Assembly (NCBI GenBank): GCA_045543555.1
Contig: JAZQMQ010000018.1
Location: forward strand, 10,985 to 74,984
Source of the DNA: Eubacteriales bacterium
Lineage (GTDB): Bacteria; Bacillota; Clostridia; Oscillospirales; CAG-272
Length of the DNA: 64,000 nucleotides
Direction: 5' to 3'
Made by a program: the position numbers and the translations under genes. The notes beneath the pieces were generated by a model that saw only the letters and a program-made list of their open reading frames with translations, made no database searches and had not been told where the DNA came from. Shown in pieces: positions 1-64,000 of this stretch. Numbering within the stretch: the first letter of the stretch is position 1; the number at the start of each line of letters is the position of its first letter.

Positions 1-2
1 TA

Positions 3-443
3 CCGACGGTCTACACGACCGTGCGCGTGTTCTTCCTCGGTCAATTACCGGGAGAATGGTGCTTTTCAATTGCCGGTCAGCTTTCGTGGGTGAATCTCCT
101 GTACGAAATATTGAACGAGGCAATCATTTTACCGCTATTCTATTTCATTGGCATGGTTAAAGATGACAAGGATGAGTTTTCAAACCGAATCAGAATGGGA
201 ATGCTGATATCATTCGGTGTGTACGCCGTTCTTTCTGCTGTTGTCCTTGCATTTACGGAGCCATTGCTTATGCTTATGGCTGCCAATCCAAAAGGTATCG
301 AAGTATCTATACCATATATACGAATTGAGAGCATCGCATTTATCCTTTTTGCCACAAACGTATGGAGTCCTACACTGACGGGAATCGCTTTGCTGATCCG
401 CATCTTGAAAAGCGGATCTTACACCCTCATGACCAATAAGTGA
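3..443 (+). pseudogene. MATE/MOP-superfamily efflux transporter fragment; open from the left edge and ends after about 145 aa
   Basis: The translation ...TEPLLMLMAANPKGIEVSIPYIRIESIAFILF... resembles the TM3-TM5 region of MATE transporters, which are normally about 450 aa. The reading frame is open back to position 3 and stops at 443, with no continuation downstream. Confidence 0.4.
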
Positions 444-611
444 AATTTGCTCCTGAACGGCTTGGCTGATCGGGAGCTTTTTGATATTGATTTATTCTTA
501 AGAAAATTGAAAATTATATTGTTTTATTTTGAGAGAAATGATATAATGACTTTATAAACGGTTTGCTTTTGTTATTGCCGATTTTTGTGGTTGTATGGGA
601 GGATATAGCTT

Positions 612-1049
612 ATGGAACAGTCGCTTTTCTTCGGCAACGCCGCTTGGATCGGGAAAAAGGAAAGAACGCCCAAAACTTTTACCGTTATTCGCGGTCACTT
701 TGATGTGAGTAAAGCCGAAAAAAACGCTCAATATTCTCGAACTTGGATTTTTTTAAGTGCTATATAAACGGTAAATGTATCATCCCGACACTTTTCTGCC
801 CATTTCATCAGATTTTGAAGCTACCTGCGATTCCTGTGATGAGATCATATCGGTCACAGAGTGTGCGTTCCGAGCTTCGATATAACTCCGTTCGTTAAGC
901 TCGGAGATAATGTTATCGCAGTTCATTTCGGTGGCGGTTGGTACACCCACAGTGAAAGAATATTCGGACTTCCCAAGGCAATCTTCCGTATTAATTCCCT
1001 CGAGCGCGAGCTTAACGAGGGTAAAAACGAGTTTTTTGTTGCAGAGTAA
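612..1049 (+). pseudogene. Alpha-L-rhamnosidase-like (GH78-type N-terminal domain) relic with multiple frameshifts
   Basis: Three frames carry consecutive pieces: MEQSLFFGNAAWIGKK...TFTVIRGHFDV, then LGFFKCYINGKCI, then DITPFVKLGDNVIAVHFGGGWY. The last piece is the typical rhamnosidase N-domain motif. Only about 145 aa remain. Confidence 0.55.
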
Positions 1050-1088
1050 AGGGCACTTTTAAGAAAAATATTAATGAGGAGTACTACC

Positions 1089-2096
1089 ATGGAATACAGA
1101 GTATTAGGAAAAACAGGTCTTAAAATATCCAGATTGGGCTTTGGAGGAATTCCGATTCAGAAAATTGATGCCGAGGGAACAAGAAAGCTGATTTTTGAAA
1201 TGATAAATGAGGGTATCAATTATATTGATACCGCTCGTGGATATACGGTTAGTGAAGAATACCTCGGATATGCCCTTGAGGGCGTCAGGGATAAGTTTAT
1301 TCTTGCTACAAAGAGTATGGCGCGCACAAAAGACGGTATGGAAAAGGATATCGACATAAGCCTTAAAAATCTTCGCACAGATTATATAGACCTCTATCAA
1401 GTACATAATCCCGGCGCAAAGGATCTTGAGCAGGTAATGGCCCCGGGCGGAGCTCTTGAGGCTCTTTATGAAGCCAAAAAGGCGGGAAAGATAGGTCATA
1501 TCGGCATTACGCTTCATTCTGTCGATCTTTTCAAAGAGGCTGTGGAGCTTCCGTGGGTAGAAACAATAATGTTCCCGTACAACATTGTCGAGACACAGGG
1601 AGAGGCGCTTATAAAAAGGTGCGAGGAAAATAATATCGGATTTATCTGCATGAAGCCTCTTGCTGGCGGCGCCATTGACGATGCCCCCGTCGCTTTGCGA
1701 TACGTTCTTAGCAATCCCGCTGTAACCGTGGTTATTCCCGGTATGGCTGACGTAGCGGAGATCAAGCAAAACGTGTCGGCAACCTCCGATATATCTCCGC
1801 TCAGTACAGAGGAACTTGAAAAAATAGCAAAAATTAAGAATTTTCTCGGCACAAATTTCTGCAGGCGCTGTAATTATTGCGCTCCCTGTACTGTCGGGAT
1901 CAATATTCCTGCGGTATTTTTGTTCGAGGGATATTACAGCCGCTACGATCTGAAGGAATGGGCAAGTAATAGGTATTCGACCTTGTCAAAAACGGCATCC
2001 GATTGTGTTGGATGCGGGGTATGCGAGAGCCGTTGCCCCTACGATCTCCCGATTCGCGAGATGTTGAAAAAAACCGCTGAGGTAATGGGTAAATAA
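1089..2096 (+). CDS. Aldo/keto reductase with a C-terminal 4Fe-4S ferredoxin-type Cys motif
   Basis: MEYRVLGKTGLKISRLGFGG...DTARGY...LYQVHNP are AKR hallmarks. The C-terminus has CRRCNYCAPC...CVGCGVCESRCP. GAGGAG lies 8 nt upstream of the ATG at 1089. Confidence 0.85.
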   Translation: MEYRVLGKTGLKISRLGFGGIPIQKIDAEGTRKLIFEMINEGINYIDTARGYTVSEEYLGYALEGVRDKFILATKSMARTKDGMEKDIDISLKNLRTDYIDLYQVHNPGAKDLEQVMAPGGALEALYEAKKAGKIGHIGITLHSVDLFKEAVELPWVETIMFPYNIVETQGEALIKRCEENNIGFICMKPLAGGAIDDAPVALRYVLSNPAVTVVIPGMADVAEIKQNVSATSDISPLSTEELEKIAKIKNFLGTNFCRRCNYCAPCTVGINIPAVFLFEGYYSRYDLKEWASNRYSTLSKTASDCVGCGVCESRCPYDLPIREMLKKTAEVMGK

Positions 2097-2111
2097 TTAT
2101 CAAAATTTCGC

Positions 2112-2957
2112 ATGGATAAATTTGACTTGACGGAAAACAAAATGAGCAACATTAAAGAAATAACGGATTTTCTTTCCCCGGAGCTTGACGTATATGCAAG
2201 GCTCAGCGAGGTTCAGCTACTGAATAACGAATTCCCCGAAAAGGGAATGTTTATTGCAGAAAGCCCGAAGGTTATTGAACGTGCCCTTGACGCAGGGTAC
2301 GAGGCGGTTTCCTGTCTTATGGAGAAAAAGCACGTTGACGGAGAAGGTAAGCGTATTCTTGACAGAATCGGCGACGTGACGATATTTGTCGCGGAATTTG
2401 ACGTTTTGACGCAGCTTACGGGCTTTAAGCTTACAAGAGGTATGCTTTGTGCAATGAGGCGTAAAAAACTGCCGTCAGTTTATGAGGTGTGCCAAAACAA
2501 AAGCAGAATAGTAATTCTCGATAAGGTTATGAACCCGACTAACGTTGGAGCTATAATACGCTCCGCCGCGGCGCTTGGAATGGACGCAGTCCTTCTTACC
2601 CCGGGATGCTCTGATCCTTTATACAGACGTGCGGCAAGAGTTAGTATGGGCACTGTTTTTCAGATTGATTGGACGTTTTTGCCCGACAACAGCCTCGATG
2701 AAATAAAGGCTCTCGGGTATAAAACGGTAGCTATGGCGCTGAAGGACGATTCGGTGTCGATAGACGATGGAAGGCTTATAGCGGAAGACAAGCTTGCAGT
2801 TGTTATGGGGACCGAGGGTGACGGTCTTTCCGATAAAACCATCGCGGACTGCGATTATACCGTTAAAATCCCCATGTATCACGGGGTGGATTCGCTTAAC
2901 GTTGCAGCCGCATCGGCGGTGGCGTTCTATCAGCTTTGCAAAAAAGCGCAGCCATAA
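2112..2957 (+). CDS. TrmH/SpoU-family RNA 2'-O-methyltransferase
   Basis: SpoU methylase motifs are present: NPTNVGAIIRSAAALG, VMGTEGDGLS, IPMYHGVDSLNVAAASAV. Confidence 0.85.
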   Translation: MDKFDLTENKMSNIKEITDFLSPELDVYARLSEVQLLNNEFPEKGMFIAESPKVIERALDAGYEAVSCLMEKKHVDGEGKRILDRIGDVTIFVAEFDVLTQLTGFKLTRGMLCAMRRKKLPSVYEVCQNKSRIVILDKVMNPTNVGAIIRSAAALGMDAVLLTPGCSDPLYRRAARVSMGTVFQIDWTFLPDNSLDEIKALGYKTVAMALKDDSVSIDDGRLIAEDKLAVVMGTEGDGLSDKTIADCDYTVKIPMYHGVDSLNVAAASAVAFYQLCKKAQP

Positions 2958-2971
2958 GGCGCGGTGATGAA

Positions 2972-3109
2972 ATGAAGAATAAAAAGGCTTCGGACTTTGT
3001 GATTTTGGATCAGTCAAACGCCGTTGGGCACGGGATTCCCATGCTTGAAAATATGCATTATATAAACGGTGTGTTCTCGGGGCTTGAAAGAGAAAGGGAA
3101 GTGATCTGA
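2972..3109 (+). pseudogene. Short relic resembling the N-terminus of a sialate O-acetylesterase/SGNH-type esterase
   Basis: A 45-aa ORF, MKNKKASDFVILDQSNAVGHGIPMLEN..., resembles the LAGQSNMxGRG block. It has no continuation. Confidence 0.25.
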
Positions 3110-3360
3110 GTGTATCCAAGACAAATAATCTTAAACCAATAAAGGAGAATTACAATGAATTCGAAGGCCAAAGACTGTTGTCTCTTATGAATAAAAACGT
3201 AGCCATAGGATATGAGGCTGCAAATCATTATTATTTCTCAAAGGGGCAAATCGTAGAGAAAATCGTTAACTGCGAATATCTGATAGATGTTTTCAGGAGA
3301 AAAATTGTCGCTCCCTCTCGATGACCGCTGACGAGTGTTCGAACAATTAAGGAGTTATGT

Positions 3361-3885
3361 ATGAATAAAATACTGATAGTTGTAGATATGCAAAAGGATT
3401 TCGTCGACGGTGCTCTCGGAACGAGAGAGGCGGTTTCGATCGTTGATAACGTTGTCGGCAAAATTGAGAGCTTTAAAGGTGATGTGATCGTTACGTACGA
3501 TACCCATAATGAAAACTATATGGAGACTATGGAGGGCAAAAATCTTCCCATTCCCCATTGTATCAAGGGTACTGACGGCTGGAAACTTGATTTGAAGGTG
3601 CAGGAGGCTCTGAACAAAAGGGAATATAAGACGATAGAAAAGCCCACCTTCGGTTCAACCGAGCTTGTTCGTTACATCAAGGAAAAATACGGCAAAAATG
3701 ATCTCGATATTGAGCTTGTTGGCTTGTGCACCGATATATGTGTCGTTTCAAATGCGCTTCTTTTAAAGGCAGATTTTCTTGATGCCAAAATCAGCGTTGA
3801 TTCTACCTGTTGCGCGGGAGTGACCGTTGACAGCCACAGCGCTGCACTTACTACAATGAAAATGTGTCAGATAGACGTAAGGTAA
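3361..3885 (+). CDS. Isochorismatase-family cysteine hydrolase (nicotinamidase-like)
   Basis: ILIVVDMQKDFVDGALG, and the catalytic Cys context LVGLCTDICV. Confidence 0.8.
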   Translation: MNKILIVVDMQKDFVDGALGTREAVSIVDNVVGKIESFKGDVIVTYDTHNENYMETMEGKNLPIPHCIKGTDGWKLDLKVQEALNKREYKTIEKPTFGSTELVRYIKEKYGKNDLDIELVGLCTDICVVSNALLLKADFLDAKISVDSTCCAGVTVDSHSAALTTMKMCQIDVR

Positions 3886-4371
3886 AACAGCAAGCAAATA
3901 TGCAAATGGAATCTGGAATTGATACGGGCGACCAATGGTCGCCCGTCTTTTATTTTTATGATATTTTTTGATATACAAGATAGCATATCCAATATATTGC
4001 ACGAGAAGTGCAACGGAATACGATATCCAAGCGGAAATTCGGGTTAAGCCTATAAGTGATAATTCAATAACGGTAAGGCATGCGAGGACAATGTAAATTG
4101 TAAATGCCATGCTTCTCGCCTTGTGAACGATCGAGATGTTTCTTTCGTCTGTTTCCGCGATCTCCTGCCTTTTAAGTGTCTCCTCGTTTCTTGTTATAAG
4201 GCGGTGGTTTCTTATACGGACAAGTCCCATAACGATCATTGCAAAGCCCAATGCGGAGATAAAACTGTTTTCGGTGTTGATTATGAGTTCGCAAACAATT
4301 ATTGCTATGCCGAGAATTATATATACAATACCAACGTATAGCCTGGTTTTAAGTCTCTTTTTAAAATCCAT
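3763..4371 (-). CDS. Four-TM membrane protein partnered with the XRE regulator; its C-terminal roughly 60 aa are probably spurious read-through
   Basis: The start overlaps the XRE stop (TAATG). Four hydrophobic helices are followed by KKYHKNK. The ORF then runs through the convergent terminator hairpin and 123 nt of the hydrolase gene. Confidence 0.6.
   Translation of the reverse strand: MDFKKRLKTRLYVGIVYIILGIAIIVCELIINTENSFISALGFAMIVMGLVRIRNHRLITRNEETLKRQEIAETDERNISIVHKARSMAFTIYIVLACLTVIELSLIGLTRISAWISYSVALLVQYIGYAILYIKKYHKNKRRATIGRPYQFQIPFAYLLAVLPYVYLTHFHCSKCSAVAVNGHSRATGRINADFGIKKICL
3924..3957 (+). terminator. Rho-independent terminator after the hydrolase gene
   Basis: A 10-bp GC-rich stem, acgggcgacc/ggtcgcccgt, has a 3-nt loop and is followed by cttttattttt. 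Confidence 0.8.
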
Positions 4372-4571
4372 TACATATCCTCCTCAAAAATAAATACGTT
4401 CTCGATCGTAAGATCAAAATATACCGAAATTTTGTGAGCGAGCTGAATCGATGCATTATATTTTCCGTTTTCAAGTGAAATGATCGTCTGTCTCGTCACA
4501 CCTACCGCCACCGCAAGCTCATTTTGCGTAACCTTTTTCTCCTTACGTAGTTCTTTTATTCTGTTTTCCAA
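4371..4571 (-). CDS. XRE-family helix-turn-helix transcriptional regulator (66 aa)
   Basis: MENRIKELRKEKKVTQNELAVAVGVTRQTIISLENGKYNASIQLAHKIS is a classic HTH_3 domain. Confidence 0.9.
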   Translation of the reverse strand: MENRIKELRKEKKVTQNELAVAVGVTRQTIISLENGKYNASIQLAHKISVYFDLTIENVFIFEEDM

Positions 4572-4715
4572 ATTTTCACCTCCATAATACGTAAAGTACG
4601 CTTTACATTTTGATTGTAGCAGACAAATTCCAAAATGTTAAGTGTGCTTTATAAAAAATATCCCACCGTAACAAAAAAGTTGCGATGAGATATTTTTATA
4701 TCTGTATGTGTAACT

Positions 4716-6152
4716 TTATAAGCTTTTACGAAGCCCCTTGGGATAATGGTTTTTCATGATACAGTCACTTGCCTTGCCCCATCCGATAGGGAATCCGTCG
4801 ACGGTTACCACGTGCCAGCCCCTTTCATTACCGCAGGGAAGAGTGTCGCCATGTATGTAGGCTGTGGCGGTGACTACGTCTATGTTGAAGACTTTTTTCA
4901 GCTTATTTACATTCAAAGCAAGTGCGAGAGCGTGGGAAGGCTCAAAACGGTTTCCGCCCACGATGCTTCCCAGGTGCAAGCCTCCGCGCAGAATTTTAAG
5001 TCCATTTGTATTTGACGTCATTTCCTTTAGAGTCAGATATAGCTGTTCACCGTAAAGGCAGGGAATACCGTTAAATTTTTCATCGGTTACGTCTGAGATG
5101 AACTTCTCAAAAAGCTTATAGGCGTTTTCGGGAGTTAAAACGTTACTACCGCGCTTGTTATTGACCTTTTTTCTGTCGTCGGAGCGTTTTTTTAACGAAG
5201 GAAATGATGCGTCGGGTGATTTGTGCAGAAGTGCGGCAAAATGTCCCTCTCCATCGGCGTGATGTGGGAATAACCTCACCGTTTTTCTTATCTGATCGGC
5301 ATATTCGCCGCAATCACCGATAAATGATGGATTGCCGCGGTCTATAATTCCGTTTTTTATGCACTCCAGCACCGCGGGATTTTGTGGCTCAACTACCTCA
5401 AACTCAGGGTGCGCGATCAGAAAATCGAGAATGACTCGCTCGTTTTCTTCGGGTGCAAAGGTGCAGGTGGAATAGGTAAGATATCCGTCGGGGGCGAGCA
5501 TTTTCGCTGCCGATTCTAAAATATCCTTCTGTCTTGCGGCGCACAGGTCAACGTTATCCTGACTCCACATGGTAAGTGCCTGCTCCTCTTTGCGAAACAT
5601 ACCCTCGCCTGAACAGGGCGCGTCAACAACTATCTTGTCAAAGAAGGCGGGAAAGTGCTGAGCCAATTCGCTTGGAGCGTGATTGGTCACAACTGCGTTT
5701 GATATACCCATTCTCTCAACATTTTGCGAGAGAATAGAGGCTCTTTGAGGATGTATCTCGTTTGCAACGAGAATTCCCTCTCCGCGAAGCGCCGCCGCAA
5801 GCTGAGTGGTCTTTCCGCCGGGTGCTGCACAAAGGTCGAGGACCTTATCGTTCTCTTGTGGTGGGAAAAGGGAAGCGGGTATCATTGCACTCGCCTCCTG
5901 AATGTAGTAGACGCCCGCCTCGTGATATGGGTGCTTGCCGGGACGTACGTCTGATTCGGGGTCGTAATAATACCCGTTTTCCGCCCACGGCACAGATTCC
6001 CTTATGAAGTCAAGCAGGGGCGTATTTATATTTTTCATTGGATTAAGCCTAAGCGCAGGCGTCGTCGGGCGGTCATACGACGCAATAAATGTATCGTATT
6101 CACAACCGAGCATGGCTTTCATTCGCGTTTCAAAAGCTTCGGGCAATTTCAT
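4716..6152 (-). CDS. RsmB/RsmF-family rRNA cytosine-C5 methyltransferase
   Basis: The SAM-binding motif DLCAAPGGKT and the catalytic motifs DAPCSGEGMFRK and TYSTCT are present. There is a C-terminal PUA-like extension. Confidence 0.85.
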   Translation of the reverse strand: MKLPEAFETRMKAMLGCEYDTFIASYDRPTTPALRLNPMKNINTPLLDFIRESVPWAENGYYYDPESDVRPGKHPYHEAGVYYIQEASAMIPASLFPPQENDKVLDLCAAPGGKTTQLAAALRGEGILVANEIHPQRASILSQNVERMGISNAVVTNHAPSELAQHFPAFFDKIVVDAPCSGEGMFRKEEQALTMWSQDNVDLCAARQKDILESAAKMLAPDGYLTYSTCTFAPEENERVILDFLIAHPEFEVVEPQNPAVLECIKNGIIDRGNPSFIGDCGEYADQIRKTVRLFPHHADGEGHFAALLHKSPDASFPSLKKRSDDRKKVNNKRGSNVLTPENAYKLFEKFISDVTDEKFNGIPCLYGEQLYLTLKEMTSNTNGLKILRGGLHLGSIVGGNRFEPSHALALALNVNKLKKVFNIDVVTATAYIHGDTLPCGNERGWHVVTVDGFPIGWGKASDCIMKNHYPKGLRKSL

Positions 6153-6219
6153 GGTGTTTCTCCTGAAATGATTTCTTAGGTATTATAATAAAAAATCTTG
6201 AAATCGCAATACGTTGCAG

Positions 6220-6927
6220 TTATAAACTTCGATATTTCGAAGGAATGACTCCAATATATCGCTTAAACATCTTCGCAAAGAATGAAAAGCTGTCAAAACC
6301 GCACATTGACGCTGTTTCCGCAACACGGTGTCCTTCGGCAAGATATTCCGAAGCCTTCATGCATCGGTAACGGTTAAGATTTTCAAAAACGGTTTGTCCC
6401 GTAATTTTTTGAAATCCTTGCAGAGAGTATATTTATCGCAAAGAACAGCCCTTGCAACGTCGCTTAGGGTTATTTTTTGCATATAATTGCTTCTTATGTA
6501 GCTGATTGCAAGCGTTATTCTTTCATAAGCGTTGCCTTTGATCGTGTGCTTTTGATCTTGTGATATGTGATTATCCAACAGCGATGTCATAATATCAAGA
6601 AGCAGCTTATTAAGCTTTGCCGTTCTGTGCGGAATTGAAGCATCAAGGTATGTTTGCTTAAGCGCTGAATTGTTTTCTTTGCTTAAATTAACGGAACTCT
6701 TGCTATATCGGTGTTCAAAACAAAAGGTAAGTCGCTTTTTAAGTACTCATATTCCTCGTGCCGTGTGCTGAGCATATTATCCTTATGTAATATAGTGCTG
6801 ATTTCAACCAATATATTAGTTGAAGCAGATCATATTTATCAATATAATGATTATATAGCAAAACTGACACATTGTCAATCGGGAGTTCAAATGATTCATA
6901 CAGCACAAATATTCGGACTTGGCGCAA
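6220..6927 (-). pseudogene. AraC-family regulator with multiple frameshifts
   Basis: The HTH region is split. ...ITLSDVARAVLCDKYTLCKDFKKL runs into a stop, and the next frame continues FENLNRYRCMKASEYLAEGHRVAETASMCGFDSFSFFAKMFKRYIGVIPSKYRSL. That shift sits in an A-run near 6400. The N-terminal domain is spread over two more frames. Confidence 0.7.
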
Positions 6928-7516
6928 CGATGTGTCTTTACCTTATCTATCAGCAAAAACAAGAAAACGCATGCTGATATTCAAGCTGCTTGCCGATATT
7001 TCTTGGGTGTTACATTATTTTTGTCTTGGCTGAATTGCGGGAATGATACCGAATTCCGTCTGTATATTCAAAGAGCTTGTATTCATAAACAGAAAAGACA
7101 AAAAATTGGCTGCGCTGAAAATTTGGCCCGTAGTCTTCATATTTGTAAATTGGATCCTTTACTTTGTCAGACAAAACGACGGTAACAAATGCGGTTTCCT
7201 GACTGTATATGATATCAAGGAAAACACTTGGAATAAGCCCGTCGAGATCGAGGATTGCCAATCCAGAGGAGATTTCATCGTTTATAAGGGTGATCTGTAT
7301 CTGTTCCATGCACCAATAGACCGCGAGCATATCGGAATCGTGAAAATAAATACCGACGATATCTCAAAAATCGAGGTCGTATTGCAGGCGAAGATGCAGA
7401 CAAGCTGCTTTTATCCATTCGTGCAGTATTTTGACGGTGAGCTTGCCATGTCATATACGGTAGCAAGAAAGCACATAAGACTTGCAAGGTTTGATCTTAG
7501 CAAATATATCGTATAA
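6891..7516 (+). pseudogene. Chimeric relic: a YgjV-like membrane protein N-terminus (frameshift plus in-frame TGA) joined to an unrelated beta-rich C-terminal fragment
   Basis: MIHTAQIFGLGATMCLYLIYQQKQ is followed by a frameshift, then MLIFKLLADISWVLHYFCLG, a TGA at 7031-7033, then IAGMIPNSVCIFKELVFINRKDKK.... The sequence then switches to ...FLTVYDIKENTWNKPVEIED...GDLYLFHAPIDREH.... Confidence 0.45.
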
Positions 7517-7536
7517 ATCAAATATATCGTATAAAT
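7501..7536. repeat. Perfect 18-nt tandem duplication (caaatatatcgtataaat x2) spanning the stop codon of the relic ORF
   Basis: Read directly: 7501-7518 is identical to 7519-7536. Confidence 0.95.
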
Positions 7537-7626
7537 TAATTAAATACACATCGACAAAAAATCCTCTGTATGCGTTGATGGTTGACCTGTCACGTACGGA
7601 GGATATTTTTACTTTTAAAAATATAA

Positions 7627-7660
7627 AAGTATTGACAAACCCAATACTTCGTGATATGAT
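7627..7660 (+). promoter_or_regulatory. Sigma-A promoter of the padR operon with an overlapping 8-bp inverted repeat (candidate PadR operator)
   Basis: TTGACA at 7632-7637, a 17-nt spacer, then TGnTATGAT at 7652-7660. The inverted repeat aagtattg (7627-7634) and caatactt (7642-7649) overlaps the -35. Confidence 0.6.
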
Positions 7661-7684
7661 ATATAACGTGAGAGGAGGTATGAT

Positions 7685-8032
7685 ATGGATATACAGTTAA
7701 AGCGAGGACTTCTTGACGTTTGTATCCTTTCTGCAATCAAGAACGAGGTGTCCTACGGTTACAAGATAATTAATGACGTAAAGCCATATATCGAGCTTTC
7801 GGAATCTACACTCTATACCATTTTGAAGAGACTTGAGGAGGGTAAACTCCTGACGGTGCGTACCGCAGAGCACGGTGGAAGGCTTCGAAAATATTATGAG
7901 ATCACCTCTGCGGGTAGGGAACGTATCGAGAAATTTAAGAGTGAATGGCAGGAAATACTGAATATTTACAGATTCATAACAAATGAGGGGGATGGCAATG
8001 ACCAAAAGGCAATTTATATTGGCGCTGAATGA
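7685..8032 (+). CDS. PadR-family transcriptional regulator
   Basis: LLDVCILSAIKNEVSYGYKIINDV...STLYTILKRLEEGKLL is a PadR winged helix. Confidence 0.9.
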   Translation: MDIQLKRGLLDVCILSAIKNEVSYGYKIINDVKPYIELSESTLYTILKRLEEGKLLTVRTAEHGGRLRKYYEITSAGRERIEKFKSEWQEILNIYRFITNEGDGNDQKAIYIGAE

Positions 8033-8600
8033 GAAGCTTACGGATTTGCCTAAAAAGGAAGTTGAGGGATGGCTTGATTTTTACAGCGAGATCATAGAAG
8101 ACAAGATCGAAGAGGGTCTGAGCGAAGAAGAGGCTGTAGTGGAAATTGGAGATATAGATGAAATTGCGTCGCAGATAGCAAGCGAAATTCCCCTGACAAA
8201 GTTAGTGAAGGAAAAAGTTAAGCCTAAGCGAAGACTCAGTGGTTGGGGGATCGTTCTTATAATTCTCGGAGCTCCCGTTTGGTTTTCACTTCTTATGGCG
8301 GCATTTGCGGTGATTTTTTCTGTTTATGTTTCAATATGGTCTGTCATCGTGTCGCTTTGGGCGGTAGTTGTCTCCTTAATTGCATCAGCTGTTGCAGGAG
8401 CGATACTCAGTGTAACAGGGTTTGCTGGCGGAATGGCGCTGAATGGCTTTGTAATGCTTTCTGTCGCATTGGTATGCGCAGGGCTTTCTATATTCTCATT
8501 TATCGGAAGTGTGTATTTAACAAAGGGTCTGGTAAAGCTTACTGTTTTAATGATGAGATGGCTTAAGAGGTGCTTTGCAGGAAAGGTGAGTGAGCGGTAA
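7998..8600 (+). CDS. DUF1700-type membrane protein (PadR-associated)
   Basis: MTKRQFILALNEKLTDLPKKEVEGWLDFYSEIIEDKIEEGLSEEEAV is followed by hydrophobic helices. This is the standard gene order after padR. Confidence 0.8.
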   Translation: MTKRQFILALNEKLTDLPKKEVEGWLDFYSEIIEDKIEEGLSEEEAVVEIGDIDEIASQIASEIPLTKLVKEKVKPKRRLSGWGIVLIILGAPVWFSLLMAAFAVIFSVYVSIWSVIVSLWAVVVSLIASAVAGAILSVTGFAGGMALNGFVMLSVALVCAGLSIFSFIGSVYLTKGLVKLTVLMMRWLKRCFAGKVSER

Positions 8601-9565
8601 TGAAAAAAATAACAGCCTGGCTTATTGTGGCGAGCGCGCTAATGGTTATCGGAGGACTGATCTTTGTGGGTGTTATGAACGTGTTTAATTGGGATTTTTT
8701 GAAGCTTGATGTTTCAAGGTTCGAGACCAACAATTACGTGATCACAGATGAGATAAATAATATAACCGTGGCTACAAAAACAGCAAACGTAAAATTTCTG
8801 CCGTCCGATAACGGTGAAATTAAGGTCGAATGCTATGAGAATGTTAAGGTCAAGCATACTGTTTCAAACGAAAACGGCGATCTTAAGATCACGGTCAATG
8901 ACGAAAGAAAATGGTATGACCATATAGAAATATTTTCATTCAAAACCCCGAAAATAACCGTTTATCTTCCCGAAAAAGAATACGGTGAGCTGTATATTAA
9001 GGGAAGCACAAGTAGGGTTGATATATCTGATGGACTCAAGTTTGACAGGGTGGAAACCGAAACCAGTACCGGAAGAACGACATGTCACGCAGACGTAAAA
9101 AACGTTCTGAAGATAAAAGCAACAACCGGAAAGGTTTGCGTAGAAGGCGTAAATGTCGGTTCTCTTGATATTCGGGTATCAACCGGTGACGTGAAAATCA
9201 GCTCTGTCAACTGTGAAAAGGAGTTGAACATAAGGGTAAGCACAGGAGACACGAAAATGACTTCGGTAAGATGCGAAAAAATTGCTTCAAAGGGTGATAC
9301 GGGAAGCATCGTTTTGACCGACGTGATTGCTGCGGGTATGATGAACATAAAGAGAAGTACCGGCGATGTCAAATTCGAAGGCTGCGATGCAGCTTCCCTT
9401 GAGATCAAAACCGATACGGGAGACGTTAGCGGAAATCTACTCACGGACAAGATATTCATATACCATACCAATACGGGAAGCGTAAAGCTTCCGCAGACTA
9501 CAACCGGAGGCGTGTGCAATATCGAGACAGATACGGGGGACATAAAAATATTTATTTTCAAATAA
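8600..9565 (+). CDS. DUF4097-type beta-helical putative adhesin with an N-terminal TM anchor
   Basis: Repeated STGDVK/DTGDV units occur, for example VSTGDVKISSV, VSTGDTKMTSV, RSTGDVKFEG, TDTGDVSG, TDTGDIKI. Confidence 0.8.
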   Translation: MKKITAWLIVASALMVIGGLIFVGVMNVFNWDFLKLDVSRFETNNYVITDEINNITVATKTANVKFLPSDNGEIKVECYENVKVKHTVSNENGDLKITVNDERKWYDHIEIFSFKTPKITVYLPEKEYGELYIKGSTSRVDISDGLKFDRVETETSTGRTTCHADVKNVLKIKATTGKVCVEGVNVGSLDIRVSTGDVKISSVNCEKELNIRVSTGDTKMTSVRCEKIASKGDTGSIVLTDVIAAGMMNIKRSTGDVKFEGCDAASLEIKTDTGDVSGNLLTDKIFIYHTNTGSVKLPQTTTGGVCNIETDTGDIKIFIFK

Positions 9566-9648
9566 ATGGAAAATAAATATTGAAAATAACCGCGAACTGT
9601 GGTATTATTATAGAGTAAGCGGTTATTTTTGTATTATCCGAGGTGTTT

Positions 9649-10467
9649 ATGAAGGTTCTTGTTTCCATTGACTCATTGGAGCATTAGCTCGCTCGATGCT
9701 GCAGAGGCAGTAAAGAACGAAATTCTCCGAGTATATGAGAACGCGGACGTGATTTGTCTTCCGCTCGCCGATGGCGGTGAGGGAACTGTAGAGTCACTGT
9801 GCAAAAACAGGATAAAAGTATCTGTTAAGGGACCTCTCGGAGAGCAGATAGTGTCGGAGTACGGAATTACCGACGACGGAAATACAGCGGTTATCGAAAT
9901 GGCATCGGCGGCGGGGCTTCCCCTTGTTCCCGAGAATAAGAGGGATCCGCTATATCCAACAACTTACGGCGTTGGAGAGCTTATGGATACGTGGCTTAAT
10001 TCTTATGCTGATAAAGCACAAGAGATTTTCCCGAATGCCGACAAAAATTATCCGGGGACCGGCGCGGCAGGAGGCTTGGGATTTGCTTTTATGACATTCT
10101 TAGGAGGAATTCTTCGTCCGGGTGTTGATATAGTTACCGAGCACATTTGCCTTGAGGAAAGGGTTCGGGATACTGATATCGTTGTAACGGGTGAAGGACG
10201 CATTGTCGGTCAGACCGTTATGGGAAAGGCACCTATAGGAGTTGCAAGGATTGCAAAAAAATACGGTAAGACGGTAATTGCTTTTTCGGGTAGCGTAACC
10301 GATGAAGCGGTTAAAATTAATACTCACGGAATAGATGCGTTTTTCCGATATCCAGAAAACCCACGACTTTAGCGGAAGCAATGAATAAGGAAAACGCAAT
10401 TAAAAATATGATAAGCACAACGGAGCAGTTGTTCAGGCTTATAAAAATAATGGAAATGGAGAATTAA
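9649..10467 (+). pseudogene. glxK: Glycerate kinase relic with an N-terminal frameshift, an internal deletion and a C-terminal frameshift
   Basis: MKVLVSIDS is followed by a frame break where FKGS is expected, then SISSLDAAEAV...LPLADGGEGT...TTYGVGELM. The sequence then jumps straight to ...GTGAAGGLGFAF...VVTGEGRI.GQT, so roughly 100 aa are missing. The tail ...AMNKENAIKNMISTTEQLFRLIK is in another frame. Confidence 0.75.
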
Positions 10468-10468
10468 A

Positions 10469-11176
10469 ATGATAAAGGTATTTGCTTTTGACTTGGATGG
10501 CACATTAACTCAGCACAAAACTCCTCTTGAGGAAAAAAACAGGACGGTCCTTGAAAAGTTGATGAAAAACCATACCTTGCTGATGGTCGGAGCGGGAAAC
10601 TGTATGCGTATTCACAATCAGCTTGGCGGTTTTCCAATGGATGTGATCGGTAATTACGGTATGCAGTATGCAAGATATGAAAACGGTGGGCTCAATCTTG
10701 TTCGTAATGACCGAATTTCGATAGCTGATAAGGAAAATATAGAAAAGAAAGTCACAGACTTGAGAGAGCGTTACGGCTATACCTCATTTGCCGGAGATAA
10801 CGTGGAATATCACGATTCGGGATGTATAACCATACCCCTTCTCGGTACAAAGGCAAAGCAGGAGGACAAGCTGAGCTTCGACCCCGACAGAAGCAAAAGA
10901 CGGGCGTTTTACAGTGAAGTCTGCGAAATATTCTCCGACTATAACGTATTCGTGGGCGGATCGTCTTCCTTTGATATGGCGCCAAAGCCCTTCAATAAAT
11001 ACTACGCTCTTGATCTTTGGTGCCGTGAGCACGGCTTTTCTCATGACGAAGTGGCATTTGTGGGAGACGATTATGGTCTGGGAGGCAACGACGAAAGCGT
11101 TTATTTGTCAGATTTTAAATTCATTAAGGTAGATGATTACACAAAGCTTGATGAGGCTCTCAATCATTGGCTCTGA
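10469..11176 (+). CDS. HAD-IIB family hydrolase
   Basis: The FAFDLDGTLT motif I is present, with GDDYGLGGNDES near the C-terminus. Confidence 0.75.
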   Translation: MIKVFAFDLDGTLTQHKTPLEEKNRTVLEKLMKNHTLLMVGAGNCMRIHNQLGGFPMDVIGNYGMQYARYENGGLNLVRNDRISIADKENIEKKVTDLRERYGYTSFAGDNVEYHDSGCITIPLLGTKAKQEDKLSFDPDRSKRRAFYSEVCEIFSDYNVFVGGSSSFDMAPKPFNKYYALDLWCREHGFSHDEVAFVGDDYGLGGNDESVYLSDFKFIKVDDYTKLDEALNHWL

Positions 11177-11189
11177 CGAAATTTAATTA

Positions 11190-12739
11190 AAGGAAATTTC
11201 GATAGAACATTACGCCTATTACGAGTATCTGCCATTTGATGATGAGCGCTTTTTACGGTAGTTCTTCTTCCAAGCGAGAATGGGCTTATCCGACGGTGAT
11301 TTTTCGCTCACCGTATGTAAGCAATACGGTAAATACCCCCGAAGAAGAGATACTTAACAGCTGTCTTGAGTCTTATGAAAAATGGCTTGATCGGGGTTAC
11401 GCGGTGGTTTTTCAGCATTGCAGAGGGCAGGGAAAAAGCACGGGAGCGTTCGTTCCGTACGAATGTGAGCGTGAGGATGGGCTTTTTTGCGCAGGTGGAT
11501 AAGGAAACAGCGCTTTTATAACGGAGAGCTTTATCTTGTCGGCGGAAGCCACGGTGCGTCGCTGCACTATTCTACCGCTCCTTTTGAAGAGGATATAAAG
11601 GGCGACGTCCTTGAGATACAGGATGAAGACAGATACCGTCTGTGGTGCCGGAACGGACAGATGAGAAAGGGTCATGCCAATTGGCATTTTGGACTATATA
11701 AAAGCAAATGCGGGCTGGATAAGACCTTTAATATGCGTTCATTTTCACGGCTTCCGCTAAAGCATCTGTCACAAAGAGTTTTAGGCGATCATACAGAGGA
11801 CTTTGAGCAAATGCTTGAGTGTCTCAATCCAACTGATAGCTTTTGGAGAACCCGAAACGGTGTCGGCGAGACAAAAAATGCCGCGGAAAACGCTGATATC
11901 CCGATTCTTACGACGACGGGCTATAATGATTTTTATGTGGGCGGCATATTTAAGATGTGGCAGAGACTAAGTGAAGAACGAAGGAAAAAATTCGATCTTC
12001 TTGTGTCCCCGTATAATCATGGCGATGGATATAATTCCGTTGGCGGTATGGCTTTTACCGACGGAAGACGTAGCGAGCATTTCGGAGGTACTTACCCCAT
12101 TGCTTGGATAGATAATATACGGCTGGGTACCGCACAACAGTTTGAAAAAGGTGTTGTCAGTTATTACAGAACGTTTGAAAACAGGTGGGGAAGCGATTTT
12201 TATTCGTCGGAAACGACACCACTGACGACCCCGCTTGGCGATGAAGAAAATAGCTTTGTTTACGATCCGTTTGATCCGCCCGCATTTTGCGAGGAAGGAA
12301 ACACCTTTGACCTTGAAGAGCAAAGGACGACGTAATAAGGGTTATACTGAAGGATTTTGAAAGGGATACGTTCGTTAAGGGAAGTATTGAGGTAAATCTA
12401 GCGGTTTCCTCCGACTGTGATGACACGTCGTTTTATATTCGCATCGGAGTTGAAAAATGCAGCAAAGGATATTCTCTCAGACACGATATAACATCACTCT
12501 GCTATCAGCTTGGCAATTATCAAAAGGGAAGCATTGTGACGCTCAATTTCAAGTTCGATGAATATACTTTCTTGATTGGAAAGGGCGAATGACTTGTGAT
12601 CGACATATTATCTACCGATGACAATATGTACGTTTGCCATACAAATAAAAAAGGTCCGTATCATCTGCAAAATGATTGCTCAAAGGCAAATAATACGGTG
12701 TATCTTTCTCATTCAAGCATTACGTTGCCGATCGAATAA
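11190..12739 (+). pseudogene. CocE/NonD-family (X-Pro dipeptidyl-peptidase-like) hydrolase relic with no start codon and at least three frame breaks
   Basis: ...YPTVIFRSPYV...GYAVVFQHCRGQGKSTG / WIRKQRFYNGELYLVGGSHGAS...LVSPYNHGD... / ...FVKGSIEVNLAVSSDCDDTSFYIRIGV...LVIDILSTDDNMYVCHTN. The C-terminal beta-sandwich is in a third frame and contains an internal TGA. Confidence 0.7.
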
Positions 12740-12743
12740 ATAT

Positions 12744-12788
12744 AAAGGATCACACGCATATTCAGGCGTGTGATCCTTTATATTTTGC
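12744..12788 (+). terminator. Rho-independent terminator
   Basis: A 14-bp stem, aaaggatcacacgc/gcgtgtgatccttt, is followed by a T-rich tract. Confidence 0.75.
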
Positions 12789-12824
12789 TTAAACAAAATA
12801 AAGTGAATTTTTTTGTAAAAAGGA

Positions 12825-12853
12825 TTGACAAAAACGATTTAAAGTGGTATTAT
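12825..12853 (+). promoter_or_regulatory. Sigma-A promoter of the amino-acid ABC operon
   Basis: TTGACA at 12825-12830, a 17-nt spacer, then extended -10 TGgTATTAT at 12845-12853. Confidence 0.65.
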
Positions 12854-12902
12854 GATATCACTTTAGTAAATTAAAGCGTTAAAACGCAACAGGAGAACAA
12901 AA

Positions 12903-13688
12903 ATGAAAAAGTTATTTGCACTCATTCTTACAGTAATTATGGTATGTACGCTCTTCGCGTCCTGCTCCGCTAACGGCAGCGACCTCGAAAGAGTAAAGAA
13001 GGCAGACAAGCTCGTTGTCGGTGTTACGGTATATCCTCCCATGGACTATATCGATGACGAAACAGGCGAATGGGCAGGATTTGACGCAGAGCTCGCTAAT
13101 ATGTTCGCTGATTCTCTTGGTGTAAACTGCCAGATCGTTATCATCACTTGGAGCCAGAAGGTTGCTGAGCTCAATTCCAAGCAGATCGACCTCGTATGGA
13201 ACGGTATGACCGCGTCCGACGAGCTCGGAAAGCAGATTGATTTTTCTGTTTCTTACGCAAAGAACGCACAGGTTGCTGTTGTAAAGAAGGGAAGCACTCT
13301 CACTAAGGACGGCGTAAAGGACGCTCAGATCGCTGTTGAGGGCGGTTCCGCAGGTGCTACCGTTGCAGAAGAAACAATCAAGGGAACCAAGATCAACAAG
13401 GTTACCGCACAGGTAGACGCACTTAACGAGGTTCTTGCAGGAACTTCCGACGTTGCGATCGTTGATATAACCATGGCTCAGAGCATCGTAGGTAAGGGAA
13501 CCTATGAAGGACTTGAGGTTCTTGAGGGCGCAAGCTACGGCGAAGAGGTATTCGCAGTAGGTCTTCGTAAGGGAAGCGATCTTAAGGCAAAGCTCGACAA
13601 GTTCTTAAAGGATAAGTACGCTGACGGTACACTTACAGCACTTGCTGAAAAGTATAACGTAGGTCTTAATACCGACGCGCTTAAGTGA
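12903..13688 (+). CDS. Polar amino-acid ABC transporter substrate-binding lipoprotein
   Basis: The signal peptide has the lipobox LFASC. The protein is SBP_bac_3-like (LVVGVT..YPPMDY, DLVWNGMTA). Confidence 0.85.
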   Translation: MKKLFALILTVIMVCTLFASCSANGSDLERVKKADKLVVGVTVYPPMDYIDDETGEWAGFDAELANMFADSLGVNCQIVIITWSQKVAELNSKQIDLVWNGMTASDELGKQIDFSVSYAKNAQVAVVKKGSTLTKDGVKDAQIAVEGGSAGATVAEETIKGTKINKVTAQVDALNEVLAGTSDVAIVDITMAQSIVGKGTYEGLEVLEGASYGEEVFAVGLRKGSDLKAKLDKFLKDKYADGTLTALAEKYNVGLNTDALK

Positions 13689-13701
13689 TCTCGGTGCGGG
13701 T

Positions 13702-14394
13702 ATGGGTATGTTTCTTAACGTATGTTCCCAGCTCGCAAATGGATTCGTAACGGCACTTTTACTGTTTGTATTAACGTTAATAGCTGCATTACCATTGGGG
13801 CTGCTTATGTCATTTTGCACGATGTCAAAGTTTGCCCCTTTGCGTTTGTTTACGAAGCTGATTGTTTGGGTACTCAGAGGTACACCTCTGATGCTTCAGA
13901 TATTTGCGATATACTATCTGCCTGGACTTCTTAATCTGTTCGTCTGGCCGCAGATGAATACGGGATGGCAGTGGTTTGATACCACGTTCTCAACAAGATT
14001 TATAGCGGCATTTGCAGCGTTTGCGATAAATTACGCGGCGTATTTCTCGGAAATATATCGCGGAGGCATACAGTCCATTTCAAAAGGACAGTATGAGGCG
14101 GGACAAGTGCTTGGACTTACCAAGAAGGAAGTATTCTTTAAGATCGTTATCCTTCAGGTCGTGAAGCGTATAATTCCTCCTATGTCTAATGAGATAATTA
14201 CTCTCATTAAAGATACCTCACTTGCCAACACAATAGCTGTATATGAGCTCATTTACGAGGCGAAGGAATTTATGACTGTAAACGGTCTTATCTGGCCGTT
14301 GTTCCTTGCGGGTGCCTTCTACCTGATATTTGTCGGAGTACTTACGATAGCTTTTAGCAAGATAGAAAAGCGTCTGAGTTACTTTGCGGCGTGA
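13702..14394 (+). CDS. Amino-acid ABC transporter permease (His/Glu/Gln/Arg/opine family)
   Basis: The EAA-type loop YEAGQVLGLTKKEVFFKIVILQ is present, along with multiple TM segments. Confidence 0.85.
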   Translation: MGMFLNVCSQLANGFVTALLLFVLTLIAALPLGLLMSFCTMSKFAPLRLFTKLIVWVLRGTPLMLQIFAIYYLPGLLNLFVWPQMNTGWQWFDTTFSTRFIAAFAAFAINYAAYFSEIYRGGIQSISKGQYEAGQVLGLTKKEVFFKIVILQVVKRIIPPMSNEIITLIKDTSLANTIAVYELIYEAKEFMTVNGLIWPLFLAGAFYLIFVGVLTIAFSKIEKRLSYFAA

Positions 14395-14405
14395 GGAGGT
14401 AAGAA

Positions 14406-15173
14406 ATGAACGTACTTGAAGTAAAAAACCTTCGAAAGCGCTTTGGCGAAACCGAGGTGCTCAAGGGCATAGATTTTACACTGAAAAAGGGCGAGGTCTT
14501 AACGATCATAGGATCCTCCGGCGGAGGAAAAACCACGCTGCTCCGTTGTCTTAATTTTCTTGAAAAGGCAAACAGCGGTGAGATAATCGTCAACGGAAAA
14601 ACCGTTTATTCTGCAGCCGAAGGCGAAAAGCCAATCGTTTCACAGGAAGCGCAGCTTTCCTTTGGACTTGTTTTTCAGCAGTTTAATCTTTTCCCGCAAT
14701 ACAGCGTGATAGAAAATCTTATGCTCGCTCCAAAGCTTAAAGCTAAACGCGAAAAAAAGCACGTCGATCGGGCAACGATCGTAGAGATCGAAGAAAGAGC
14801 AAGAAAGCTTCTTGATACCGTTGGCCTGACTGACAAGGCAAACGAATATCCCTGCCACCTTTCCGGAGGTCAGCAGCAGAGAGTTGCCATAGCGAGAGCG
14901 CTGATGCTTTCTCCCGATATTCTTTGCTTCGATGAGCCCACATCTTCACTCGATCCCGAACTCACGGGCGAGGTTTTGAGAGTTATCCGTTCTCTTAAGG
15001 ATTCGGAACGCACGATGATAATTGTAACTCACGAAATGGAATTCGCAAAGCACGTGTCCGATAAGATAATTTTCATTGCGGACGGAAAAATCGAGGAGCA
15101 GGGAACACCGGACGAAGTATTCGGTGATCCAAAGAGCGAAAAAACGAAGTCATTTTTATCTGCCGGTCAATAA
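14406..15173 (+). CDS. Amino-acid ABC transporter ATP-binding protein
   Basis: Walker A GSSGGGKTT, signature LSGGQQQRVAIARAL, Walker B ILCFDEPTSSLD. Confidence 0.9.
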   Translation: MNVLEVKNLRKRFGETEVLKGIDFTLKKGEVLTIIGSSGGGKTTLLRCLNFLEKANSGEIIVNGKTVYSAAEGEKPIVSQEAQLSFGLVFQQFNLFPQYSVIENLMLAPKLKAKREKKHVDRATIVEIEERARKLLDTVGLTDKANEYPCHLSGGQQQRVAIARALMLSPDILCFDEPTSSLDPELTGEVLRVIRSLKDSERTMIIVTHEMEFAKHVSDKIIFIADGKIEEQGTPDEVFGDPKSEKTKSFLSAGQ

Positions 15174-15180
15174 AAATGAT

Positions 15181-15213
15181 GCTTCCGCGCAAAATTGCGC
15201 GGAAGCTTTTTTT
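15181..15213 (+). terminator. Rho-independent terminator
   Basis: gcttccgcgc-aaaatt-gcgcggaagc is followed by ttttttt. Confidence 0.85.
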
Positions 15214-15220
15214 AATGATA

Positions 15221-15249
15221 TTGCAATTATAAAGTGTTTCTGTTATAAT
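15221..15249 (+). promoter_or_regulatory. Sigma-A promoter of the ECF S-component gene
   Basis: TTGCAA at 15221-15226, a 17-nt spacer, TATAAT at 15244-15249. Confidence 0.6.
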
Positions 15250-15283
15250 TAACAGAGTAAATTTTTGTTTAGTGAGTGTTTAT

Positions 15284-15808
15284 ATGAAAAGAAAAGAAAT
15301 TGAAAAGCTTGTGCTCAGTGGTATGTTCCTTGCAATAGGAATGGTACTTCCTATGCTGACGATGCAAATTAAGGAAATAGGCGATACACTCCTTCCCATG
15401 CATCTCCCGGTACTTCTTTGCGGATTTATATGCGGTTGGTCATACGGTGGAATGGTTGGGTTCATCTTGCCGTTTTTTAGGAGCCTTATTTTTGAAATGC
15501 CGCCAATTTATCCTCAGGCAGTTTGGACGTCGATGGAGCTGATGACTTACGGAATTGTCTGCGGTATATTATATTCAGTCATCGGGAAAAAGAAGCTTTG
15601 GGCTGTTTATTGCTCTCTCATTATATCCATGATTGCAGGCAGAATAGTTTGGGGTATTACAAAAGCCATACTTCTCGGTGTATCCGGTAAGAGCTTTACG
15701 TTTACAGCATTTATGATCGGAGGCTTTGCTGATGCTTTGCCGGGAGTTATTATACAGCTTATCCTTGTTCCCACAATCGTAATCCTATATGAAAAAAGAA
15801 GAGTATAA
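15284..15808 (+). CDS. ECF-transporter substrate-specific (S) component, substrate unknown
   Basis: A six-TM small protein with LPMHLPVLLCGFICGWSYGGMVGFILPFFRSLIF, which is typical of ECF S components. No riboswitch-length leader is present. Confidence 0.65.
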   Translation: MKRKEIEKLVLSGMFLAIGMVLPMLTMQIKEIGDTLLPMHLPVLLCGFICGWSYGGMVGFILPFFRSLIFEMPPIYPQAVWTSMELMTYGIVCGILYSVIGKKKLWAVYCSLIISMIAGRIVWGITKAILLGVSGKSFTFTAFMIGGFADALPGVIIQLILVPTIVILYEKRRV

Positions 15809-15947
15809 GGGCTGATACCGACGCTTGACAAATTGATCTGAATCGGTTTCCGCTCTTTTATAATTGTAATTATAAGTGTGCTCTAAGAGCCGGAAATACG
15901 TTTTCCTGCGAGCAGAAAAAGAAAGATACACAACGGAGATTATTTAC

Positions 15948-16468
15948 ATGGAAATTTTGGGCTACGCATGCGGAGTCGTGGCGGTAATACTGTTTATTTA
16001 ATCTTATCAGGTATTTGATAAGAAAAAATGCTTCTCATTCAGACTGTAGCAACTTTTATGAACGGTATGCAATATCTTTTTCTCGGAGCATGTTCCGGAC
16101 TTGCGATGAATATTTTGGGAATTGCCAGAAATCTAATCTATAGCAATAAGGAAAAGAGCAAGATCTGCGCAGCGAAATGGATGCCATGTGCTTTTGCCGC
16201 ACTTATGGCAGGTGTCAGTATCTTCATGTGGGAAGCATATTACTCAATATTCATAATTCTGGGAATAATGATAAATACAGTATGCTTAGGTGTGTTTGAT
16301 TCACAGCATATCAGATGGAGCATACTTATAAGCTGCCCCTTGATATTCATCTACAATGCCTTTACGGGAGCATATCCGGGAATGCTTAATGAAAGCATTT
16401 CGCCTGTATCGGCTATCGTTGGTATCATAAGATACCGTCGTGCGAAAAAAGAGGGAAAAACGGCATAA
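15948..16468 (+). pseudogene. YgjV-family membrane protein with a disrupted 5' end (premature TAA plus frameshift in an A-run); a 146-aa ORF remains from 16028
   Basis: MEILGYACGVVAVILFI is followed by TAA at 15999, then SYQVFDKKK and a frame change in aaaaaa at 16023-16028, then MLLIQTVATFMNGMQYLFLGACSGLAMNILGIARNLIY.... Confidence 0.5.
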
Positions 16469-16500
16469 TCTGATTTTCTTGTTTTGAAAGAGTTGGATCA

Positions 16501-16811
16501 TATGGAAATAATTAAGGATTTGTATTATTCAAAAGATCGTGATCTGGACAGATCTCTTGATATATATCCCCGACGGAAAAAGCGTAGCGGTTTTCGTTTA
16601 TTTTCAAGGAGGCCTTATTGTATCGGATAACGATATGGAGAATCGCTATGAGCAAACCATGCTGATGCTTTCTACGATGAAATCATTTGGATATAAAGGA
16701 TACGACCATATTGTCATACACGGTACACATTGTTCGTACTGCGCGGAGTGTGATGCGGACGGAAACAGTGTTCTTACAAAAATGATCTTCGATTTTGTGG
16801 ATAACGAATAA
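16501..16811 (+). pseudogene. Alpha/beta-hydrolase (esterase-like) relic, frameshifted and internally deleted
   Basis: MEIIKDLYYSKDRDLDRSLDIYP is followed in another frame by DGKSVAVFVYFQGGLIVSDN (compare the HGGG oxyanion block). Only about 100 aa remain. Confidence 0.4.
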
Positions 16812-16816
16812 TAAAA

Positions 16817-16848
16817 CAGAACGCAGATGACTTCACATCTGCGTTCTG
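16817..16848. terminator. Bidirectional terminator between convergent genes
   Basis: A 13-bp stem, cagaacgcagatg/catctgcgttctg, is flanked by an A-run and a T-run. Confidence 0.8.
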
Positions 16849-16851
16849 CTT

Positions 16852-18555
16852 TTATATATTGTTGTCCATCCAGCTCCAACGGTTTACTATAAAGTCACGG
16901 ATATATTGAATATGGGACTGGTAGGTCTTGTATTTTGTAATGCTTTTAGGCTGGGGGCTTACGGCTCTTTTTCCGAGTACGTTCCAAACCTTGAAGTTAT
17001 ATTCTGCACTTACAGAGAGTGTTTTTCCCATTTCGTCAACACAGTACAGTGCTTTTTCAAGAAGATCGTCCTTCGCCTCATCCCAGCGAAGCTTAAGCTT
17101 TGCTTTGAATGCAGGATCTTTCATGAGATAACACATCCAGTTGTCGTCGATATATTCGTGCTTTTGGGAAAGATTTGCCCAGGATGTGTAGTCACCGAAA
17201 TCGTTGTACAGATTACCCATTGCAAGATCGTAATCCCAAATAGGACCCATTTTAAGCAGTCCGCCGCTTTCCTTCATTATGAAGCAACTGCGTCTGAAGC
17301 AGGATTCGAGATTGTAGAAAAGCTCTGTGGATATAAACCAATCGATAAGATAGTCAACGTCGATATAGTTTTCGTAACCGTTTAAGGTTTTGACCGCTGA
17401 ATTTGCTTTTTTTACGTAATCTATAATGAAGTTTGCTTGTTCCTTTATAATTTTATCATCTTCGGGATATTCTATTGAGCAGTAGCGCACAAGGTCGGTG
17501 TGCAATGCGGTAAGACCGTATTGATCGTCGTCTTCAACACCTCCTATTTCTATAAGGAAGGAAGTGTCTGCTTCGCCGTTGTCTTTGGGAAGATCGATTC
17601 TGTTCTCCGAGATGTCTCTGTCCTCCCCTATAGTGTATACACCGATATATACACCGTTCAAAAATACGTTTACGGGGTATTGAGAGAGCGGACAAAGCTC
17701 GTGTGAGAGTACCTTTGAGGTTTCGTGTGCCACGAAATTTCTTATTAGTGAGTAATCAGCGTAGTTTGCAAGAAGTATCCATTTTTTTGCTTCTGCCATG
17801 CCGAGAACTTCGGTCTTATTATAAAATTTAAGCTTGTACGGCTTTTTCGCCCAACCCCAAGTGGAATTTCCTCTTCCTTTTATCTCTGCTCGGGTAGGCT
17901 CAAGTGATGCAAATCCCTCCGGAAGATACCAACCGTTAACGCCTTCGGCATCGATTGTGACCATGGCATCAATATATTCTTCTTTCGAGACAATTCCTTT
18001 TCCTTCTTCGGTGTCTATGCTTATTACAGGAATTACATTACCGCTGTATTCAACTATTATTTCATATTGTTTTGTGAGACCGTCGTTATCGGTCAGCGTG
18101 ATGTAGCAATTGTCTGTCAAATTGACCTTGCCACCATTGTTGGCACTTGAAAATTCGACCGTTGCGGCATCTGCTTCAACGTCAACAATCGCATTTTTCA
18201 GAGTGAATGAGTCTGTTGGAGCAATGACGGTGAAGATTGCTTTACCATCTTCAATAACAGCGGTCAGACTCTCGCACATATTTTTATTTTTGTTTTTATC
18301 GACCGTCAATGAGATAAGAAAGCAGCTTGGCTTCGGTGGCTCGGTTGTTACCTCCTCGGTTGTTGTTATCGCCTCTGTCGTTTCAGCTTCCGTCGTTTCT
18401 TCGGTTTTTGTGGTGGATGACGGAGTGTTTGGCTGGGTTATGGGGGCGGTTTCAGTTTCGGTAAACTTTGGGGCAGAGTTTTTCTCTGCACAGCCTACGG
18501 CAGAAAAAAGCAACGAGACTGAAGCAAGAATTAATGCGATTAGTCGTTTGATCAT
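16852..18555 (-). CDS. CotH-family (spore-coat-kinase-like) lipoprotein with a Thr/Glu-rich linker
   Basis: Lipobox LFSAVGC. The linker is TETETAPITQPNTPSSTTKTEETTEAETTEAITTTEEVTTEPP. CotH blocks KKPYKLKF, LLANYADYSLIRN and GPIWDYDLAMG are present. Confidence 0.8.
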   Translation of the reverse strand: MIKRLIALILASVSLLFSAVGCAEKNSAPKFTETETAPITQPNTPSSTTKTEETTEAETTEAITTTEEVTTEPPKPSCFLISLTVDKNKNKNMCESLTAVIEDGKAIFTVIAPTDSFTLKNAIVDVEADAATVEFSSANNGGKVNLTDNCYITLTDNDGLTKQYEIIVEYSGNVIPVISIDTEEGKGIVSKEEYIDAMVTIDAEGVNGWYLPEGFASLEPTRAEIKGRGNSTWGWAKKPYKLKFYNKTEVLGMAEAKKWILLANYADYSLIRNFVAHETSKVLSHELCPLSQYPVNVFLNGVYIGVYTIGEDRDISENRIDLPKDNGEADTSFLIEIGGVEDDDQYGLTALHTDLVRYCSIEYPEDDKIIKEQANFIIDYVKKANSAVKTLNGYENYIDVDYLIDWFISTELFYNLESCFRRSCFIMKESGGLLKMGPIWDYDLAMGNLYNDFGDYTSWANLSQKHEYIDDNWMCYLMKDPAFKAKLKLRWDEAKDDLLEKALYCVDEMGKTLSVSAEYNFKVWNVLGKRAVSPQPKSITKYKTYQSHIQYIRDFIVNRWSWMDNNI

Positions 18556-18714
18556 TATAAAAACACCTCGTTTAGAGTTACATTAATTATAATGTTACAG
18601 GACCGTTTTGTCAATACGGCATTTAAAACTTAAAGTGCCGCTTAAAAACTTGTATGACGTGTGATATAATTAATATCGGAATTACTCGGATATTTCACTT
18701 GATTGGAGAATATT

Positions 18715-19524
18715 ATGTTCCGAGAAAAGATCATAGAAAAATTTGTACTGGGAAAAAATGGTGATCGCTGATTGGCGAGGATATTATCGTTGAAGGAAAA
18801 TATTTTTACGCGGTAATCGACGGAGTTACATCAAAAAGTACAAAAACTTATAACGGTATGGAAACCGGACGCTATGGTGCTTATCTTGTCGCACAGGCAA
18901 TAGAGGACCTTGATGAATGGGATACGGCTGAGGAGGCTTTGAAAAAGATCGACAGCTGGATCGCGGATCAGTATGGCGATGAACTGCCCCCACCTGAGGA
19001 AAGGATACAGGCATGCGCGGTGATATACAGCCGTGCAAGAAGGGAAGTATGGAACTACGGAGACTGTGCTCTCATTATAAATGGTAACGTATATACTCAC
19101 GAAAAGAAGATCGATCAGGTGCTTGGCGGTCTCAGGGCCTTTATAATTCACGAAGCAATTAAGCTGGGCTGCGATACGGACTCGCTTTATGAAAACGACT
19201 TCGGCAGGGAAGCGATAATGCCGTATTTGAAGAAGCAGGCGATTTTTGCAAATCCCGACGGACCGTTCGGATATCCCGTTATCGACGGAAGCGGAATCAA
19301 CGTATCGATGATCAAGGTGTACGGGGTTGAAAAGGGGGGATATGGTAGTTCTTGCAAGTGACGGATATCCCGCCATTTGCCCAACGCTCGATGAGTCTGA
19401 GAAGGAGCTTAAGAGAATTCTTGATAGCGATCCGCTTGCTATTTGTGAAAACATTCAGACAAAAATGATGGTTAAAGGAAATCTGTCGTTTGATGACAGA
19501 GCTTACCTCTGCTTTGAAGTATAA
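18715..19524 (+). pseudogene. PP2C-like phosphatase-family gene (assignment tentative) with two frameshifts
   Basis: MFREKIIEKFVLGK / ...GEDIIVEGKYFYAVIDGVTSKS...YGVEKG / DMVVLASDGYPAI.... The second break is a 6-G run at 19330-19335 where 5 G would restore the frame. Confidence 0.5.
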
Positions 19525-19590
19525 TTATACACGCAAGTCAGATCAAAGGAATAAAATAATCATAAAAAGTAATAATTTGTTAAAAATACC

Positions 19591-19619
19591 TTGACAAATG
19601 ATTAAAGATGAGGTAAAAT
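19591..19619 (+). promoter_or_regulatory. Sigma-A promoter of the atypical Opp-like operon, giving a leader of about 160 nt
   Basis: TTGACA at 19591-19596, a 17-nt spacer, TAAAAT at 19614-19619. Confidence 0.65.
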
Positions 19620-19780
19620 GTCAGTAAATCTCTATGCAATTCTACTCCTGGGCTTTTTAACGGCGTGATCGTATCGAAGGCCCTTAAATATTGCATATAT
19701 TATTTTGAATATACGGTGAACACGCTGTTACGTGCCACCTTATATTATAAATTATTATTATGTTTTGGAGGAAACCCAAG

Positions 19781-22003
19781 ATGAAAAGAACCAGACTTCT
19801 GTCTCTTCTTCTTATCGTTTTTCTTGTAGTTGGCGTTCTCGCCGGCTGCTCAGAGAAGAAGGACAAAGGCTACGTTTTCGATCCCGCTGACGTAGTCGCA
19901 CACAAGTCCTACACCTCCGTCTACGATGAAATCGGTTCCAAGATCACCGCAGACATGGTTGTAGAAAAAGACGGTTTTGCTTACGTTACCTATGAGGGCG
20001 TAGAGTATGAGCTTGGTATGGACTTCCTGTCCATGGCTATGGTTTATAACTGCACTCCTAAGGGCAACTTCAAGACCGCTGAAGAGGTTTACAACTTCTG
20101 GTGGAAGCTCTATATGCAGAGATGGAACTATCTCGCTCCTGAGATCCCGCTCTATTCCAACCAGTACTTCGACCTCTACAACGCTAAGATCGAAGGCTTT
20201 GAAACCACTCCTTACTGGAGTGCTGCTGATGCCATCATCAAGGCAACCGTTAAGACTGAAGACAACTCCGTAATTCTCGGCTCTTCTACCGAGCTTTCCG
20301 GCGCTTTCCGTAACTCCAGCTGGGGTAAGTCTTCTCCCGGATCTTCCGACCTCGATATCCAGAACCTCACCTCCGGACACGGCACTGTTCAGACCGGTCC
20401 TGACGGCGCAATGCTTTGGAATATGCAGGCTCTTGCTGCGGTTCCTACCTCTGTTAAGAACGAGGACGGCACTCTCACCTACACCATCAAGGTTAGAAAC
20501 GACCTTAAGTTCTCCGATGGCTCCGCTATCAACGCAAAGAACTACATCGTATCTATCCTTGCTAACTCCACCGCTGTTGCAGTAGCAGCAGGCGGAACCG
20601 GTAACTCCGGTATGCAGATTGTTGGTTATGATGCATTCAAGGGCTATGAAGGCAAGAACGATGGCCAGGCAGTGCTTGACAAGGATGGCAACGCTACCGA
20701 CGTTGTTGCTTCCAAGTACTTCTCCGGCGTTAAGCTTATCGACGACTACACCTTCTCCATCACCTTCCTTGCTGATTACGCAGATTACTACTATGTAATG
20801 TCCTACGCTTCCTACTCTCCCGTTCCTATGGCTCTCTATGCTGGCGAGTACGACATCATCGTAAACGACGACAAGAGCTGCGGTCTTGCTGACGGCTTCT
20901 ATGCTAAGGCAACCAAGGACGGCGTTGAGCAGTACACTATGGCTGAGGTTATCGTCAACAACCTCAAGTGGGATTCCGCTCTTCCTTACTCCGGACCCTA
21001 CGTAGTTAAGAACTACGACGCTGCTAACCTCATCGCTACCCTCGAGCTCAACCCCAACTATCCCGGTGACGACGCTCGTGGCAAGGCTACCATCAAGACC
21101 ATCACCTACGTAAAGATGGTTTCTGAGACTCAGATGGACCAGTTCAAGACCGGTCAGATCGACGTTCTCGCTGGTATCACCGGCGGTGCTGACACCAAGG
21201 CTGCTCTTGCACTCGTTGCTGAGAGCCCCGACAAGTATGCTGAGACTCACTATGACCGTGCAGGTTACGGTAAGCTCGCATTCCGTGGCGACCTCGGTCC
21301 TACCGCTATGGTAGAGGTTCGTCAGGCAATCATGTACACCATCAACCGTCCTGAGTTCGCTCAGAACTTCACCGGCGGTTACGGTTCCGTTGTTCATGGT
21401 CCTTACTACACCGGTATGGCTGCATACAAGGCAAATGAGAGCATTCTCAACCTTAACCCCTACGCATACAGCTCCGACAGCGCTATCGAAGTTCTCGAAG
21501 AGGGCGGTTGGATCTACAATAAGGACGGCTCTGAATACGACGCAGAAAAGGGCGGCGTACGTTACAAGAAGCTTTCCGGCTTCGAGCTCTCCGAGCAGAA
21601 CCTTAAGTACTCCTCTATCGACGGTAAGTACAAGACCGTTAAGGTAGGCGAAGACTTCTATATGCCTCTTGCAATCAACTGGTACGGCACTCAGCCTAAC
21701 GACGTTACCGACCAGCTTATCACTGCATGGCAGAACAACCCCAACGCTACTACCGCAATCGGTATGTACATCACCTACACCAGCTGTGATTTCAACTCCG
21801 GTCTCTACGGTGAGTACCTCCAGATCGAGCAGTACGGTTGGGACGGAGTTGCTAAGTGTGCCGCTATCAACTTCGCTACCGGCTTCACTTCCGCAATCTA
21901 TGATCAGTCTTACTACTGGACTATCAACCAGGATTACTACGCAGACTACTCCAACAACTACATCATGGATGAGGCTGACTTCTGGGAGAACTACACTAAG
22001 TAA
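19781..22003 (+). CDS. Oversized (about 740 aa) family-5 (Opp/Dpp-type) ABC substrate-binding lipoprotein
   Basis: GGAGG lies 8 nt upstream of the ATG at 19781. Lipobox VLAGC. Family-5 SBP character is seen, for example FSDGSAINAKNYI. The protein is about 200 aa longer than typical OppA/DppA. Confidence 0.8.
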   Translation: MKRTRLLSLLLIVFLVVGVLAGCSEKKDKGYVFDPADVVAHKSYTSVYDEIGSKITADMVVEKDGFAYVTYEGVEYELGMDFLSMAMVYNCTPKGNFKTAEEVYNFWWKLYMQRWNYLAPEIPLYSNQYFDLYNAKIEGFETTPYWSAADAIIKATVKTEDNSVILGSSTELSGAFRNSSWGKSSPGSSDLDIQNLTSGHGTVQTGPDGAMLWNMQALAAVPTSVKNEDGTLTYTIKVRNDLKFSDGSAINAKNYIVSILANSTAVAVAAGGTGNSGMQIVGYDAFKGYEGKNDGQAVLDKDGNATDVVASKYFSGVKLIDDYTFSITFLADYADYYYVMSYASYSPVPMALYAGEYDIIVNDDKSCGLADGFYAKATKDGVEQYTMAEVIVNNLKWDSALPYSGPYVVKNYDAANLIATLELNPNYPGDDARGKATIKTITYVKMVSETQMDQFKTGQIDVLAGITGGADTKAALALVAESPDKYAETHYDRAGYGKLAFRGDLGPTAMVEVRQAIMYTINRPEFAQNFTGGYGSVVHGPYYTGMAAYKANESILNLNPYAYSSDSAIEVLEEGGWIYNKDGSEYDAEKGGVRYKKLSGFELSEQNLKYSSIDGKYKTVKVGEDFYMPLAINWYGTQPNDVTDQLITAWQNNPNATTAIGMYITYTSCDFNSGLYGEYLQIEQYGWDGVAKCAAINFATGFTSAIYDQSYYWTINQDYYADYSNNYIMDEADFWENYTK

Positions 22004-22036
22004 TTTCTTCCACAACTGAAATATCAGTGAACTAAA

Positions 22037-22083
22037 TATAGGAAGGGCGTTGAAAAATGCCCTTCCTATACCGCTTTTTTTGT
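22037..22083 (+). terminator. Intra-operon hairpin (partial terminator or mRNA-stabilising stem) after the SBP gene
   Basis: A 12-bp stem, tataggaagggc/gcccttcctata, is followed 4 nt later by tttttttt. Confidence 0.6.
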
Positions 22084-22150
22084 TTTTTACAATTTTATTT
22101 GATTATATCTGGATCGGCCTTGTATAAGGCCAAGAAATTGGAGGATTCCG

Positions 22151-23173
22151 ATGGGCAAATATATGTTGAAGAGAATGGTATATATTGTTCTCGTCTTCTT
22201 TATCCTCTCGTTCCTGCTGTTCATGATTTACAATATGGTTCCCGGTGCGGACAAGTCTTATGAGTATGCAAAAGCAGAATGGCAAGTTAATAAGCAGCTC
22301 GATCTTGATGAACGTGTTGCGTATTGGCAGGAAAAATTAGGAACGAACGGTACTAAATTTGAAAGATATCTCCGTTGGATCGGAGTTTACCCCTATAAAA
22401 ACGGCTCATTTAATGGAATACTGCAGGGAAATTTCGGAACTTCAACGAAATTTGCCAAGCCAGTAATTGAAGTTATAAAGGAGCCGATGGAAAATACGAT
22501 ATTTATTAATATTTTTGCTACTATTCTCGCACTCGGTATCACTATACCGCTCGGCATCTTCTGTGCTGTCAAGCGCGGAAGCAAGCGAGACGTAGGAGTG
22601 CAGGTCGGTACTATCGTAGGCTACAGTTTGCCGATTTTTATTATTGCGATAGTGTTCATATGGGTGTTTGCGGTGTTACTGGGCTGGTTCCCGGTATCGG
22701 GTATGCAAAACGCAAATTATCTTAGCTGGCCTAAGTGGAAGCAGTTCCTTGATAAGATGTATCATCTGTCACTTCCCCTTATCGTTATGACCTTTACGTC
22801 TCTGGGCGGTATGACACGTTTTGTCCGTGCATCCATGATCGAGGCTCTTTCCATGGACTGTATCCGTACCGCACGTGCAAAGGGCTTAAGAGAAAAGGTA
22901 GTTATCTATACTCATGCGTTCCGCAATGCGCTTCTTCCCATTACTACCCTTATTATCGGATGGTTCCTCGGAATTTTCGGCGGATCAATGATGATCGAAA
23001 ATATTTTTGCTCTTAACGGTATAGGTAAAATCTATTATGATGCTCTTCAAGCTTCTGATAATGAACTTGTACTCGGTCTTCAGCTGTTCTACATAACCAT
23101 CGCACTTGTCGGTAATCTTCTTATCGATATCGCGTACGGTCTTGTAGACCCGCGTGTTCGTGTCAATAAGTAA
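22151..23173 (+). CDS. OppB/DppB-type ABC permease
   Basis: Starts MLKRMVYIVLVFFILSF. Also carries the BPD_transp_1 core ...CIRTARAKGLREKVVIYTHAFRNALLP.... Confidence 0.85.
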   Translation: MGKYMLKRMVYIVLVFFILSFLLFMIYNMVPGADKSYEYAKAEWQVNKQLDLDERVAYWQEKLGTNGTKFERYLRWIGVYPYKNGSFNGILQGNFGTSTKFAKPVIEVIKEPMENTIFINIFATILALGITIPLGIFCAVKRGSKRDVGVQVGTIVGYSLPIFIIAIVFIWVFAVLLGWFPVSGMQNANYLSWPKWKQFLDKMYHLSLPLIVMTFTSLGGMTRFVRASMIEALSMDCIRTARAKGLREKVVIYTHAFRNALLPITTLIIGWFLGIFGGSMMIENIFALNGIGKIYYDALQASDNELVLGLQLFYITIALVGNLLIDIAYGLVDPRVRVNK

Positions 23174-23187
23174 GGAGGCAGTATAAT

Positions 23188-25146
23188 ATGAAAAACGAAA
23201 ACAAAAATACTGCCAAAAAGAACGGCATCTTCTCAACTATCAAGCGTTGGGGCAGACGTATGTTCTTCGGCGCAAGCAACGAGATGTCAAAGGACGTTCT
23301 TTTCGTTGAAAAGATTGAAAGCCCGTCCGTTATGGCTGTTAAGGCATTCTTCCGCAGAAAGCTGGCAGTTGGAGCTCTTGTGGTGCTTGTTTCCTTGTTC
23401 CTTCTTGTATTCATCGGACCGCTCGTTATGCCGATGGATCTTAACTATGAGGATCCCCTTCAGGCAAACATTGCGCCTACGCTTTCTATGCTTGATGTTC
23501 CTAAGGCAGTTAAAAATGACGTTAAAACTATCACTGGATTTTCTAACTTCACAATAGGACTCAATAATTCCGGTAAGGTATACCTTTGGGGTAATACCAA
23601 TGATGCACTTTCCAACGTTGATTTTTCCGATATTCCCGATGAAGTAAAGAACGGTAAGGTCGCTTATATCGCATCGGGTTCCGACCACATTATTGCAATT
23701 ACCGAGGATGGAAAGATCATCGGTTGGGGTGATAATACCGTTGGTCAGTACGGATATGTGAAGAATGAAAACGATCCGTACATTCAGATGCCAAGCGAGT
23801 TTATAGAAGGCACAATTGATGCATCTAAGGTCGATCAGCTTATCTGCGGCTTCCAAGCAACAGGTCTTATTGTCGACGGACAGCTGCATATGTGGGGAAA
23901 CACAAATGCACTTCTCAGCTTGAAGGAATATTCCGAAGGCAAACTTCCTAGCGAGGGTGTTAAGAAGGTTGCTTTCTCAAACTATTATGCGCTTCTTCTT
24001 ATGGAGGACGGAACCGTAACAGGCGGTACTACACTGTCCCTTAATCAGACTGGATATTCCAGCACTGAAGGCAAGATTAAGAATCTCGGTGCTTATCTTG
24101 AGGGAAAGACTGTAGTTGATATTGCTGCTACAAACAACTGCTATTCTTTGGTAATGGCAGACGGAAGCGTTATCGTGTTCGGAAGCTTTCAGTACGGCGA
24201 AACTGATTTCCCGAAATTCGCAAACGGCGAAAAGGTTGTATCCGTTACCTCAGGTACACGTCACTTTGCTGTAATCACCGATAAGGGTCTGGCTTACACT
24301 TGGGGTCACAATGACCACGGTCAGGCAAGCCTCAAGGGTGTTCCCGCATCCGAAGTATATTGCGGATCCAAGCAGACCTATATTGTGAATGAAAACGACG
24401 ATGTAACCGCAAAGGCAGGTCTTAAGGGCTACCTTATGGGCACCGATAACCGCGGAAGAGATGTTCTTACACGTATCATCCACGGCGGTAAGATGACTAT
24501 GACGGTCGGTGCTGTTTCGGTTATTGTTTCGACGATTATTGCTATTATTGTTGGATGTATTTCCGGATATTTCGGTGGTTGGGTCGATATGCTTCTGATG
24601 CGTGTTACCGAGATTTGCTCATCTATTCCTTTCCTGCCGTTTGCAATGATGCTTTCATATGTACTTAATACAACAGATTTGAGTAATTACGGAGATCAGG
24701 ATAAAATCAGGATATTTATCATAATGATAATACTCGGACTCCTTTCTTGGCCGGGTCTTGCAAGAATGATTCGTGCACAGGTGCTTGCAGAGCGTGAAAA
24801 GGAATTCGTGGTTGCAGCTAAGTCAATGGGTGTTAAGGAAAGCAAGATCGCATTCAAGCACATCCTGCCTAACGTTATTTCGATAATTCTCGTTAACGTT
24901 ACTCTCGATTTCGCAGGTTGTATGCTTACCGAGTCCTCGCTTTCTTATCTCGGATTCGGCGTTCAGCTTCCTCAGCCTACTTGGGGTAATATGCTTAATG
25001 GTGCTAAAAACAGCCTTGTTATCCAGAATTATTGGTGGCAGTGGGTATTCCCGGCAATCTTCCTTGCAATTGCAACCATCTGTATCAACATTATAGGCGA
25101 TACGCTCCGTGACGTCTTCGACCCCAAGAGCAGCAGTGAAAGATAA
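23188..25146 (+). CDS. OppC/DppC-type ABC permease with a roughly 310-aa RCC1-like beta-propeller inserted in the first extracytoplasmic loop
   Basis: TM1 covers residues 59-81. Residues of about 100-410 contain six or seven repeats of the type GKVYLWGN, GKIIGWGDNTVGQYG, GQLHMWGN, GSVIVFGSFQYGE, GLAYTWGHNDHGQ. The canonical LMGTDNRGRDVLTRIIHG motif and permease core follow. Confidence 0.8.
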   Translation: MKNENKNTAKKNGIFSTIKRWGRRMFFGASNEMSKDVLFVEKIESPSVMAVKAFFRRKLAVGALVVLVSLFLLVFIGPLVMPMDLNYEDPLQANIAPTLSMLDVPKAVKNDVKTITGFSNFTIGLNNSGKVYLWGNTNDALSNVDFSDIPDEVKNGKVAYIASGSDHIIAITEDGKIIGWGDNTVGQYGYVKNENDPYIQMPSEFIEGTIDASKVDQLICGFQATGLIVDGQLHMWGNTNALLSLKEYSEGKLPSEGVKKVAFSNYYALLLMEDGTVTGGTTLSLNQTGYSSTEGKIKNLGAYLEGKTVVDIAATNNCYSLVMADGSVIVFGSFQYGETDFPKFANGEKVVSVTSGTRHFAVITDKGLAYTWGHNDHGQASLKGVPASEVYCGSKQTYIVNENDDVTAKAGLKGYLMGTDNRGRDVLTRIIHGGKMTMTVGAVSVIVSTIIAIIVGCISGYFGGWVDMLLMRVTEICSSIPFLPFAMMLSYVLNTTDLSNYGDQDKIRIFIIMIILGLLSWPGLARMIRAQVLAEREKEFVVAAKSMGVKESKIAFKHILPNVISIILVNVTLDFAGCMLTESSLSYLGFGVQLPQPTWGNMLNGAKNSLVIQNYWWQWVFPAIFLAIATICINIIGDTLRDVFDPKSSSER

Positions 25147-25166
25147 AGAGGTGGAAGGAGAAAACT

Positions 25167-26186
25167 ATGGCACTTTTAGAAGTAAAAAACCTTCATACCT
25201 TCTTTAAAACAAGAAAAGGTATTGTAAAGGCTGTAAACGACGTTTCTTATTCTCTCGAATCCGGAAAAACCATCGGTATCGTTGGCGAGTCGGGCTCGGG
25301 TAAGAGCGTTTCGGCAATGAGTATCCTTCAACTTCTCGACGGAAATGGCTACATTGCCGACGGAGAGATCATTTTCGAGGGCACAGACTTAACAAAGCTC
25401 ACCCAGGATCAGATGTACGATATCAGAGGTAACAAGATATCCGTCATCTTCCAGGAGCCTATGACGAGCTTGAACCCCGTTTTTAGCGTTAAAAAACAGC
25501 TCAGCGAGCCTTTTATGATCCATCAGAAGATGAAAAAGAAGGAAGCTGAGGCAAAGGCTCTTGAAATGCTCTATGCAGTTCAGATCCCCAATCCCGAGCA
25601 GGTAATGAGACAGTATCCTCATCAGCTTTCGGGCGGTATGCGTCAGAGAGTTATGATAGCTATGGCGCTTGCATGCAGACCTAAGATCCTTATCGCCGAT
25701 GAGCCCACTACCGCTCTCGACGTTACGATTCAGGCTCAGGTGCTTCGTCTGATGAATGATCTTCAGAGAGAAAACGGCACTTCAATTATATTCATAACAC
25801 ACGACCTCGGCGTAATCAACGAGATGGCTGACGACGTCGTTGTTATGTACTGCGGTCAGGTTGTCGAGCAGACCTCCGCAAGAACTATTTTCACGAACTG
25901 TCCCGTAAGCCATCCTTACACGGAAGGACTTATGTACAGTATTCCGAGAATAGACAATATTACCGAAAAGCTCGAACCCATTCCGGGTGTTGTTCCTCAT
26001 CCTCTGGCACTTCCCAAGGGATGCAAATTCGCGCCCAGATGTAAATATGCAACGCAAAAATGTCTTGAAGAGGAGCCTCCGTTGCTTGAGGTAAATCCCG
26101 GACAGAAGGTTCGTTGTTTCTATCCCGATAAGGAGGTGCGAAACAGTGTCGAACACCAACAAACTGTTGTCAATAACAAACCTTAA
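25167..26186 (+). CDS. OppD/DppD-type ABC ATP-binding protein
   Basis: Walker A GESGSGKS, signature LSGGMRQR, Walker B LIADEPTTALD. The C-terminal oligo_HPY motif has CKFAPRC. Confidence 0.9.
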   Translation: MALLEVKNLHTFFKTRKGIVKAVNDVSYSLESGKTIGIVGESGSGKSVSAMSILQLLDGNGYIADGEIIFEGTDLTKLTQDQMYDIRGNKISVIFQEPMTSLNPVFSVKKQLSEPFMIHQKMKKKEAEAKALEMLYAVQIPNPEQVMRQYPHQLSGGMRQRVMIAMALACRPKILIADEPTTALDVTIQAQVLRLMNDLQRENGTSIIFITHDLGVINEMADDVVVMYCGQVVEQTSARTIFTNCPVSHPYTEGLMYSIPRIDNITEKLEPIPGVVPHPLALPKGCKFAPRCKYATQKCLEEEPPLLEVNPGQKVRCFYPDKEVRNSVEHQQTVVNNKP

Positions 26187-27795
26187 AAAGTATTTCCCGA
26201 TAGCAAAGAGCCACATTTTTCAGAAAAATCAGCTCTACGTAAGAGCTAACGAGGAAATTACCATAGACATTATGCAGGGTGAGACCTTCGGACTTGTCGG
26301 TGAATCGGGTTGCGGTAAATCCACTCTCGGAAGAACCGTGCTCCAGCTTTACGATCAGACCGCGGGAAGCACAATGTACTACGGACGTACTGTTGCAGAT
26401 CTTGCCCCTAAGTACGTCGAAAAAACATTGAAAAATGCTCCCAAAATGATCGCGCTCTATCACAAGGCGCAGAAAAAGGCAGACGATCTTGCAACGCAGT
26501 GTGAGGAGCTCGGCGACAACGCTACGTTCTTCCAGCTTCAGAACAAGAACCTTGCAGCTGCAGAGGCTGAAACGGCTTTCAATAACGTTGTTAAGATCCT
26601 CGGCGGATTTGCTGCTCTTGACGATTGCCGTACAGGAGCTGACCTTCTTCTTAAGAAGTACAAGACCGACGTTGCTATCGCTAAGCTCAACGAGAAGATC
26701 AGACTTGTTGACAATGAGATCGATTTCTGCGAAGCTTCTGTAAAAGAGCTTAAAAATTCTGCGGACAGAGTTAAAGCAGAGAAGAAGATTCATTCATTTA
26801 ATGCAAAGAAAACGAAGTTCGTTGCTAAGAAGAAAAAGCTCTCATCGGAAATGGATAACCTGCTTAAGGTCCTTGATGCTGACAATGCCGCAATCGATGC
26901 GCTCAAGTCTCAGCACGTAGGTGATGAGAAGTTTGACGAATACGAAAAGCATCTCGACACAGGCCTTGATTTGAGCCGTCTTAAGTATTCCGAAATGAGA
27001 CTTCTCCGCAAGGACGTTCAGATCATTTTCCAGGATCCTTATTCTTCGCTTAACCCCCGTATGACTGTCGGTCAGATAATCGAGGAAGGACTTGTAACAC
27101 ATAAGTACTTCAAGCACGGTTCTCCTCAGATGAAGGAATACATCATCGAGATCATGCGGCGTTGCGGACTTCAGGATTATATGATCCACCGTTATCCTCA
27201 CCAGTTCTCAGGCGGTCAGCGACAGAGAATCTGTATCGCGAGAGCTTTGGCTGTTAAGCCTCAGTTCATCGTATGCGACGAGTGCGTTTCCGCTCTTGAC
27301 GTTTCCATTCAGTCTCAGATCATTAACCTCCTTGAAGAACTCAAGGAAAAGGATAATCTCACATACCTCTTCATTTCCCACGACCTTTCTGTCGTAAGAT
27401 ACATTTCCGACCGTATTGGTGTTATGTATCTTGGAAATATGGTAGAGCTCGGAACTGCAGAAACAATATTCAAGGATCCCAGACATCCTTATACTGTTGC
27501 ACTTCTTTCCTCCATACCCACAACCGATATGGAGAGCTTGACCAAGGAGCGTATTATCCTTGAGGGTAATATCCCCAGCCCGATCAAGCCCCCGGAGGGA
27601 TGTAAGTTCCACACACGTTGCTACATGGCTTGTGATAAGTGTAAGAGAGTTCCTCCTCCTTATGTTGAGGTTGATCCCGGACACTTTGTTGCTTGTCACT
27701 TCCTCGATAAGAAGATTGATGAGAACGGTAACTATCTCTTTGATGTTCCCACAAGAACCAGAAACACTAGAGTAACTGAGCCTGATCAGGAGTAA
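26146..27795 (+). CDS. OppF/DppF-type ABC ATP-binding protein with a roughly 195-aa predicted coiled-coil insertion
   Basis: A GTG start follows AGGAGG. Walker [10 protein letters not shown] is at residues 52-60. A long K/E/A/L-rich segment covers residues of about 86-280. Then come [22 protein letters not shown] and [11 protein letters not shown]. Confidence 0.85.
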
Positions 27796-27798
27796 TTT

Positions 27799-28011
27799 AT
27801 GCGCTTCGGACTCAAAAAAGAGGCACATATAAAGTCGGAAGAAAGAATGCTTGAGGATGAACTTAAGCTGAAAGAGGAGATCAGCAAGGAAGGTGGATTT
27901 GATAAGCACGATGCTGTTGCAATGATCATATCTGCTTACATTGTAATTGTTCCCGTTGTTCTTCTGGCGCTGTGTATTATGCTCGGCATTGGATATCTTC
28001 TGTTTACGTAA
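27799..28011 (+). CDS. Small (70 aa) single-pass membrane protein, translationally coupled to the ATPase gene
   Basis: AGGAG is 6 nt upstream and the gene starts 4 nt after the upstream stop. A charged N-terminal half (EERMLEDELKLKEEISKEGG) is followed by one TM helix. Confidence 0.5.
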   Translation: MRFGLKKEAHIKSEERMLEDELKLKEEISKEGGFDKHDAVAMIISAYIVIVPVVLLALCIMLGIGYLLFT

Positions 28012-28017
28012 TAATTT

Positions 28018-28051
28018 ATCGCCGCTTGATATACAAGCGGCGATATTTTTA
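28018..28051 (+). terminator. Rho-independent terminator ending the ABC operon
   Basis: An 11-bp stem, atcgccgcttg/caagcggcgat, is followed by attttta. Confidence 0.8.
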
Positions 28052-28079
28052 TTGACAATGTTTTCATATGTGATATAAT
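28052..28079 (+). promoter_or_regulatory. Sigma-A promoter of the SGNH/SGNH/phosphatase unit
   Basis: TTGACA at 28052-28057, a 16-nt spacer, TGaTATAAT at 28071-28079. Confidence 0.65.
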
Positions 28080-28113
28080 TAACTAAATAAATAATATTTA
28101 GGAGAAGTATAAA

Positions 28114-28680
28114 ATGATAAAGGTTGCTTTACTTGGTGATTCCATCAGACAGATCGGATACGGAAACGCAGTTTGTGAGCTTTTAGGTGACGAATACAGC
28201 GTATTTCAGCCCAACGATAATTGCAGATTTGTAAAATATACGCTTCGCTGTGTTTTGCATGAATGGAGATCTTCTCTTGAGGAAAGCGACGTTATCCATT
28301 GGAATAACGGACTTTGGGATATTTGCAACCTTGGTGACGGAGTTTTTACGACGTACGAAGAATATAGAGAAAATATGTTAAGGGTTGCTACGGCGCTCAA
28401 AAAATATGGAAAAGCAGTTATTTTTGCAACGACCACACCTGTAAGAGACGGGCATCCGTACAATTCTAATGATGTAATAAAGGAATATAATGATCGTATT
28501 GTTCCGGAGCTGATAAATATGGGTATCATTATTAATGACCTTCATAAGACAGTGGTTGCAGATGTCAATAAATATATTCTCGAAAGCGATATGATACATC
28601 TATCTGAAGAAGGTATTAATGCTTGCGCAACTCAGGTTGCAGAAATCATCAGAGCAACAGTAAAGGACGCTAGAAAGTGA
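28114..28680 (+). CDS. SGNH/GDSL-family hydrolase
   Basis: Block I LLGDSI, block III NNGLWD, block V DMIHLS. Confidence 0.8.
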   Translation: MIKVALLGDSIRQIGYGNAVCELLGDEYSVFQPNDNCRFVKYTLRCVLHEWRSSLEESDVIHWNNGLWDICNLGDGVFTTYEEYRENMLRVATALKKYGKAVIFATTTPVRDGHPYNSNDVIKEYNDRIVPELINMGIIINDLHKTVVADVNKYILESDMIHLSEEGINACATQVAEIIRATVKDARK

Positions 28681-28689
28681 GAAAAAGCA

Positions 28690-29337
28690 ATGAACTTGGG
28701 TAATGTAGTCATATTCGGAGACAGCTATTCAACCTATGCTGGCTGTATCCCGGAGGGATATGCCCACTACTACGGCAGAGAAGATACCGAAGGCTGCGGC
28801 GTTAAGAACGCCGATATGACCTGGTGGCGTATGCTGATAAATGAATGCGAGGGCAATCTGCTCTTAAACGACAGCTGGTCGGGATCAACTGTTGGCTATA
28901 CGGGTTATAATGGAGATTGCTCAAAGACCAATTCCTTTATATTCCGCCTTCAGAGGCTTATTGAAAACGGCTTCTTTGAAGACAACAAAATCGATACTAT
29001 TCTCGTTTTTGGCGGCACTAACGACAACTGGGCTAACGCTCCCGTGGGTGAGGTTAAGGCAGGTGACATTGAATGGGACGAGCGCTTCCTTGTGCTTCCC
29101 GCGTTCTGTCACTTTGCGTCACTTCTTAAAAAGTGCGCTCCCTCCGCACGCGTTATCTTTATTGTAAATACCGATCTCAAACCAGAGGTTGAGCAGGGAA
29201 TTATCCGCGCAGGTAAGCTTTACGGCTATGAGAGTGTTCTTCTTTCCGACATCGATAAATATTCGGGACATCCTACTGATCTCGGCATGGTGCAGATAAA
29301 GGATCAGATAAAGGATCAGATAAAGGCGGTACTCTGA
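28690..29337 (+). CDS. SGNH-like hydrolase (second paralogue type)
   Basis: FGDSYS, SWSGS, GGTNDN and GHPT blocks are present. The C-terminus contains a QIKD tandem repeat. Confidence 0.7.
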   Translation: MNLGNVVIFGDSYSTYAGCIPEGYAHYYGREDTEGCGVKNADMTWWRMLINECEGNLLLNDSWSGSTVGYTGYNGDCSKTNSFIFRLQRLIENGFFEDNKIDTILVFGGTNDNWANAPVGEVKAGDIEWDERFLVLPAFCHFASLLKKCAPSARVIFIVNTDLKPEVEQGIIRAGKLYGYESVLLSDIDKYSGHPTDLGMVQIKDQIKDQIKAVL

Positions 29338-29984
29338 TGGTAAGATTTATTATAGTGCGCCACGGGTATAGTGTGACAAATAAAGTACAAATGTTCGCAG
29401 GACATCTTGATGCCGAGCTTGACGAGATAGGCTATACTCAGGCACAGTATCTGAAGAACTACATCTGCTCAAATTATCATATCGACAGCATATATTCAAG
29501 TGACTTAAGAAGAGCGGTTGACACCGTGCGCCCCATTGCCGACGAGCTTGGACTTGAAATAAAGACCGAAAGCGGAATCAGAGAGCTTGATGTGGGAGAG
29601 TGGAAGGGCCTTTTAACTTCGGAGGTTGCGGAGAGATACCCAGAATCCTATGCAGTATTCCTCAAGGATGTTGGTAACGCTCATCCCGAGGGTGGAGAGA
29701 GCTATTCCGACCTTGCTGAGAGGACGGATGAAGCATTCAGGCGCATAGCAGCTGAAAACGAAGGCAAAACGGTTCTTGTCGCAACCCACGGCGGTGTAAT
29801 AAGAGTCCTTCGTTGCCTTTGGGATGGCTACTGCGTAACTCATGCTCAGGTGCTCCCCCACGTTGCTAACGCTTCTGTTTCCGTTGCAGAATATGATAAT
29901 GGCAAATTCAACTTTGTATCCGTCGGATATGCCGGTCACTTAAACGATAATGTCAGCCAAAAAGATGTAAAACAACTTTTTTAA
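29337..29984 (+). CDS. Histidine phosphatase family protein (phosphoglycerate-mutase-like)
   Basis: The RHG motif appears in IIVRHGYSVTN, and ATHGGVIR appears later. Confidence 0.8.
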   Translation: MVRFIIVRHGYSVTNKVQMFAGHLDAELDEIGYTQAQYLKNYICSNYHIDSIYSSDLRRAVDTVRPIADELGLEIKTESGIRELDVGEWKGLLTSEVAERYPESYAVFLKDVGNAHPEGGESYSDLAERTDEAFRRIAAENEGKTVLVATHGGVIRVLRCLWDGYCVTHAQVLPHVANASVSVAEYDNGKFNFVSVGYAGHLNDNVSQKDVKQLF

Positions 29985-30084
29985 AATTTGAAGATTCTAC
30001 GGTAAAATAGCAGACGTCTTCTTATTTGAAATGCAAAAAATGTAAAATACGCATTTTATCAGGGTTGTAAGTAATCTTGATAAT

Positions 30085-30119
30085 AAAAAGCACCGACAAA
30101 ATTGTAGTCGGTGCTTTTT
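30085..30119. terminator. Bidirectional terminator
   Basis: aaaaagcaccgac/gtcggtgcttttt, a 13-bp stem that includes the A/T arms. Confidence 0.8.
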
Positions 30120-30141
30120 ATATATTCTTTCATTATGATCT

Positions 30142-30807
30142 TTATTGACCAATAAGTTCAAAACGATTGCGTTTACTTTTTATCAGTCCTTCGTTGCAAA
30201 GCTTGCTTATTTCATTGCTTAATCCGCTTCGGTCAACTCCAAGATAATCGGCAAGCTCCTGACGGTCAAAGGGGATGACAAAAATGTTGCTTCCTGCTTT
30301 TTTTGATTGAATGCTGAGATACTTAAGAAGCTTTTCTCTTGTGGTTTTTCCTGATGTAATTTCAATGCGCTGATGGAGAATAATATTTTGTGTGGCGATG
30401 TCCTTCATTAAATTAAAAATTAATTGATGATGAAATCCGCATGCGTTTGAACAGGTATGAAGTATATGAGAGCATTCAATGAACATAACGTAGCTAGGCT
30501 CGTCTGCAATGACTGAAAAAGGGAGCTTTTTTATATCGGAGGCTGCAAATGCCTCGCAAAAGGTTTGTGAGGGAAGAACCTCGGAGAGAATTATACGATT
30601 CCCGTCGTAATCAAGAGAGGTAACGTGAAGTACACCGGATAAAACTATACCAATGTGACGTGCGCGGTTGCCCTCTGCCATCACGGTATATTTTTTGTCG
30701 AAAAAATCCACCCTTGCGCCGAGACAATTAAGCATTTTTAAAAGCATATCTCGCTCAATACCTAAAAAAAGAGGACAATTTTTTAAAATATCAAAATATT
30801 TTTCCAT
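30142..30807 (-). CDS. Crp/Fnr-family transcriptional regulator
   Basis: A cNMP-binding-like N-terminus and a C-terminal HTH, RQELADYLGVDRSGLSNEISKL. The start is placed at the ATG at 30807, which has GGAG upstream, because the longer ORF would include the palindromic operator. Confidence 0.85.
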   Translation of the reverse strand: MEKYFDILKNCPLFLGIERDMLLKMLNCLGARVDFFDKKYTVMAEGNRARHIGIVLSGVLHVTSLDYDGNRIILSEVLPSQTFCEAFAASDIKKLPFSVIADEPSYVMFIECSHILHTCSNACGFHHQLIFNLMKDIATQNIILHQRIEITSGKTTREKLLKYLSIQSKKAGSNIFVIPFDRQELADYLGVDRSGLSNEISKLCNEGLIKSKRNRFELIGQ

Positions 30808-30820
30808 ACTTTTCTCCATT

Positions 30821-30836
30821 TGTTGAAAATTCAACA
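30821..30836. promoter_or_regulatory. Perfect 16-bp palindrome TGTTGAAAATTCAACA, a candidate Crp/Fnr-family box in the divergent promoter region
   Basis: It has the 5-6-5 architecture of TGTGA-N6-TCACA-type sites. It is centred about 41.5 nt upstream of the TSS predicted from TATAAT at 30858-30863. Confidence 0.55.
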
Positions 30837-30896
30837 TACATATCATTTGTATTATACTATAATTAGTTCAGAAAATCAAGGAGAAACAAAAAGTTT

Positions 30897-31592
30897 ATGA
30901 AAAGAAAAATAATAAAAATAGACGATGAAAAGTGTAACGGTTGCGGCATTTGTGCTAAAGCTTGTCATGAGGGAGCTATCGAAATGATCAACGGTAAGGC
31001 TAAGCTTACCCGTGAAGATTACTGTGACGGTCTTGGTGATTGTCTCCCCGCTTGTCCTACAAACGCAATAAGCTTTGAGGAACGTGAAGCGCCGGCTTAT
31101 AATGAGGCAGCAGTCAGAGCGGCAAAGGAAGTAAAAAATGCAGAAAATCATTCTTGCGCCTGCCCCGGTTCACGCTCGCGGTCTATAAGCAGGGAAGGAC
31201 AGTATCGGCAAAAGAGTCAAACCACTCCCAGCCAGCTGATGCAGTGGCCATGTCAGCTTAAGCTCGTCCCGGTAAACGCTCCGTATTTCGATAATGCAGA
31301 TCTGCTTATTGCAGCTGACTGCGCTGCATATGCTTACGGAGGATTCCATCAGGACTTTATGAGAAACCGTATAACCCTTATAGGCTGTCCTAAGCTTGAC
31401 GAAGGGGATTATTCTGAAAAGCTAACGCAGATAATAGCGTTTAACAATATAAAAAGTGTCAAGGTGGTTCGTATGGAGGTTCCTTGTTGCGGAGGTATCG
31501 AAAATGCGGTAAAGCGTGCTTTGATGAATAGCGGAAAATTTATTCCGTGGCAGGTGATTACAATTACCACGGATGGAAAAATAATAGAATGA
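30897..31592 (+). CDS. 4Fe-4S dicluster ferredoxin-domain protein with a Cys-rich C-terminal domain
   Basis: CNGCGICAKACHEGAI and CDGLGDCLPACPTNAI are present. The C-terminal part contains ...GCPKLD...VPCCGG.... Confidence 0.75.
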   Translation: MKRKIIKIDDEKCNGCGICAKACHEGAIEMINGKAKLTREDYCDGLGDCLPACPTNAISFEEREAPAYNEAAVRAAKEVKNAENHSCACPGSRSRSISREGQYRQKSQTTPSQLMQWPCQLKLVPVNAPYFDNADLLIAADCAAYAYGGFHQDFMRNRITLIGCPKLDEGDYSEKLTQIIAFNNIKSVKVVRMEVPCCGGIENAVKRALMNSGKFIPWQVITITTDGKIIE

Positions 31593-31664
31593 AATAGATT
31601 TTCTATTGCAATACAAATAATAATATGATATAATCGCAAATGAATAAAAATGAGGTGGTTTAAT

Positions 31665-33455
31665 ATGTTTATTACAAACGACATAAAATATATAGGAGTA
31701 AACGACCATAAGGTGGATCTGTTCGAGGGACAGTATAAGGTGCCAAACGGTATGTCTTATAAGTCCTATGTGATTCTGGTTGAAAAGATCGCAGTTATGG
31801 ATACCGTGGACAGAAATTTTACACACGAATGGCTCGACAATCTTGAGAGTGTACTTGATGGCAGACATCCCGATTATCTTATAATTCAGCATATGGAGCC
31901 CGATCATTCGGCAAACATAATGAACTTTATGAGTGCCTATCCCGATGCGGTGATCGTATCCTCGGCAAAGGCATTTGCCATGATGAAAAATTACTTCGGC
32001 ACAGATTTTTCCGATTGCCGTATAGTAGTTGGCGAGGGTGACACCCTTACCCTCGGCAAGCACACCCTTGCATTCGTTGCAGCACCGATGGTCCACTGGC
32101 CCGAGGTAATCGTGACATACGACGTAACCGAAAAAATTCTTTTCTCCGCCGACGGCTTCGGTAAATTCGGAGCGCTCGACGTAAACGAGGAATGGGCGGA
32201 TGAGGCGAGACGCTACTATATCGGTATCGTCGGCAAGTACGGTGTGCAGGTGCAGGCGCTTCTCAAGAAGGCGGCAGGACTTGACATTGCGATGATCTGC
32301 CCCCTCCACGGACCTGTGCTCAGTGAAAATCTCGGCTATTACATCGGTCTTTACGATACCTGGTCAAGCTATCAAGCAGAGGAGGAGGGAATAGTAATTG
32401 CCTATACCTCCGTTTACGGAAACACCAAAAAGGCGGTAAATCTTCTTGCCGAAAAGCTCACCGAGGGCGGCGCTCCAAAGGTTATCGTTTATGACCTGGC
32501 AAGATGCGATATGGCTCAGGCAGTTTCCGATGCCTTCAGATACAGTAAGCTTGTACTTGCAACCACCACCTATAACGCCGACATTTTCCCCTTTATGCGC
32601 GAATTTATCGACCACCTTACCGAGCGTAGCTTCAAGAACCGCACCGTCGCTCTTATCGAAAACGGCAGCTGGGCCCCTCTTGCGGCAAAGGTTATGAAGG
32701 ATATGCTTGCGGTCTGCAAGAATATCACCTATACCGATACAACGGTGAAGATCCTCTCGGCTCTTAACGACGAAAGTCTGTTACAGCTTGATTCTCTTAC
32801 TGAGGAGCTTTGTCGCGAATACGTGGCAAGAGAAAGCTCAAGAGCGAATAAAAACGATCTTTCAGCTTTGTTCAATATTGGCTACGGTCTATATGTTGTT
32901 ACCTCTAATGATGGAAAGAAAGACAACGGCCTTATCGTAAACACTGTAACTCAGGTTACAAATACCCCAAACCGTATTGCAGTAACCATAAACAAGGCAA
33001 ATTACTCCCACCATATTATAAAACAGACGGGAACAATGAACATAAACTGTCTGTCTCAGGAAGCGCCCTTCTCGGTATTTGAAAGCTTCGGCTTTGTAAG
33101 CGGAAGAAACGTTGACAAATTTAAGGATTGTCAGCCTCTTCGTTCTGATAACGGCCTTGTTTTCCTACCCAAATATATCAATTCCTTCATGTCTCTCAAG
33201 GTAGAGCAGTATATCGATCTCGATACTCACGGTATGTTCATCTGCTCGGTCACCGAGGCGAGAGTTATCTCTGACCGTGAGACTATGACGTACACCTATT
33301 ATCAGAACAATGTCAAGCCCAAGCCCGTAACCGAGGGAGTGAAGGGATACGTCTGCAAGATCTGCGGATATATCTACGAGGGTGAGACTTTGCCCGACGA
33401 TTATATTTGCCCTTTGTGCAAGCACGGGGTAAGTGATTTCGAAAAAATTCAATAA
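31665..33455 (+). CDS. Multidomain flavodiiron protein: metallo-beta-lactamase-like diiron domain, flavodoxin, flavin-reductase-like domain and rubredoxin
   Basis: The diiron motif HMEPDH, flavodoxin IVIAYTSVYGNTKK, a Flavin_Reduct-like segment YGLYVVTSNDGKKDNGLIVNTVTQV, and C-terminal CKICGY...CPLCKHG. Confidence 0.85.
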   Translation: MFITNDIKYIGVNDHKVDLFEGQYKVPNGMSYKSYVILVEKIAVMDTVDRNFTHEWLDNLESVLDGRHPDYLIIQHMEPDHSANIMNFMSAYPDAVIVSSAKAFAMMKNYFGTDFSDCRIVVGEGDTLTLGKHTLAFVAAPMVHWPEVIVTYDVTEKILFSADGFGKFGALDVNEEWADEARRYYIGIVGKYGVQVQALLKKAAGLDIAMICPLHGPVLSENLGYYIGLYDTWSSYQAEEEGIVIAYTSVYGNTKKAVNLLAEKLTEGGAPKVIVYDLARCDMAQAVSDAFRYSKLVLATTTYNADIFPFMREFIDHLTERSFKNRTVALIENGSWAPLAAKVMKDMLAVCKNITYTDTTVKILSALNDESLLQLDSLTEELCREYVARESSRANKNDLSALFNIGYGLYVVTSNDGKKDNGLIVNTVTQVTNTPNRIAVTINKANYSHHIIKQTGTMNINCLSQEAPFSVFESFGFVSGRNVDKFKDCQPLRSDNGLVFLPKYINSFMSLKVEQYIDLDTHGMFICSVTEARVISDRETMTYTYYQNNVKPKPVTEGVKGYVCKICGYIYEGETLPDDYICPLCKHGVSDFEKIQ

Positions 33456-33471
33456 ATCAGGAGGAATTAAA

Positions 33472-33984
33472 ATGTTAAACGCAAAGGTACACGAGTTATT
33501 AAATCAGCAGATCAACAAAGAGTTCTATTCGGCATACCTCTATCTCGAATTTTCAAACTACTTTGAGGATAAGGGGCTGGACGGATTTGCAAACTGGTAT
33601 AAGATCCAGGCACAAGAGGAAAGGGATCACGCAATGCTCTTCTACACTTACCTGCAGAACGAGAATGCAAAGGTTACCCTTGATGCAATAGCTAAACCTG
33701 AATACGCAGCAGAATGTCATATGGATGTTTTAAAGGCAGGTCTTACTCATGAAGAATATGTAACCTCCCTTATCAACGACATATATGCTGCTGCTTACGA
33801 GGTAAAAGACTTCAGAACCATGCAGTTCCTTGACTGGTTTGTAAAAGAGCAGGGTGAGGAGGAGACCAACGCTAACGACCTGATTACCAAAATGGAGCTT
33901 TACGGCTCCGACCCCAGAAGTCTCTATATGCTCAATTCCGAGCTTGGAGCAAGGGTTTACAACGCACCCTCTTTGGTGCTTTAA
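33472..33984 (+). CDS. Ferritin (non-haem, Ftn-type)
   Basis: LNQQINKEFYSAYLYLEFSNYF...QAQEERDHAM. AGGAGG lies upstream of the ATG at 33472. Confidence 0.85.
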   Translation: MLNAKVHELLNQQINKEFYSAYLYLEFSNYFEDKGLDGFANWYKIQAQEERDHAMLFYTYLQNENAKVTLDAIAKPEYAAECHMDVLKAGLTHEEYVTSLINDIYAAAYEVKDFRTMQFLDWFVKEQGEEETNANDLITKMELYGSDPRSLYMLNSELGARVYNAPSLVL

Positions 33985-34014
33985 TGAAATTATAATTTAA
34001 AGGAGATTGTTACT

Positions 34015-34170
34015 ATGAAATACGTATGCGACGTTTGTGGCTGGGAATATGACGAAGAGCTGGGCGACGAGGAGCTCGGCATCGCTCCCGGAACTAAGTT
34101 TGACGATCTTCCCGAGGATTTTGAGTGCCCCCTCTGCGCAGTGGGCAAGGACGAATTTTCCGAGGCTTAA
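34015..34170 (+). CDS. Rubredoxin (51 aa; below the ORF-track cutoff)
   Basis: [15 protein letters not shown]...[13 protein letters not shown] has two CxxC pairs. AGGAG lies upstream. Confidence 0.85.
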
Positions 34171-34181
34171 TTATATAAAAT

Positions 34182-34212
34182 AAAAAAGTGCCTTTCGGCA
34201 CTTTTTTATTTT
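34182..34212. terminator. Bidirectional terminator
   Basis: aaaaaagtgcc-tttc-ggcactttttt. Confidence 0.8.
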
Positions 34213-34238
34213 ATATAACGCCCTTTTGAAGAATCACG

Positions 34239-35162
34239 TTAGCGTACCGCACTTTCACCCGTGGCGATGATGAGATAGCAGGAACGCGCCTTCTCGTAAA
34301 AGGCAAAACGCTCAATATTATCAAAGGCTGCTTCGCCTCTGTCATCGTATTTTGCAACGATGCTCTTGTATTCATCCCATATCGGCGTCGCTATCCTGCC
34401 AAAGTCGGAGGGTGTCAGCTCCATCAAGGAAACAGTGCGGTCAGCGTAGGTGTCAAGGGTAATCAAGGTGAGAATGGCGTCAAGAATTTCGTGAACACCG
34501 AGACCGTTGAGAACGTCGTTTTCAGTCGCGAGAATATAGGGCTCGCGAGCACCGTTCCAGTCGAATGAGGTGTTGAGCATAGCCTCATGGAAGTCACAGT
34601 TGGGATAGAAGTCGGTCCACGGTCTCTGAACCTGGAAGCCTGCGGCGATGGTGTTGAGACCTAACATTTCCTCCTCACAGCCTGCGGGAATGTTGGTAAC
34701 CTCGTCGAGATTCTGAACGTCGTGACCTAGATGCCGAATGCGGGCAGACCTTTTTGAGCGTGGGAAGCGAGAACCGATACAAGATAAATCGCGCCGGGAC
34801 GCTCGGTACCGTTGAAGCCCCAAACACCCTTAATGGTCTGGGGATCCATATCCATGGTCTCGGAGCCGTAGCACCGGCAGGGAGTAACGGTGAGGGTGAT
34901 ATCAACGCCGTTTCTCTTGAACCTTTTCAGCACAAGCGGAAGCCTCCGCAACACGACCGATGGTGGTGTCTGCGATTATTACACGAAAGGGCTCACCGTT
35001 TGAGTAACAGAGATTTTCTTCAAAAAGCTTTTTGGCGGCATTAGCCATTGCCATGGTCTGCTCCTCAAGTGATTCTCTGACCTTAAGGGGACCGCGTCTT
35101 CCGTCGATTGTGGGACGAATGCCTATAACGGGGTGTTCGCCAACGTAACGGTTTGTAGCCAT
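34239..35162 (-). pseudogene. fucI: L-fucose isomerase relic in three frames, with a large internal deletion and a foreign-looking C-terminus
   Basis: The pieces match E. coli FucI blocks: [28 protein letters not shown], then [18 protein letters not shown]...[11 protein letters not shown], then ...[45 protein letters not shown]. About 310 of roughly 590 aa remain. Confidence 0.8.
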
Positions 35163-35406
35163 ATAAATATCCTCCGGAGATATATATTTTTTCTGTTTCA
35201 GTTATGCATTAGCAACTAAAAATTGTCAAGATATAGCCTTACAAAAAACATAGGACGGAACTCATATAAGCATTCCCTCAAGAGTGCCCTCGGATGCCGG
35301 TACAGAAGCGAGATAAACGAAAAACAGAGGCGCTTTCCGAATATTCAGACCCCTGATGAAACCGCTCTGTCGCTATGACCTGGTTTGAAAACAGCCTTGG
35401 CTGTAT

Positions 35407-35466
35407 GCTCGGTCTTGTGGTGAAAGCGCGTATCTGAAAACAGAATGATAAAAAGGCTTGAAAGTA
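35407..35466. repeat. Intergenic repeat, compact copy (40-mer and 20-mer contiguous)
   Basis: gctcggtcttgtggtgaaagcgcgtatctgaaaacagaat followed by gataaaaaggcttgaaagta. The two parts are identical to 45757-45796 and 45860-45879. Confidence 0.95.
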
Positions 35467-35497
35467 TGCGCTTGAGTTATATGCTTAAACATTATAA

Positions 35498-35533
35498 GAA
35501 AAAGCGAAGTCACTGTGTGACTCCGCTTTTTTG
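35498..35533 (-). terminator. Terminator after nfnB (hairpin usable in both directions)
   Basis: gcgaagtcac-tgt-gtgactccgc, flanked by A and T runs. Confidence 0.7.
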
Positions 35534-35549
35534 CTTCATTAAATATTAA

Positions 35550-36956
35550 TCATGAAAGAGCATCGATGATCGCTTTTGCTGCGATTTTGCCCGAGCCCAT
35601 AGCTGAGATAACAGTAGCTGCGCCGGTAACAGCGTCACCGCCTGCGTAAACGGAGTTACGAGATGTTAGACCGTCCTCGTTTACAATGATTCCGCCGTGA
35701 CGGTTAACTTCAAGTCCTTCTGTAGTTGATTTGATAAGCGGATTCGGCGACGTACCGATTGACATTACGACGGTATCAACGTCTATAACGAATTCGCTGC
35801 CTTCAATAGATACAGGACGGCGTCTGCCCTTTTCGTCAGGTTCGCCGAGCTCCATTCTGACGCACTTCATACCCGTTACAAAGCCGTTCTTCGGATCTTT
35901 TGGATTCTGGGGATTATTGTAGCCAATTATCTCAGTGGGATTGCACAGAAGATTAAATTGGATACCTTCCTCTTCTGCGTGCTTAACCTCCTCGCGTCTT
36001 GCGGGAAGCTCCTCCATTGATCTGCGATAAACGACGTAAACCTTTTCTGCACCGAGACGAAGTGCGGTTCTTGCGGCATCCATAGCAACGTTTCCACCGC
36101 CTACAATCGCGACCCTTCCACCCTTCATGATAGGAGTTTCGGGGGTTTCGAGGTATGACTTCATTAAATTGCTTCTTGTCAGGAACTCATTGGCGGAGTA
36201 AACGCCCTTATATGCCTCGCCCGGAATATTCATGAAATTAGGAAGTCCAGCACCCGAACCAATGAATACAGCCTCATAGCCCATTTCAAACAGCTCGTCG
36301 ACAGTGAGAGTTTTACCTATTACAACGTTGGTTTCTATCTTAACTCCGAGTGCTTTAAGCCCCTCAACCTCCTTGGCAACGATTGCTTTGGGAAGACGGA
36401 ATTCGGGGATACCGTAAACAAGAACGCCGCCCGCGGTGTGAAGAGCCTCAAAAATGGTTACTTCAAAGCCAGCTTTGGCGAGATCTCCCGCACATGTAAG
36501 ACCCGAAGGTCCTGAACCAACTATTGCGACTCTGTGACCGTTACTTTCAGGACGAACCGGAGCCTCAGAACAGAAGGTGTTGTGCCAATCGGCAACAAAG
36601 CGTTCAAGACGGCCGATGCCAACGCTTTCGCCCTTAATACCGCGAACGCACTTGGATTCGCACTGATTTTCCTGAGGACATACTCTTCCGCAAACAGCAG
36701 GAAGGGAAGATGTTTTAGCTATGATCTGATAAGCACCCTCAAAGTCGCATTCCTTGATCTTGGCGATAAACTCGGGTATACGTATCTTAACGGGGCAACC
36801 CGAAACACAGGGCATATTCTTACAGTTAAGGCAACGGTTTGCCTCGTCGATTGCTATTTCTTCGGTGTAGCCCAGAGCAACCTCGTTGAAATTATGAGCA
36901 CGAACCTTGGCATCTTGTGTTGGCATCTCGTTTCTTTTAGGATTCATATTTGCCAT
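35550..36956 (-). CDS. nfnB: NfnB-type subunit (GltD-like, 'glutamate synthase small chain'-like) of NADH-dependent reduced ferredoxin:NADP oxidoreductase
   Basis: N-terminal Cys clusters CLNCKNMPCVSGCP...CGRVCPQENQCESKC and two Rossmann motifs, VAIVGSGPSGL and VAIVGGGNVAMD. It is paired with a PyrK-like subunit. Confidence 0.8.
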   Translation of the reverse strand: MANMNPKRNEMPTQDAKVRAHNFNEVALGYTEEIAIDEANRCLNCKNMPCVSGCPVKIRIPEFIAKIKECDFEGAYQIIAKTSSLPAVCGRVCPQENQCESKCVRGIKGESVGIGRLERFVADWHNTFCSEAPVRPESNGHRVAIVGSGPSGLTCAGDLAKAGFEVTIFEALHTAGGVLVYGIPEFRLPKAIVAKEVEGLKALGVKIETNVVIGKTLTVDELFEMGYEAVFIGSGAGLPNFMNIPGEAYKGVYSANEFLTRSNLMKSYLETPETPIMKGGRVAIVGGGNVAMDAARTALRLGAEKVYVVYRRSMEELPARREEVKHAEEEGIQFNLLCNPTEIIGYNNPQNPKDPKNGFVTGMKCVRMELGEPDEKGRRRPVSIEGSEFVIDVDTVVMSIGTSPNPLIKSTTEGLEVNRHGGIIVNEDGLTSRNSVYAGGDAVTGAATVISAMGSGKIAAKAIIDALS

Positions 36957-36958
36957 TT

Positions 36959-37813
36959 TTAATGTATCTCCTTTTTGAAGAGATTGCATGCCTCGTCGTG
37001 AGCGTGTCGCTCAAAATCGGCATACATTCTGCCTCTGGACATTGCTTCGTCAAAATCTATTTCGTAGCCGTTGAAATCAGGTCCGTCCACACAAGCAAAC
37101 TTGGTAACCTTCTTACCGTCAACGTTAAGAGTGAGTCTGCAGCCGCCGCACATTCCGGTGCCGTCGATCATAATGGGGTTCATGGAAACGGTTACCGGTG
37201 TACCGAAGGGCTTTGCTGTAGCAACTACGAATTTCATCATGATAAGCGGACCGATGGTTATGATCATATCGAATTTCTCGCCTGATTCAAGCATTTGCTT
37301 TAAGGGCAATGTAACGTTACCGTGCTCGCCGTAGGAGCCATCGTCGGTCATAATGCGGAGCGTGTCTGAGCAAGCTCTGAACTCATTTTCAAGAATGAGC
37401 AAATCCTTGTTTCTGAATCCGATGATGCTTGTTACTGTAGCCCCCATATTGTGAAGTGCTTCGGCGATGGGCATTGCGATAGCGCAGCCAACTCCGCCAC
37501 CAACGATGCAAACCTTCTTTAGCCCTTCAAGATGGGTTGCAACACCGAGAGGACCCACGAAATCCTGAATGTAGTCGCCTTCTTCCTTGTGCGAAAGCTT
37601 TTCGGTGGTAGCTCCGACTACTTGGAATATGATTTTAACGCCGCCTCTTGCGGTATCAACGCCTGCAACTGTGAGGGGGATTCTTTCCCCCGTTTCGTTA
37701 ACGCGTAAAATGATGAACTGCCCCGGCTTTGCCTTATTTGCAACCAACGGAGCTTCGATCCAAAGCTGAATAACAGTAGGATTTAAGACTTTTTTTTCTA
37801 AGATTCTGTACAT
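36959..37813 (-). CDS. nfnA: NfnA-type subunit (PyrK-like FAD/NAD-binding, 2Fe-2S)
   Basis: MYRILEKKVLNPTVIQLWIEAP...GERIPLTVAG...DGTGMCGGCR. Confidence 0.8.
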   Translation of the reverse strand: MYRILEKKVLNPTVIQLWIEAPLVANKAKPGQFIILRVNETGERIPLTVAGVDTARGGVKIIFQVVGATTEKLSHKEEGDYIQDFVGPLGVATHLEGLKKVCIVGGGVGCAIAMPIAEALHNMGATVTSIIGFRNKDLLILENEFRACSDTLRIMTDDGSYGEHGNVTLPLKQMLESGEKFDMIITIGPLIMMKFVVATAKPFGTPVTVSMNPIMIDGTGMCGGCRLTLNVDGKKVTKFACVDGPDFNGYEIDFDEAMSRGRMYADFERHAHDEACNLFKKEIH

Positions 37814-37873
37814 AATTTTCCTGTGAGTTTAAATAAATGACTTGAAAACTTATAATATATCAATCAAGTGAGA

Positions 37874-38368
37874 TCATATCTTCCACTTTTTTGATTTTTC
37901 AACGAGAATACCCGAAACGAAGCCTATCAGGAAACCTGCGATCACTCCGCTGATAAGGAGTGCGGGGAGATAGAAGGCTATTTCGGAGGTTTGCGTCCAA
38001 AAGCAAGCTGCAATTATCTGTCCTATATTGTGAAGAATACCCCCCACGATACTTACTGTAATGCAGGAAAACAGCTTGGTCTTTTTTAGTAAGATCATTC
38101 CGAGCAGACTCAAGACCGCTCCTGCGAGGCTGAAGGTTATCGTTTGAATATTTCCGAAAAGCAGCGAGACAAGGAAAATCCTGATCAGGCTTACCGTTAC
38201 CGCTTCCTTCCAACCGATTCGGTAAAGAAGAAATACGATTATCAGATTCGGCAAACCAACCTTGATACCCGGAAGTGCAACAAGCGGAGGTATTTGACTT
38301 TCAACAAACGAAAGGATCATGGCAAGTCCGATAGACAAGCCCAAAAAAGATATTTTTTTAGACTTCAT
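37874..38368 (-). CDS. Gx transporter family membrane protein (Hpre_diP_synt_I-like)
   Basis: MKSKKISFLGLSIGLAMILSFVESQIPPLVALPGIKVGLPNLIIVFLLY... with five TM helices. The start is placed at an internal ATG, since the long ORF N-terminus is non-membrane and Arg-rich. Confidence 0.7.
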   Translation of the reverse strand: MKSKKISFLGLSIGLAMILSFVESQIPPLVALPGIKVGLPNLIIVFLLYRIGWKEAVTVSLIRIFLVSLLFGNIQTITFSLAGAVLSLLGMILLKKTKLFSCITVSIVGGILHNIGQIIAACFWTQTSEIAFYLPALLISGVIAGFLIGFVSGILVEKSKKWKI

Positions 38369-38394
38369 ATGCCCCTTTCCTTTCTTTGTATTTA

Positions 38395-38748
38395 TTAACC
38401 TATAAGCTCGGGTGCGCTGTCGTCTGCTCCGTAAACCGTGACTGTTAATCGGTTGGGCAGGCAGGTTATCGTTTCGCCGGTCTGATCGATTTTGCCCTGC
38501 TTTACACACAGATGATCGGGACAGCTTGCAGAAATGAGATATGCTTTGCCTTTTTCTATTCGGAGACAGTTCGTTCCGCCGTTGAGCTCGTATTCGCCGT
38601 CCTCGGATAAGCTGTATCGTTCAACCTCTTTGCCGTCCACACGAATCACAACGTATGCTCCGTCTTTTTTTGAAAATGTTACGGCAACAATCACGATAAT
38701 TATCGCGATCAGAATGATACCAATAAGTATGAAATCATTTTTTTTCAT
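38395..38748 (-). CDS. NusG domain II-containing (DUF1312) TM-anchored protein
   Basis: An N-terminal TM is followed by VVIRVDGKEVERYSLSEDGEYEL...ASCPDHLCVKQGKI...ITCLPNRL. Confidence 0.7.
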   Translation of the reverse strand: MKKNDFILIGIILIAIIIVIVAVTFSKKDGAYVVIRVDGKEVERYSLSEDGEYELNGGTNCLRIEKGKAYLISASCPDHLCVKQGKIDQTGETITCLPNRLTVTVYGADDSAPELIG

Positions 38749-38787
38749 GTGTTTATATAAATTATTATTTTTTCTAAATCTGGTCGA

Positions 38788-39849
38788 TCATTTTCTGATC
38801 AAAATTTCAAGTCCTGCGGTATAATATTGGGTTCCGTCGCCGGTTATCCATAGTACCTCAACGTTACCTAACTTGTTCGCAAGCGCAAGTCCGTCCTCAT
38901 AGCTCATTACGAATAGAGCTGTGGACAAGGCGTCTGCTAAAGCGCTGTCGGGAGTGATTATCGTTACCGATCTGAAATGATCCGCGGGCATTAAAGTGTC
39001 CTTATCGATTATGTGGTGGTATCTTTTGCCATCGACCGAGAAAAACCTTTCATAATCTCCCGAGGTTACGCAGGACGTGTCTGAAAGTGTGAGTGTCATA
39101 GCATATTTACCGGTATCGGAAGGGTCCTTTATTCCCGTACCCCATCCTGTGCCGTCTGGCTTATGACCTATGATGCGAATGTTACCGCCGATATTGAGCA
39201 CGTAGCTGCTTGCTCCGACTGAGCGCAGATATTCCGCCGCCTTTTCAGTTGCGTATCCCTTACCTAAAGCGCCCACGTCGATGGATGCTTTCGGATCGCT
39301 TATACGGACGGTCAAATTTGTTTCATCTATTTCAAGCAGGGAAATGTCGGTGTGATCTGCCGCCTCTTTAAGAGCTTCCATTGACGGAATTGTGGCGCTT
39401 GACGGGTCATTTGCCGCTTCTGTACGGCAATCGTGCCAATGACGCAAAACTGAGCCCATCATAATGTTCACTTCGCCGCTTGTGATGTCATAAAAGCTCT
39501 TGGCATAAACGAGAAAATCGATCAGCTTTTTATCAACCTTTACAGGCTCACCGCCTGCATTCAGGTTGATTGTCTTCAGGTTGTTGACTCCTGAAAATTC
39601 ATAATAGATATTGAACAGTGCATGGTATTCCTCAAGTATGGCAGAAACGCCGTTGCAGTGTGCCTCAAAGTCCTTTTGGGACTCTTCTGCGTAGCTGTAA
39701 ACATACGAAACCGTGTCAAAAAAGGAGAAATACATCATTCCCCGAGGTTCATATTTTTCTTCCCTAATGGCAGATTTAGGGCAGCCCGTCAAAAAGACGA
39801 GCAGCCCCAAAACAATGCATAAGAAAGCGGAAGATTTGAATATCTTCAA
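38788..39849 (-). CDS. apbE: FAD:protein FMN transferase (ApbE/Ftp) lipoprotein
   Basis: Lipobox FLTGC. ApbE blocks are present: FDITSGEVNI, DVGALGKGYA, VTSGDYERFF..GKRYHHIIDP-like. Confidence 0.85.
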   Translation of the reverse strand: MKIFKSSAFLCIVLGLLVFLTGCPKSAIREEKYEPRGMMYFSFFDTVSYVYSYAEESQKDFEAHCNGVSAILEEYHALFNIYYEFSGVNNLKTINLNAGGEPVKVDKKLIDFLVYAKSFYDITSGEVNIMMGSVLRHWHDCRTEAANDPSSATIPSMEALKEAADHTDISLLEIDETNLTVRISDPKASIDVGALGKGYATEKAAEYLRSVGASSYVLNIGGNIRIIGHKPDGTGWGTGIKDPSDTGKYAMTLTLSDTSCVTSGDYERFFSVDGKRYHHIIDKDTLMPADHFRSVTIITPDSALADALSTALFVMSYEDGLALANKLGNVEVLWITGDGTQYYTAGLEILIRK

Positions 39850-39876
39850 ATTTTCGACTCCTATTAAGGTTTTAAA

Positions 39877-40965
39877 TTATCTTGCGTTGGTAGCAGCCTT
39901 AGCCATTACAGCCTTTATAGCGGTGATCTGAATGGTGCAGCCTGCAGCAAGAAGATCGGTATCTGTGGTCATCTGGTAGCCGAGAGAGTTTTCGGAGACA
40001 GCCATGTTAGCAACCTCGGTTGCGGTCATGCCGACAACGTGCTTGGAGAACGCTTCGGACTGGAGGTACCACTCAAGAACCTTACCGTCGTTGTTGGGAT
40101 CGTAGTTGGGGCCGTAGTTAACAGCGGGAGACATGTTGTATGCTTCCTTGAGGTTACGCTTGGTGTTAACGTAGGTAGCCTCAACGACCTCACCTGCGGT
40201 ATTGATGGTGATCTTGGGCTGAATTGCATCATTAAGAGCAGCGATAATCTTGCCGTCTGCAACAACTGCAGCAGCGAAATCGGAGTACATAGCAACAAGA
40301 CCGTTTTCATCGGCGGTAGCAGCAGTGGAGTCAGCAGCGCTGGTGGAAGCAGCAACACCGAGAGTGAACTTAGCTGCGGTCTTGAATGTCATACCCTGAT
40401 CATCGTTGCAAGCAGCAACAACCGCGTCTCTGAACTCATCGATCTGAATGGTACAGCCTGCAGCGAGAAGAGCCTCGTCGGTAGAGATCATATAGCCTGC
40501 GCCTGATCCTTCGGAAGCAGCAGCCTTAGTGGTCATTGCAGCGATCTCGGCAGCGGTCTTTCCTACTACGTAGTTTTCGAATGCCTTAGCCTGATCATAC
40601 CATTCCTTTACGATACCGTCGCCGTTCCAGTCCATTCCGTAGCCAAGAGCAGCAGCCATGCCGTAAGCATCGCCCTTTTCTGCTTTGGTCTGGAAGGAAG
40701 CTGTAGCATCAACAGCACCATTAGCAATATTCATTTTATTTTGAGCAACATCGATACGGCAGAGAACTATTTTACCGTCCTTGTCTGTTACGACTGTAGC
40801 AACTGTAGCATCAACCTGAGCGTTTTCGGCCGTGGAGCTTGCGGTACTTACTACTATTCCCATGCCGAGCTTGTACTCTGCTTCGGTGGTCTTTTTATTC
40901 TCGGTGCAAGCAACAACGGAGAGAGCCATTACTACACAGAGAACGAGCGCGAGGAGTTTCTTCAT
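39877..40965 (-). CDS. Lipoprotein made of two homologous halves of about 160 aa, function unknown (possible FMN_bind-like fold)
   Basis: Lipobox VVAC. Both halves end in GY.(I/M).T(D).(A/D)LLAAGCTIQI. Both also contain DGKI(V/I) and W(Y)..(A/S)(K/E)AF..(Y/H)VVG(K/M)TA.E(I/V)A.M. Confidence 0.6.
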   Translation of the reverse strand: MKKLLALVLCVVMALSVVACTENKKTTEAEYKLGMGIVVSTASSTAENAQVDATVATVVTDKDGKIVLCRIDVAQNKMNIANGAVDATASFQTKAEKGDAYGMAAALGYGMDWNGDGIVKEWYDQAKAFENYVVGKTAAEIAAMTTKAAASEGSGAGYMISTDEALLAAGCTIQIDEFRDAVVAACNDDQGMTFKTAAKFTLGVAASTSAADSTAATADENGLVAMYSDFAAAVVADGKIIAALNDAIQPKITINTAGEVVEATYVNTKRNLKEAYNMSPAVNYGPNYDPNNDGKVLEWYLQSEAFSKHVVGMTATEVANMAVSENSLGYQMTTDTDLLAAGCTIQITAIKAVMAKAATNAR

Positions 40966-41072
40966 TGTGAAATCCGTCCTTTTTGTAATAAAATGTTATA
41001 CAATACGACGCAACACCGCTTGTTTTCTTGTGTTAAAACATATAATGAATTGCAATCGAATGTATCCGATAT

Positions 41073-41101
41073 ATTTTATCATAGACAGCAAATTTTGTCA
41101 A
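41073..41101 (-). promoter_or_regulatory. Sigma-A promoter (minus strand) for the lipoprotein-apbE-...-nfnAB unit
   Basis: On the minus strand: TTGACA (41101-41096), a 17-nt spacer, TAAAAT (41078-41073). Confidence 0.6.
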
Positions 41102-41205
41102 TGGTTTTTCAAGCATTTTTGTGTTATGAAGCCTCTGAAATGGAACTTGTGGTGTTATTTATAAAAATTCCCACAAAAGCACTAAAAATAATGTTTTGCA
41201 GGCTA

Positions 41206-41234
41206 TTGAAAAAACGTTACAAATATGTTATAAT
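41206..41234 (+). promoter_or_regulatory. Sigma-A promoter immediately upstream of rnfD
   Basis: TTGAAA at 41206-41211, a 17-nt spacer, TGtTATAAT at 41226-41234. Confidence 0.65.
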
Positions 41235-41303
41235 GTGTCGAATACGCAAAACATTCATTACCGGTATATCAAATAATATTGGCAAATAAACAAGGAGAAG
41301 AAA

Positions 41304-42179
41304 ATGGATAATTTGGCGGTATCGAATTCGATTTCCCAAAACGGTGGATCCAAGGTTAGAAGAGCTATGCTTGACGTAATTATCGCTCTTTTTCCCGCGG
41401 TGATAGCCGCAATAGTGTTTTTTAAGCTTGATGCTTTAGTACTGATCTCGGTATGTGTCGTCACTGCGGTGATTTCCGAGATGGTCTTCAATTTGGTATG
41501 TAAGAGAAAACAGACGGTGTCCGATCTCAGTGCGGTCGTTACAGGTCTTTTGCTTGCACTTTCGCTCCCTGCGGACGCAACGGTGTGGCAATGTGTTGTA
41601 GGCTCGTTGTTTGCGATCGTGATTGTAAAGTGTGCATTTGGAGGAATAGGATATAATTTCGCCAATCCCTCTGTTGCGGCAAGGGTACTGCTTATCGTTG
41701 CCTTCGGAACGGCTGCTTCGGGAACTGAAGGTGAGCTCCCGTCTTACGTTGATATGCTTTTATCGAATCGCGGAGGTTTGATCGGTGAGGCGTGTGCGGC
41801 AGCACTTCTGGTTGGAGGAATATACCTTATTATCCGCAGGGCTATAAGCTGGTATGCTCCCCTTACGTACATAGTCGGGGTATTTGCGCTTTCGTTTGCT
41901 ATCACACAGGATGTAAAGCTCGCTCTTTACTATGTTGTAAGCGGAGGAGTAATGCTCGGAGCTATCTTTATGGCGTGCGATCCCGTTACCTCTCCCAAAA
42001 AGTGCTTTGGTAAGATAATTTTCGCCCTTTGCTGTGCTGTTATAACAGTGCTCATTCGTGTTTACGGCACAAATTCCGAAGGAGCAACGTTCTTTGCAAT
42101 ACTTCTTATGAATATCAGTTGCCCCTATATCGACAGAATGTTTGAGAAAAAACAGACAAATGAGGAGGTTGCAAAATAA
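41304..42179 (+). CDS. rnfD: Rnf complex subunit D (short form, 291 aa)
   Basis: DLSAVVTGLLLALSLP, KCAFGGIGYNFANPSVAAR and GEACAAALLVGGIYLI are present. The expected D..(S/T)GATPL loop is replaced by GTAASGTEGEL. Confidence 0.8.
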   Translation: MDNLAVSNSISQNGGSKVRRAMLDVIIALFPAVIAAIVFFKLDALVLISVCVVTAVISEMVFNLVCKRKQTVSDLSAVVTGLLLALSLPADATVWQCVVGSLFAIVIVKCAFGGIGYNFANPSVAARVLLIVAFGTAASGTEGELPSYVDMLLSNRGGLIGEACAAALLVGGIYLIIRRAISWYAPLTYIVGVFALSFAITQDVKLALYYVVSGGVMLGAIFMACDPVTSPKKCFGKIIFALCCAVITVLIRVYGTNSEGATFFAILLMNISCPYIDRMFEKKQTNEEVAK

Positions 42180-43396
42180 TGAAGAATAATTTGAAACCTA
42201 CCATAACGTTAAGTGCCATCTGCGTTGTTGTGGCTCTTCTTTTGTCGGTGATCAATATGATCACAGGTCCAATCATTGAGGCACAGAGAAATGCTGCGGC
42301 AAACGGTGCGCTTCTTGTTGTAATGCCCAACGGAACTGGGTTTGAGGAGCTGAATGCAGCCGAGCTCGGACTTTCGGATGCCGTAACTAACGTTTATAAG
42401 GAAACGTCAGGAAAGGGATATGTTTTCCGAGTCGTATCAAACGGATACAAGCCCGGAATGGTCGTCATGGTTGGCGTTGATTCCGATGGTAAGGTTACCG
42501 GAAGCAAATGTCTTGAGACACAGGATACCTTCGGTAAGGAACCACAGATCGATGGCAAGTATAACGGACAAACACTTGCAGATTTTTCTCCCGTAATCCT
42601 CACGGGAGCGACGATGACCAGCAATGGATATCGCGATGCAGTCAATATTGCACTTCAGTCGTTCGTTCTCGCTTCCGGCGGAAAGCTTGATCCGTCAATT
42701 GAGCTTGAGGGTAAGATTCCGGAGCTTGTTCCTGTATTCAAGGACCTTGTTGCAGTAGAGGCGTCGGGTAATATTGTTAAGGCTCTCAAGGCAAAGAACG
42801 ATACGGGATTTGCATATATAATCAAGAACGGCGAAGCATATTACGTTGCTGCTGTAAACGCTATGGGCGTATGCACGGTATATGATTCTGAAGGCAACGA
42901 CATAACCGCGGAAAGCGAAGCAATCATTGCCGAGGCTAAGGCTCACGCTGCAGCAAATCAGGTGTCCTATAATGAAGCACTTAAGAAAAATGCGGAGAGT
43001 ATGATGCCTGGTGCAACGAATTTTGCGGATGTTGAGCTTAATACGTTCAATACAGTCGTTTCTGCAGTAAGCTTTACAGTTGACGGCGCGACTTATTACG
43101 GCTTCTATTCCAGAAGCGTCGGCTTCCGCCAGATGGACGTCTTCATCATCATCGATGAGAACGGCGCGATCGCAAAGATTAACGCCAAAGAATTTATCTT
43201 CGATAAAGAATACTTTGCTAACTTTGCAGGTATGAACGTGGGAGAATATAAGGCGGGATTTGAAGGCCTTACTTCAGAAACCTGGAACGGCGATGCGGCA
43301 ATTATAGCAACTGCTACCATGACGTCCAATGCAATGAAGGAATCCACAAGCGATGCATTTGAGGCATTTAACTCGATCAAAGGAGGAGAACAGTAA
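42179..43396 (+). CDS. rnfG: Rnf complex subunit G, double length (405 aa) with two FMN-attachment-type motifs
   Basis: An N-terminal TM is present. The first motif is ILTGATMTSNGYRDAV and the second is IATATMTSNAMKEST. The start overlaps the rnfD stop (TAATG). Confidence 0.8.
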   Translation: MKNNLKPTITLSAICVVVALLLSVINMITGPIIEAQRNAAANGALLVVMPNGTGFEELNAAELGLSDAVTNVYKETSGKGYVFRVVSNGYKPGMVVMVGVDSDGKVTGSKCLETQDTFGKEPQIDGKYNGQTLADFSPVILTGATMTSNGYRDAVNIALQSFVLASGGKLDPSIELEGKIPELVPVFKDLVAVEASGNIVKALKAKNDTGFAYIIKNGEAYYVAAVNAMGVCTVYDSEGNDITAESEAIIAEAKAHAAANQVSYNEALKKNAESMMPGATNFADVELNTFNTVVSAVSFTVDGATYYGFYSRSVGFRQMDVFIIIDENGAIAKINAKEFIFDKEYFANFAGMNVGEYKAGFEGLTSETWNGDAAIIATATMTSNAMKESTSDAFEAFNSIKGGEQ

Positions 43397-44100
43397 TGAA
43401 AAACAATAAATTAGCTATACTCCTTCGCGGTATTATTACCGAAAATCCCGTACTTATCCTTATTCTCGGTACCTGTCCCACTCTTGCGGTAACAGGAAAC
43501 ATTATTTCAGCTATTTCGATGGGACTTGCGGCAACAGTGGTTTTGACCTGCTCAAACGCTGTTATTTCCGCACTTCGAAAGGTTATTCCCGACACCGTTC
43601 GAGTTCCTTGTTATATCGTCATCATTGCCGCATTCGTAACAGCGGTGCAGATGCTTCTTCAGGCATTTCTTCCTTCAATATATGAAATGCTCGGGGTATA
43701 TCTCGCCCTGATCGTCGTTAACTGCGTTATTCTCGGCAGAGCCGAAATGTTTGCACGTAAAAACACCGTAATAGATTCGATTTTCGACGGAATAGGAATG
43801 GGCGGAGGATTTATTCTGGCACTATTCCTTATGGCGTTTATCCGTGAGGTGTTTGGTGTCGGAAGCTTCGCGGGAATTGAGCTTGGCTTCATGAAGAGCT
43901 TTACAATTCCTGTTCTTGCTCAGGCCCCGGGTGGATTCTTGGTATACGGTATACTTATTGCGGTTATGAATAAGCTTACGGAAAAGAAGGGCGGAGTTAA
44001 GAAAAAGAGCTTCAGCTGTGAGGGCTGTCCATCCGCACATATTTGTCAGAAGAGTGTATGTATTGCCAAGGTAGAAAAGGAGGACGCTGAAAATGTTTAA
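43396..44100 (+). CDS. rnfE: Rnf complex subunit E with a Cys-rich C-terminal tail
   Basis: NPVLILILGTCPTLAVT is present. The tail is KKKSFSCEGCPSAHICQKSVCIAKVEKEDAENV. Confidence 0.85.
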   Translation: MKNNKLAILLRGIITENPVLILILGTCPTLAVTGNIISAISMGLAATVVLTCSNAVISALRKVIPDTVRVPCYIVIIAAFVTAVQMLLQAFLPSIYEMLGVYLALIVVNCVILGRAEMFARKNTVIDSIFDGIGMGGGFILALFLMAFIREVFGVGSFAGIELGFMKSFTIPVLAQAPGGFLVYGILIAVMNKLTEKKGGVKKKSFSCEGCPSAHICQKSVCIAKVEKEDAENV

Positions 44101-44686
44101 GGAGCTTGTACTCATACTTATGGGCGGAGTTCTCGTAAATAACTACGTCCTAAACCAGTTCCTCGGAATCTGTCCTTTCCTTGGTGTTTCAAAAAAGGTC
44201 AATCAGGCAAGCGGAATGGGCTTTGCGGTTATATTCGTTATGCTTTGTGCTACTGCAGCAACATGGCCGATACACAAATATATACTCGTTCCCCAAAAGC
44301 TTGAGTATCTTCAGACGATCGTATTTATTCTTGTGATTGCGACTCTCGTTCAGTTTGTTGAGATAGTTCTCAAGAGATATATTCCGTCGCTTCATGCATC
44401 ACTCGGAATTTACCTTCCTCTGATCACTACAAACTGCGCGGTTCTTGGTGTTACGATCAACAATATTTCGGACGGTTACAATTTCCTTGAATCTATGGTC
44501 TCATCCCTTGGTGTAGGTCTTGGATTCTTGCTGGCAATGTTGCTTTTCGCGGGTGTCCGCTCGAAGCTCGATGATTCGAATGCACCAAAATGCTTCCGCG
44601 GTCTTCCCGTTACACTTATTTCCGCGTCTATAGTTGCTATGGCATTCTATGGATTTGCAGGAATCGTTGAAAAGCTGTTGGCATAA
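44093..44686 (+). CDS. rnfA: Rnf complex subunit A
   Basis: NNYVLNQFLGICPFLGVS and LITTNCAVLGV. Confidence 0.85.
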   Translation: MFKELVLILMGGVLVNNYVLNQFLGICPFLGVSKKVNQASGMGFAVIFVMLCATAATWPIHKYILVPQKLEYLQTIVFILVIATLVQFVEIVLKRYIPSLHASLGIYLPLITTNCAVLGVTINNISDGYNFLESMVSSLGVGLGFLLAMLLFAGVRSKLDDSNAPKCFRGLPVTLISASIVAMAFYGFAGIVEKLLA

Positions 44687-44701
44687 GGAGGTAGGTATAT
44701 T

Positions 44702-45520
44702 ATGCAAATACTTATTCCGGTTCTTATTTGTCTTGGTATAGCGGCTGTATGCGCTATAATACTCACCGTGTCCACCGTGCTTTTCGGAGTGAAAGAGGAC
44801 GAAAAATTTTTGGCGGTACGCGATGCTCTCCCCGGTGCTAACTGCGGTGCTTGCGGATATAGCGGTTGTGACGGATATGCACGAGCTCTTTCGGAGGGTA
44901 AAATTACTGAGGCAAATCTCTGTATTCCCGGCGGAAGCAAAACAGCCGAGGAGATTGCCGCTTTGCTCGGTCTTGAAGCGGGCGAAGTTGTAAAAATGTT
45001 TGCGTATATCGGATGTAACGGAACCTGTACTGCATCCAAGAAGGACGAAAAGCACCTTCGCGACGGATTTTCTTCCTGTAAGGAAGCGGCGGCACACTGG
45101 GAGGGTGAAAACGTTTGCGTATTTGCCTGCATAGGTCTCGGAGACTGTGTGTCTTCTTGTCCCAATAACGCAATCGTTTTAACCGACGGCGTCGCAAAGG
45201 TTATTTCAAGTCTTTGTACAGGCTGTGGTCTTTGCGCAAAGACTTGTCCGCACGGAACCATACGTATGCTGAAAGAGGGAACGACCATGGCTATTGGCTG
45301 TTCCAATCATGACAAGGGCGCACTTACAAGAAAAATGTGTGTTAACGGCTGTATAGGATGTACTAAATGTGAGCGTACGTGTCCTAACGGTGCGATCACA
45401 ATGGTAAACAATCTTCCTGTTTTGAACTATGATAAGTGCTTAAGCTGCGGTCTTTGTGCAGAGGCGTGCCCAATTCACGCAATACATAAGGATGCTTTTA
45501 TATGCGACAAATGTATTTGA
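44702..45520 (+). CDS. rnfB: Rnf complex subunit B (polyferredoxin)
   Basis: An N-terminal TM, LPGANCGACGYSGCDGYA, then several CxxCxxCxxxCP motifs. Confidence 0.85.
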   Translation: MQILIPVLICLGIAAVCAIILTVSTVLFGVKEDEKFLAVRDALPGANCGACGYSGCDGYARALSEGKITEANLCIPGGSKTAEEIAALLGLEAGEVVKMFAYIGCNGTCTASKKDEKHLRDGFSSCKEAAAHWEGENVCVFACIGLGDCVSSCPNNAIVLTDGVAKVISSLCTGCGLCAKTCPHGTIRMLKEGTTMAIGCSNHDKGALTRKMCVNGCIGCTKCERTCPNGAITMVNNLPVLNYDKCLSCGLCAEACPIHAIHKDAFICDKCI

Positions 45521-45530
45521 TCGCATAATG

Positions 45531-45572
45531 AAAACCACCGAGAAGGTAATTGAATTGCCACTCGGTGGTTTT
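45531..45572 (+). terminator. Terminator after rnfB
   Basis: A 12-bp stem, aaaaccaccgag/ctcggtggtttt, with an 18-nt loop and a T-rich 3' side. Confidence 0.65.
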
Positions 45573-45756
45573 CTTTAGTGTTTGGAGCTGTCAAGGTGAT
45601 ATTAAGGTATTAAAATTTGAAAAAAGATACCTCAAAAGAACGGCAACTTAATATGGCAGAGAGTGTGTTTGACATATTATGAAATCGAAAATGTGAAAAG
45701 CTATATATCGCACTCGGTGTTTGCTGTAGCGCAATCTTTGAAAGAAAGAACGGTAA

Positions 45757-45879
45757 GCTCGGTCTTGTGGTGAAAGCGCGTATCTGAAAACAGAATCATT
45801 TTAATCCATATTTTTCCTTACATAAAAAATTGTATGCCGTTTATAATAACTCCAGAGCCGATAAAAAGGCTTGAAAGTA
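45757..45879. repeat. Intergenic repeat, split copy (40-mer, 63-nt insert, 20-mer) upstream of the SASP gene
   Basis: 45757-45796 and 45860-45879 are identical to 35407-35446 and 35447-35466. The 63 intervening nt contain TTACAT-N18-TATAAT. Confidence 0.95.
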
Positions 45880-45908
45880 CAATACCTTTAAGGTAAGGAG
45901 AATTTAAA

Positions 45909-46118
45909 ATGGCTACTAAAAGCAATAAGACTGTAGTGCCTGAGGCACGTGCCGCACTTGATAAGTTCAAGATGGAGGCAGCAAACGAGGTTGGTGTAAA
46001 CCTCAATAATTCCTATAACGGTGACATCACCGCCCGTCAGGCAGGTTCCGTCGGCGGTCAGATGGTTAAGAAGATGATCGAGAAGTACGAAAACGATCTC
46101 AAGAACGGAAACAGATAA
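45909..46118 (+). CDS. Alpha/beta-type small acid-soluble spore protein
   Basis: VVPEARAALDKFKMEAANEVGV...QAGSVGGQMVKKMIE are both conserved SASP blocks. Confidence 0.9.
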   Translation: MATKSNKTVVPEARAALDKFKMEAANEVGVNLNNSYNGDITARQAGSVGGQMVKKMIEKYENDLKNGNR

Positions 46119-46163
46119 TTTTATTATCCCTAAATGCCCTTCGCTTATGCGGAGGGTATTTTT

Positions 46164-46204
46164 GTAACCGAAAACCCCGCCATTATGGCGGGGTTTTCGG
46201 TTAC
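46164..46204 (+). terminator. Strong terminator after the SASP gene
   Basis: An 18-bp stem, gtaaccgaaaaccccgcc/ggcggggttttcggttac. Confidence 0.8.
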
Positions 46205-46207
46205 AAT

Positions 46208-46240
46208 AAAAGGTTACGCGGTGTTGCCGCGTAACCTTTT
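46208..46240 (-). terminator. Terminator after the SIMPL-domain gene
   Basis: aggttacgcgg-tgttg-ccgcgtaacct, flanked by A/T runs. Confidence 0.75.
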
Positions 46241-46243
46241 ACA

Positions 46244-46840
46244 TTATCCTCGATAGCTTAAAACCACTCTGCACTCAATTTGAACTCTCCCGTCGGGACA
46301 GGCAGAAAAGCTGAAATGACAGCAATCGGGATCCGAGCCAAAATCGTGAAGAGCTGTCGGATCGCCCTTTATACCGCACGCAGATGCTCGTGCCTTCGCG
46401 TTTTCAACCGCTTCCTTTAAGGCGTTCTTTTCCAATTCCGTACGATTCTCGAGACTGTACACGGGCGAGCTGACGCTTGATGCTCCTCCATTTATAAGCT
46501 TATTCATAATTGCGGAAGCATCTTTTGTGCGCGGTGACGAAATAACGTAGGTTCTTGCCTTAATTTCCTTTCCGCTTTGATCAGTATAGGAAAAATAACC
46601 GTCAAGAGCAGGTATCCCGTATTCACTGATCGATTTTTGTATTTCTTGGGCTTTTTCATTCAGGTTCTTTTCGCCTTTTCCATGATCTTCGATAACGTAG
46701 CTGATCGTAACTTTATCGGCGGGGGCGTATAAGACCGCTTTTCCTGTTAATGTCGCTTTTGAAACCGTTGCGGCTTCCGAACGGGTGCAAAGTGACAGAG
46801 TTAAGGTCAATGCAAATAATATTATAAATACTTTTTTCAT
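46244..46840 (-). CDS. SIMPL (DUF541) domain secreted protein
   Basis: The start is at MKKVFIILFALTLTLSL, preceded by AAAGGTG. A signal peptide is present, and the body resembles SIMPL proteins (...ELEKNALKEAVENAKARA...). Confidence 0.65.
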   Translation of the reverse strand: MKKVFIILFALTLTLSLCTRSEAATVSKATLTGKAVLYAPADKVTISYVIEDHGKGEKNLNEKAQEIQKSISEYGIPALDGYFSYTDQSGKEIKARTYVISSPRTKDASAIMNKLINGGASSVSSPVYSLENRTELEKNALKEAVENAKARASACGIKGDPTALHDFGSDPDCCHFSFSACPDGRVQIECRVVLSYRG

Positions 46841-47049
46841 ATAAATCACCTTTCTTTTTTTGATATTATTAGTATTTCCCGAGCTGAAAAGGATAAAAGT
46901 ATATAATATTTCCAAAAAAAGTTTAAAAAAAGTGAAAAAAAGAATTTCTTTATTCACAATTATGATGTATAATAGTATTATGAAAAATTATGTTCTCATA
47001 AAACCGGCGATTGAGGACACAAATATAAAGCCGGAGAAACGGACGTATT

Positions 47050-48681
47050 ATGAATAAAACTCTTAACAGATTGACAGAATTTTCGGGCGCAAAGGGCCCC
47101 GTGGTAACCATCGTAATGGACGGTGTAGGTCTTACCGCAGATAACGGCGGTAACGCGGTCGCATCCGCATACACCCCCAATCTTGATATGCTTATGAGCA
47201 AGTATCCCACACTTTCACTTAAGGCTCACGGAACTGCAGTAGGTCTGCCATCCGATGACGATATGGGTAACTCCGAGGTCGGACATAACGCTCTCGGTTC
47301 GGGTCAGGTCTTTGCTCAGGGTGCAAAGCTCGTTTCCCAGTCCATTGAAAGCGGAAAGCTTTTTGCTTCCGAAACCTGGAATAAGGTTATAAACAACGTA
47401 AAGGCTAATGGCTCCACTCTCCACTTCCTCGGACTCTTCTCCGACGGAAACGTTCACTCTCATATCGATCACCTCAAGGCTCTCATCGTTCACGCTAAAG
47501 AAGAGGGCATTGGCAGAGTAAGAGTTCACATTCTTCTCGACGGACGTGACGTAGGTGAGACCTCCGCGCTTGACTACGTTCTTCCCTTTGAGGCATTTAT
47601 CGCTGATCTTCGTGATGATTCCTTTGATATTGCAATTGCTTCAGGTGGCGGAAGAATGAAGATCACAATGGACCGCTACGAGGCTAACTGGGCAATGGTA
47701 GAAGCAGGATGGAAGACCCACGTTCTCGGTGAGGGCAGACAGTTTGCTTCAGCTGAGGAGGCTATCAACACATATAGAGCAGAGACCGGTGTTATCGACC
47801 AGGATCTTCCTCCCTTCGTTATTGCAAAGAACGGTCAGCCCGTAGGCACCGTAAACGACGGCGACAGTGTTATATTCTATAACTTCCGCGGAGACCGTTC
47901 AATTGAAATTTCCAAGGCGTTTGATGATGTCGAATTCGATAAGTTTGACCGCGTACGTTATCCCAAGGTAGTATACGCAGGTATGCTCGAGTACGACGGA
48001 GATCTTCACATCCCCGCAAACTACCTCGTTAATCCCCCTGAGATCACAAACACGCTTGGCGAGTACCTGACCGACGAAGGAATCAAGTGTTACGCTATCT
48101 CCGAGACACAAAAGTACGGTCACGTAACATATTTCTGGAACGGAAACAAGAGTGGAAAGTTCAGTGAGGATCTTGAGACCTACGTTGAGATACCCTCCGA
48201 CATCGTTCCCTTCGAGCAGAGACCTTGGATGAAGTGCGCGGAGATCACCGACACTCTCATCGAGGCTATCAAGAGCGGCGAATATAAGTACCTCCGCTGC
48301 AATTTCCCCAACGGAGATATGGTAGGTCATACAGGCTCCTTTGCCGCAACCAAGTGCAGCATGGAGGCTCTTGACCTTCAGATAGGCAGACTTCTTAAGG
48401 CTATCGACGAGGTGGGCGGAGTTGCGCTCTTCACCGCAGACCACGGTAATGCCGACGAGATGTTTGAGCTTGACAAGAAGACAAAGCTTCCCTCCAAAAA
48501 GGCAAAGACCAGCCACACTCTCAACCCCGTACCCTGCATTTTCTACGATAACGTACACGCAGACGAATATAAGGTTGTTGAAGGCTCCTACGGACTTTCC
48601 AATCTTGCCGCAACAGTTGTTAACCTTCTTGGATACGAGGCACCCGATATGTGGGATGCTTCGATGATCGAGGTTAAGTAA
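47050..48681 (+). CDS. gpmI: 2,3-bisphosphoglycerate-independent phosphoglycerate mutase
   Basis: VVTIVMDGVG, MGNSEVGHNALGSG, ADHGNADEM. Confidence 0.9.
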   Translation: MNKTLNRLTEFSGAKGPVVTIVMDGVGLTADNGGNAVASAYTPNLDMLMSKYPTLSLKAHGTAVGLPSDDDMGNSEVGHNALGSGQVFAQGAKLVSQSIESGKLFASETWNKVINNVKANGSTLHFLGLFSDGNVHSHIDHLKALIVHAKEEGIGRVRVHILLDGRDVGETSALDYVLPFEAFIADLRDDSFDIAIASGGGRMKITMDRYEANWAMVEAGWKTHVLGEGRQFASAEEAINTYRAETGVIDQDLPPFVIAKNGQPVGTVNDGDSVIFYNFRGDRSIEISKAFDDVEFDKFDRVRYPKVVYAGMLEYDGDLHIPANYLVNPPEITNTLGEYLTDEGIKCYAISETQKYGHVTYFWNGNKSGKFSEDLETYVEIPSDIVPFEQRPWMKCAEITDTLIEAIKSGEYKYLRCNFPNGDMVGHTGSFAATKCSMEALDLQIGRLLKAIDEVGGVALFTADHGNADEMFELDKKTKLPSKKAKTSHTLNPVPCIFYDNVHADEYKVVEGSYGLSNLAATVVNLLGYEAPDMWDASMIEVK

Positions 48682-48749
48682 TATTTTAAAGTAATTATAT
48701 TTTCCCCTCTCCGAATCAAAGAGGAGAGGGGAAACGAAAGGTTTTTCCT

Positions 48750-49712
48750 ATGTCTGATAATAAAGAGAGAAATAATATATTTGCAGACTCTCTTGAGAAA
48801 GTCACCGCCGCGGAGCTTTCCGACGGAAAGAAAAAAAGATGGAATTTTTCGGAATCCATTCTCGATATTTTTCGCCATATCCTCATACTTGTATGTACTG
48901 CCGCGCTTGTTTACAGTGGATTAAGCATAGCAGATGCATTAAGCGGATATTCCGATCAACAGGAGGAATATAATAAGGCTGAGAATATGATGAACGACTC
49001 AATTGGCGTTCAGATCATGCTTGGATCGCCAAATATGCCGCTTACCCCCGACTACAATGCTTCTCAGAATCTTACTGGAGAAGAAATTGAACAGTTCCGT
49101 CCGCAAGAGGTTAATAAAGAATACGAGCGCATAAAGATAAAGCTTTCAAACATTAAGGCTCAGTACCCCGATCTTTACGGTTGGATAACGATCCCGGGAA
49201 CGGTTATCAATTATCCAATTATGCAAACCGACGATAATGATTATTATCTTAATCATTCCTATACCGGAGCGAATCTTGGTGCCGGTTCGATCTTCGCCGA
49301 TTATCAGTGTAAGTCTAAGCTGATGGACAATAAAAATCTTGTTATATACGGACACCATATGTCTAATAACTCGATGTTTTACTCTCTTGACCTTTATCTT
49401 AAGGAATCGTTCTTTCAGTCAAATAACACAATATATGTCTACACTCTTGACGGAATGTATACCTACAAGGTGTTCTCGGTTTATGAAACAAATAAGTATT
49501 TTCCTTATATAAGGACTTATTTTCCGACGAATGCCAGCTTCTCGGAATTTGCTCAGACGATAAAGGAGCAGTCGATACACAACAACGATGAGTTCCAGAT
49601 CAATGGTGATTCGAGAATACTCACATTGTCAACCTGTACTAATCGTTCCACAGACGGACGTCTTGCGGTTCATGCGCTTCTTACTCAAATATACCAAACA
49701 AAAAAGGGATAA
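48750..49712 (+). CDS. srtB: Class B sortase with an N-terminal TM extension
   Basis: YPDLYGWITIPGTVINYPIMQTDDNDYYLNH, VIYGHHM, and the catalytic LTLSTCT. Confidence 0.8.
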   Translation: MSDNKERNNIFADSLEKVTAAELSDGKKKRWNFSESILDIFRHILILVCTAALVYSGLSIADALSGYSDQQEEYNKAENMMNDSIGVQIMLGSPNMPLTPDYNASQNLTGEEIEQFRPQEVNKEYERIKIKLSNIKAQYPDLYGWITIPGTVINYPIMQTDDNDYYLNHSYTGANLGAGSIFADYQCKSKLMDNKNLVIYGHHMSNNSMFYSLDLYLKESFFQSNNTIYVYTLDGMYTYKVFSVYETNKYFPYIRTYFPTNASFSEFAQTIKEQSIHNNDEFQINGDSRILTLSTCTNRSTDGRLAVHALLTQIYQTKKG

Positions 49713-49715
49713 TCT

Positions 49716-50447
49716 ATGAAAAAACTTTCGGTCGTAATACCGATGTACAACGAGCTCGAAGCGGCTCCTAAAACCGCGGTGGAGCTCAGCGAATTTCTTG
49801 AAAAAAAGCTTGGAAACGATTTTGAGATCCTTTTTAGCGACGATGGCAGTACCGACGGTTGTGCCGAGGCTATTGCGTCTCTTAAGCTTCCTTGTGTAAG
49901 AGTAATTCGTTATGCCGTAAATAAGGGCAAGGGATCTGCTGTAAGAGAGGGAATCCTTCGATGTAACGGTGATATAGTCGTTTATACCGACAGCGATCTT
50001 GCTTACGGAACAGAGGCGGTTTATAACATCTATCGCGAGCTTGAGAAAACCGGTGCAAATATCGTTATCGGATCGAGAAATATCAGAAAAGACGGTTATG
50101 CGGGATATACTGCACTGAGAAAGCTTATGTCGAAGGCATATATTAAGCTGATCTCCGTTTTTGCCGATTTCGAGTATTCCGATTCCCAATGCGGCATTAA
50201 GGGATTCACCGTAGAAAGTGCCAAAACGATCTTCTCCCGTTGCTTCGTAAACGGCTTTGCCTTTGATCTTGAGGTTCTTATCTTAGCGGACAAGCTCAAA
50301 ATGAAGATCAAAGAATTCCCCGTGAAGATAATTAATCATCGTGAATCGGTTTCTAAGGTAAATCCGATAAAGGATACCTTAAAAATGTTAGGCGATGTCA
50401 GAAAAATCAAAAAACAGCATAAGGATTTTTCGGGTGATGTAAAATAA
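49716..50447 (+). CDS. Family-2 glycosyltransferase (dolichyl-phosphate glucosyltransferase-like)
   Basis: LSVVIPMYNE, FSDDGSTDG, YTDSDLAY. Confidence 0.8.
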   Translation: MKKLSVVIPMYNELEAAPKTAVELSEFLEKKLGNDFEILFSDDGSTDGCAEAIASLKLPCVRVIRYAVNKGKGSAVREGILRCNGDIVVYTDSDLAYGTEAVYNIYRELEKTGANIVIGSRNIRKDGYAGYTALRKLMSKAYIKLISVFADFEYSDSQCGIKGFTVESAKTIFSRCFVNGFAFDLEVLILADKLKMKIKEFPVKIINHRESVSKVNPIKDTLKMLGDVRKIKKQHKDFSGDVK

Positions 50448-50484
50448 GTGTCCGAAATTAGTCTTATAATAACTGTAAAAAAAT

Positions 50485-50520
50485 GACTGCTTCAAATTTT
50501 TTTAAAGCAGTCTTTTTTTT
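50485..50520. terminator. Bidirectional terminator
   Basis: gactgctt/aagcagtc stem flanked by A7 and T8 runs. Confidence 0.7.
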
Positions 50521-51355
50521 ATTTGGTTTTATCTTCAATACTTTTTGAATGTCGTGCGATCTTGCGCATGTGGAGCCACTTGTATATCGGAGTGGGAATA
50601 AATGCCAGTATCAGCTGTCCGTAGATACGCTTGAAACAGGCAAATCCTTTGAGATTTAATCTTTTGAAGATGAGCTTTAAGGTTTTTGCAAGCTTTAGTC
50701 TGCTGGAAAATGAACGTCTTTTAACGGCATCATCATTTTCAACGACGGTATAAAGCGCATCCGGAATATTGTGACCGACATATCCTTTGACCATAAACCT
50801 GGACCAAAGATCGATGTCCTCACATCTTTCTGCGCGGCTCTCGAGAGAATACCCGTTAAGCTCGTCGTAGACCTTTTTATACGTCATTATAGTTGCATGA
50901 TTGAAGCAGCTGCAATGAAGCATATCCTTCGGCTCGGGACGGGATGGCATTACCATAGACGTTTTTATGCTTTGACCGTCAGAAACGGCAATTGCCGTGC
51001 CTATGAGGTCACATTCGGGGTGCTCGGATAGATATTTTAGCTGTATTTCAAAGCGTTTGGGATCCGATATGTCATCGGCGTCCATTCTTGCAACAAGCTC
51101 GGTATTTACCTCTTCAAGACAACGGTTGAGGGAAAAGGGAAGCTTTCTGTTTGTACCGTTTTCAAGGATTACGAATTTGTCGGGATATTTTTCGCAGTAA
51201 TCCCTTAAAATCGGCAACGTACCGTCCGACGAGCCGTCGTCACAGCAGATCATTACCCAGTTTGTATAGGTTTGCGCAAGTATGGAATCTACGGCTTGAG
51301 CGAGAGTTTTTTCACTGTTGTAGCAAGCCATTATAACTGATACTTTTTTGTCCAT
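50519..51355 (-). CDS. Family-2 glycosyltransferase
   Basis: VSVIMACYNSEKTLAQAVDSILAQTY, CCDDGSSDGT, ARMDADD. Confidence 0.8.
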   Translation of the reverse strand: MDKKVSVIMACYNSEKTLAQAVDSILAQTYTNWVMICCDDGSSDGTLPILRDYCEKYPDKFVILENGTNRKLPFSLNRCLEEVNTELVARMDADDISDPKRFEIQLKYLSEHPECDLIGTAIAVSDGQSIKTSMVMPSRPEPKDMLHCSCFNHATIMTYKKVYDELNGYSLESRAERCEDIDLWSRFMVKGYVGHNIPDALYTVVENDDAVKRRSFSSRLKLAKTLKLIFKRLNLKGFACFKRIYGQLILAFIPTPIYKWLHMRKIARHSKSIEDKTK

Positions 51356-51404
51356 AAATATCTTTCTGCCCCTCGGATGTCCGAGGGGGCATGGTTAATT
51401 TTAT

Positions 51405-53537
51405 TTAATCGATGTAACCGAGGTAATCAAGCCAAACGAGAACGTGAGAAGCGAATCCGTGGTTACAGCTTGCGTGAGGAGTATCGTTTTCCCAAAGTGT
51501 TCCGGTGCGGAGAGCCATGTAATCGAAGTAGCCTCTGATGTTCTCTTCGAGCTTTTCCTTTTCGCCTTCTCTCATTAAGAGATCGAGACGGAGATAGTTG
51601 CCTATGAAAGCATTTGCAAAGTAGATCTCCGGCCATTTTTTCGTAACCTTTCTCTCGGGACCGAAATCGTTAAGAAGGATATTCCAAAGCTCACGGTCCT
51701 CTTCAAGCGTAGCAACGCCACAGAAGAAAGCGTAGTACTGACAGCTCTCTGTGCGCTCACCGGAGAGGACGGCAACACCGTTCTCATTATAAACCGAATT
51801 GTCGCAGAAGAAATTACCCATAAGTGACGTTTCTCTGATGGTTGCGCGGAGAGCGGTTGCTTCGTTTCTTAACGTTTCGTCGCCATACAGATCTGCAAGA
51901 ATGTTCTTGAAGAGGTAGTAAAGCATATTTGAGGGATAGTTGATATCCTGAACAAGCTGATTGGACTTTGACCACTCAACAAATACCCAGCTTTCGAGCT
52001 TTTCGATAAGGCCGTCGGCGTTTTCGAATTTTCTGAAGTATTTAAGGAGTTTGTACAAACGGTCCTTCATCTCATCGATGAATTCGCGGTCGCCTGTTCT
52101 TCTGAGGTATTCGTTAAGCTCAACAACGTACCACATTGCCCAGTTAGGAATGAAAGCTCCGTCGCGGTGATCGGAAGGATAACACATGGGAAGCATACCG
52201 TCGGGGAGATGAGGGGGATTTTCATCCATTGCGAAGTTTGCAAGGAAGCATTTTTCAACGGTGCTCTTACCGGTTAAGAGTCTTTCTACTCTTGACGTGA
52301 AGAAGCTGTCGCAAAGCCATCCGGCTCTTTCTCTTGAAGGACAGTCCATGAAGATATCAAATGTGTTCTGACGGAATGTCTCAACTGCTGCAGAATAGAT
52401 ACGGCCGAGCTGATCGTCTGCCTTCTTGTTGAGCTTTCTTACTATTTCAGATGCATTGAAGTCTGCGCGGATAACACCGAGAGACTTAAGCTTAACCTTA
52501 CCCTTGGTGGTTATAACGTTTACGTAGTGAAGGGAATAGGGCTCAGCAGTGATAAGCTCGTAAGAGGTTCCACCCTTGAGCTCATAGTAGATTACAGAGC
52601 TTCCGAGACGTCTGTAGTTTACGCTGCCGTCAGCTTCGAGCGTTTCGGAATAGGTGATCATAAGCTCGGTGTCTTCAAGACACTCTACTTTTGCGTTAAT
52701 AAATCCGGTTCTTTCGCCCTTGAACTTGAGGCCGAGGTAGGAAGCGCTGTCAAGTGTTAAGGGAAGATGGGTGTTGGGATTACCCTTGGAGATGAGAACA
52801 CAGTTTTCTGCCTTGTGAACGGGGATCATCTCGAGCTCTTCGAAGAGGTAACCGTCGATGGTAGGATCCTTTATAGCATCGTGCTCCCTGCTGTGAAAAT
52901 GACTTTCTGCCTCTCTTACCGTAACGTCACCGTGCTCGTAAACGACATCGTGAGCCTCATAAGGATATTCGGGAAGTGAAAGCTCGCGCTCGATAAAAAT
53001 CTTTTGACTGACTTCGCTTGTTTCAACAGGTGTTCTTCCTTCTCCTGTAAGCTCAAATCCGGGATGCTTTCTCATGTCGTAGCCTTCTGCAAAAGGACGC
53101 TGGAAGCACTGACGGGAAGCCTTAACGTACTTTTCATCGTAAAGATATGCAGTCCATGCATCACTTCCTGTAGGAGCATAAACCTTATCTCCGCTTACGA
53201 ATTCACTGCAGAAGAAGCCCTCGCCGTCCATGTGATAGAAGGTTTCGCAGTTGTAGCTGCTTACAAGAACGCTTATAAGGTTGTTATCATTAACAAGATA
53301 CTTACCAATGGGAAGCTCGTCTACACGGTAGTGGTATTTTCCTGCTCTTGCGGGTCCGAAATGTATGAAAGTGCCGTTTATGTAGACCTGATAGGAGCAG
53401 TGTCCGCTCATTTTCATTACTGCATTGGTATCGGGCGCAAGGTTTATTGTGAGAAGCATCGTAAGATTCTTCTCAAAGCAACGGTCCTTGATGAAAATGG
53501 GCTTTGCGGAAACGAATGATGCTTTATTGAATATCAT
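51405..53537 (-). CDS. Alpha-L-rhamnosidase-related (GH78-like six-hairpin) glycosidase, no signal peptide
   Basis: An N-domain like SYQVYINGTFIHFGPAR, and the catalytic-domain block FMDCPSRERAGWLCDSFF. Confidence 0.7.
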   Translation of the reverse strand: MIFNKASFVSAKPIFIKDRCFEKNLTMLLTINLAPDTNAVMKMSGHCSYQVYINGTFIHFGPARAGKYHYRVDELPIGKYLVNDNNLISVLVSSYNCETFYHMDGEGFFCSEFVSGDKVYAPTGSDAWTAYLYDEKYVKASRQCFQRPFAEGYDMRKHPGFELTGEGRTPVETSEVSQKIFIERELSLPEYPYEAHDVVYEHGDVTVREAESHFHSREHDAIKDPTIDGYLFEELEMIPVHKAENCVLISKGNPNTHLPLTLDSASYLGLKFKGERTGFINAKVECLEDTELMITYSETLEADGSVNYRRLGSSVIYYELKGGTSYELITAEPYSLHYVNVITTKGKVKLKSLGVIRADFNASEIVRKLNKKADDQLGRIYSAAVETFRQNTFDIFMDCPSRERAGWLCDSFFTSRVERLLTGKSTVEKCFLANFAMDENPPHLPDGMLPMCYPSDHRDGAFIPNWAMWYVVELNEYLRRTGDREFIDEMKDRLYKLLKYFRKFENADGLIEKLESWVFVEWSKSNQLVQDINYPSNMLYYLFKNILADLYGDETLRNEATALRATIRETSLMGNFFCDNSVYNENGVAVLSGERTESCQYYAFFCGVATLEEDRELWNILLNDFGPERKVTKKWPEIYFANAFIGNYLRLDLLMREGEKEKLEENIRGYFDYMALRTGTLWENDTPHASCNHGFASHVLVWLDYLGYID

Positions 53538-54069
53538 GATCTGCCTCCGTGACCTGCGGGGTTGCGGGGTTGTTCTTTATTATTTCCGCAAGTATAAGTC
53601 GTGCATATCCGACGTAACGGTATCTGTCTGCAGGCGTTTCGGTGAAAAAATGGTCTCCGAAGTCCTTGAACAGCATAAGAAGCTCACCGTGATCGGCTTT
53701 GGAAATCGGCTCATCGTAGGAAAGTGTGGAATATGAAAGTATCTTTTTTGCTTCAATCCCCGATATTTCTATCCAGGCATATTCCACGGATCATCAGGAT
53801 CGGGATAGTATTCAACCAGTGTTCGGGGATATCAGGAAACACTGTCCCTGCTCAACCTTAAATCTTTTGCCGTCCTGTACAAAATATCCTGTTCCGTGAT
53901 GCACGTAATGGATTATATACAGGTCGCGCACACCGGTGCCCCATTTGTAGCATTCAGGTGTTCTTTTAAAGCAGGAATGAACGACGTTCAAATAGAGCTT
54001 GTTCGCGGAATTTGACATAACTGAAGCCACTTTGTAACAAAATTGCATAGAATATTGACATTTTTGCAT
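53524..54069 (-). pseudogene. AraC-type regulator relic with only the cupin-like N-domain, which is frameshifted; the HTH domain is deleted
   Basis: ...LYIIHYVHHGTGYFVQDGKRFKVEQGQCFLISPN is followed in another frame by YAWIEISGIEAKKIL.... The ORF ends inside the start of the downstream glycosidase gene without any HTH. Confidence 0.6.
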
Positions 54070-54147
54070 TTACAAGATAAATTCCATATACAATTATAAT
54101 CGATTATGGCGTATCAGTCAATAGAAAATTACAGCGTAGAGGAAAAT

Positions 54148-54935
54148 ATGAAAAAAACATATAAAGATATACTTGCCACAATACTTTTGTTGGCACTTTC
54201 CGCGTGCATTCTTTCGGGTTGCGCAGGGGGGGTGAAAAGGAGCAAGTGTCGCTGCCACAACCGAGGATTTGCCGGATTTTGAAATTTCTGAGGATATGGT
54301 TGGAAATGAGGCATTTAGCGGGATCTACTCCTGGATGTCATTCAGCACCAAAAAGTATCCTGAAAATGCTAAAGTTCCAAAAAACAGAGAGAACGTTTTT
54401 TTTGTTGATATCTGCAAAAATGAAAGTGAATCCTGTCAGGTGTCGCTAAAATCCTTGGCGGATTATCCTTCTGTAATCTTGGTCAGTGATTCCTCATAGG
54501 ACGGGATCGAGATTGAAATTTTCGAATAATACACGGTAAAAACAAACAACAGAATAATGTACCCCGATGCGATAGTGCCGCTCTCTGTTAAAATCTACAC
54601 TGAGCTTAAGGGGAACGTGGTAAAAAATTACTTTATTCGTTTTACCACGGAAGCAACTACACAAGCGGGGGAATATTCCTACGCACTAAAGCTCAAGACC
54701 GAGAAGGGAACGGTGCTTCACACGTATGAGATAACCCTTGTTGTTTACGACGTTATTCTTCCCGAAACCGCAACCCTTCGCACAGCTGTCGGACTCAGTA
54801 TAAAATCTCTTGCAAAGATGTACCGGATTACCGCAACCGCAACAGATCCCCTGTCGGGTACTTATCTTGAAAGAGCTACGAAATTATACGTTAAGTATTA
54901 CGAATTCCTTACTTGCGAGGGTTACCCGGGAAGCT
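54148..54935 (+). pseudogene. Lipoprotein glycosidase-like (DUF4091-type) relic in several frames with an internal stop
   Basis: The signal MKKTYKDILATILLLALSACILSGC is followed by a 7-G run and frame changes, then ...VFFVDICKNESESCQVSLKS..., a stop, then ...YPDAIVPLS...YSYALKLKTEKGTVLHTYEITLVVYDVILPE. Confidence 0.45.
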
Positions 54936-55241
54936 ATGAGCACGAAATGGATCGACGCTCAGATGTTTGCTGAATGGGGAGTTGACCTTCTCAAATACGA
55001 TTTTTGCTTCCATTCGTCAATAATTGCCGCGGATATTCTTTATAAGAGAATGGGTCTTGCACTGGCAAACTGCGGAAGAGACATTCTGTATAGCGCTTGT
55101 TCGTGGGGTGTTGCTGACACAAGAACCTGGATAGCCGAAACAGGTGCGTCAATGTGGCGTTCAACAGACGACCTTCACCACACTTGGGAATATCTTAAGG
55201 ATCTTTCTCTGCGCAGGATGAAGCCTCTTGAATTCGGCAGC
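54936..55241 (+). pseudogene. GH27 alpha-galactosidase internal fragment (about 100 aa)
   Basis: FAEWGVDLLKYDFC (compare WGVDYLKYDNC), CGRDILYSACSWG, and MWRSTDD. Confidence 0.6.
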
Positions 55242-56068
55242 ACTGTTATCATCGTTTGCTTGGGAAACCTTCACGGATGCGATCTGAACAACTGCATACA
55301 CGTCCTCGTCAGCCACGATGATCTTCTTCTTAATTGGGAAAGAACATTCGAGTTTCCTACCGTCTATACATTAAAGGAAAACGGTGAGAAAAACTAGTAC
55401 AATGCCTTTGATCCCTGCCGTTATACGGACGGCTATTGCCCGTACTTTTTGCCCGTGGGCGATAAGGATATTCTTCTGCGTTTCAGTCACCGTCAGGGCG
55501 GAAAATATATCTTGGGCGATTACGATAGCGAAAACAAGAAATTCTACGCCAAAAACGGCGGAGCGTTTAACGTTCACGCCTGGTACAGCGGCATTTACGC
55601 CCCACTTCCGCATTCGCCGAAAGCCGCAATATCGAGCATAATTTTATCCACGATAACCTTATTCCCGCAGTCGAAACCAGGGTATTGCGCTCCGAGGGCG
55701 TCAGGGACAACACCGCCATCCGCTTCTATAGAAACCGCGGTGCGATGGATTGGAAGGGCTATCAGATAAATCCGCACCATTGGGCAAACGGGGCTAAGAG
55801 TATTCTCGAAATAGGCAGCTCATCTTCGTCCCTTTCTCCCGATGTTGCTCACCATTCCGCAGAGCATCAGAGCTTCTACATCCCCTGCGACACTGATATA
55901 TACCTGCAAATTTTCGTGGATAAAAGCATCGTCTGGGCCTTTGCAAACGGTAAGCGTTGCGTTACTGTCCGTGCCTATCCGACCCTGTCTGACAGTAATA
56001 CCGTCTTGGTCATCTCCCGCGGCATAGACGTAAAGGTAAAATACGACGATTGGACGATGGAAAAATAG
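55242..56068 (+). pseudogene. GH32-like (beta-fructosidase-type) fragments in at least three frames
   Basis: VSHDDLLLNWER, GGKYILGDYDSENKKFYAKNGGAFN, and the C-terminal IYLQIFVDKSIVWAFANGKRCVTVRAYP. Confidence 0.4.
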
Positions 56069-56230
56069 AACACTAAAAGCAAAAAGACACCACAACGGCG
56101 TCCTTTTTGCGTTGGCTGCGGATCTGTCTTGGCGCCCGGCAGGCAACAGTTCGCGACTGTGCGACTGCGTGTTACTGCAAACTCGCTGAACGGCATATTC
56201 TGCAGTTCTTGCGCAGAATCCGACATCAAA

Positions 56231-57877
56231 TCATAAGGGAATGTATGTTTCGCAGTCGCAGTCAAGAAGAGTTTCGGCAGATTTCACCCATATACAAGGT
56301 TTTACCTTTGAGGTAAGTGTATTGTTTTTTACTATAGCCTCTCTTGTACGGTCGATGACGATGGCAAAATCGGAGTAAGGAGCATCTATGATGTTATTCT
56401 CGATAACAACACGACCCTGTGGCATAAAGCCGGAGGTCTCCGTGTCCATTGTAACCGAGATTCCGCCGCAAAGTGAATTGCGGCATCCGTTGTCAATGAA
56501 GCGACAACCGCGGATGGTGACGTCCTCCATATTGACGCCTTCCTTCCATCTTGCCTCAGCGGCGATCTTTACAGCAACGTCAAATACACTTGTAACGGTA
56601 CAGTTCTCGATGAGAGCGCGGCGGCTCTTGATGAGAATGGAACGGGCATAGTGATTGTGGACGTGGCAGTTTACAAATTCAAGGTCGGGTACCTGTTCGG
56701 GGTCACAGATGAGATATCCCTCAAAGGAGTCGGGGAGATCGCGGTCAACGGTAACCAGTGCTGTACGGCTCTTCTCGTCCACGGTCATCTCCAGAACCTT
56801 GAAGGTATCCTCCGGCATAAGCGTTCCGTAGTTCACAAGCTCCAGAGTATCTCCCACATCGGGATGGTCAATGGACTGGGTATGGGTACCGGTGGGGGCA
56901 TCAACCCTGAGGCGGCAGGATCTGTTTGAAATCCTCTCGGGGGTGTAGTAGTATGTATGAACATTGATGGAGTCATCGCCCTGACCCTCAAATTCGCATC
57001 CGTCCAAACGGAGAAGACCGCGGCAGGATGCAAAATGGGTGGCGTCTGTGTTGGTAGACATATGCTCGCCCGCCGCCGGAACAACGCGAAGACGGTCGAT
57101 GATGATATTCTCAGCGTGCATGGCGGTAATACCCATTCCGTTGGAGGAGTGAATGGTGATATCGCTGATGTGAGTGTTCTTCGCCCTCTCTATAAGCACA
57201 GCAGGACGTGAGTGGAAGGTGTGCCAAATATAGTACTCGCGTTCGGCGTTATCGGCGATGCCGCGAACACCGTGACCGCAGATATATCTCAGATGATGAT
57301 TGTCTATGTATTGCACTTTATAAACTGCCTGTTTTGTTTCAAACCGTCTTGCAGTGTTGATGTAGAAGCAACTTCTCGGCATGGGTGTGTTGGGATATAT
57401 CTCGTCGGGACTGTAACCGTCGTAAATGACTGCTTCGAGAGATGTACCGTTTATGTCAACCGTTTCCACACCTTTGTAGGTGAGGAGTACTTTTGTGTAA
57501 GGACGTCTCTTGTAATCTACGGTAAATCCGGTAACGGTAACGCCATCGCAGTCCTTTATGGAAATAGGCTCCATAAAGCCGTCTATCATAAGGGTGGCGC
57601 CGTCGGGAGCGATGACGGTGGAATTTTTGTGACCGGTGAAATCGAGTCCGCAGTCATACTTGTAATCGGGATTGAACATAATGGGCTCGGGATTTTCTCC
57701 CCATTCACCCATCATACATTTTCTCTGATTTTCACGGGACAGCTCTGTAGTGATGTTATATGTACCGCGGGGAACGATGAGAGTTGAGCCCGGATCCTTC
57801 TTAAGCACGTCAAGCGCGGCGGCAAAACGGGCGCGGTCGTCTGTACCGTGGAAGTCTGCAAGATTTATTGTTATCAT
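56231..57877 (-). CDS. Right-handed parallel beta-helix repeat protein (pectate-lyase-fold glycosidase/lyase-like), cytoplasmic
   Basis: N-terminal ...STLIVPRGTYNITT... is followed by repeated units such as ITIHSSNGMGI, VNCHVHNHYARSILI, VTIRGCRFIDN. The ATG at 57877 has AAAGG upstream. Confidence 0.65.
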   Translation of the reverse strand: MITINLADFHGTDDRARFAAALDVLKKDPGSTLIVPRGTYNITTELSRENQRKCMMGEWGENPEPIMFNPDYKYDCGLDFTGHKNSTVIAPDGATLMIDGFMEPISIKDCDGVTVTGFTVDYKRRPYTKVLLTYKGVETVDINGTSLEAVIYDGYSPDEIYPNTPMPRSCFYINTARRFETKQAVYKVQYIDNHHLRYICGHGVRGIADNAEREYYIWHTFHSRPAVLIERAKNTHISDITIHSSNGMGITAMHAENIIIDRLRVVPAAGEHMSTNTDATHFASCRGLLRLDGCEFEGQGDDSINVHTYYYTPERISNRSCRLRVDAPTGTHTQSIDHPDVGDTLELVNYGTLMPEDTFKVLEMTVDEKSRTALVTVDRDLPDSFEGYLICDPEQVPDLEFVNCHVHNHYARSILIKSRRALIENCTVTSVFDVAVKIAAEARWKEGVNMEDVTIRGCRFIDNGCRNSLCGGISVTMDTETSGFMPQGRVVIENNIIDAPYSDFAIVIDRTREAIVKNNTLTSKVKPCIWVKSAETLLDCDCETYIPL

Positions 57878-58056
57878 GATATGCACCTTTCTCTCTTGGA
57901 GCGTTTTTTATACTTCGTATATGTCCGCGGAAACGGATCACACACTGATTGTATCACGAAAAAATAAAATTCGTCAATATGTTTTGAAACTTGTTAATGT
58001 AAGAACATCAAAAGCAAAGGAGGCCAACGGCTGACCTGCGATAAAGAAGGTCGGCC

Positions 58057-58260
58057 GAATGATGTTTGCCCTTGCGTGCAAGTGATGAAGCCTTCGGCAA
58101 AGATGTTTGCTGCTTAAATAATGTTACGCTTAACGGCGTAATGGGCAAACATCACATCATATTGTATTGAAAGCGTAATAAATCATTGTGCGTAAGCACA
58201 ACATCATTATGAGCGAAGCGAATAACATCACTTCTTTACCACCCGAAAGCAAAATACAGT
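58057..58260. other. Hairpin-rich, non-coding segment (candidate structured RNA or decayed repeat array)
   Basis: A 12-bp long-range stem pairs 58060-58071 with 58143-58154. Local hairpins are gcaaa-gatg-tttgc, ttacgc-ttaacg-gcgtaa and ttgtgc-gtaa-gcacaa. The octamer AACATCA(C/T) or its complement occurs 5-6 times. Confidence 0.3.
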
Positions 58261-58295
58261 ATAACACACTACACCTTACAGGCAAGATAGTGTGC

Positions 58296-58325
58296 AAAAA
58301 GTACGAGAAAACTCTCGTACTTTTT
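58296..58325. terminator. Bidirectional terminator after the HAD gene
   Basis: aaaaagtacgag-aaaact-ctcgtacttttt. Confidence 0.8.
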
Positions 58326-58379
58326 GACTTCTTATAAAACTGCTTTACGGTAAGTGCCCCAAGTGGTGTCTTCTTGCTT

Positions 58380-59078
58380 TTAAATATTAAATATCATCTC
58401 AAGTATAAGGGGAATCATATCAAGGGAGCTTGCCTGATAATCAGGAATTATGTCGGCGGCAGGCTCTTTGCCTTTATGATTGTACCAAACCGTTGTAATT
58501 CCCGCGTTTTTGCCGCCCTTAATGTCTGAGGTGAGGCTGTCGCCGATCATTACACAGTCTTTTTTGTCCTTTATACCTGCTTTGCTCAGGGCATATTCGA
58601 AGAACCTTGCATCGGGCTTGTCATATCCGACTCTTTGGGAAATAAATATATCCTTAAAATAACGGGCGATGCCTGATTTTTCTATTCTTCGGTCCTGAAC
58701 CGTTGCGGTGCCGTTTGAAGCGGCGTAAAGGTCATATTTTTCGCTTAATTCGTCAAGAAGCTCTATGGCGCCGTCGAGCATAAAGCTTTGGCTGCCGATA
58801 TTGTATTCGTAGAGCTTCCAGGTTTTCTCGGGGTCGCCCGCAACACCGATGGCTTCAAACAGCAAGGCAAAACGACCGCCCAAAACTTGAACACGTGTCC
58901 ACTCGCCCTTTTCAAGCTTTTCCCAACATGATTTGTTGATCTTACTGTAAAGAGCCACGACCTCGTCGTTTACATTGATGCCTATTTCGTTTAATGTTTG
59001 TCTTAATGCTTGATCCTCTGCACGCTTAAAGTCAAATATCGTGTCATCGAGGTCAAGGAAGATAATTTTCTTATCCAT
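58380..59078 (-). CDS. HAD-IA family hydrolase (YjjG-like nucleotidase type)
   Basis: MDKKIIFLDLDDTIFDF is motif I, and MIGDSLTSDIKGG is motif IV. The start lies 1 nt after the asnA stop. Confidence 0.75.
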   Translation of the reverse strand: MDKKIIFLDLDDTIFDFKRAEDQALRQTLNEIGINVNDEVVALYSKINKSCWEKLEKGEWTRVQVLGGRFALLFEAIGVAGDPEKTWKLYEYNIGSQSFMLDGAIELLDELSEKYDLYAASNGTATVQDRRIEKSGIARYFKDIFISQRVGYDKPDARFFEYALSKAGIKDKKDCVMIGDSLTSDIKGGKNAGITTVWYNHKGKEPAADIIPDYQASSLDMIPLILEMIFNI

Positions 59079-59079
59079 A

Positions 59080-60084
59080 TTACAGAAGCGGAATACCGTT
59101 TTCGTGGCAAATACTGATTGTTTCGTTATCCCATACCGACGACTGAACCTCGCCGATATGCGCTTTCTGAAGGAAGAACATACACATTCTCGACTGACCG
59201 ATACCGCCACCGATGGTGTAGGGAAGCTCGCCGTTTAAGAGCGCGCGGTGGAAGGGAAGGGATGCTCTGTCCTCACAGCCTCTTATCTTGAGCTGGCGCA
59301 TGAGAGCCTCCTCGTCAACTCTTATACCCATTGAGGAAAGCTCAAGAGATATGTCGAGAAGCTCATAATAAACGATAATATCGCCGTTAAGCGACCAGTC
59401 GTCGTAGTCGGGAGCGCGTCCGTCGTGGGGCTTGCCCGATTTAAGCGCACCGCCTATCTGCATAAGGAAGATTGCGCCGTATTCCTTTGCAGCCTCGTAT
59501 TCTCTCTGCTTGGGTGTAAGGTCGGGGTATCTGTCCTCAAGCTCCTGAGAGGTAATGAAGGTTATTTTTTCGGGAAGAAGACGTTTCGCAAACGCATAGT
59601 CATCAGCGATGTGCTTTTCGGTGTGACGGAGTGCGGCATATATCTTCTTGACGGTGGATTTAAGGGTATCCATCGTTCTTTCGTCCTTTGAAATGATCCT
59701 CTCCCAGTCCCACTGGTCAACGAAAACAGAGTGAATGTTGTCGGTGTCCTCGTCGCGACGGATAGCGTTCATATCGGTGTAAAGACCCTCGCCGTTTTCG
59801 AAACCGTATTCCTTCAGCGCGTTTCTCTTCCACTTTGCAAGGGAATGAACGATCTCGGCTTCCGATTCAACACCCTTGATATCAAAGGTAACAGCTCTTT
59901 CAACGCCGTTAAGATCGTCGTTAAGACCCGAATTTCTCGTGACAAAAAGAGGCGCTGAAACTCTGATGAGATCAAGCTGAATTGCGAGGTCTCTTTCAAA
60001 AAAGTCCTTGACCTTCTTTATTGCCATCTGCGTCTGGCGCGGGTTTAGTATTGATGTGTAGTCCTTTGGAATGTAAACGCTCAT
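59080..60084 (-). CDS. asnA: Aspartate--ammonia ligase
   Basis: NPRQTQMAIKKVKDFFERDLAIQLDLIRVSAPLFV...GGGIGQSRMCMFFL. Confidence 0.9.
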   Translation of the reverse strand: MSVYIPKDYTSILNPRQTQMAIKKVKDFFERDLAIQLDLIRVSAPLFVTRNSGLNDDLNGVERAVTFDIKGVESEAEIVHSLAKWKRNALKEYGFENGEGLYTDMNAIRRDEDTDNIHSVFVDQWDWERIISKDERTMDTLKSTVKKIYAALRHTEKHIADDYAFAKRLLPEKITFITSQELEDRYPDLTPKQREYEAAKEYGAIFLMQIGGALKSGKPHDGRAPDYDDWSLNGDIIVYYELLDISLELSSMGIRVDEEALMRQLKIRGCEDRASLPFHRALLNGELPYTIGGGIGQSRMCMFFLQKAHIGEVQSSVWDNETISICHENGIPLL

Positions 60085-60184
60085 ATATAATCTCCGTTAT
60101 GAATAAAACTGGATATATTTTACTACATCTGATCGAAAAAGGCAATATATTTTTTAAAATTATGTAACTAATATGTTTTTTACC

Positions 60185-60213
60185 TTGACATTGGTTTATA
60201 AATGGCGTAAAAT
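60185..60213 (+). promoter_or_regulatory. Sigma-A promoter of the lipid-kinase gene
   Basis: TTGACA at 60185-60190, a 17-nt spacer, TAAAAT at 60208-60213. Confidence 0.6.
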
Positions 60214-60246
60214 CGTTAGTACATAACATTGGAGGGCGTGCTTATC

Positions 60247-61137
60247 ATGTCAAAGAAAGCATTAATAATCGTAAATCCCGTTGCGGGAAAAATGAAGATA
60301 AAAGAGGAGCTTCCAACAGTTGATACACTGCTTCAGGCTCAGGGATATTTTACAAAAATATATTATACCAAGGCTAAGGGCGATGCTTCAAGGGCTGCCG
60401 CAAAATTCGGCAGAAGCTGGGACGTTATAGTTTGCTGTGGCGGTGACGGAACCTTAAATGAGGTTATTGCAGGTCTTCTTAAGATTGAAGAGAAGCCGCT
60501 ACTTTTGTATTATCCGTGCGGTTCTACAAACGATTTTGCAACTACTCTCGGTCTTTCAGACAAACCCGAGGAGTCGGTTTGGGATATCGACGGCAAGGAG
60601 GTCCTTGATCTCGACGTTGGCCTGTTCAATGGTGAGCTTAATTTCTCATATATCGCATCGTTCGGAATATTTGTGAAGGCATCTTATTCAGCTCCACAAA
60701 AGCTAAAGAATGCATTTGGACATTTTGCATACGTCCTTCAGGGCATCAAGGAGCTCCCAACGATCGGTAAATCCTACCACACGAAAATTACATACGACGA
60801 CGGAACGATCGAGGGCGATTACGCTCTTGTTGCTGTAACAAATTCCACGTCTGCGGGCGGAGTGTTGAGACTTTCGCGCGAGCAGGTTAAGCTTAACGAC
60901 GGACTTTTTGAGATACTTCTGATCAGGGGCGTTAAGACAATGGCTGATGCCGCAATTGCAATAAAGAAGCTCTTATCCAAGGAATATGACGGTGAATTCG
61001 TTACTCTTTTACACACAACAAAAGCACTTATCGAGTGTGAGGATGCGCCTTCTTGGTGTACTGACGGCGAATATGCGGGAGATCTGTGCAAAGTAGAGGC
61101 TGAATGCCTTAAGGGTGCTGTAAGACTTCTTATTTAA
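60247..61137 (+). CDS. Diacylglycerol/lipid kinase family protein (YegS/DagK-like)
   Basis: ALIIVNPVAGK and CCGGDGTLNEV. Confidence 0.85.
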   Translation: MSKKALIIVNPVAGKMKIKEELPTVDTLLQAQGYFTKIYYTKAKGDASRAAAKFGRSWDVIVCCGGDGTLNEVIAGLLKIEEKPLLLYYPCGSTNDFATTLGLSDKPEESVWDIDGKEVLDLDVGLFNGELNFSYIASFGIFVKASYSAPQKLKNAFGHFAYVLQGIKELPTIGKSYHTKITYDDGTIEGDYALVAVTNSTSAGGVLRLSREQVKLNDGLFEILLIRGVKTMADAAIAIKKLLSKEYDGEFVTLLHTTKALIECEDAPSWCTDGEYAGDLCKVEAECLKGAVRLLI

Positions 61138-61146
61138 AATTTGATT

Positions 61147-61192
61147 AAAAACGGTTTTCGACGGAACATCTGCTGTCGGAGGCCGTTTTTTT
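61147..61192 (+). terminator. Rho-independent terminator
   Basis: An imperfect stem, aaaaacgg...ccgttttttt, with an inner cgac/gtcg helix and a T7 tail. Confidence 0.65.
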
Positions 61193-61270
61193 GCTTGCTA
61201 CGGTTGACATTTAGCCTATAATATAGTATAATACTCATAATAGTATGCTATCATAGGAGAATATTACCCT

Positions 61271-62065
61271 TTGAACGATAAAACAGTTAAAATACTTGCT
61301 CTCGGAGACATCACCGGTGCTGAGGCATCGGAAAAGGTCTGTAGATGTCTGCCGTCAATAAAGCGTGAATACGGCGTCTCTTTTACCGTTGCAAACGGCG
61401 AGAATGCCGCTCAAGGTAATGGCCTTGACAAGAGAACTGCAGAGCTTTTGCTCGGCGGTGGAATCGATGTTCTTACTTCAGGAAACCATATATGGCAAAA
61501 AAGAGAGATGGTCGATTACATCGACGATAATTCCTATATTATCCGTCCCGCAAATTACCCCAAGGGCACTCCCGGTAAGGGATCAGTTGTTTTTGAAAGC
61601 TTCGGCTTCCGAGTTCTTGTGATGAACGTTCTCGGAACAACGTATCTCGATTCATATTCCTGCCCCTTTGATGCGGTAGAGTCGCTTTTAAACGAAAATA
61701 AAGGATACTACGATCTGTCGATATTGGATATACACGCAGAAGCTACATCCGAAAAGCTTGCGGTTGCAAATTACTTTGACGGAAGGATCGATATAATATA
61801 CGGAACGCACACACACGTTCAGACTGCCGACGTAAGAATACTGCCAAAAGGAACCGGATATCTTACCGATCTTGGAATGTGTGGCCCCATAGATTCAATT
61901 CTCGGTGTAAGTTGTGATAAGGTTATAAGTAAATTCCGAACAAAGTTGCCTGTGCGGTTTGAAACACCTTCAGGACCATGTGAGCTTAATGGTGCATTGT
62001 TCACATATGACAGACAAATAAAGAAAGTAACATCCGTAGAACTTATACGTCGAGAAATCGGTTGA
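61271..62065 (+). CDS. ymdB: YmdB-type (TIGR00282) metallophosphoesterase; apparent TTG start
   Basis: VKILALGDITG, ANGENAAQGNGL, GNHIW, YGTHTHVQTAD. Confidence 0.8.
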   Translation: MNDKTVKILALGDITGAEASEKVCRCLPSIKREYGVSFTVANGENAAQGNGLDKRTAELLLGGGIDVLTSGNHIWQKREMVDYIDDNSYIIRPANYPKGTPGKGSVVFESFGFRVLVMNVLGTTYLDSYSCPFDAVESLLNENKGYYDLSILDIHAEATSEKLAVANYFDGRIDIIYGTHTHVQTADVRILPKGTGYLTDLGMCGPIDSILGVSCDKVISKFRTKLPVRFETPSGPCELNGALFTYDRQIKKVTSVELIRREIG

Positions 62066-62138
62066 TCTGTCAACCTCAATACAACAATAAAACGCAAACT
62101 TCAGTTGTCCGGTGTCGGACGAAAGGAAATATCTTAAA

Positions 62139-64000
62139 ATGCAGAAATACATAGAAAAGGTGGAGAGTGTATCTCTCCCTGTGGTTATATTAAGGGGAAT
62201 AATCCCGTTCCCGTCAATTCCGATCAGCTTTGAGCTTACAGACGAAAAGGTGGCTGCCGCTTGTGAGGAGGCGGAAGATGGAGACGGCCTCATATTCCTT
62301 GTATCTCAGGTCGATCTTACCGACGAAAAGCCTACTCCGGAGGGACTGTTCACCGTCGGAACAGCTGCACAGATAAAGCAGACTGTTCGTCTTCCCGAAG
62401 GAAATCTTAAGGTGTTTGCAACCGGGTATTGCAGAGCTACGGTAGAAAAGTACCGTTATGATGGCAAAAAGCTCTATGCGGATCTTATGTGTAAAACACT
62501 ACAAACAGAAAATAACGGCGGTGTCAAGGGTGAAGCTCTTGTTATGGAGATGAATACGATATTCGACGAGTTCACCTCCTTCCTTCCAAAAACGTCTGCA
62601 GAAATTCAGACGGCTGTCAGATCTATCAAAAATCCCGGATTGCTTTCTGATTTTATTGCATGTAACGTTCTTTTAAATTTCCTTGATAAGCAAAAGGTGC
62701 TTGAGGAGTATAACCCTCTTAAGAGAGCAGAGCTTGTTTGTGTCCTTATGGAAAAGGAAAGCAAGGTGCTCAGCACCGAGATGAAGATACACAAGAAAGT
62801 CAGATCCCGTTTGGATCAAAACCAGAGGGATTATTATCTCAAGGAGCAGCTTAAGGCAATAAAAGAAGAGCTTGGCGAAAACGATGAGGATGAAGACGAG
62901 GAAATCGTTGAATATAACTCAAAGATAGCAAATGCGTCGCTTCCCGAAGAGGTAAGAGAAAAGCTTACCAAGGAAGTGAAAAAGCTTGCGAAAATGCCTT
63001 ATACATCTGCCGAAAGCAGTGTTATGAGAAATTATCTCGACCTCTGTCTTGAGCTTCCATGGGGCAAAAAGAGTAAGGACCGTCTCGACGTTAAGAGTGC
63101 AAAGAAGATTCTTGACGCCGACCATAACGGTCTTGAAAAGATAAAAGAAAGAATTCTCGAGTTCATTGCGGTCAAGCAGATGAACCCGGAGCTGAAAAAT
63201 CAGATCCTTTGTCTTGTTGGTCCTCCCGGAACCGGTAAAACCTCAATAGGTGCATCGATTGCGAGAGCTCTTAAGAGGGAATACGTAAGAGTATCTCTCG
63301 GCGGTGTTCGTGACGAGGCTGATATAAGAGGTCACAGAAAGACCTACGTTGCGGCAATGCCCGGGCGTATCGTAACTGCAATAAATCAGGCGCAGACACT
63401 TAATCCTGTAATTCTCCTCGATGAGATCGATAAGCTCACCCGTGACAATCACGGCGATCCGTCGTCAGCGCTTCTTGAGGTTCTTGATACCGAGCAAAAC
63501 AAGTCATTCAGAGATCATTTCGTTGAGCTTCCCATCGATCTTTCGGACTGTCTGTTCATCGCAACCGCAAACGATATCGATAACATTCCCAGACCTCTTC
63601 TTGACAGAATGGAGGTCATCGAGCTTAAAATTTATACCCGTCACGAGAAGCTTGCCATCGCAAAGGACCACCTCATTCCCAAGCAGATGAAGCGTCACGG
63701 ATTAAGCAAAAAAACGCTTAAGATAAGCGACGGCGCGATCCTTGAGATCGTAGATTTCTACACAAGAGAAGCGGGTGTACGTAATCTTGAAAGAGAGCTT
63801 GCATCGGTTTGCAGAAAAGCGGCAAAGAAAATGGTTGAGACCGAGGAAGCTCTCATCAAAATAACCGATAAGAATTTAAAGGATTATCTCGGTGTACGCA
63901 AGATAACCCCCGACAAGATATACGGTGATAACGAGATAGGCGTGGTAAACGGTCTGGCATATACAGAGGTCGGCGGCGATCTTCTCCGAGTTGAAGCTGC
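62139..64000 (+). CDS. lon: Lon protease (endopeptidase La), 3' end beyond the window
   Basis: The N-terminal LON domain (LPVVILRGIIPFPSIPISFEL), Walker A LVGPPGTGKTS, and ILLDEIDK. The frame is open to position 64000. Confidence 0.9.
   Translation, partial: MQKYIEKVESVSLPVVILRGIIPFPSIPISFELTDEKVAAACEEAEDGDGLIFLVSQVDLTDEKPTPEGLFTVGTAAQIKQTVRLPEGNLKVFATGYCRATVEKYRYDGKKLYADLMCKTLQTENNGGVKGEALVMEMNTIFDEFTSFLPKTSAEIQTAVRSIKNPGLLSDFIACNVLLNFLDKQKVLEEYNPLKRAELVCVLMEKESKVLSTEMKIHKKVRSRLDQNQRDYYLKEQLKAIKEELGENDEDEDEEIVEYNSKIANASLPEEVREKLTKEVKKLAKMPYTSAESSVMRNYLDLCLELPWGKKSKDRLDVKSAKKILDADHNGLEKIKERILEFIAVKQMNPELKNQILCLVGPPGTGKTSIGASIARALKREYVRVSLGGVRDEADIRGHRKTYVAAMPGRIVTAINQAQTLNPVILLDEIDKLTRDNHGDPSSALLEVLDTEQNKSFRDHFVELPIDLSDCLFIATANDIDNIPRPLLDRMEVIELKIYTRHEKLAIAKDHLIPKQMKRHGLSKKTLKISDGAILEIVDFYTREAGVRNLERELASVCRKAAKKMVETEEALIKITDKNLKDYLGVRKITPDKIYGDNEIGVVNGLAYTEVGGDLLRVEA

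Follow-up and report, generated by a model that had tools for sequence, protein, structure and literature searches.

Many anaerobes rely on Rnf as their main energy-conserving ferredoxin oxidase and, to our knowledge, every Rnf studied so far is a six-subunit ferredoxin:NAD+ machine. In the ordinary complex, an electron that has reached the outer face of the membrane goes back through the FMN of RnfD and a riboflavin to RnfC, and from there to NAD+. Several relatives of this machine have been described. For multi-flavinylated RnfG, a role as a lateral outlet toward extracytosolic acceptors has been proposed (Meheust et al. 2021, eLife, PMC8238504), within RNF clusters that were defined by the presence of RnfB alone. 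The two-subunit NQR/RNF-like systems, which are also reduced Rnf/Nqr relatives, are NAD(P)H-using and found mainly in Actinobacteria and CPR; they carry an RnfD-like domain fused to an NAD-binding PF00175 domain, have no RnfA, RnfE or RnfB, and have been proposed to drive a one-way electron flow to an extracytosolic FMN domain (Meheust 2021; mSystems 2024, PMC11334425). In Na+-NQR (NqrABCDEF), NADH enters via NqrF and quinone is reduced at NqrB via its FMN and riboflavin; NqrA is kept and, since it carries no cofactor (PMC12174285), this enzyme constitutes a precedent for a terminal acceptor other than NAD+ on an RnfC-type subunit. Finally, according to Light et al. 2018 as summarised in PMC8238504, Gram-positive flavin-based EET proceeds from NADH to Ndh2, then to quinone, and from quinone to EetA/B and PplA.

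Here we describe an rnf operon carried by a 64-kb stretch of Clostridia DNA (the window, i.e., the whole 64,000 nucleotides analysed). It shares with canonical RnfCDGEAB (7ZC6, 9ERI, 8AHX) five of the six subunits, the Firmicute D-G-E-A-B order, the [2Fe-2S] ligands, a polyferredoxin RnfB, a flavinylatable RnfG and an ApbE gene nearby. Unlike the canonical complex, it has neither RnfC, nor the covalent-FMN loop of RnfD, nor the RnfC-binding arm motifs, and its RnfG is of double length, with a second FMN-type domain. An extended RnfG with multiple predicted FMN sites, together with RnfB and ApbE, is also found in the RNF clusters of Meheust 2021; however, the exit branch proposed there is added to a complete complex, whereas here the NAD+ route would be replaced, and that work mentions neither a loss of rnfC or of the FMN site in RnfD nor the RnfB-less mirror type described below (PMC8238504). 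With the two-subunit systems the window has in common an RnfD-like subunit devoid of the flavinylation threonine, although here RnfD is unfused (291 aa, only PF03116) and accompanied by RnfA, RnfE and RnfB, and electrons would come from ferredoxin. The B/C/D/E core is shared with Na+-NQR, but the quinone chemistry of NqrB and the NADH entry of that enzyme are absent (NqrF and NqrA were not found in the 64-kb window), and an assignment to Na+-NQR was rejected, all Nqr models lying far below their cut-offs (e.g., nqrB, 116 bits vs 350). As for Gram-positive EET, an ApbE-type flavin transferase and, as predicted here for RnfG, a surface protein with two covalent FMNs as last membrane-side carrier are common features (PMC8238504), but electron entry would here be ferredoxin via RnfB; in or near the operon, Ndh2, EetA/EetB, DmkA/B and a PplA-type FMN_bind lipoprotein were not found, only the ApbE homologue.

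The reading that we favour, with a probability of roughly 55%, is that of a functional and conserved RnfC-less Rnf variant, a "half-Rnf" composed of RnfB, RnfA/E, RnfG and RnfD, that would pass ferredoxin electrons to extracytoplasmic flavins. In such a complex the electrons probably end up on the outer side of the membrane and not on NAD+, because it has dropped both the subunit that binds NAD and the flavin site on the way to that subunit.

The rnfDGEAB operon

The five genes follow one another in the order rnfD-G-E-A-B on the + strand (41304-45520). They are preceded by a predicted sigma-70-type promoter, a consensus match only (41206..41234, + strand; TTGAAA-17-TATAAT with an upstream TG), in which 11 of 12 consensus positions are matched and which stands 70 nt before the ATG, in agreement with the near-consensus promoter of the initial annotation. 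Promoter-like sites are not enriched in general in the region (13, vs 10.4 +/- 3.5 in shuffles), and a weaker site, TTGTAA-17-TAAGAT with TG, occupies the same position in two related loci (L093 and L094), in which the AAGGAG ribosome-binding site of rnfD, read from the sequence (41292..41297, + strand), is identical. The D/G and G/E junctions are TAATG each, and rnfE and rnfA overlap by 8 nt (ATGTTTAA), so that the description of D, G, E, A and B as intact and translationally coupled holds. A terminator-like hairpin with a T tract, a pattern match only, is located 37 nt past rnfB (45557..45579, + strand).

The ferredoxin-side branch of the complex is intact. RnfB (272 aa, 44702..45520, + strand; TIGR01944, 114.7 bits, cut-off 68.7) contains an N-terminal anchor, a PF04060 Fe-S domain (E = 7.1e-11) and polyferredoxin domains, and would be the entry module on the ferredoxin side. 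RnfA (197 aa, 44093..44686, + strand; TIGR01943, 257 bits, cut-off 229.3) presents the [2Fe-2S] ligands C27 and C115, and RnfE (234 aa, 43396..44100, + strand; TIGR01948, 213.6 bits, cut-off 213.4), whose C-terminal tail is Cys-rich, presents C27 and C110; these four cysteines are invariant in relatives. RnfA, RnfE and RnfB are the best-conserved subunits, with dN/dS values of 0.03-0.05, 0.06-0.07 and 0.07, respectively, while rnfD reaches 0.11-0.14. Over all five genes, compared with three relatives, dN/dS ranges from 0.03 to 0.31, i.e., purifying selection.

These values bear on the idea that the operon is a decaying, functionless remnant left after deletion of rnfC, which we strongly disfavour as highly improbable. 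It could appeal to RnfD, which is less conserved than the other three membrane subunits and has lost cofactor residues. Nevertheless, every frame is intact and under selection, the promoter, the ribosome-binding site and the translational coupling are all kept, and the layout is conserved over a clade of 56-85% identity that is represented by hundreds of database clusters. Because of the low dN/dS and of the intact, coupled frames, the operon is to all appearances functional and not decaying.

Absence of rnfC and changes in RnfD

Among ordinary relatives, rnfC is found directly 5' of rnfD in 77/77 genome loci and in 49/50 metagenome loci (126/127 in total), in keeping with the rnfCDGEAB order that was initially taken as the usual one. 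Ten RnfC proteins were used as tblastn queries against the 64-kb window; the three of them that were scanned matched TIGR01945 at >450 bits. This search gave only ferredoxin-motif noise (E values of at least 0.002) and no match whatever in the intergenic region 40966-41303, which spans 338 bp with a GC fraction of ~0.30 vs 0.45-0.50 within genes. Furthermore, a Pfam scan of 39 window ORFs, all those of >=300 aa included, yielded none that was RnfC-like. The initial annotation had claimed both a window without RnfC and an AT-rich upstream region free of any RnfC remnant, and both searches bear it out.

The same layout exists beyond the window. The clade was taken as the 120 RnfD proteins nearest to that of the window (56-85% identity) and, in neighbour-joining trees of this one protein only, the RnfC-less clade is monophyletic in 100/100 bootstraps. 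In all nine independent clade loci whose upstream sequence extends over at least 1.4 kb the operon is rnfD-G-E-A-B without rnfC, so that close relatives do share the C-less operon; RnfC was not found within 10 kb in these nine loci, nor in any of 14 clade loci. Their upstream neighbours all differ and the neighbourhoods are unrelated, no recurring substitute gene being found beside rnfDGEAB across the nine contexts. The RnfC-less rnfDGEAB is therefore a conserved, clade-wide form and not a one-off.

RnfD of the window (41304..42179, + strand; PF03116, E = 8.6e-84; TIGR01946, 222.8 bits, cut-off 207) aligns to 9ERI_D and 7ZC6_D and retains the equivalents of Asn124, Glu185 and Asp248 of C. tetanomorphum RnfD. 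It is divergent, and both the covalent-FMN loop and the N-terminal Pro-His motif are missing. Where relatives have ~18-37 extra residues, including the flavinylation threonine in (S/A)-G/A-A-T-P-L (Thr153, PDB 7ZC6), alignments with checked codon positions reveal the scar of a deleted five-helix-linker loop, FGTAASGT (41703..41726, + strand), and no conserved Ser/Thr is left at this place in the five closest relatives. The equivalents of Asn90 and Ser284, neighbouring residues of the FMN pocket, disappear along with the loop. The loop is deleted in 27 of the 120 clade RnfD, counting that of the window, with end-points that vary by group, and parsimony on the tree indicates at least six independent losses. 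The FMN motif is still kept in 93/120 members, and thus RnfD may there still pass electrons to something.

Moreover, the arms of RnfD have changed throughout the clade. In PDB 7ZC6 the N- and C-terminal arms clamp RnfC, buried in it (as the N-terminal arm is in solved Rnf structures) and lying on its surface (PMC9588780), and the canonical electron route to RnfC requires the covalent FMN of RnfD (PMC9588780, PMC12174285). The canonical N-terminal arm has Pro in 79/79 sequences and His in 75/79, and the C-terminal arm has a Gly in 78/79; among clade RnfD (n=120) the His is no longer one of the common residues, Pro occurs in only ~48, and a new conserved acidic tail stands in place of the Gly, a Lys-Lys motif being present on the cytoplasmic side. 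The RnfC docking elements of clade RnfD are gone, as is, in the window, the redox link from RnfD to RnfC.

Two explanations that would preserve an NAD(P)H branch have to be weighed at this point. The first is an ordinary six-subunit ferredoxin:NAD+ Rnf whose rnfC sits elsewhere in the genome, of which the search covered the 64-kb window. The rnf genes are separable in this lineage, as the sister operon without rnfB illustrates, the FMN motif of RnfD persists in the majority of the clade, and the retained Asp248, Asn124 and Glu185 equivalents would also fit. We nonetheless regard it as unlikely, considering that the window RnfD is deprived of the loop that the canonical route needs, that this loop was lost repeatedly in the clade under purifying selection, that the RnfC-binding arms no longer have their invariant residues, and that rnfC so consistently adjoins rnfD in canonical relatives. 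Indeed, the sister operon type suggests that any rnfC elsewhere in the genome would belong to a separate, RnfB-less complex.

The second is that RnfC is replaced on RnfD by another cytoplasmic module, of NAD(P)H or redox type, the candidates being the neighbouring NfnAB-like proteins and a NuoF-like subunit of a hydrogenase. NfnA/NfnB-like genes do adjoin the flavinylation genes (35550-37813), the related locus L087 has an NfnB (87% identical) and a HydABC-like hydrogenase just 5' of rnfD, and the new C-terminal tail and the Lys-Lys motif could be seen in the same light. However, no candidate is repeated across the nine clade contexts, a partner at the cytoplasmic face of RnfD would still need the RnfD FMN, for which the window has no site, and NfnAB is a soluble enzyme, all of which makes this explanation improbable.

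The initial reading of the missing rnfC as real and meaningful thus stands, while its two options, a gene encoded elsewhere or another partner, are less favoured than a third answer: the evidence points to the NAD(H) branch having been abandoned, because the C-less layout is clade-wide and no recurring substitute gene adjoins it, the RnfD arms are changed and the RnfD FMN site is lost in the window and repeatedly within the clade.

The doubled RnfG and the predicted electron route

RnfG (405 aa, 42179..43396, + strand; FMN_bind, 52.7 bits, cut-off 22) has a membrane anchor and two FMN-type domains, the first of them RnfG-type, with a middle domain between the two. Its top Foldseek matches are the RnfG chains 9ERI_G and 7ZC6_G, and it is on account of 240 extra residues that the whole protein scores 47.8 bits against TIGR01947, under the cut-off of 102. 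The first predicted FMN site is T145, in the motif T-G-A-T145 (codon 42611-42613), and the second is T380 (codon 43316-43318). The second domain has the same fold pattern as the first, and T380 is conserved family-wide at the N-terminus of its terminal helix, where the FMN threonine of solved RnfG likewise lies (PMC9588780). Taken alone, this domain reaches E = 0.015 with Pfam, below threshold, and its motif is A-T-A-T, vs the usual S/T-G-A-S/T; two relatives (L088 and L090) carry canonical SGAT motifs in it. A plausible role for the second domain is that of an electron exit route. FMN would be attached to RnfG by the product of a nearby gene (38788..39849, - strand), which a profile match identifies as an ApbE-family FAD:protein FMN transferase.

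The path of the electrons, their acceptor and any pumping of ions are inferred from this anatomy. Reduced ferredoxin would give its electrons to the polyferredoxin RnfB, RnfB to the membrane [2Fe-2S] cluster of RnfA/E, and the latter to the covalent FMN of the first RnfG domain (T145) at the outer face. Since there is neither RnfC nor an FMN attachment site on RnfD, the return path would be cut, and the electrons would instead move from T145 to the second RnfG domain (T380) and on to an acceptor outside the cytoplasm. This could be free flavin, a redox protein at the cell surface (flavinylated or not) or, given a complementary half-complex that contains RnfC, the RnfG of the latter. For RnfD there would remain a scaffolding role and, possibly, that of an ion channel.

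The identical anatomy could also serve the reverse process, in which an external donor feeds the RnfG flavins and an ion gradient drives ferredoxin reduction, Rnf being reversible in principle (PMC12174285). Yet an external donor system was not seen, and the neighbours of rnf elsewhere make ferredoxin rather than consume it (2-oxoacid:ferredoxin oxidoreductase near the L091 locus, hydrogenases in L087), suggesting that reduced ferredoxin has to be disposed of; we hold reverse operation to be doubtful.

If the favoured outward route of an RnfC-less complex is correct, a natural, selected five-subunit Rnf devoid of the NAD module would open Rnf chemistry to further acceptors and would give gut and rumen Clostridia a direct path from low-potential ferredoxin to the cell surface. 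It would also be a natural mutant for the open dispute on the ion-translocation site. Vitt, in 2022, reportedly placed translocation in RnfD, gated by the RnfD FMN. The work of Kumar 2025, as summarised in PMC12174285, places it at the RnfA/E [2Fe-2S] site. A complex without the RnfD flavin either pumps or does not, and therefore the question becomes directly testable; if it still pumps, the coupling site would be in the RnfB-RnfA/E-RnfG segment.

The sister lineage and the neighbouring genes

A sister lineage, whose RnfD groups beside the RnfC-less clade in 93/100 bootstraps, presents the mirror image. In nine contigs (L175 type) the operon of this lineage reads rnfC-D-G-E-A and has no rnfB; none of the four cysteines that bind the [2Fe-2S] cluster is left, and the RnfD FMN site and the Pro-His arm are retained. 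Tentatively, Rnf in this Clostridia lineage might have been split into two complementary half-machines: a ferredoxin-linked one, RnfB-A/E-G-D without RnfC, as in the window, and an NADH-linked one, RnfC-D-G plus a cofactor-less A/E and without RnfB, as in L175. In each, a single cytoplasmic carrier would be linked to a covalent flavin chain at the outer face, where the two halves would either exchange electrons mutually or supply external acceptors. For the mechanism question the sister type would be a reciprocal control.

Upstream of rnfD, a predicted divergent promoter (41073..41101, - strand; TTGACA-17-TAAAAT with TG), strongly conserved in L093 and L094, would serve a lipoprotein-ApbE operon. 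The lipoprotein (362 aa, 39877..40965, - strand) belongs to an uncharacterised family and has two repeats, each ending in a conserved AGCT motif; no FMN_bind match, PDB fold match or recognisable redox fold was found for it. It is missing from most clade loci, and a homologue adjoins ApbE in L002, L093 and L175 too. It is a candidate, by inference only, for an extracytoplasmic partner. Next to ApbE, on the same - strand, lie a NusG_II-domain protein recognised by Pfam (38395-38748) and an Hpre_diP_synt_I-family membrane protein (listed ORF 37874-38509, with its likely start at an ATG near 38368), a pair (37874..38748) that is the usual companion of ApbE and rnf in relatives.

The rnfDGEAB operon and its divergent neighbours

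Five open reading frames at 41304-45520 are identified by Pfam and NCBIfam as rnfD, rnfG, rnfE, rnfA and rnfB, and the products of all but rnfG (RnfD, RnfE, RnfA and RnfB) exceed the curated Rnf cut-offs of NCBIfam. All the facts stated in the initial annotation are borne out: the junctions are TAATG, TAATG and then an 8-nt overlap (ATGTTTAA), and the 338-bp spacer upstream of rnfD is AT-rich (GC fraction ~0.30). The promoter that it proposed, TTGAAA-17-TATAAT with a TG extension (41206-41234), is likewise borne out as a sequence prediction; a ribosome-binding site, AAGGAG (41292-41297), stands upstream of rnfD and a terminator-like hairpin was found by pattern matching 3′ of rnfB. In two relatives whose RnfD is 85% identical, a weaker promoter lies at the same position, and the divergent promoter block is strongly conserved.

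On the opposite strand, the genes are arranged in the order 362-aa lipoprotein (39877-40965, minus strand), ApbE, NusG_II-domain protein, Hpre_diP_synt_I-family membrane protein and an NfnAB-like pair. ApbE is the flavin transferase by which RnfG and RnfD receive FMN. The NfnAB-like pair (35550-37813, minus strand), composed of a GltD-like protein with Fer4_20 and Pyr_redox_2 domains and a DHODB_Fe-S_bind protein, adjoins these flavinylation genes. The regulatory region common to both divergent operons carries a near-palindrome, TCGAATGTATCCGA (41056-41069), which becomes a perfect palindrome, TCGAATGTATTCGA, in the relatives' loci L093 and L094. The block around it is much better conserved than the remaining spacer, and the palindrome may be an operator of the divergent lipoprotein-ApbE promoter. 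An Rfam search of the window returned no riboswitch and no other RNA family.

The claim that rnfC is missing also holds for the window. When ten RnfC queries, all of them proteins encoded upstream of rnfD in relatives, were run by tblastn, only ferredoxin-motif noise was obtained; the three queries that were scanned all match TIGR01945 at >450 bits. The same ten queries gave zero matches in the 338-bp spacer, in agreement with the stated lack of an RnfC remnant there, and none of the 39 open reading frames scanned in the window, among them all those of at least 300 aa, is RnfC-like, all having other identities.

A lineage of Rnf operons without rnfC

A scan of species-representative genomes with RnfD recovered 80 loci at 34-50% identity (the best at 50%), mostly from Oscillospiraceae and other Clostridia MAGs. 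In all 77 of these whose upstream sequence is long enough, rnfD begins where an RnfC gene ends. The gene is also adjacent in 49/50 metagenome-contig loci of a second set, a control taken from a clade-profile scan in which the matches listed were all canonical operons, at ≤51% identity. These relatives thus essentially always keep rnfC, and rnfCDGEAB is the norm, as had been assumed.

Closer RnfD relatives, of 56-85% identity, are numerous in a large protein database, and the 120 closest of them make up what we call here the RnfC-less clade, which is monophyletic in 100/100 neighbour-joining bootstraps (our trees are distance trees, of one protein each). Whether close relatives share the C-less operon, as the initial annotation asked, can be answered in the affirmative: the eight contigs examined all carry rnfD, rnfG, rnfE, rnfA and rnfB with no rnfC, and their rnfG products measure 405-421 aa. 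Similarity to RnfC was found in none of 14 clade loci. Nine loci, of at least 120 database clusters, were inspected, and the relatives are metagenome contigs or MAGs throughout.

The upstream neighbours of the eight clade loci are mutually unrelated. They include an MFS transporter, a 499-aa protein of unknown function (locus L083), a YqeK-type HD hydrolase, a HydABC-like hydrogenase, unknown large proteins, DUF2179, a 2-oxoacid:ferredoxin oxidoreductase with an amino-acid dehydrogenase and, as in the window, the 362-aa lipoprotein. The 499-aa protein was considered as a divergent RnfC and set aside, having neither a family match nor tblastn similarity to RnfC.

This variety bears on the idea that another cytoplasmic protein, for example Nfn or the diaphorase of a hydrogenase, has taken the place of RnfC as a partner. 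The contig L087 is in its favour: directly upstream of an RnfC-less rnfD (L087:2-6138) it encodes an NfnB 87% identical to that of the window, a HydABC-like bifurcating hydrogenase and a second [FeFe] hydrogenase. However, none of the candidates is found repeatedly among the loci, and a protein in this role would itself depend on the RnfD FMN, so that we regard the substitution as quite improbable.

Computed against three relatives, dN/dS is 0.11-0.14 for rnfD, 0.06-0.31 for rnfG, 0.06-0.07 for rnfE, 0.03-0.05 for rnfA and 0.07 for rnfB; the operon is therefore maintained by selection. These data rule against a decaying operon, a reading that is scarcely credible.

Cofactor sites and a proposed electron route

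In the Clostridium tetanomorphum enzyme, the N-terminal 20 residues of RnfD are buried inside RnfC and its C-terminal arm rests on RnfC, while the FMN, bound at Thr153 in a "five-helix linker", sends electrons through riboflavin to RnfC (PMC9588780). We compared RnfD from 79 canonical proteins and the 120 clade members at these places. The N-terminal arm has a Pro in 79/79 and a His in 75/79 canonical proteins; in the clade, Pro is found in only ~48/120 and His is absent from the common residues there. A C-terminal-arm Gly is present in 78/79 canonical proteins, and the clade has instead a new conserved tail, KK(E/Q)K-T-EEVAE.

Furthermore, the linker loop is missing from the window RnfD, whose two-block alignment to the solved chains 9ERI_D and 7ZC6_D skips the Thr153 region; at the loop it is shorter by ~18 residues than clade members and by ~37 than canonical proteins. 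The FMN loop is deleted in 27/120 clade members, with end-points that vary between groups, and parsimony on the tree counts at least six independent losses. The FMN pocket has changed along with it: the equivalent of Asn90 is N in 88/93 loop-intact against 3/27 loop-deleted members, and that of Ser284 is S in 92/93 of the former and mostly P, F or V in the latter. The five nearest relatives do not conserve the scar sequence AASGT, which makes a hidden flavin site there unlikely. A change from ATDY to ATDP was dropped as a sign of riboflavin loss, since the Azotobacter RnfD in structure 8AHX also has ATDP.

It is difficult to see why the RnfD FMN would be lost repeatedly under purifying selection in a six-subunit enzyme whose rnfC is encoded elsewhere in the genome. 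This arrangement would leave the enzyme canonical, and it conflicts both with the deleted loop and with the eroded docking arms; we consider it unlikely. The window RnfD keeps the ion-path and riboflavin residues equivalent to Asn124, Glu185 and Asp248, and as a protein kept under selection it is probably a scaffold and perhaps a channel.

RnfD also carries two transmembrane cysteines, C97 (41592-41594) and C110 (41631-41633), in the motifs W-Q-C and K-C-A-F-G-G, where canonical RnfD has Ala and Gln. They are invariant in 120/120 members of the RnfC-less clade and could form a new metal or disulfide site.

On the ferredoxin side, the four cysteines of RnfA/E that hold the membrane [2Fe-2S] cluster (PMC12174285) are present in the window proteins and invariant in 73/73 and 71/71 canonical proteins and in 8/8 clade loci. 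RnfE moreover ends in a cytoplasmic Cys-rich tail, C-x2-C-x5-C-x4-C (residues 208-222, 44017-44064), a conserved feature of the RnfC-less clade and of most canonical RnfE proteins of the Oscillospiraceae type. We know of no role for this tail in the solved Rnf structures.

The 405-aa RnfG of the window was modelled with AlphaFold2 from 54 homologues (pLDDT 87.5) as an anchor helix, an RnfG-type domain, a middle domain and a third domain. The best PDB matches of the first domain are RnfG and NqrC chains, and the third is predicted to have the same strand-and-helix pattern. In the model, T145 (motif T-G-A-T) and T380 (A-T-A-T) each stand where the long terminal helix of their own domain starts, exactly the position occupied by the FMN threonine of the solved RnfG (PMC9588780). 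A379 and T380 are invariant, and in some relatives the third domain carries a textbook S-G-A-T. Scanned by itself, the third domain of the window RnfG gives a sub-threshold FMN_bind match (E = 0.015). In other clade members (locus L186:191-2086; database proteins P0123 and P0165) RnfG is longer, at 631-644 aa, by one entire additional FMN-domain unit, so that flavin chains of different length occur in the clade.

We favour a ferredoxin-linked complex of RnfB, RnfA/E, RnfG and RnfD that works without RnfC. Reduced ferredoxin would give electrons to RnfB, from which they would reach in turn the RnfA/E [2Fe-2S] cluster, the FMN on RnfG T145, a putative FMN on T380 and finally an extracytoplasmic acceptor, perhaps still with coupling to ion movement. 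The five-subunit complex could also run in reverse; the ferredoxin-producing neighbours disfavour this direction, which appears rather improbable.

A sister type without rnfB, and further features

Through a 646-aa RnfG homologue we reached a second operon type, present in nine independent contigs (L175:5327-14334; also L176-L185), with the order lipoprotein, ApbE, rnfC, rnfD, rnfG (646 aa), rnfE′, rnfA′, NusG_II and Hpre_diP_synt_I. No rnfB was found within 10 kb of these operons. Their RnfD still has its Pro-His arm, V-A-G-A-T-P-L flavin site and canonical C-terminus, while in RnfE′ and RnfA′ the four cluster cysteines are all replaced (G, A, G, G) and RnfE′ is without the Cys-rich tail. Identity to the window is 65-69% for the neighbouring ApbE, NusG_II and membrane proteins, the two invariant RnfD cysteines are common to both types, and the B-less RnfD is sister to the RnfC-less clade in 93/100 neighbour-joining bootstraps. 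One lineage would thus have dropped RnfC and the cofactor site feeding it, and its sister RnfB and the cofactor site that RnfB feeds. Such complementary losses are to be expected where each complex really lacks the subunit absent from its operon.

The acceptor of the RnfC-less complex could be a redox protein of the cell surface, free flavin or, in the B-less half-complex, RnfG; with this last acceptor, the two half-complexes together would restore ferredoxin:NAD+ transfer by way of the membrane's outer face. The NCBI protein accession series of the two types differ (MBE668... against MBQ/MBO/MBR...) and are uninformative on their co-occurrence in one genome.

The nearest described systems are clusters with multi-flavinylated RnfG, which were defined by RnfB alone and with RnfC loss unmentioned (Meheust et al., 2021; PMC8238504), and two-subunit NQR/RNF-like systems (PMC11334425), which differ in being NAD-linked, with a fused RnfD and without RnfA, RnfE and RnfB. 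Full-text literature searches gave no report of natural Rnf operons without RnfC or RnfB, and the only rnfC deletions found were engineered laboratory mutants.

The 362-aa lipoprotein belongs to a large uncharacterised family (2175 database matches at E ≤ 1e-5, the best 120 at 60-70% identity) and consists of two repeats, both with a conserved L-L-x-A-G-C-T-I-Q at their end. A homologue adjoins ApbE in the window and in the loci L002, L093 and L175. The candidacy of the window lipoprotein as an FMN-binding acceptor is unsupported, with no match in Pfam, NCBIfam or PDB sequences, and Foldseek against the PDB found no fold match for its AlphaFold model despite a pLDDT of 90.5.

Elsewhere in the window, a redox and oxygen-stress cluster (30142-33984) encodes a Crp/Fnr-type regulator, ferritin, a 231-aa protein with an N-terminal 2x[4Fe-4S] domain and a flavodiiron-like 601-aa fusion of metallo-beta-lactamase/ODP, flavodoxin, flavin reductase and rubredoxin domains. 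An oligopeptide-permease membrane subunit (OppC_N and BPD_transp_1; 23188-25146, plus strand) carries, between the N-terminal helix and the permease core, an insertion of RCC1-repeat (beta-propeller) domains, a fusion that is, to our knowledge, unusual among ABC permeases. Finally, an alpha/beta-type small acid-soluble spore protein is encoded just downstream of rnfB (45909-46118, plus strand) and a CotH-family kinase further upstream (16852-18555, minus strand); these genes mark the organism as a spore-forming member of the Clostridia.
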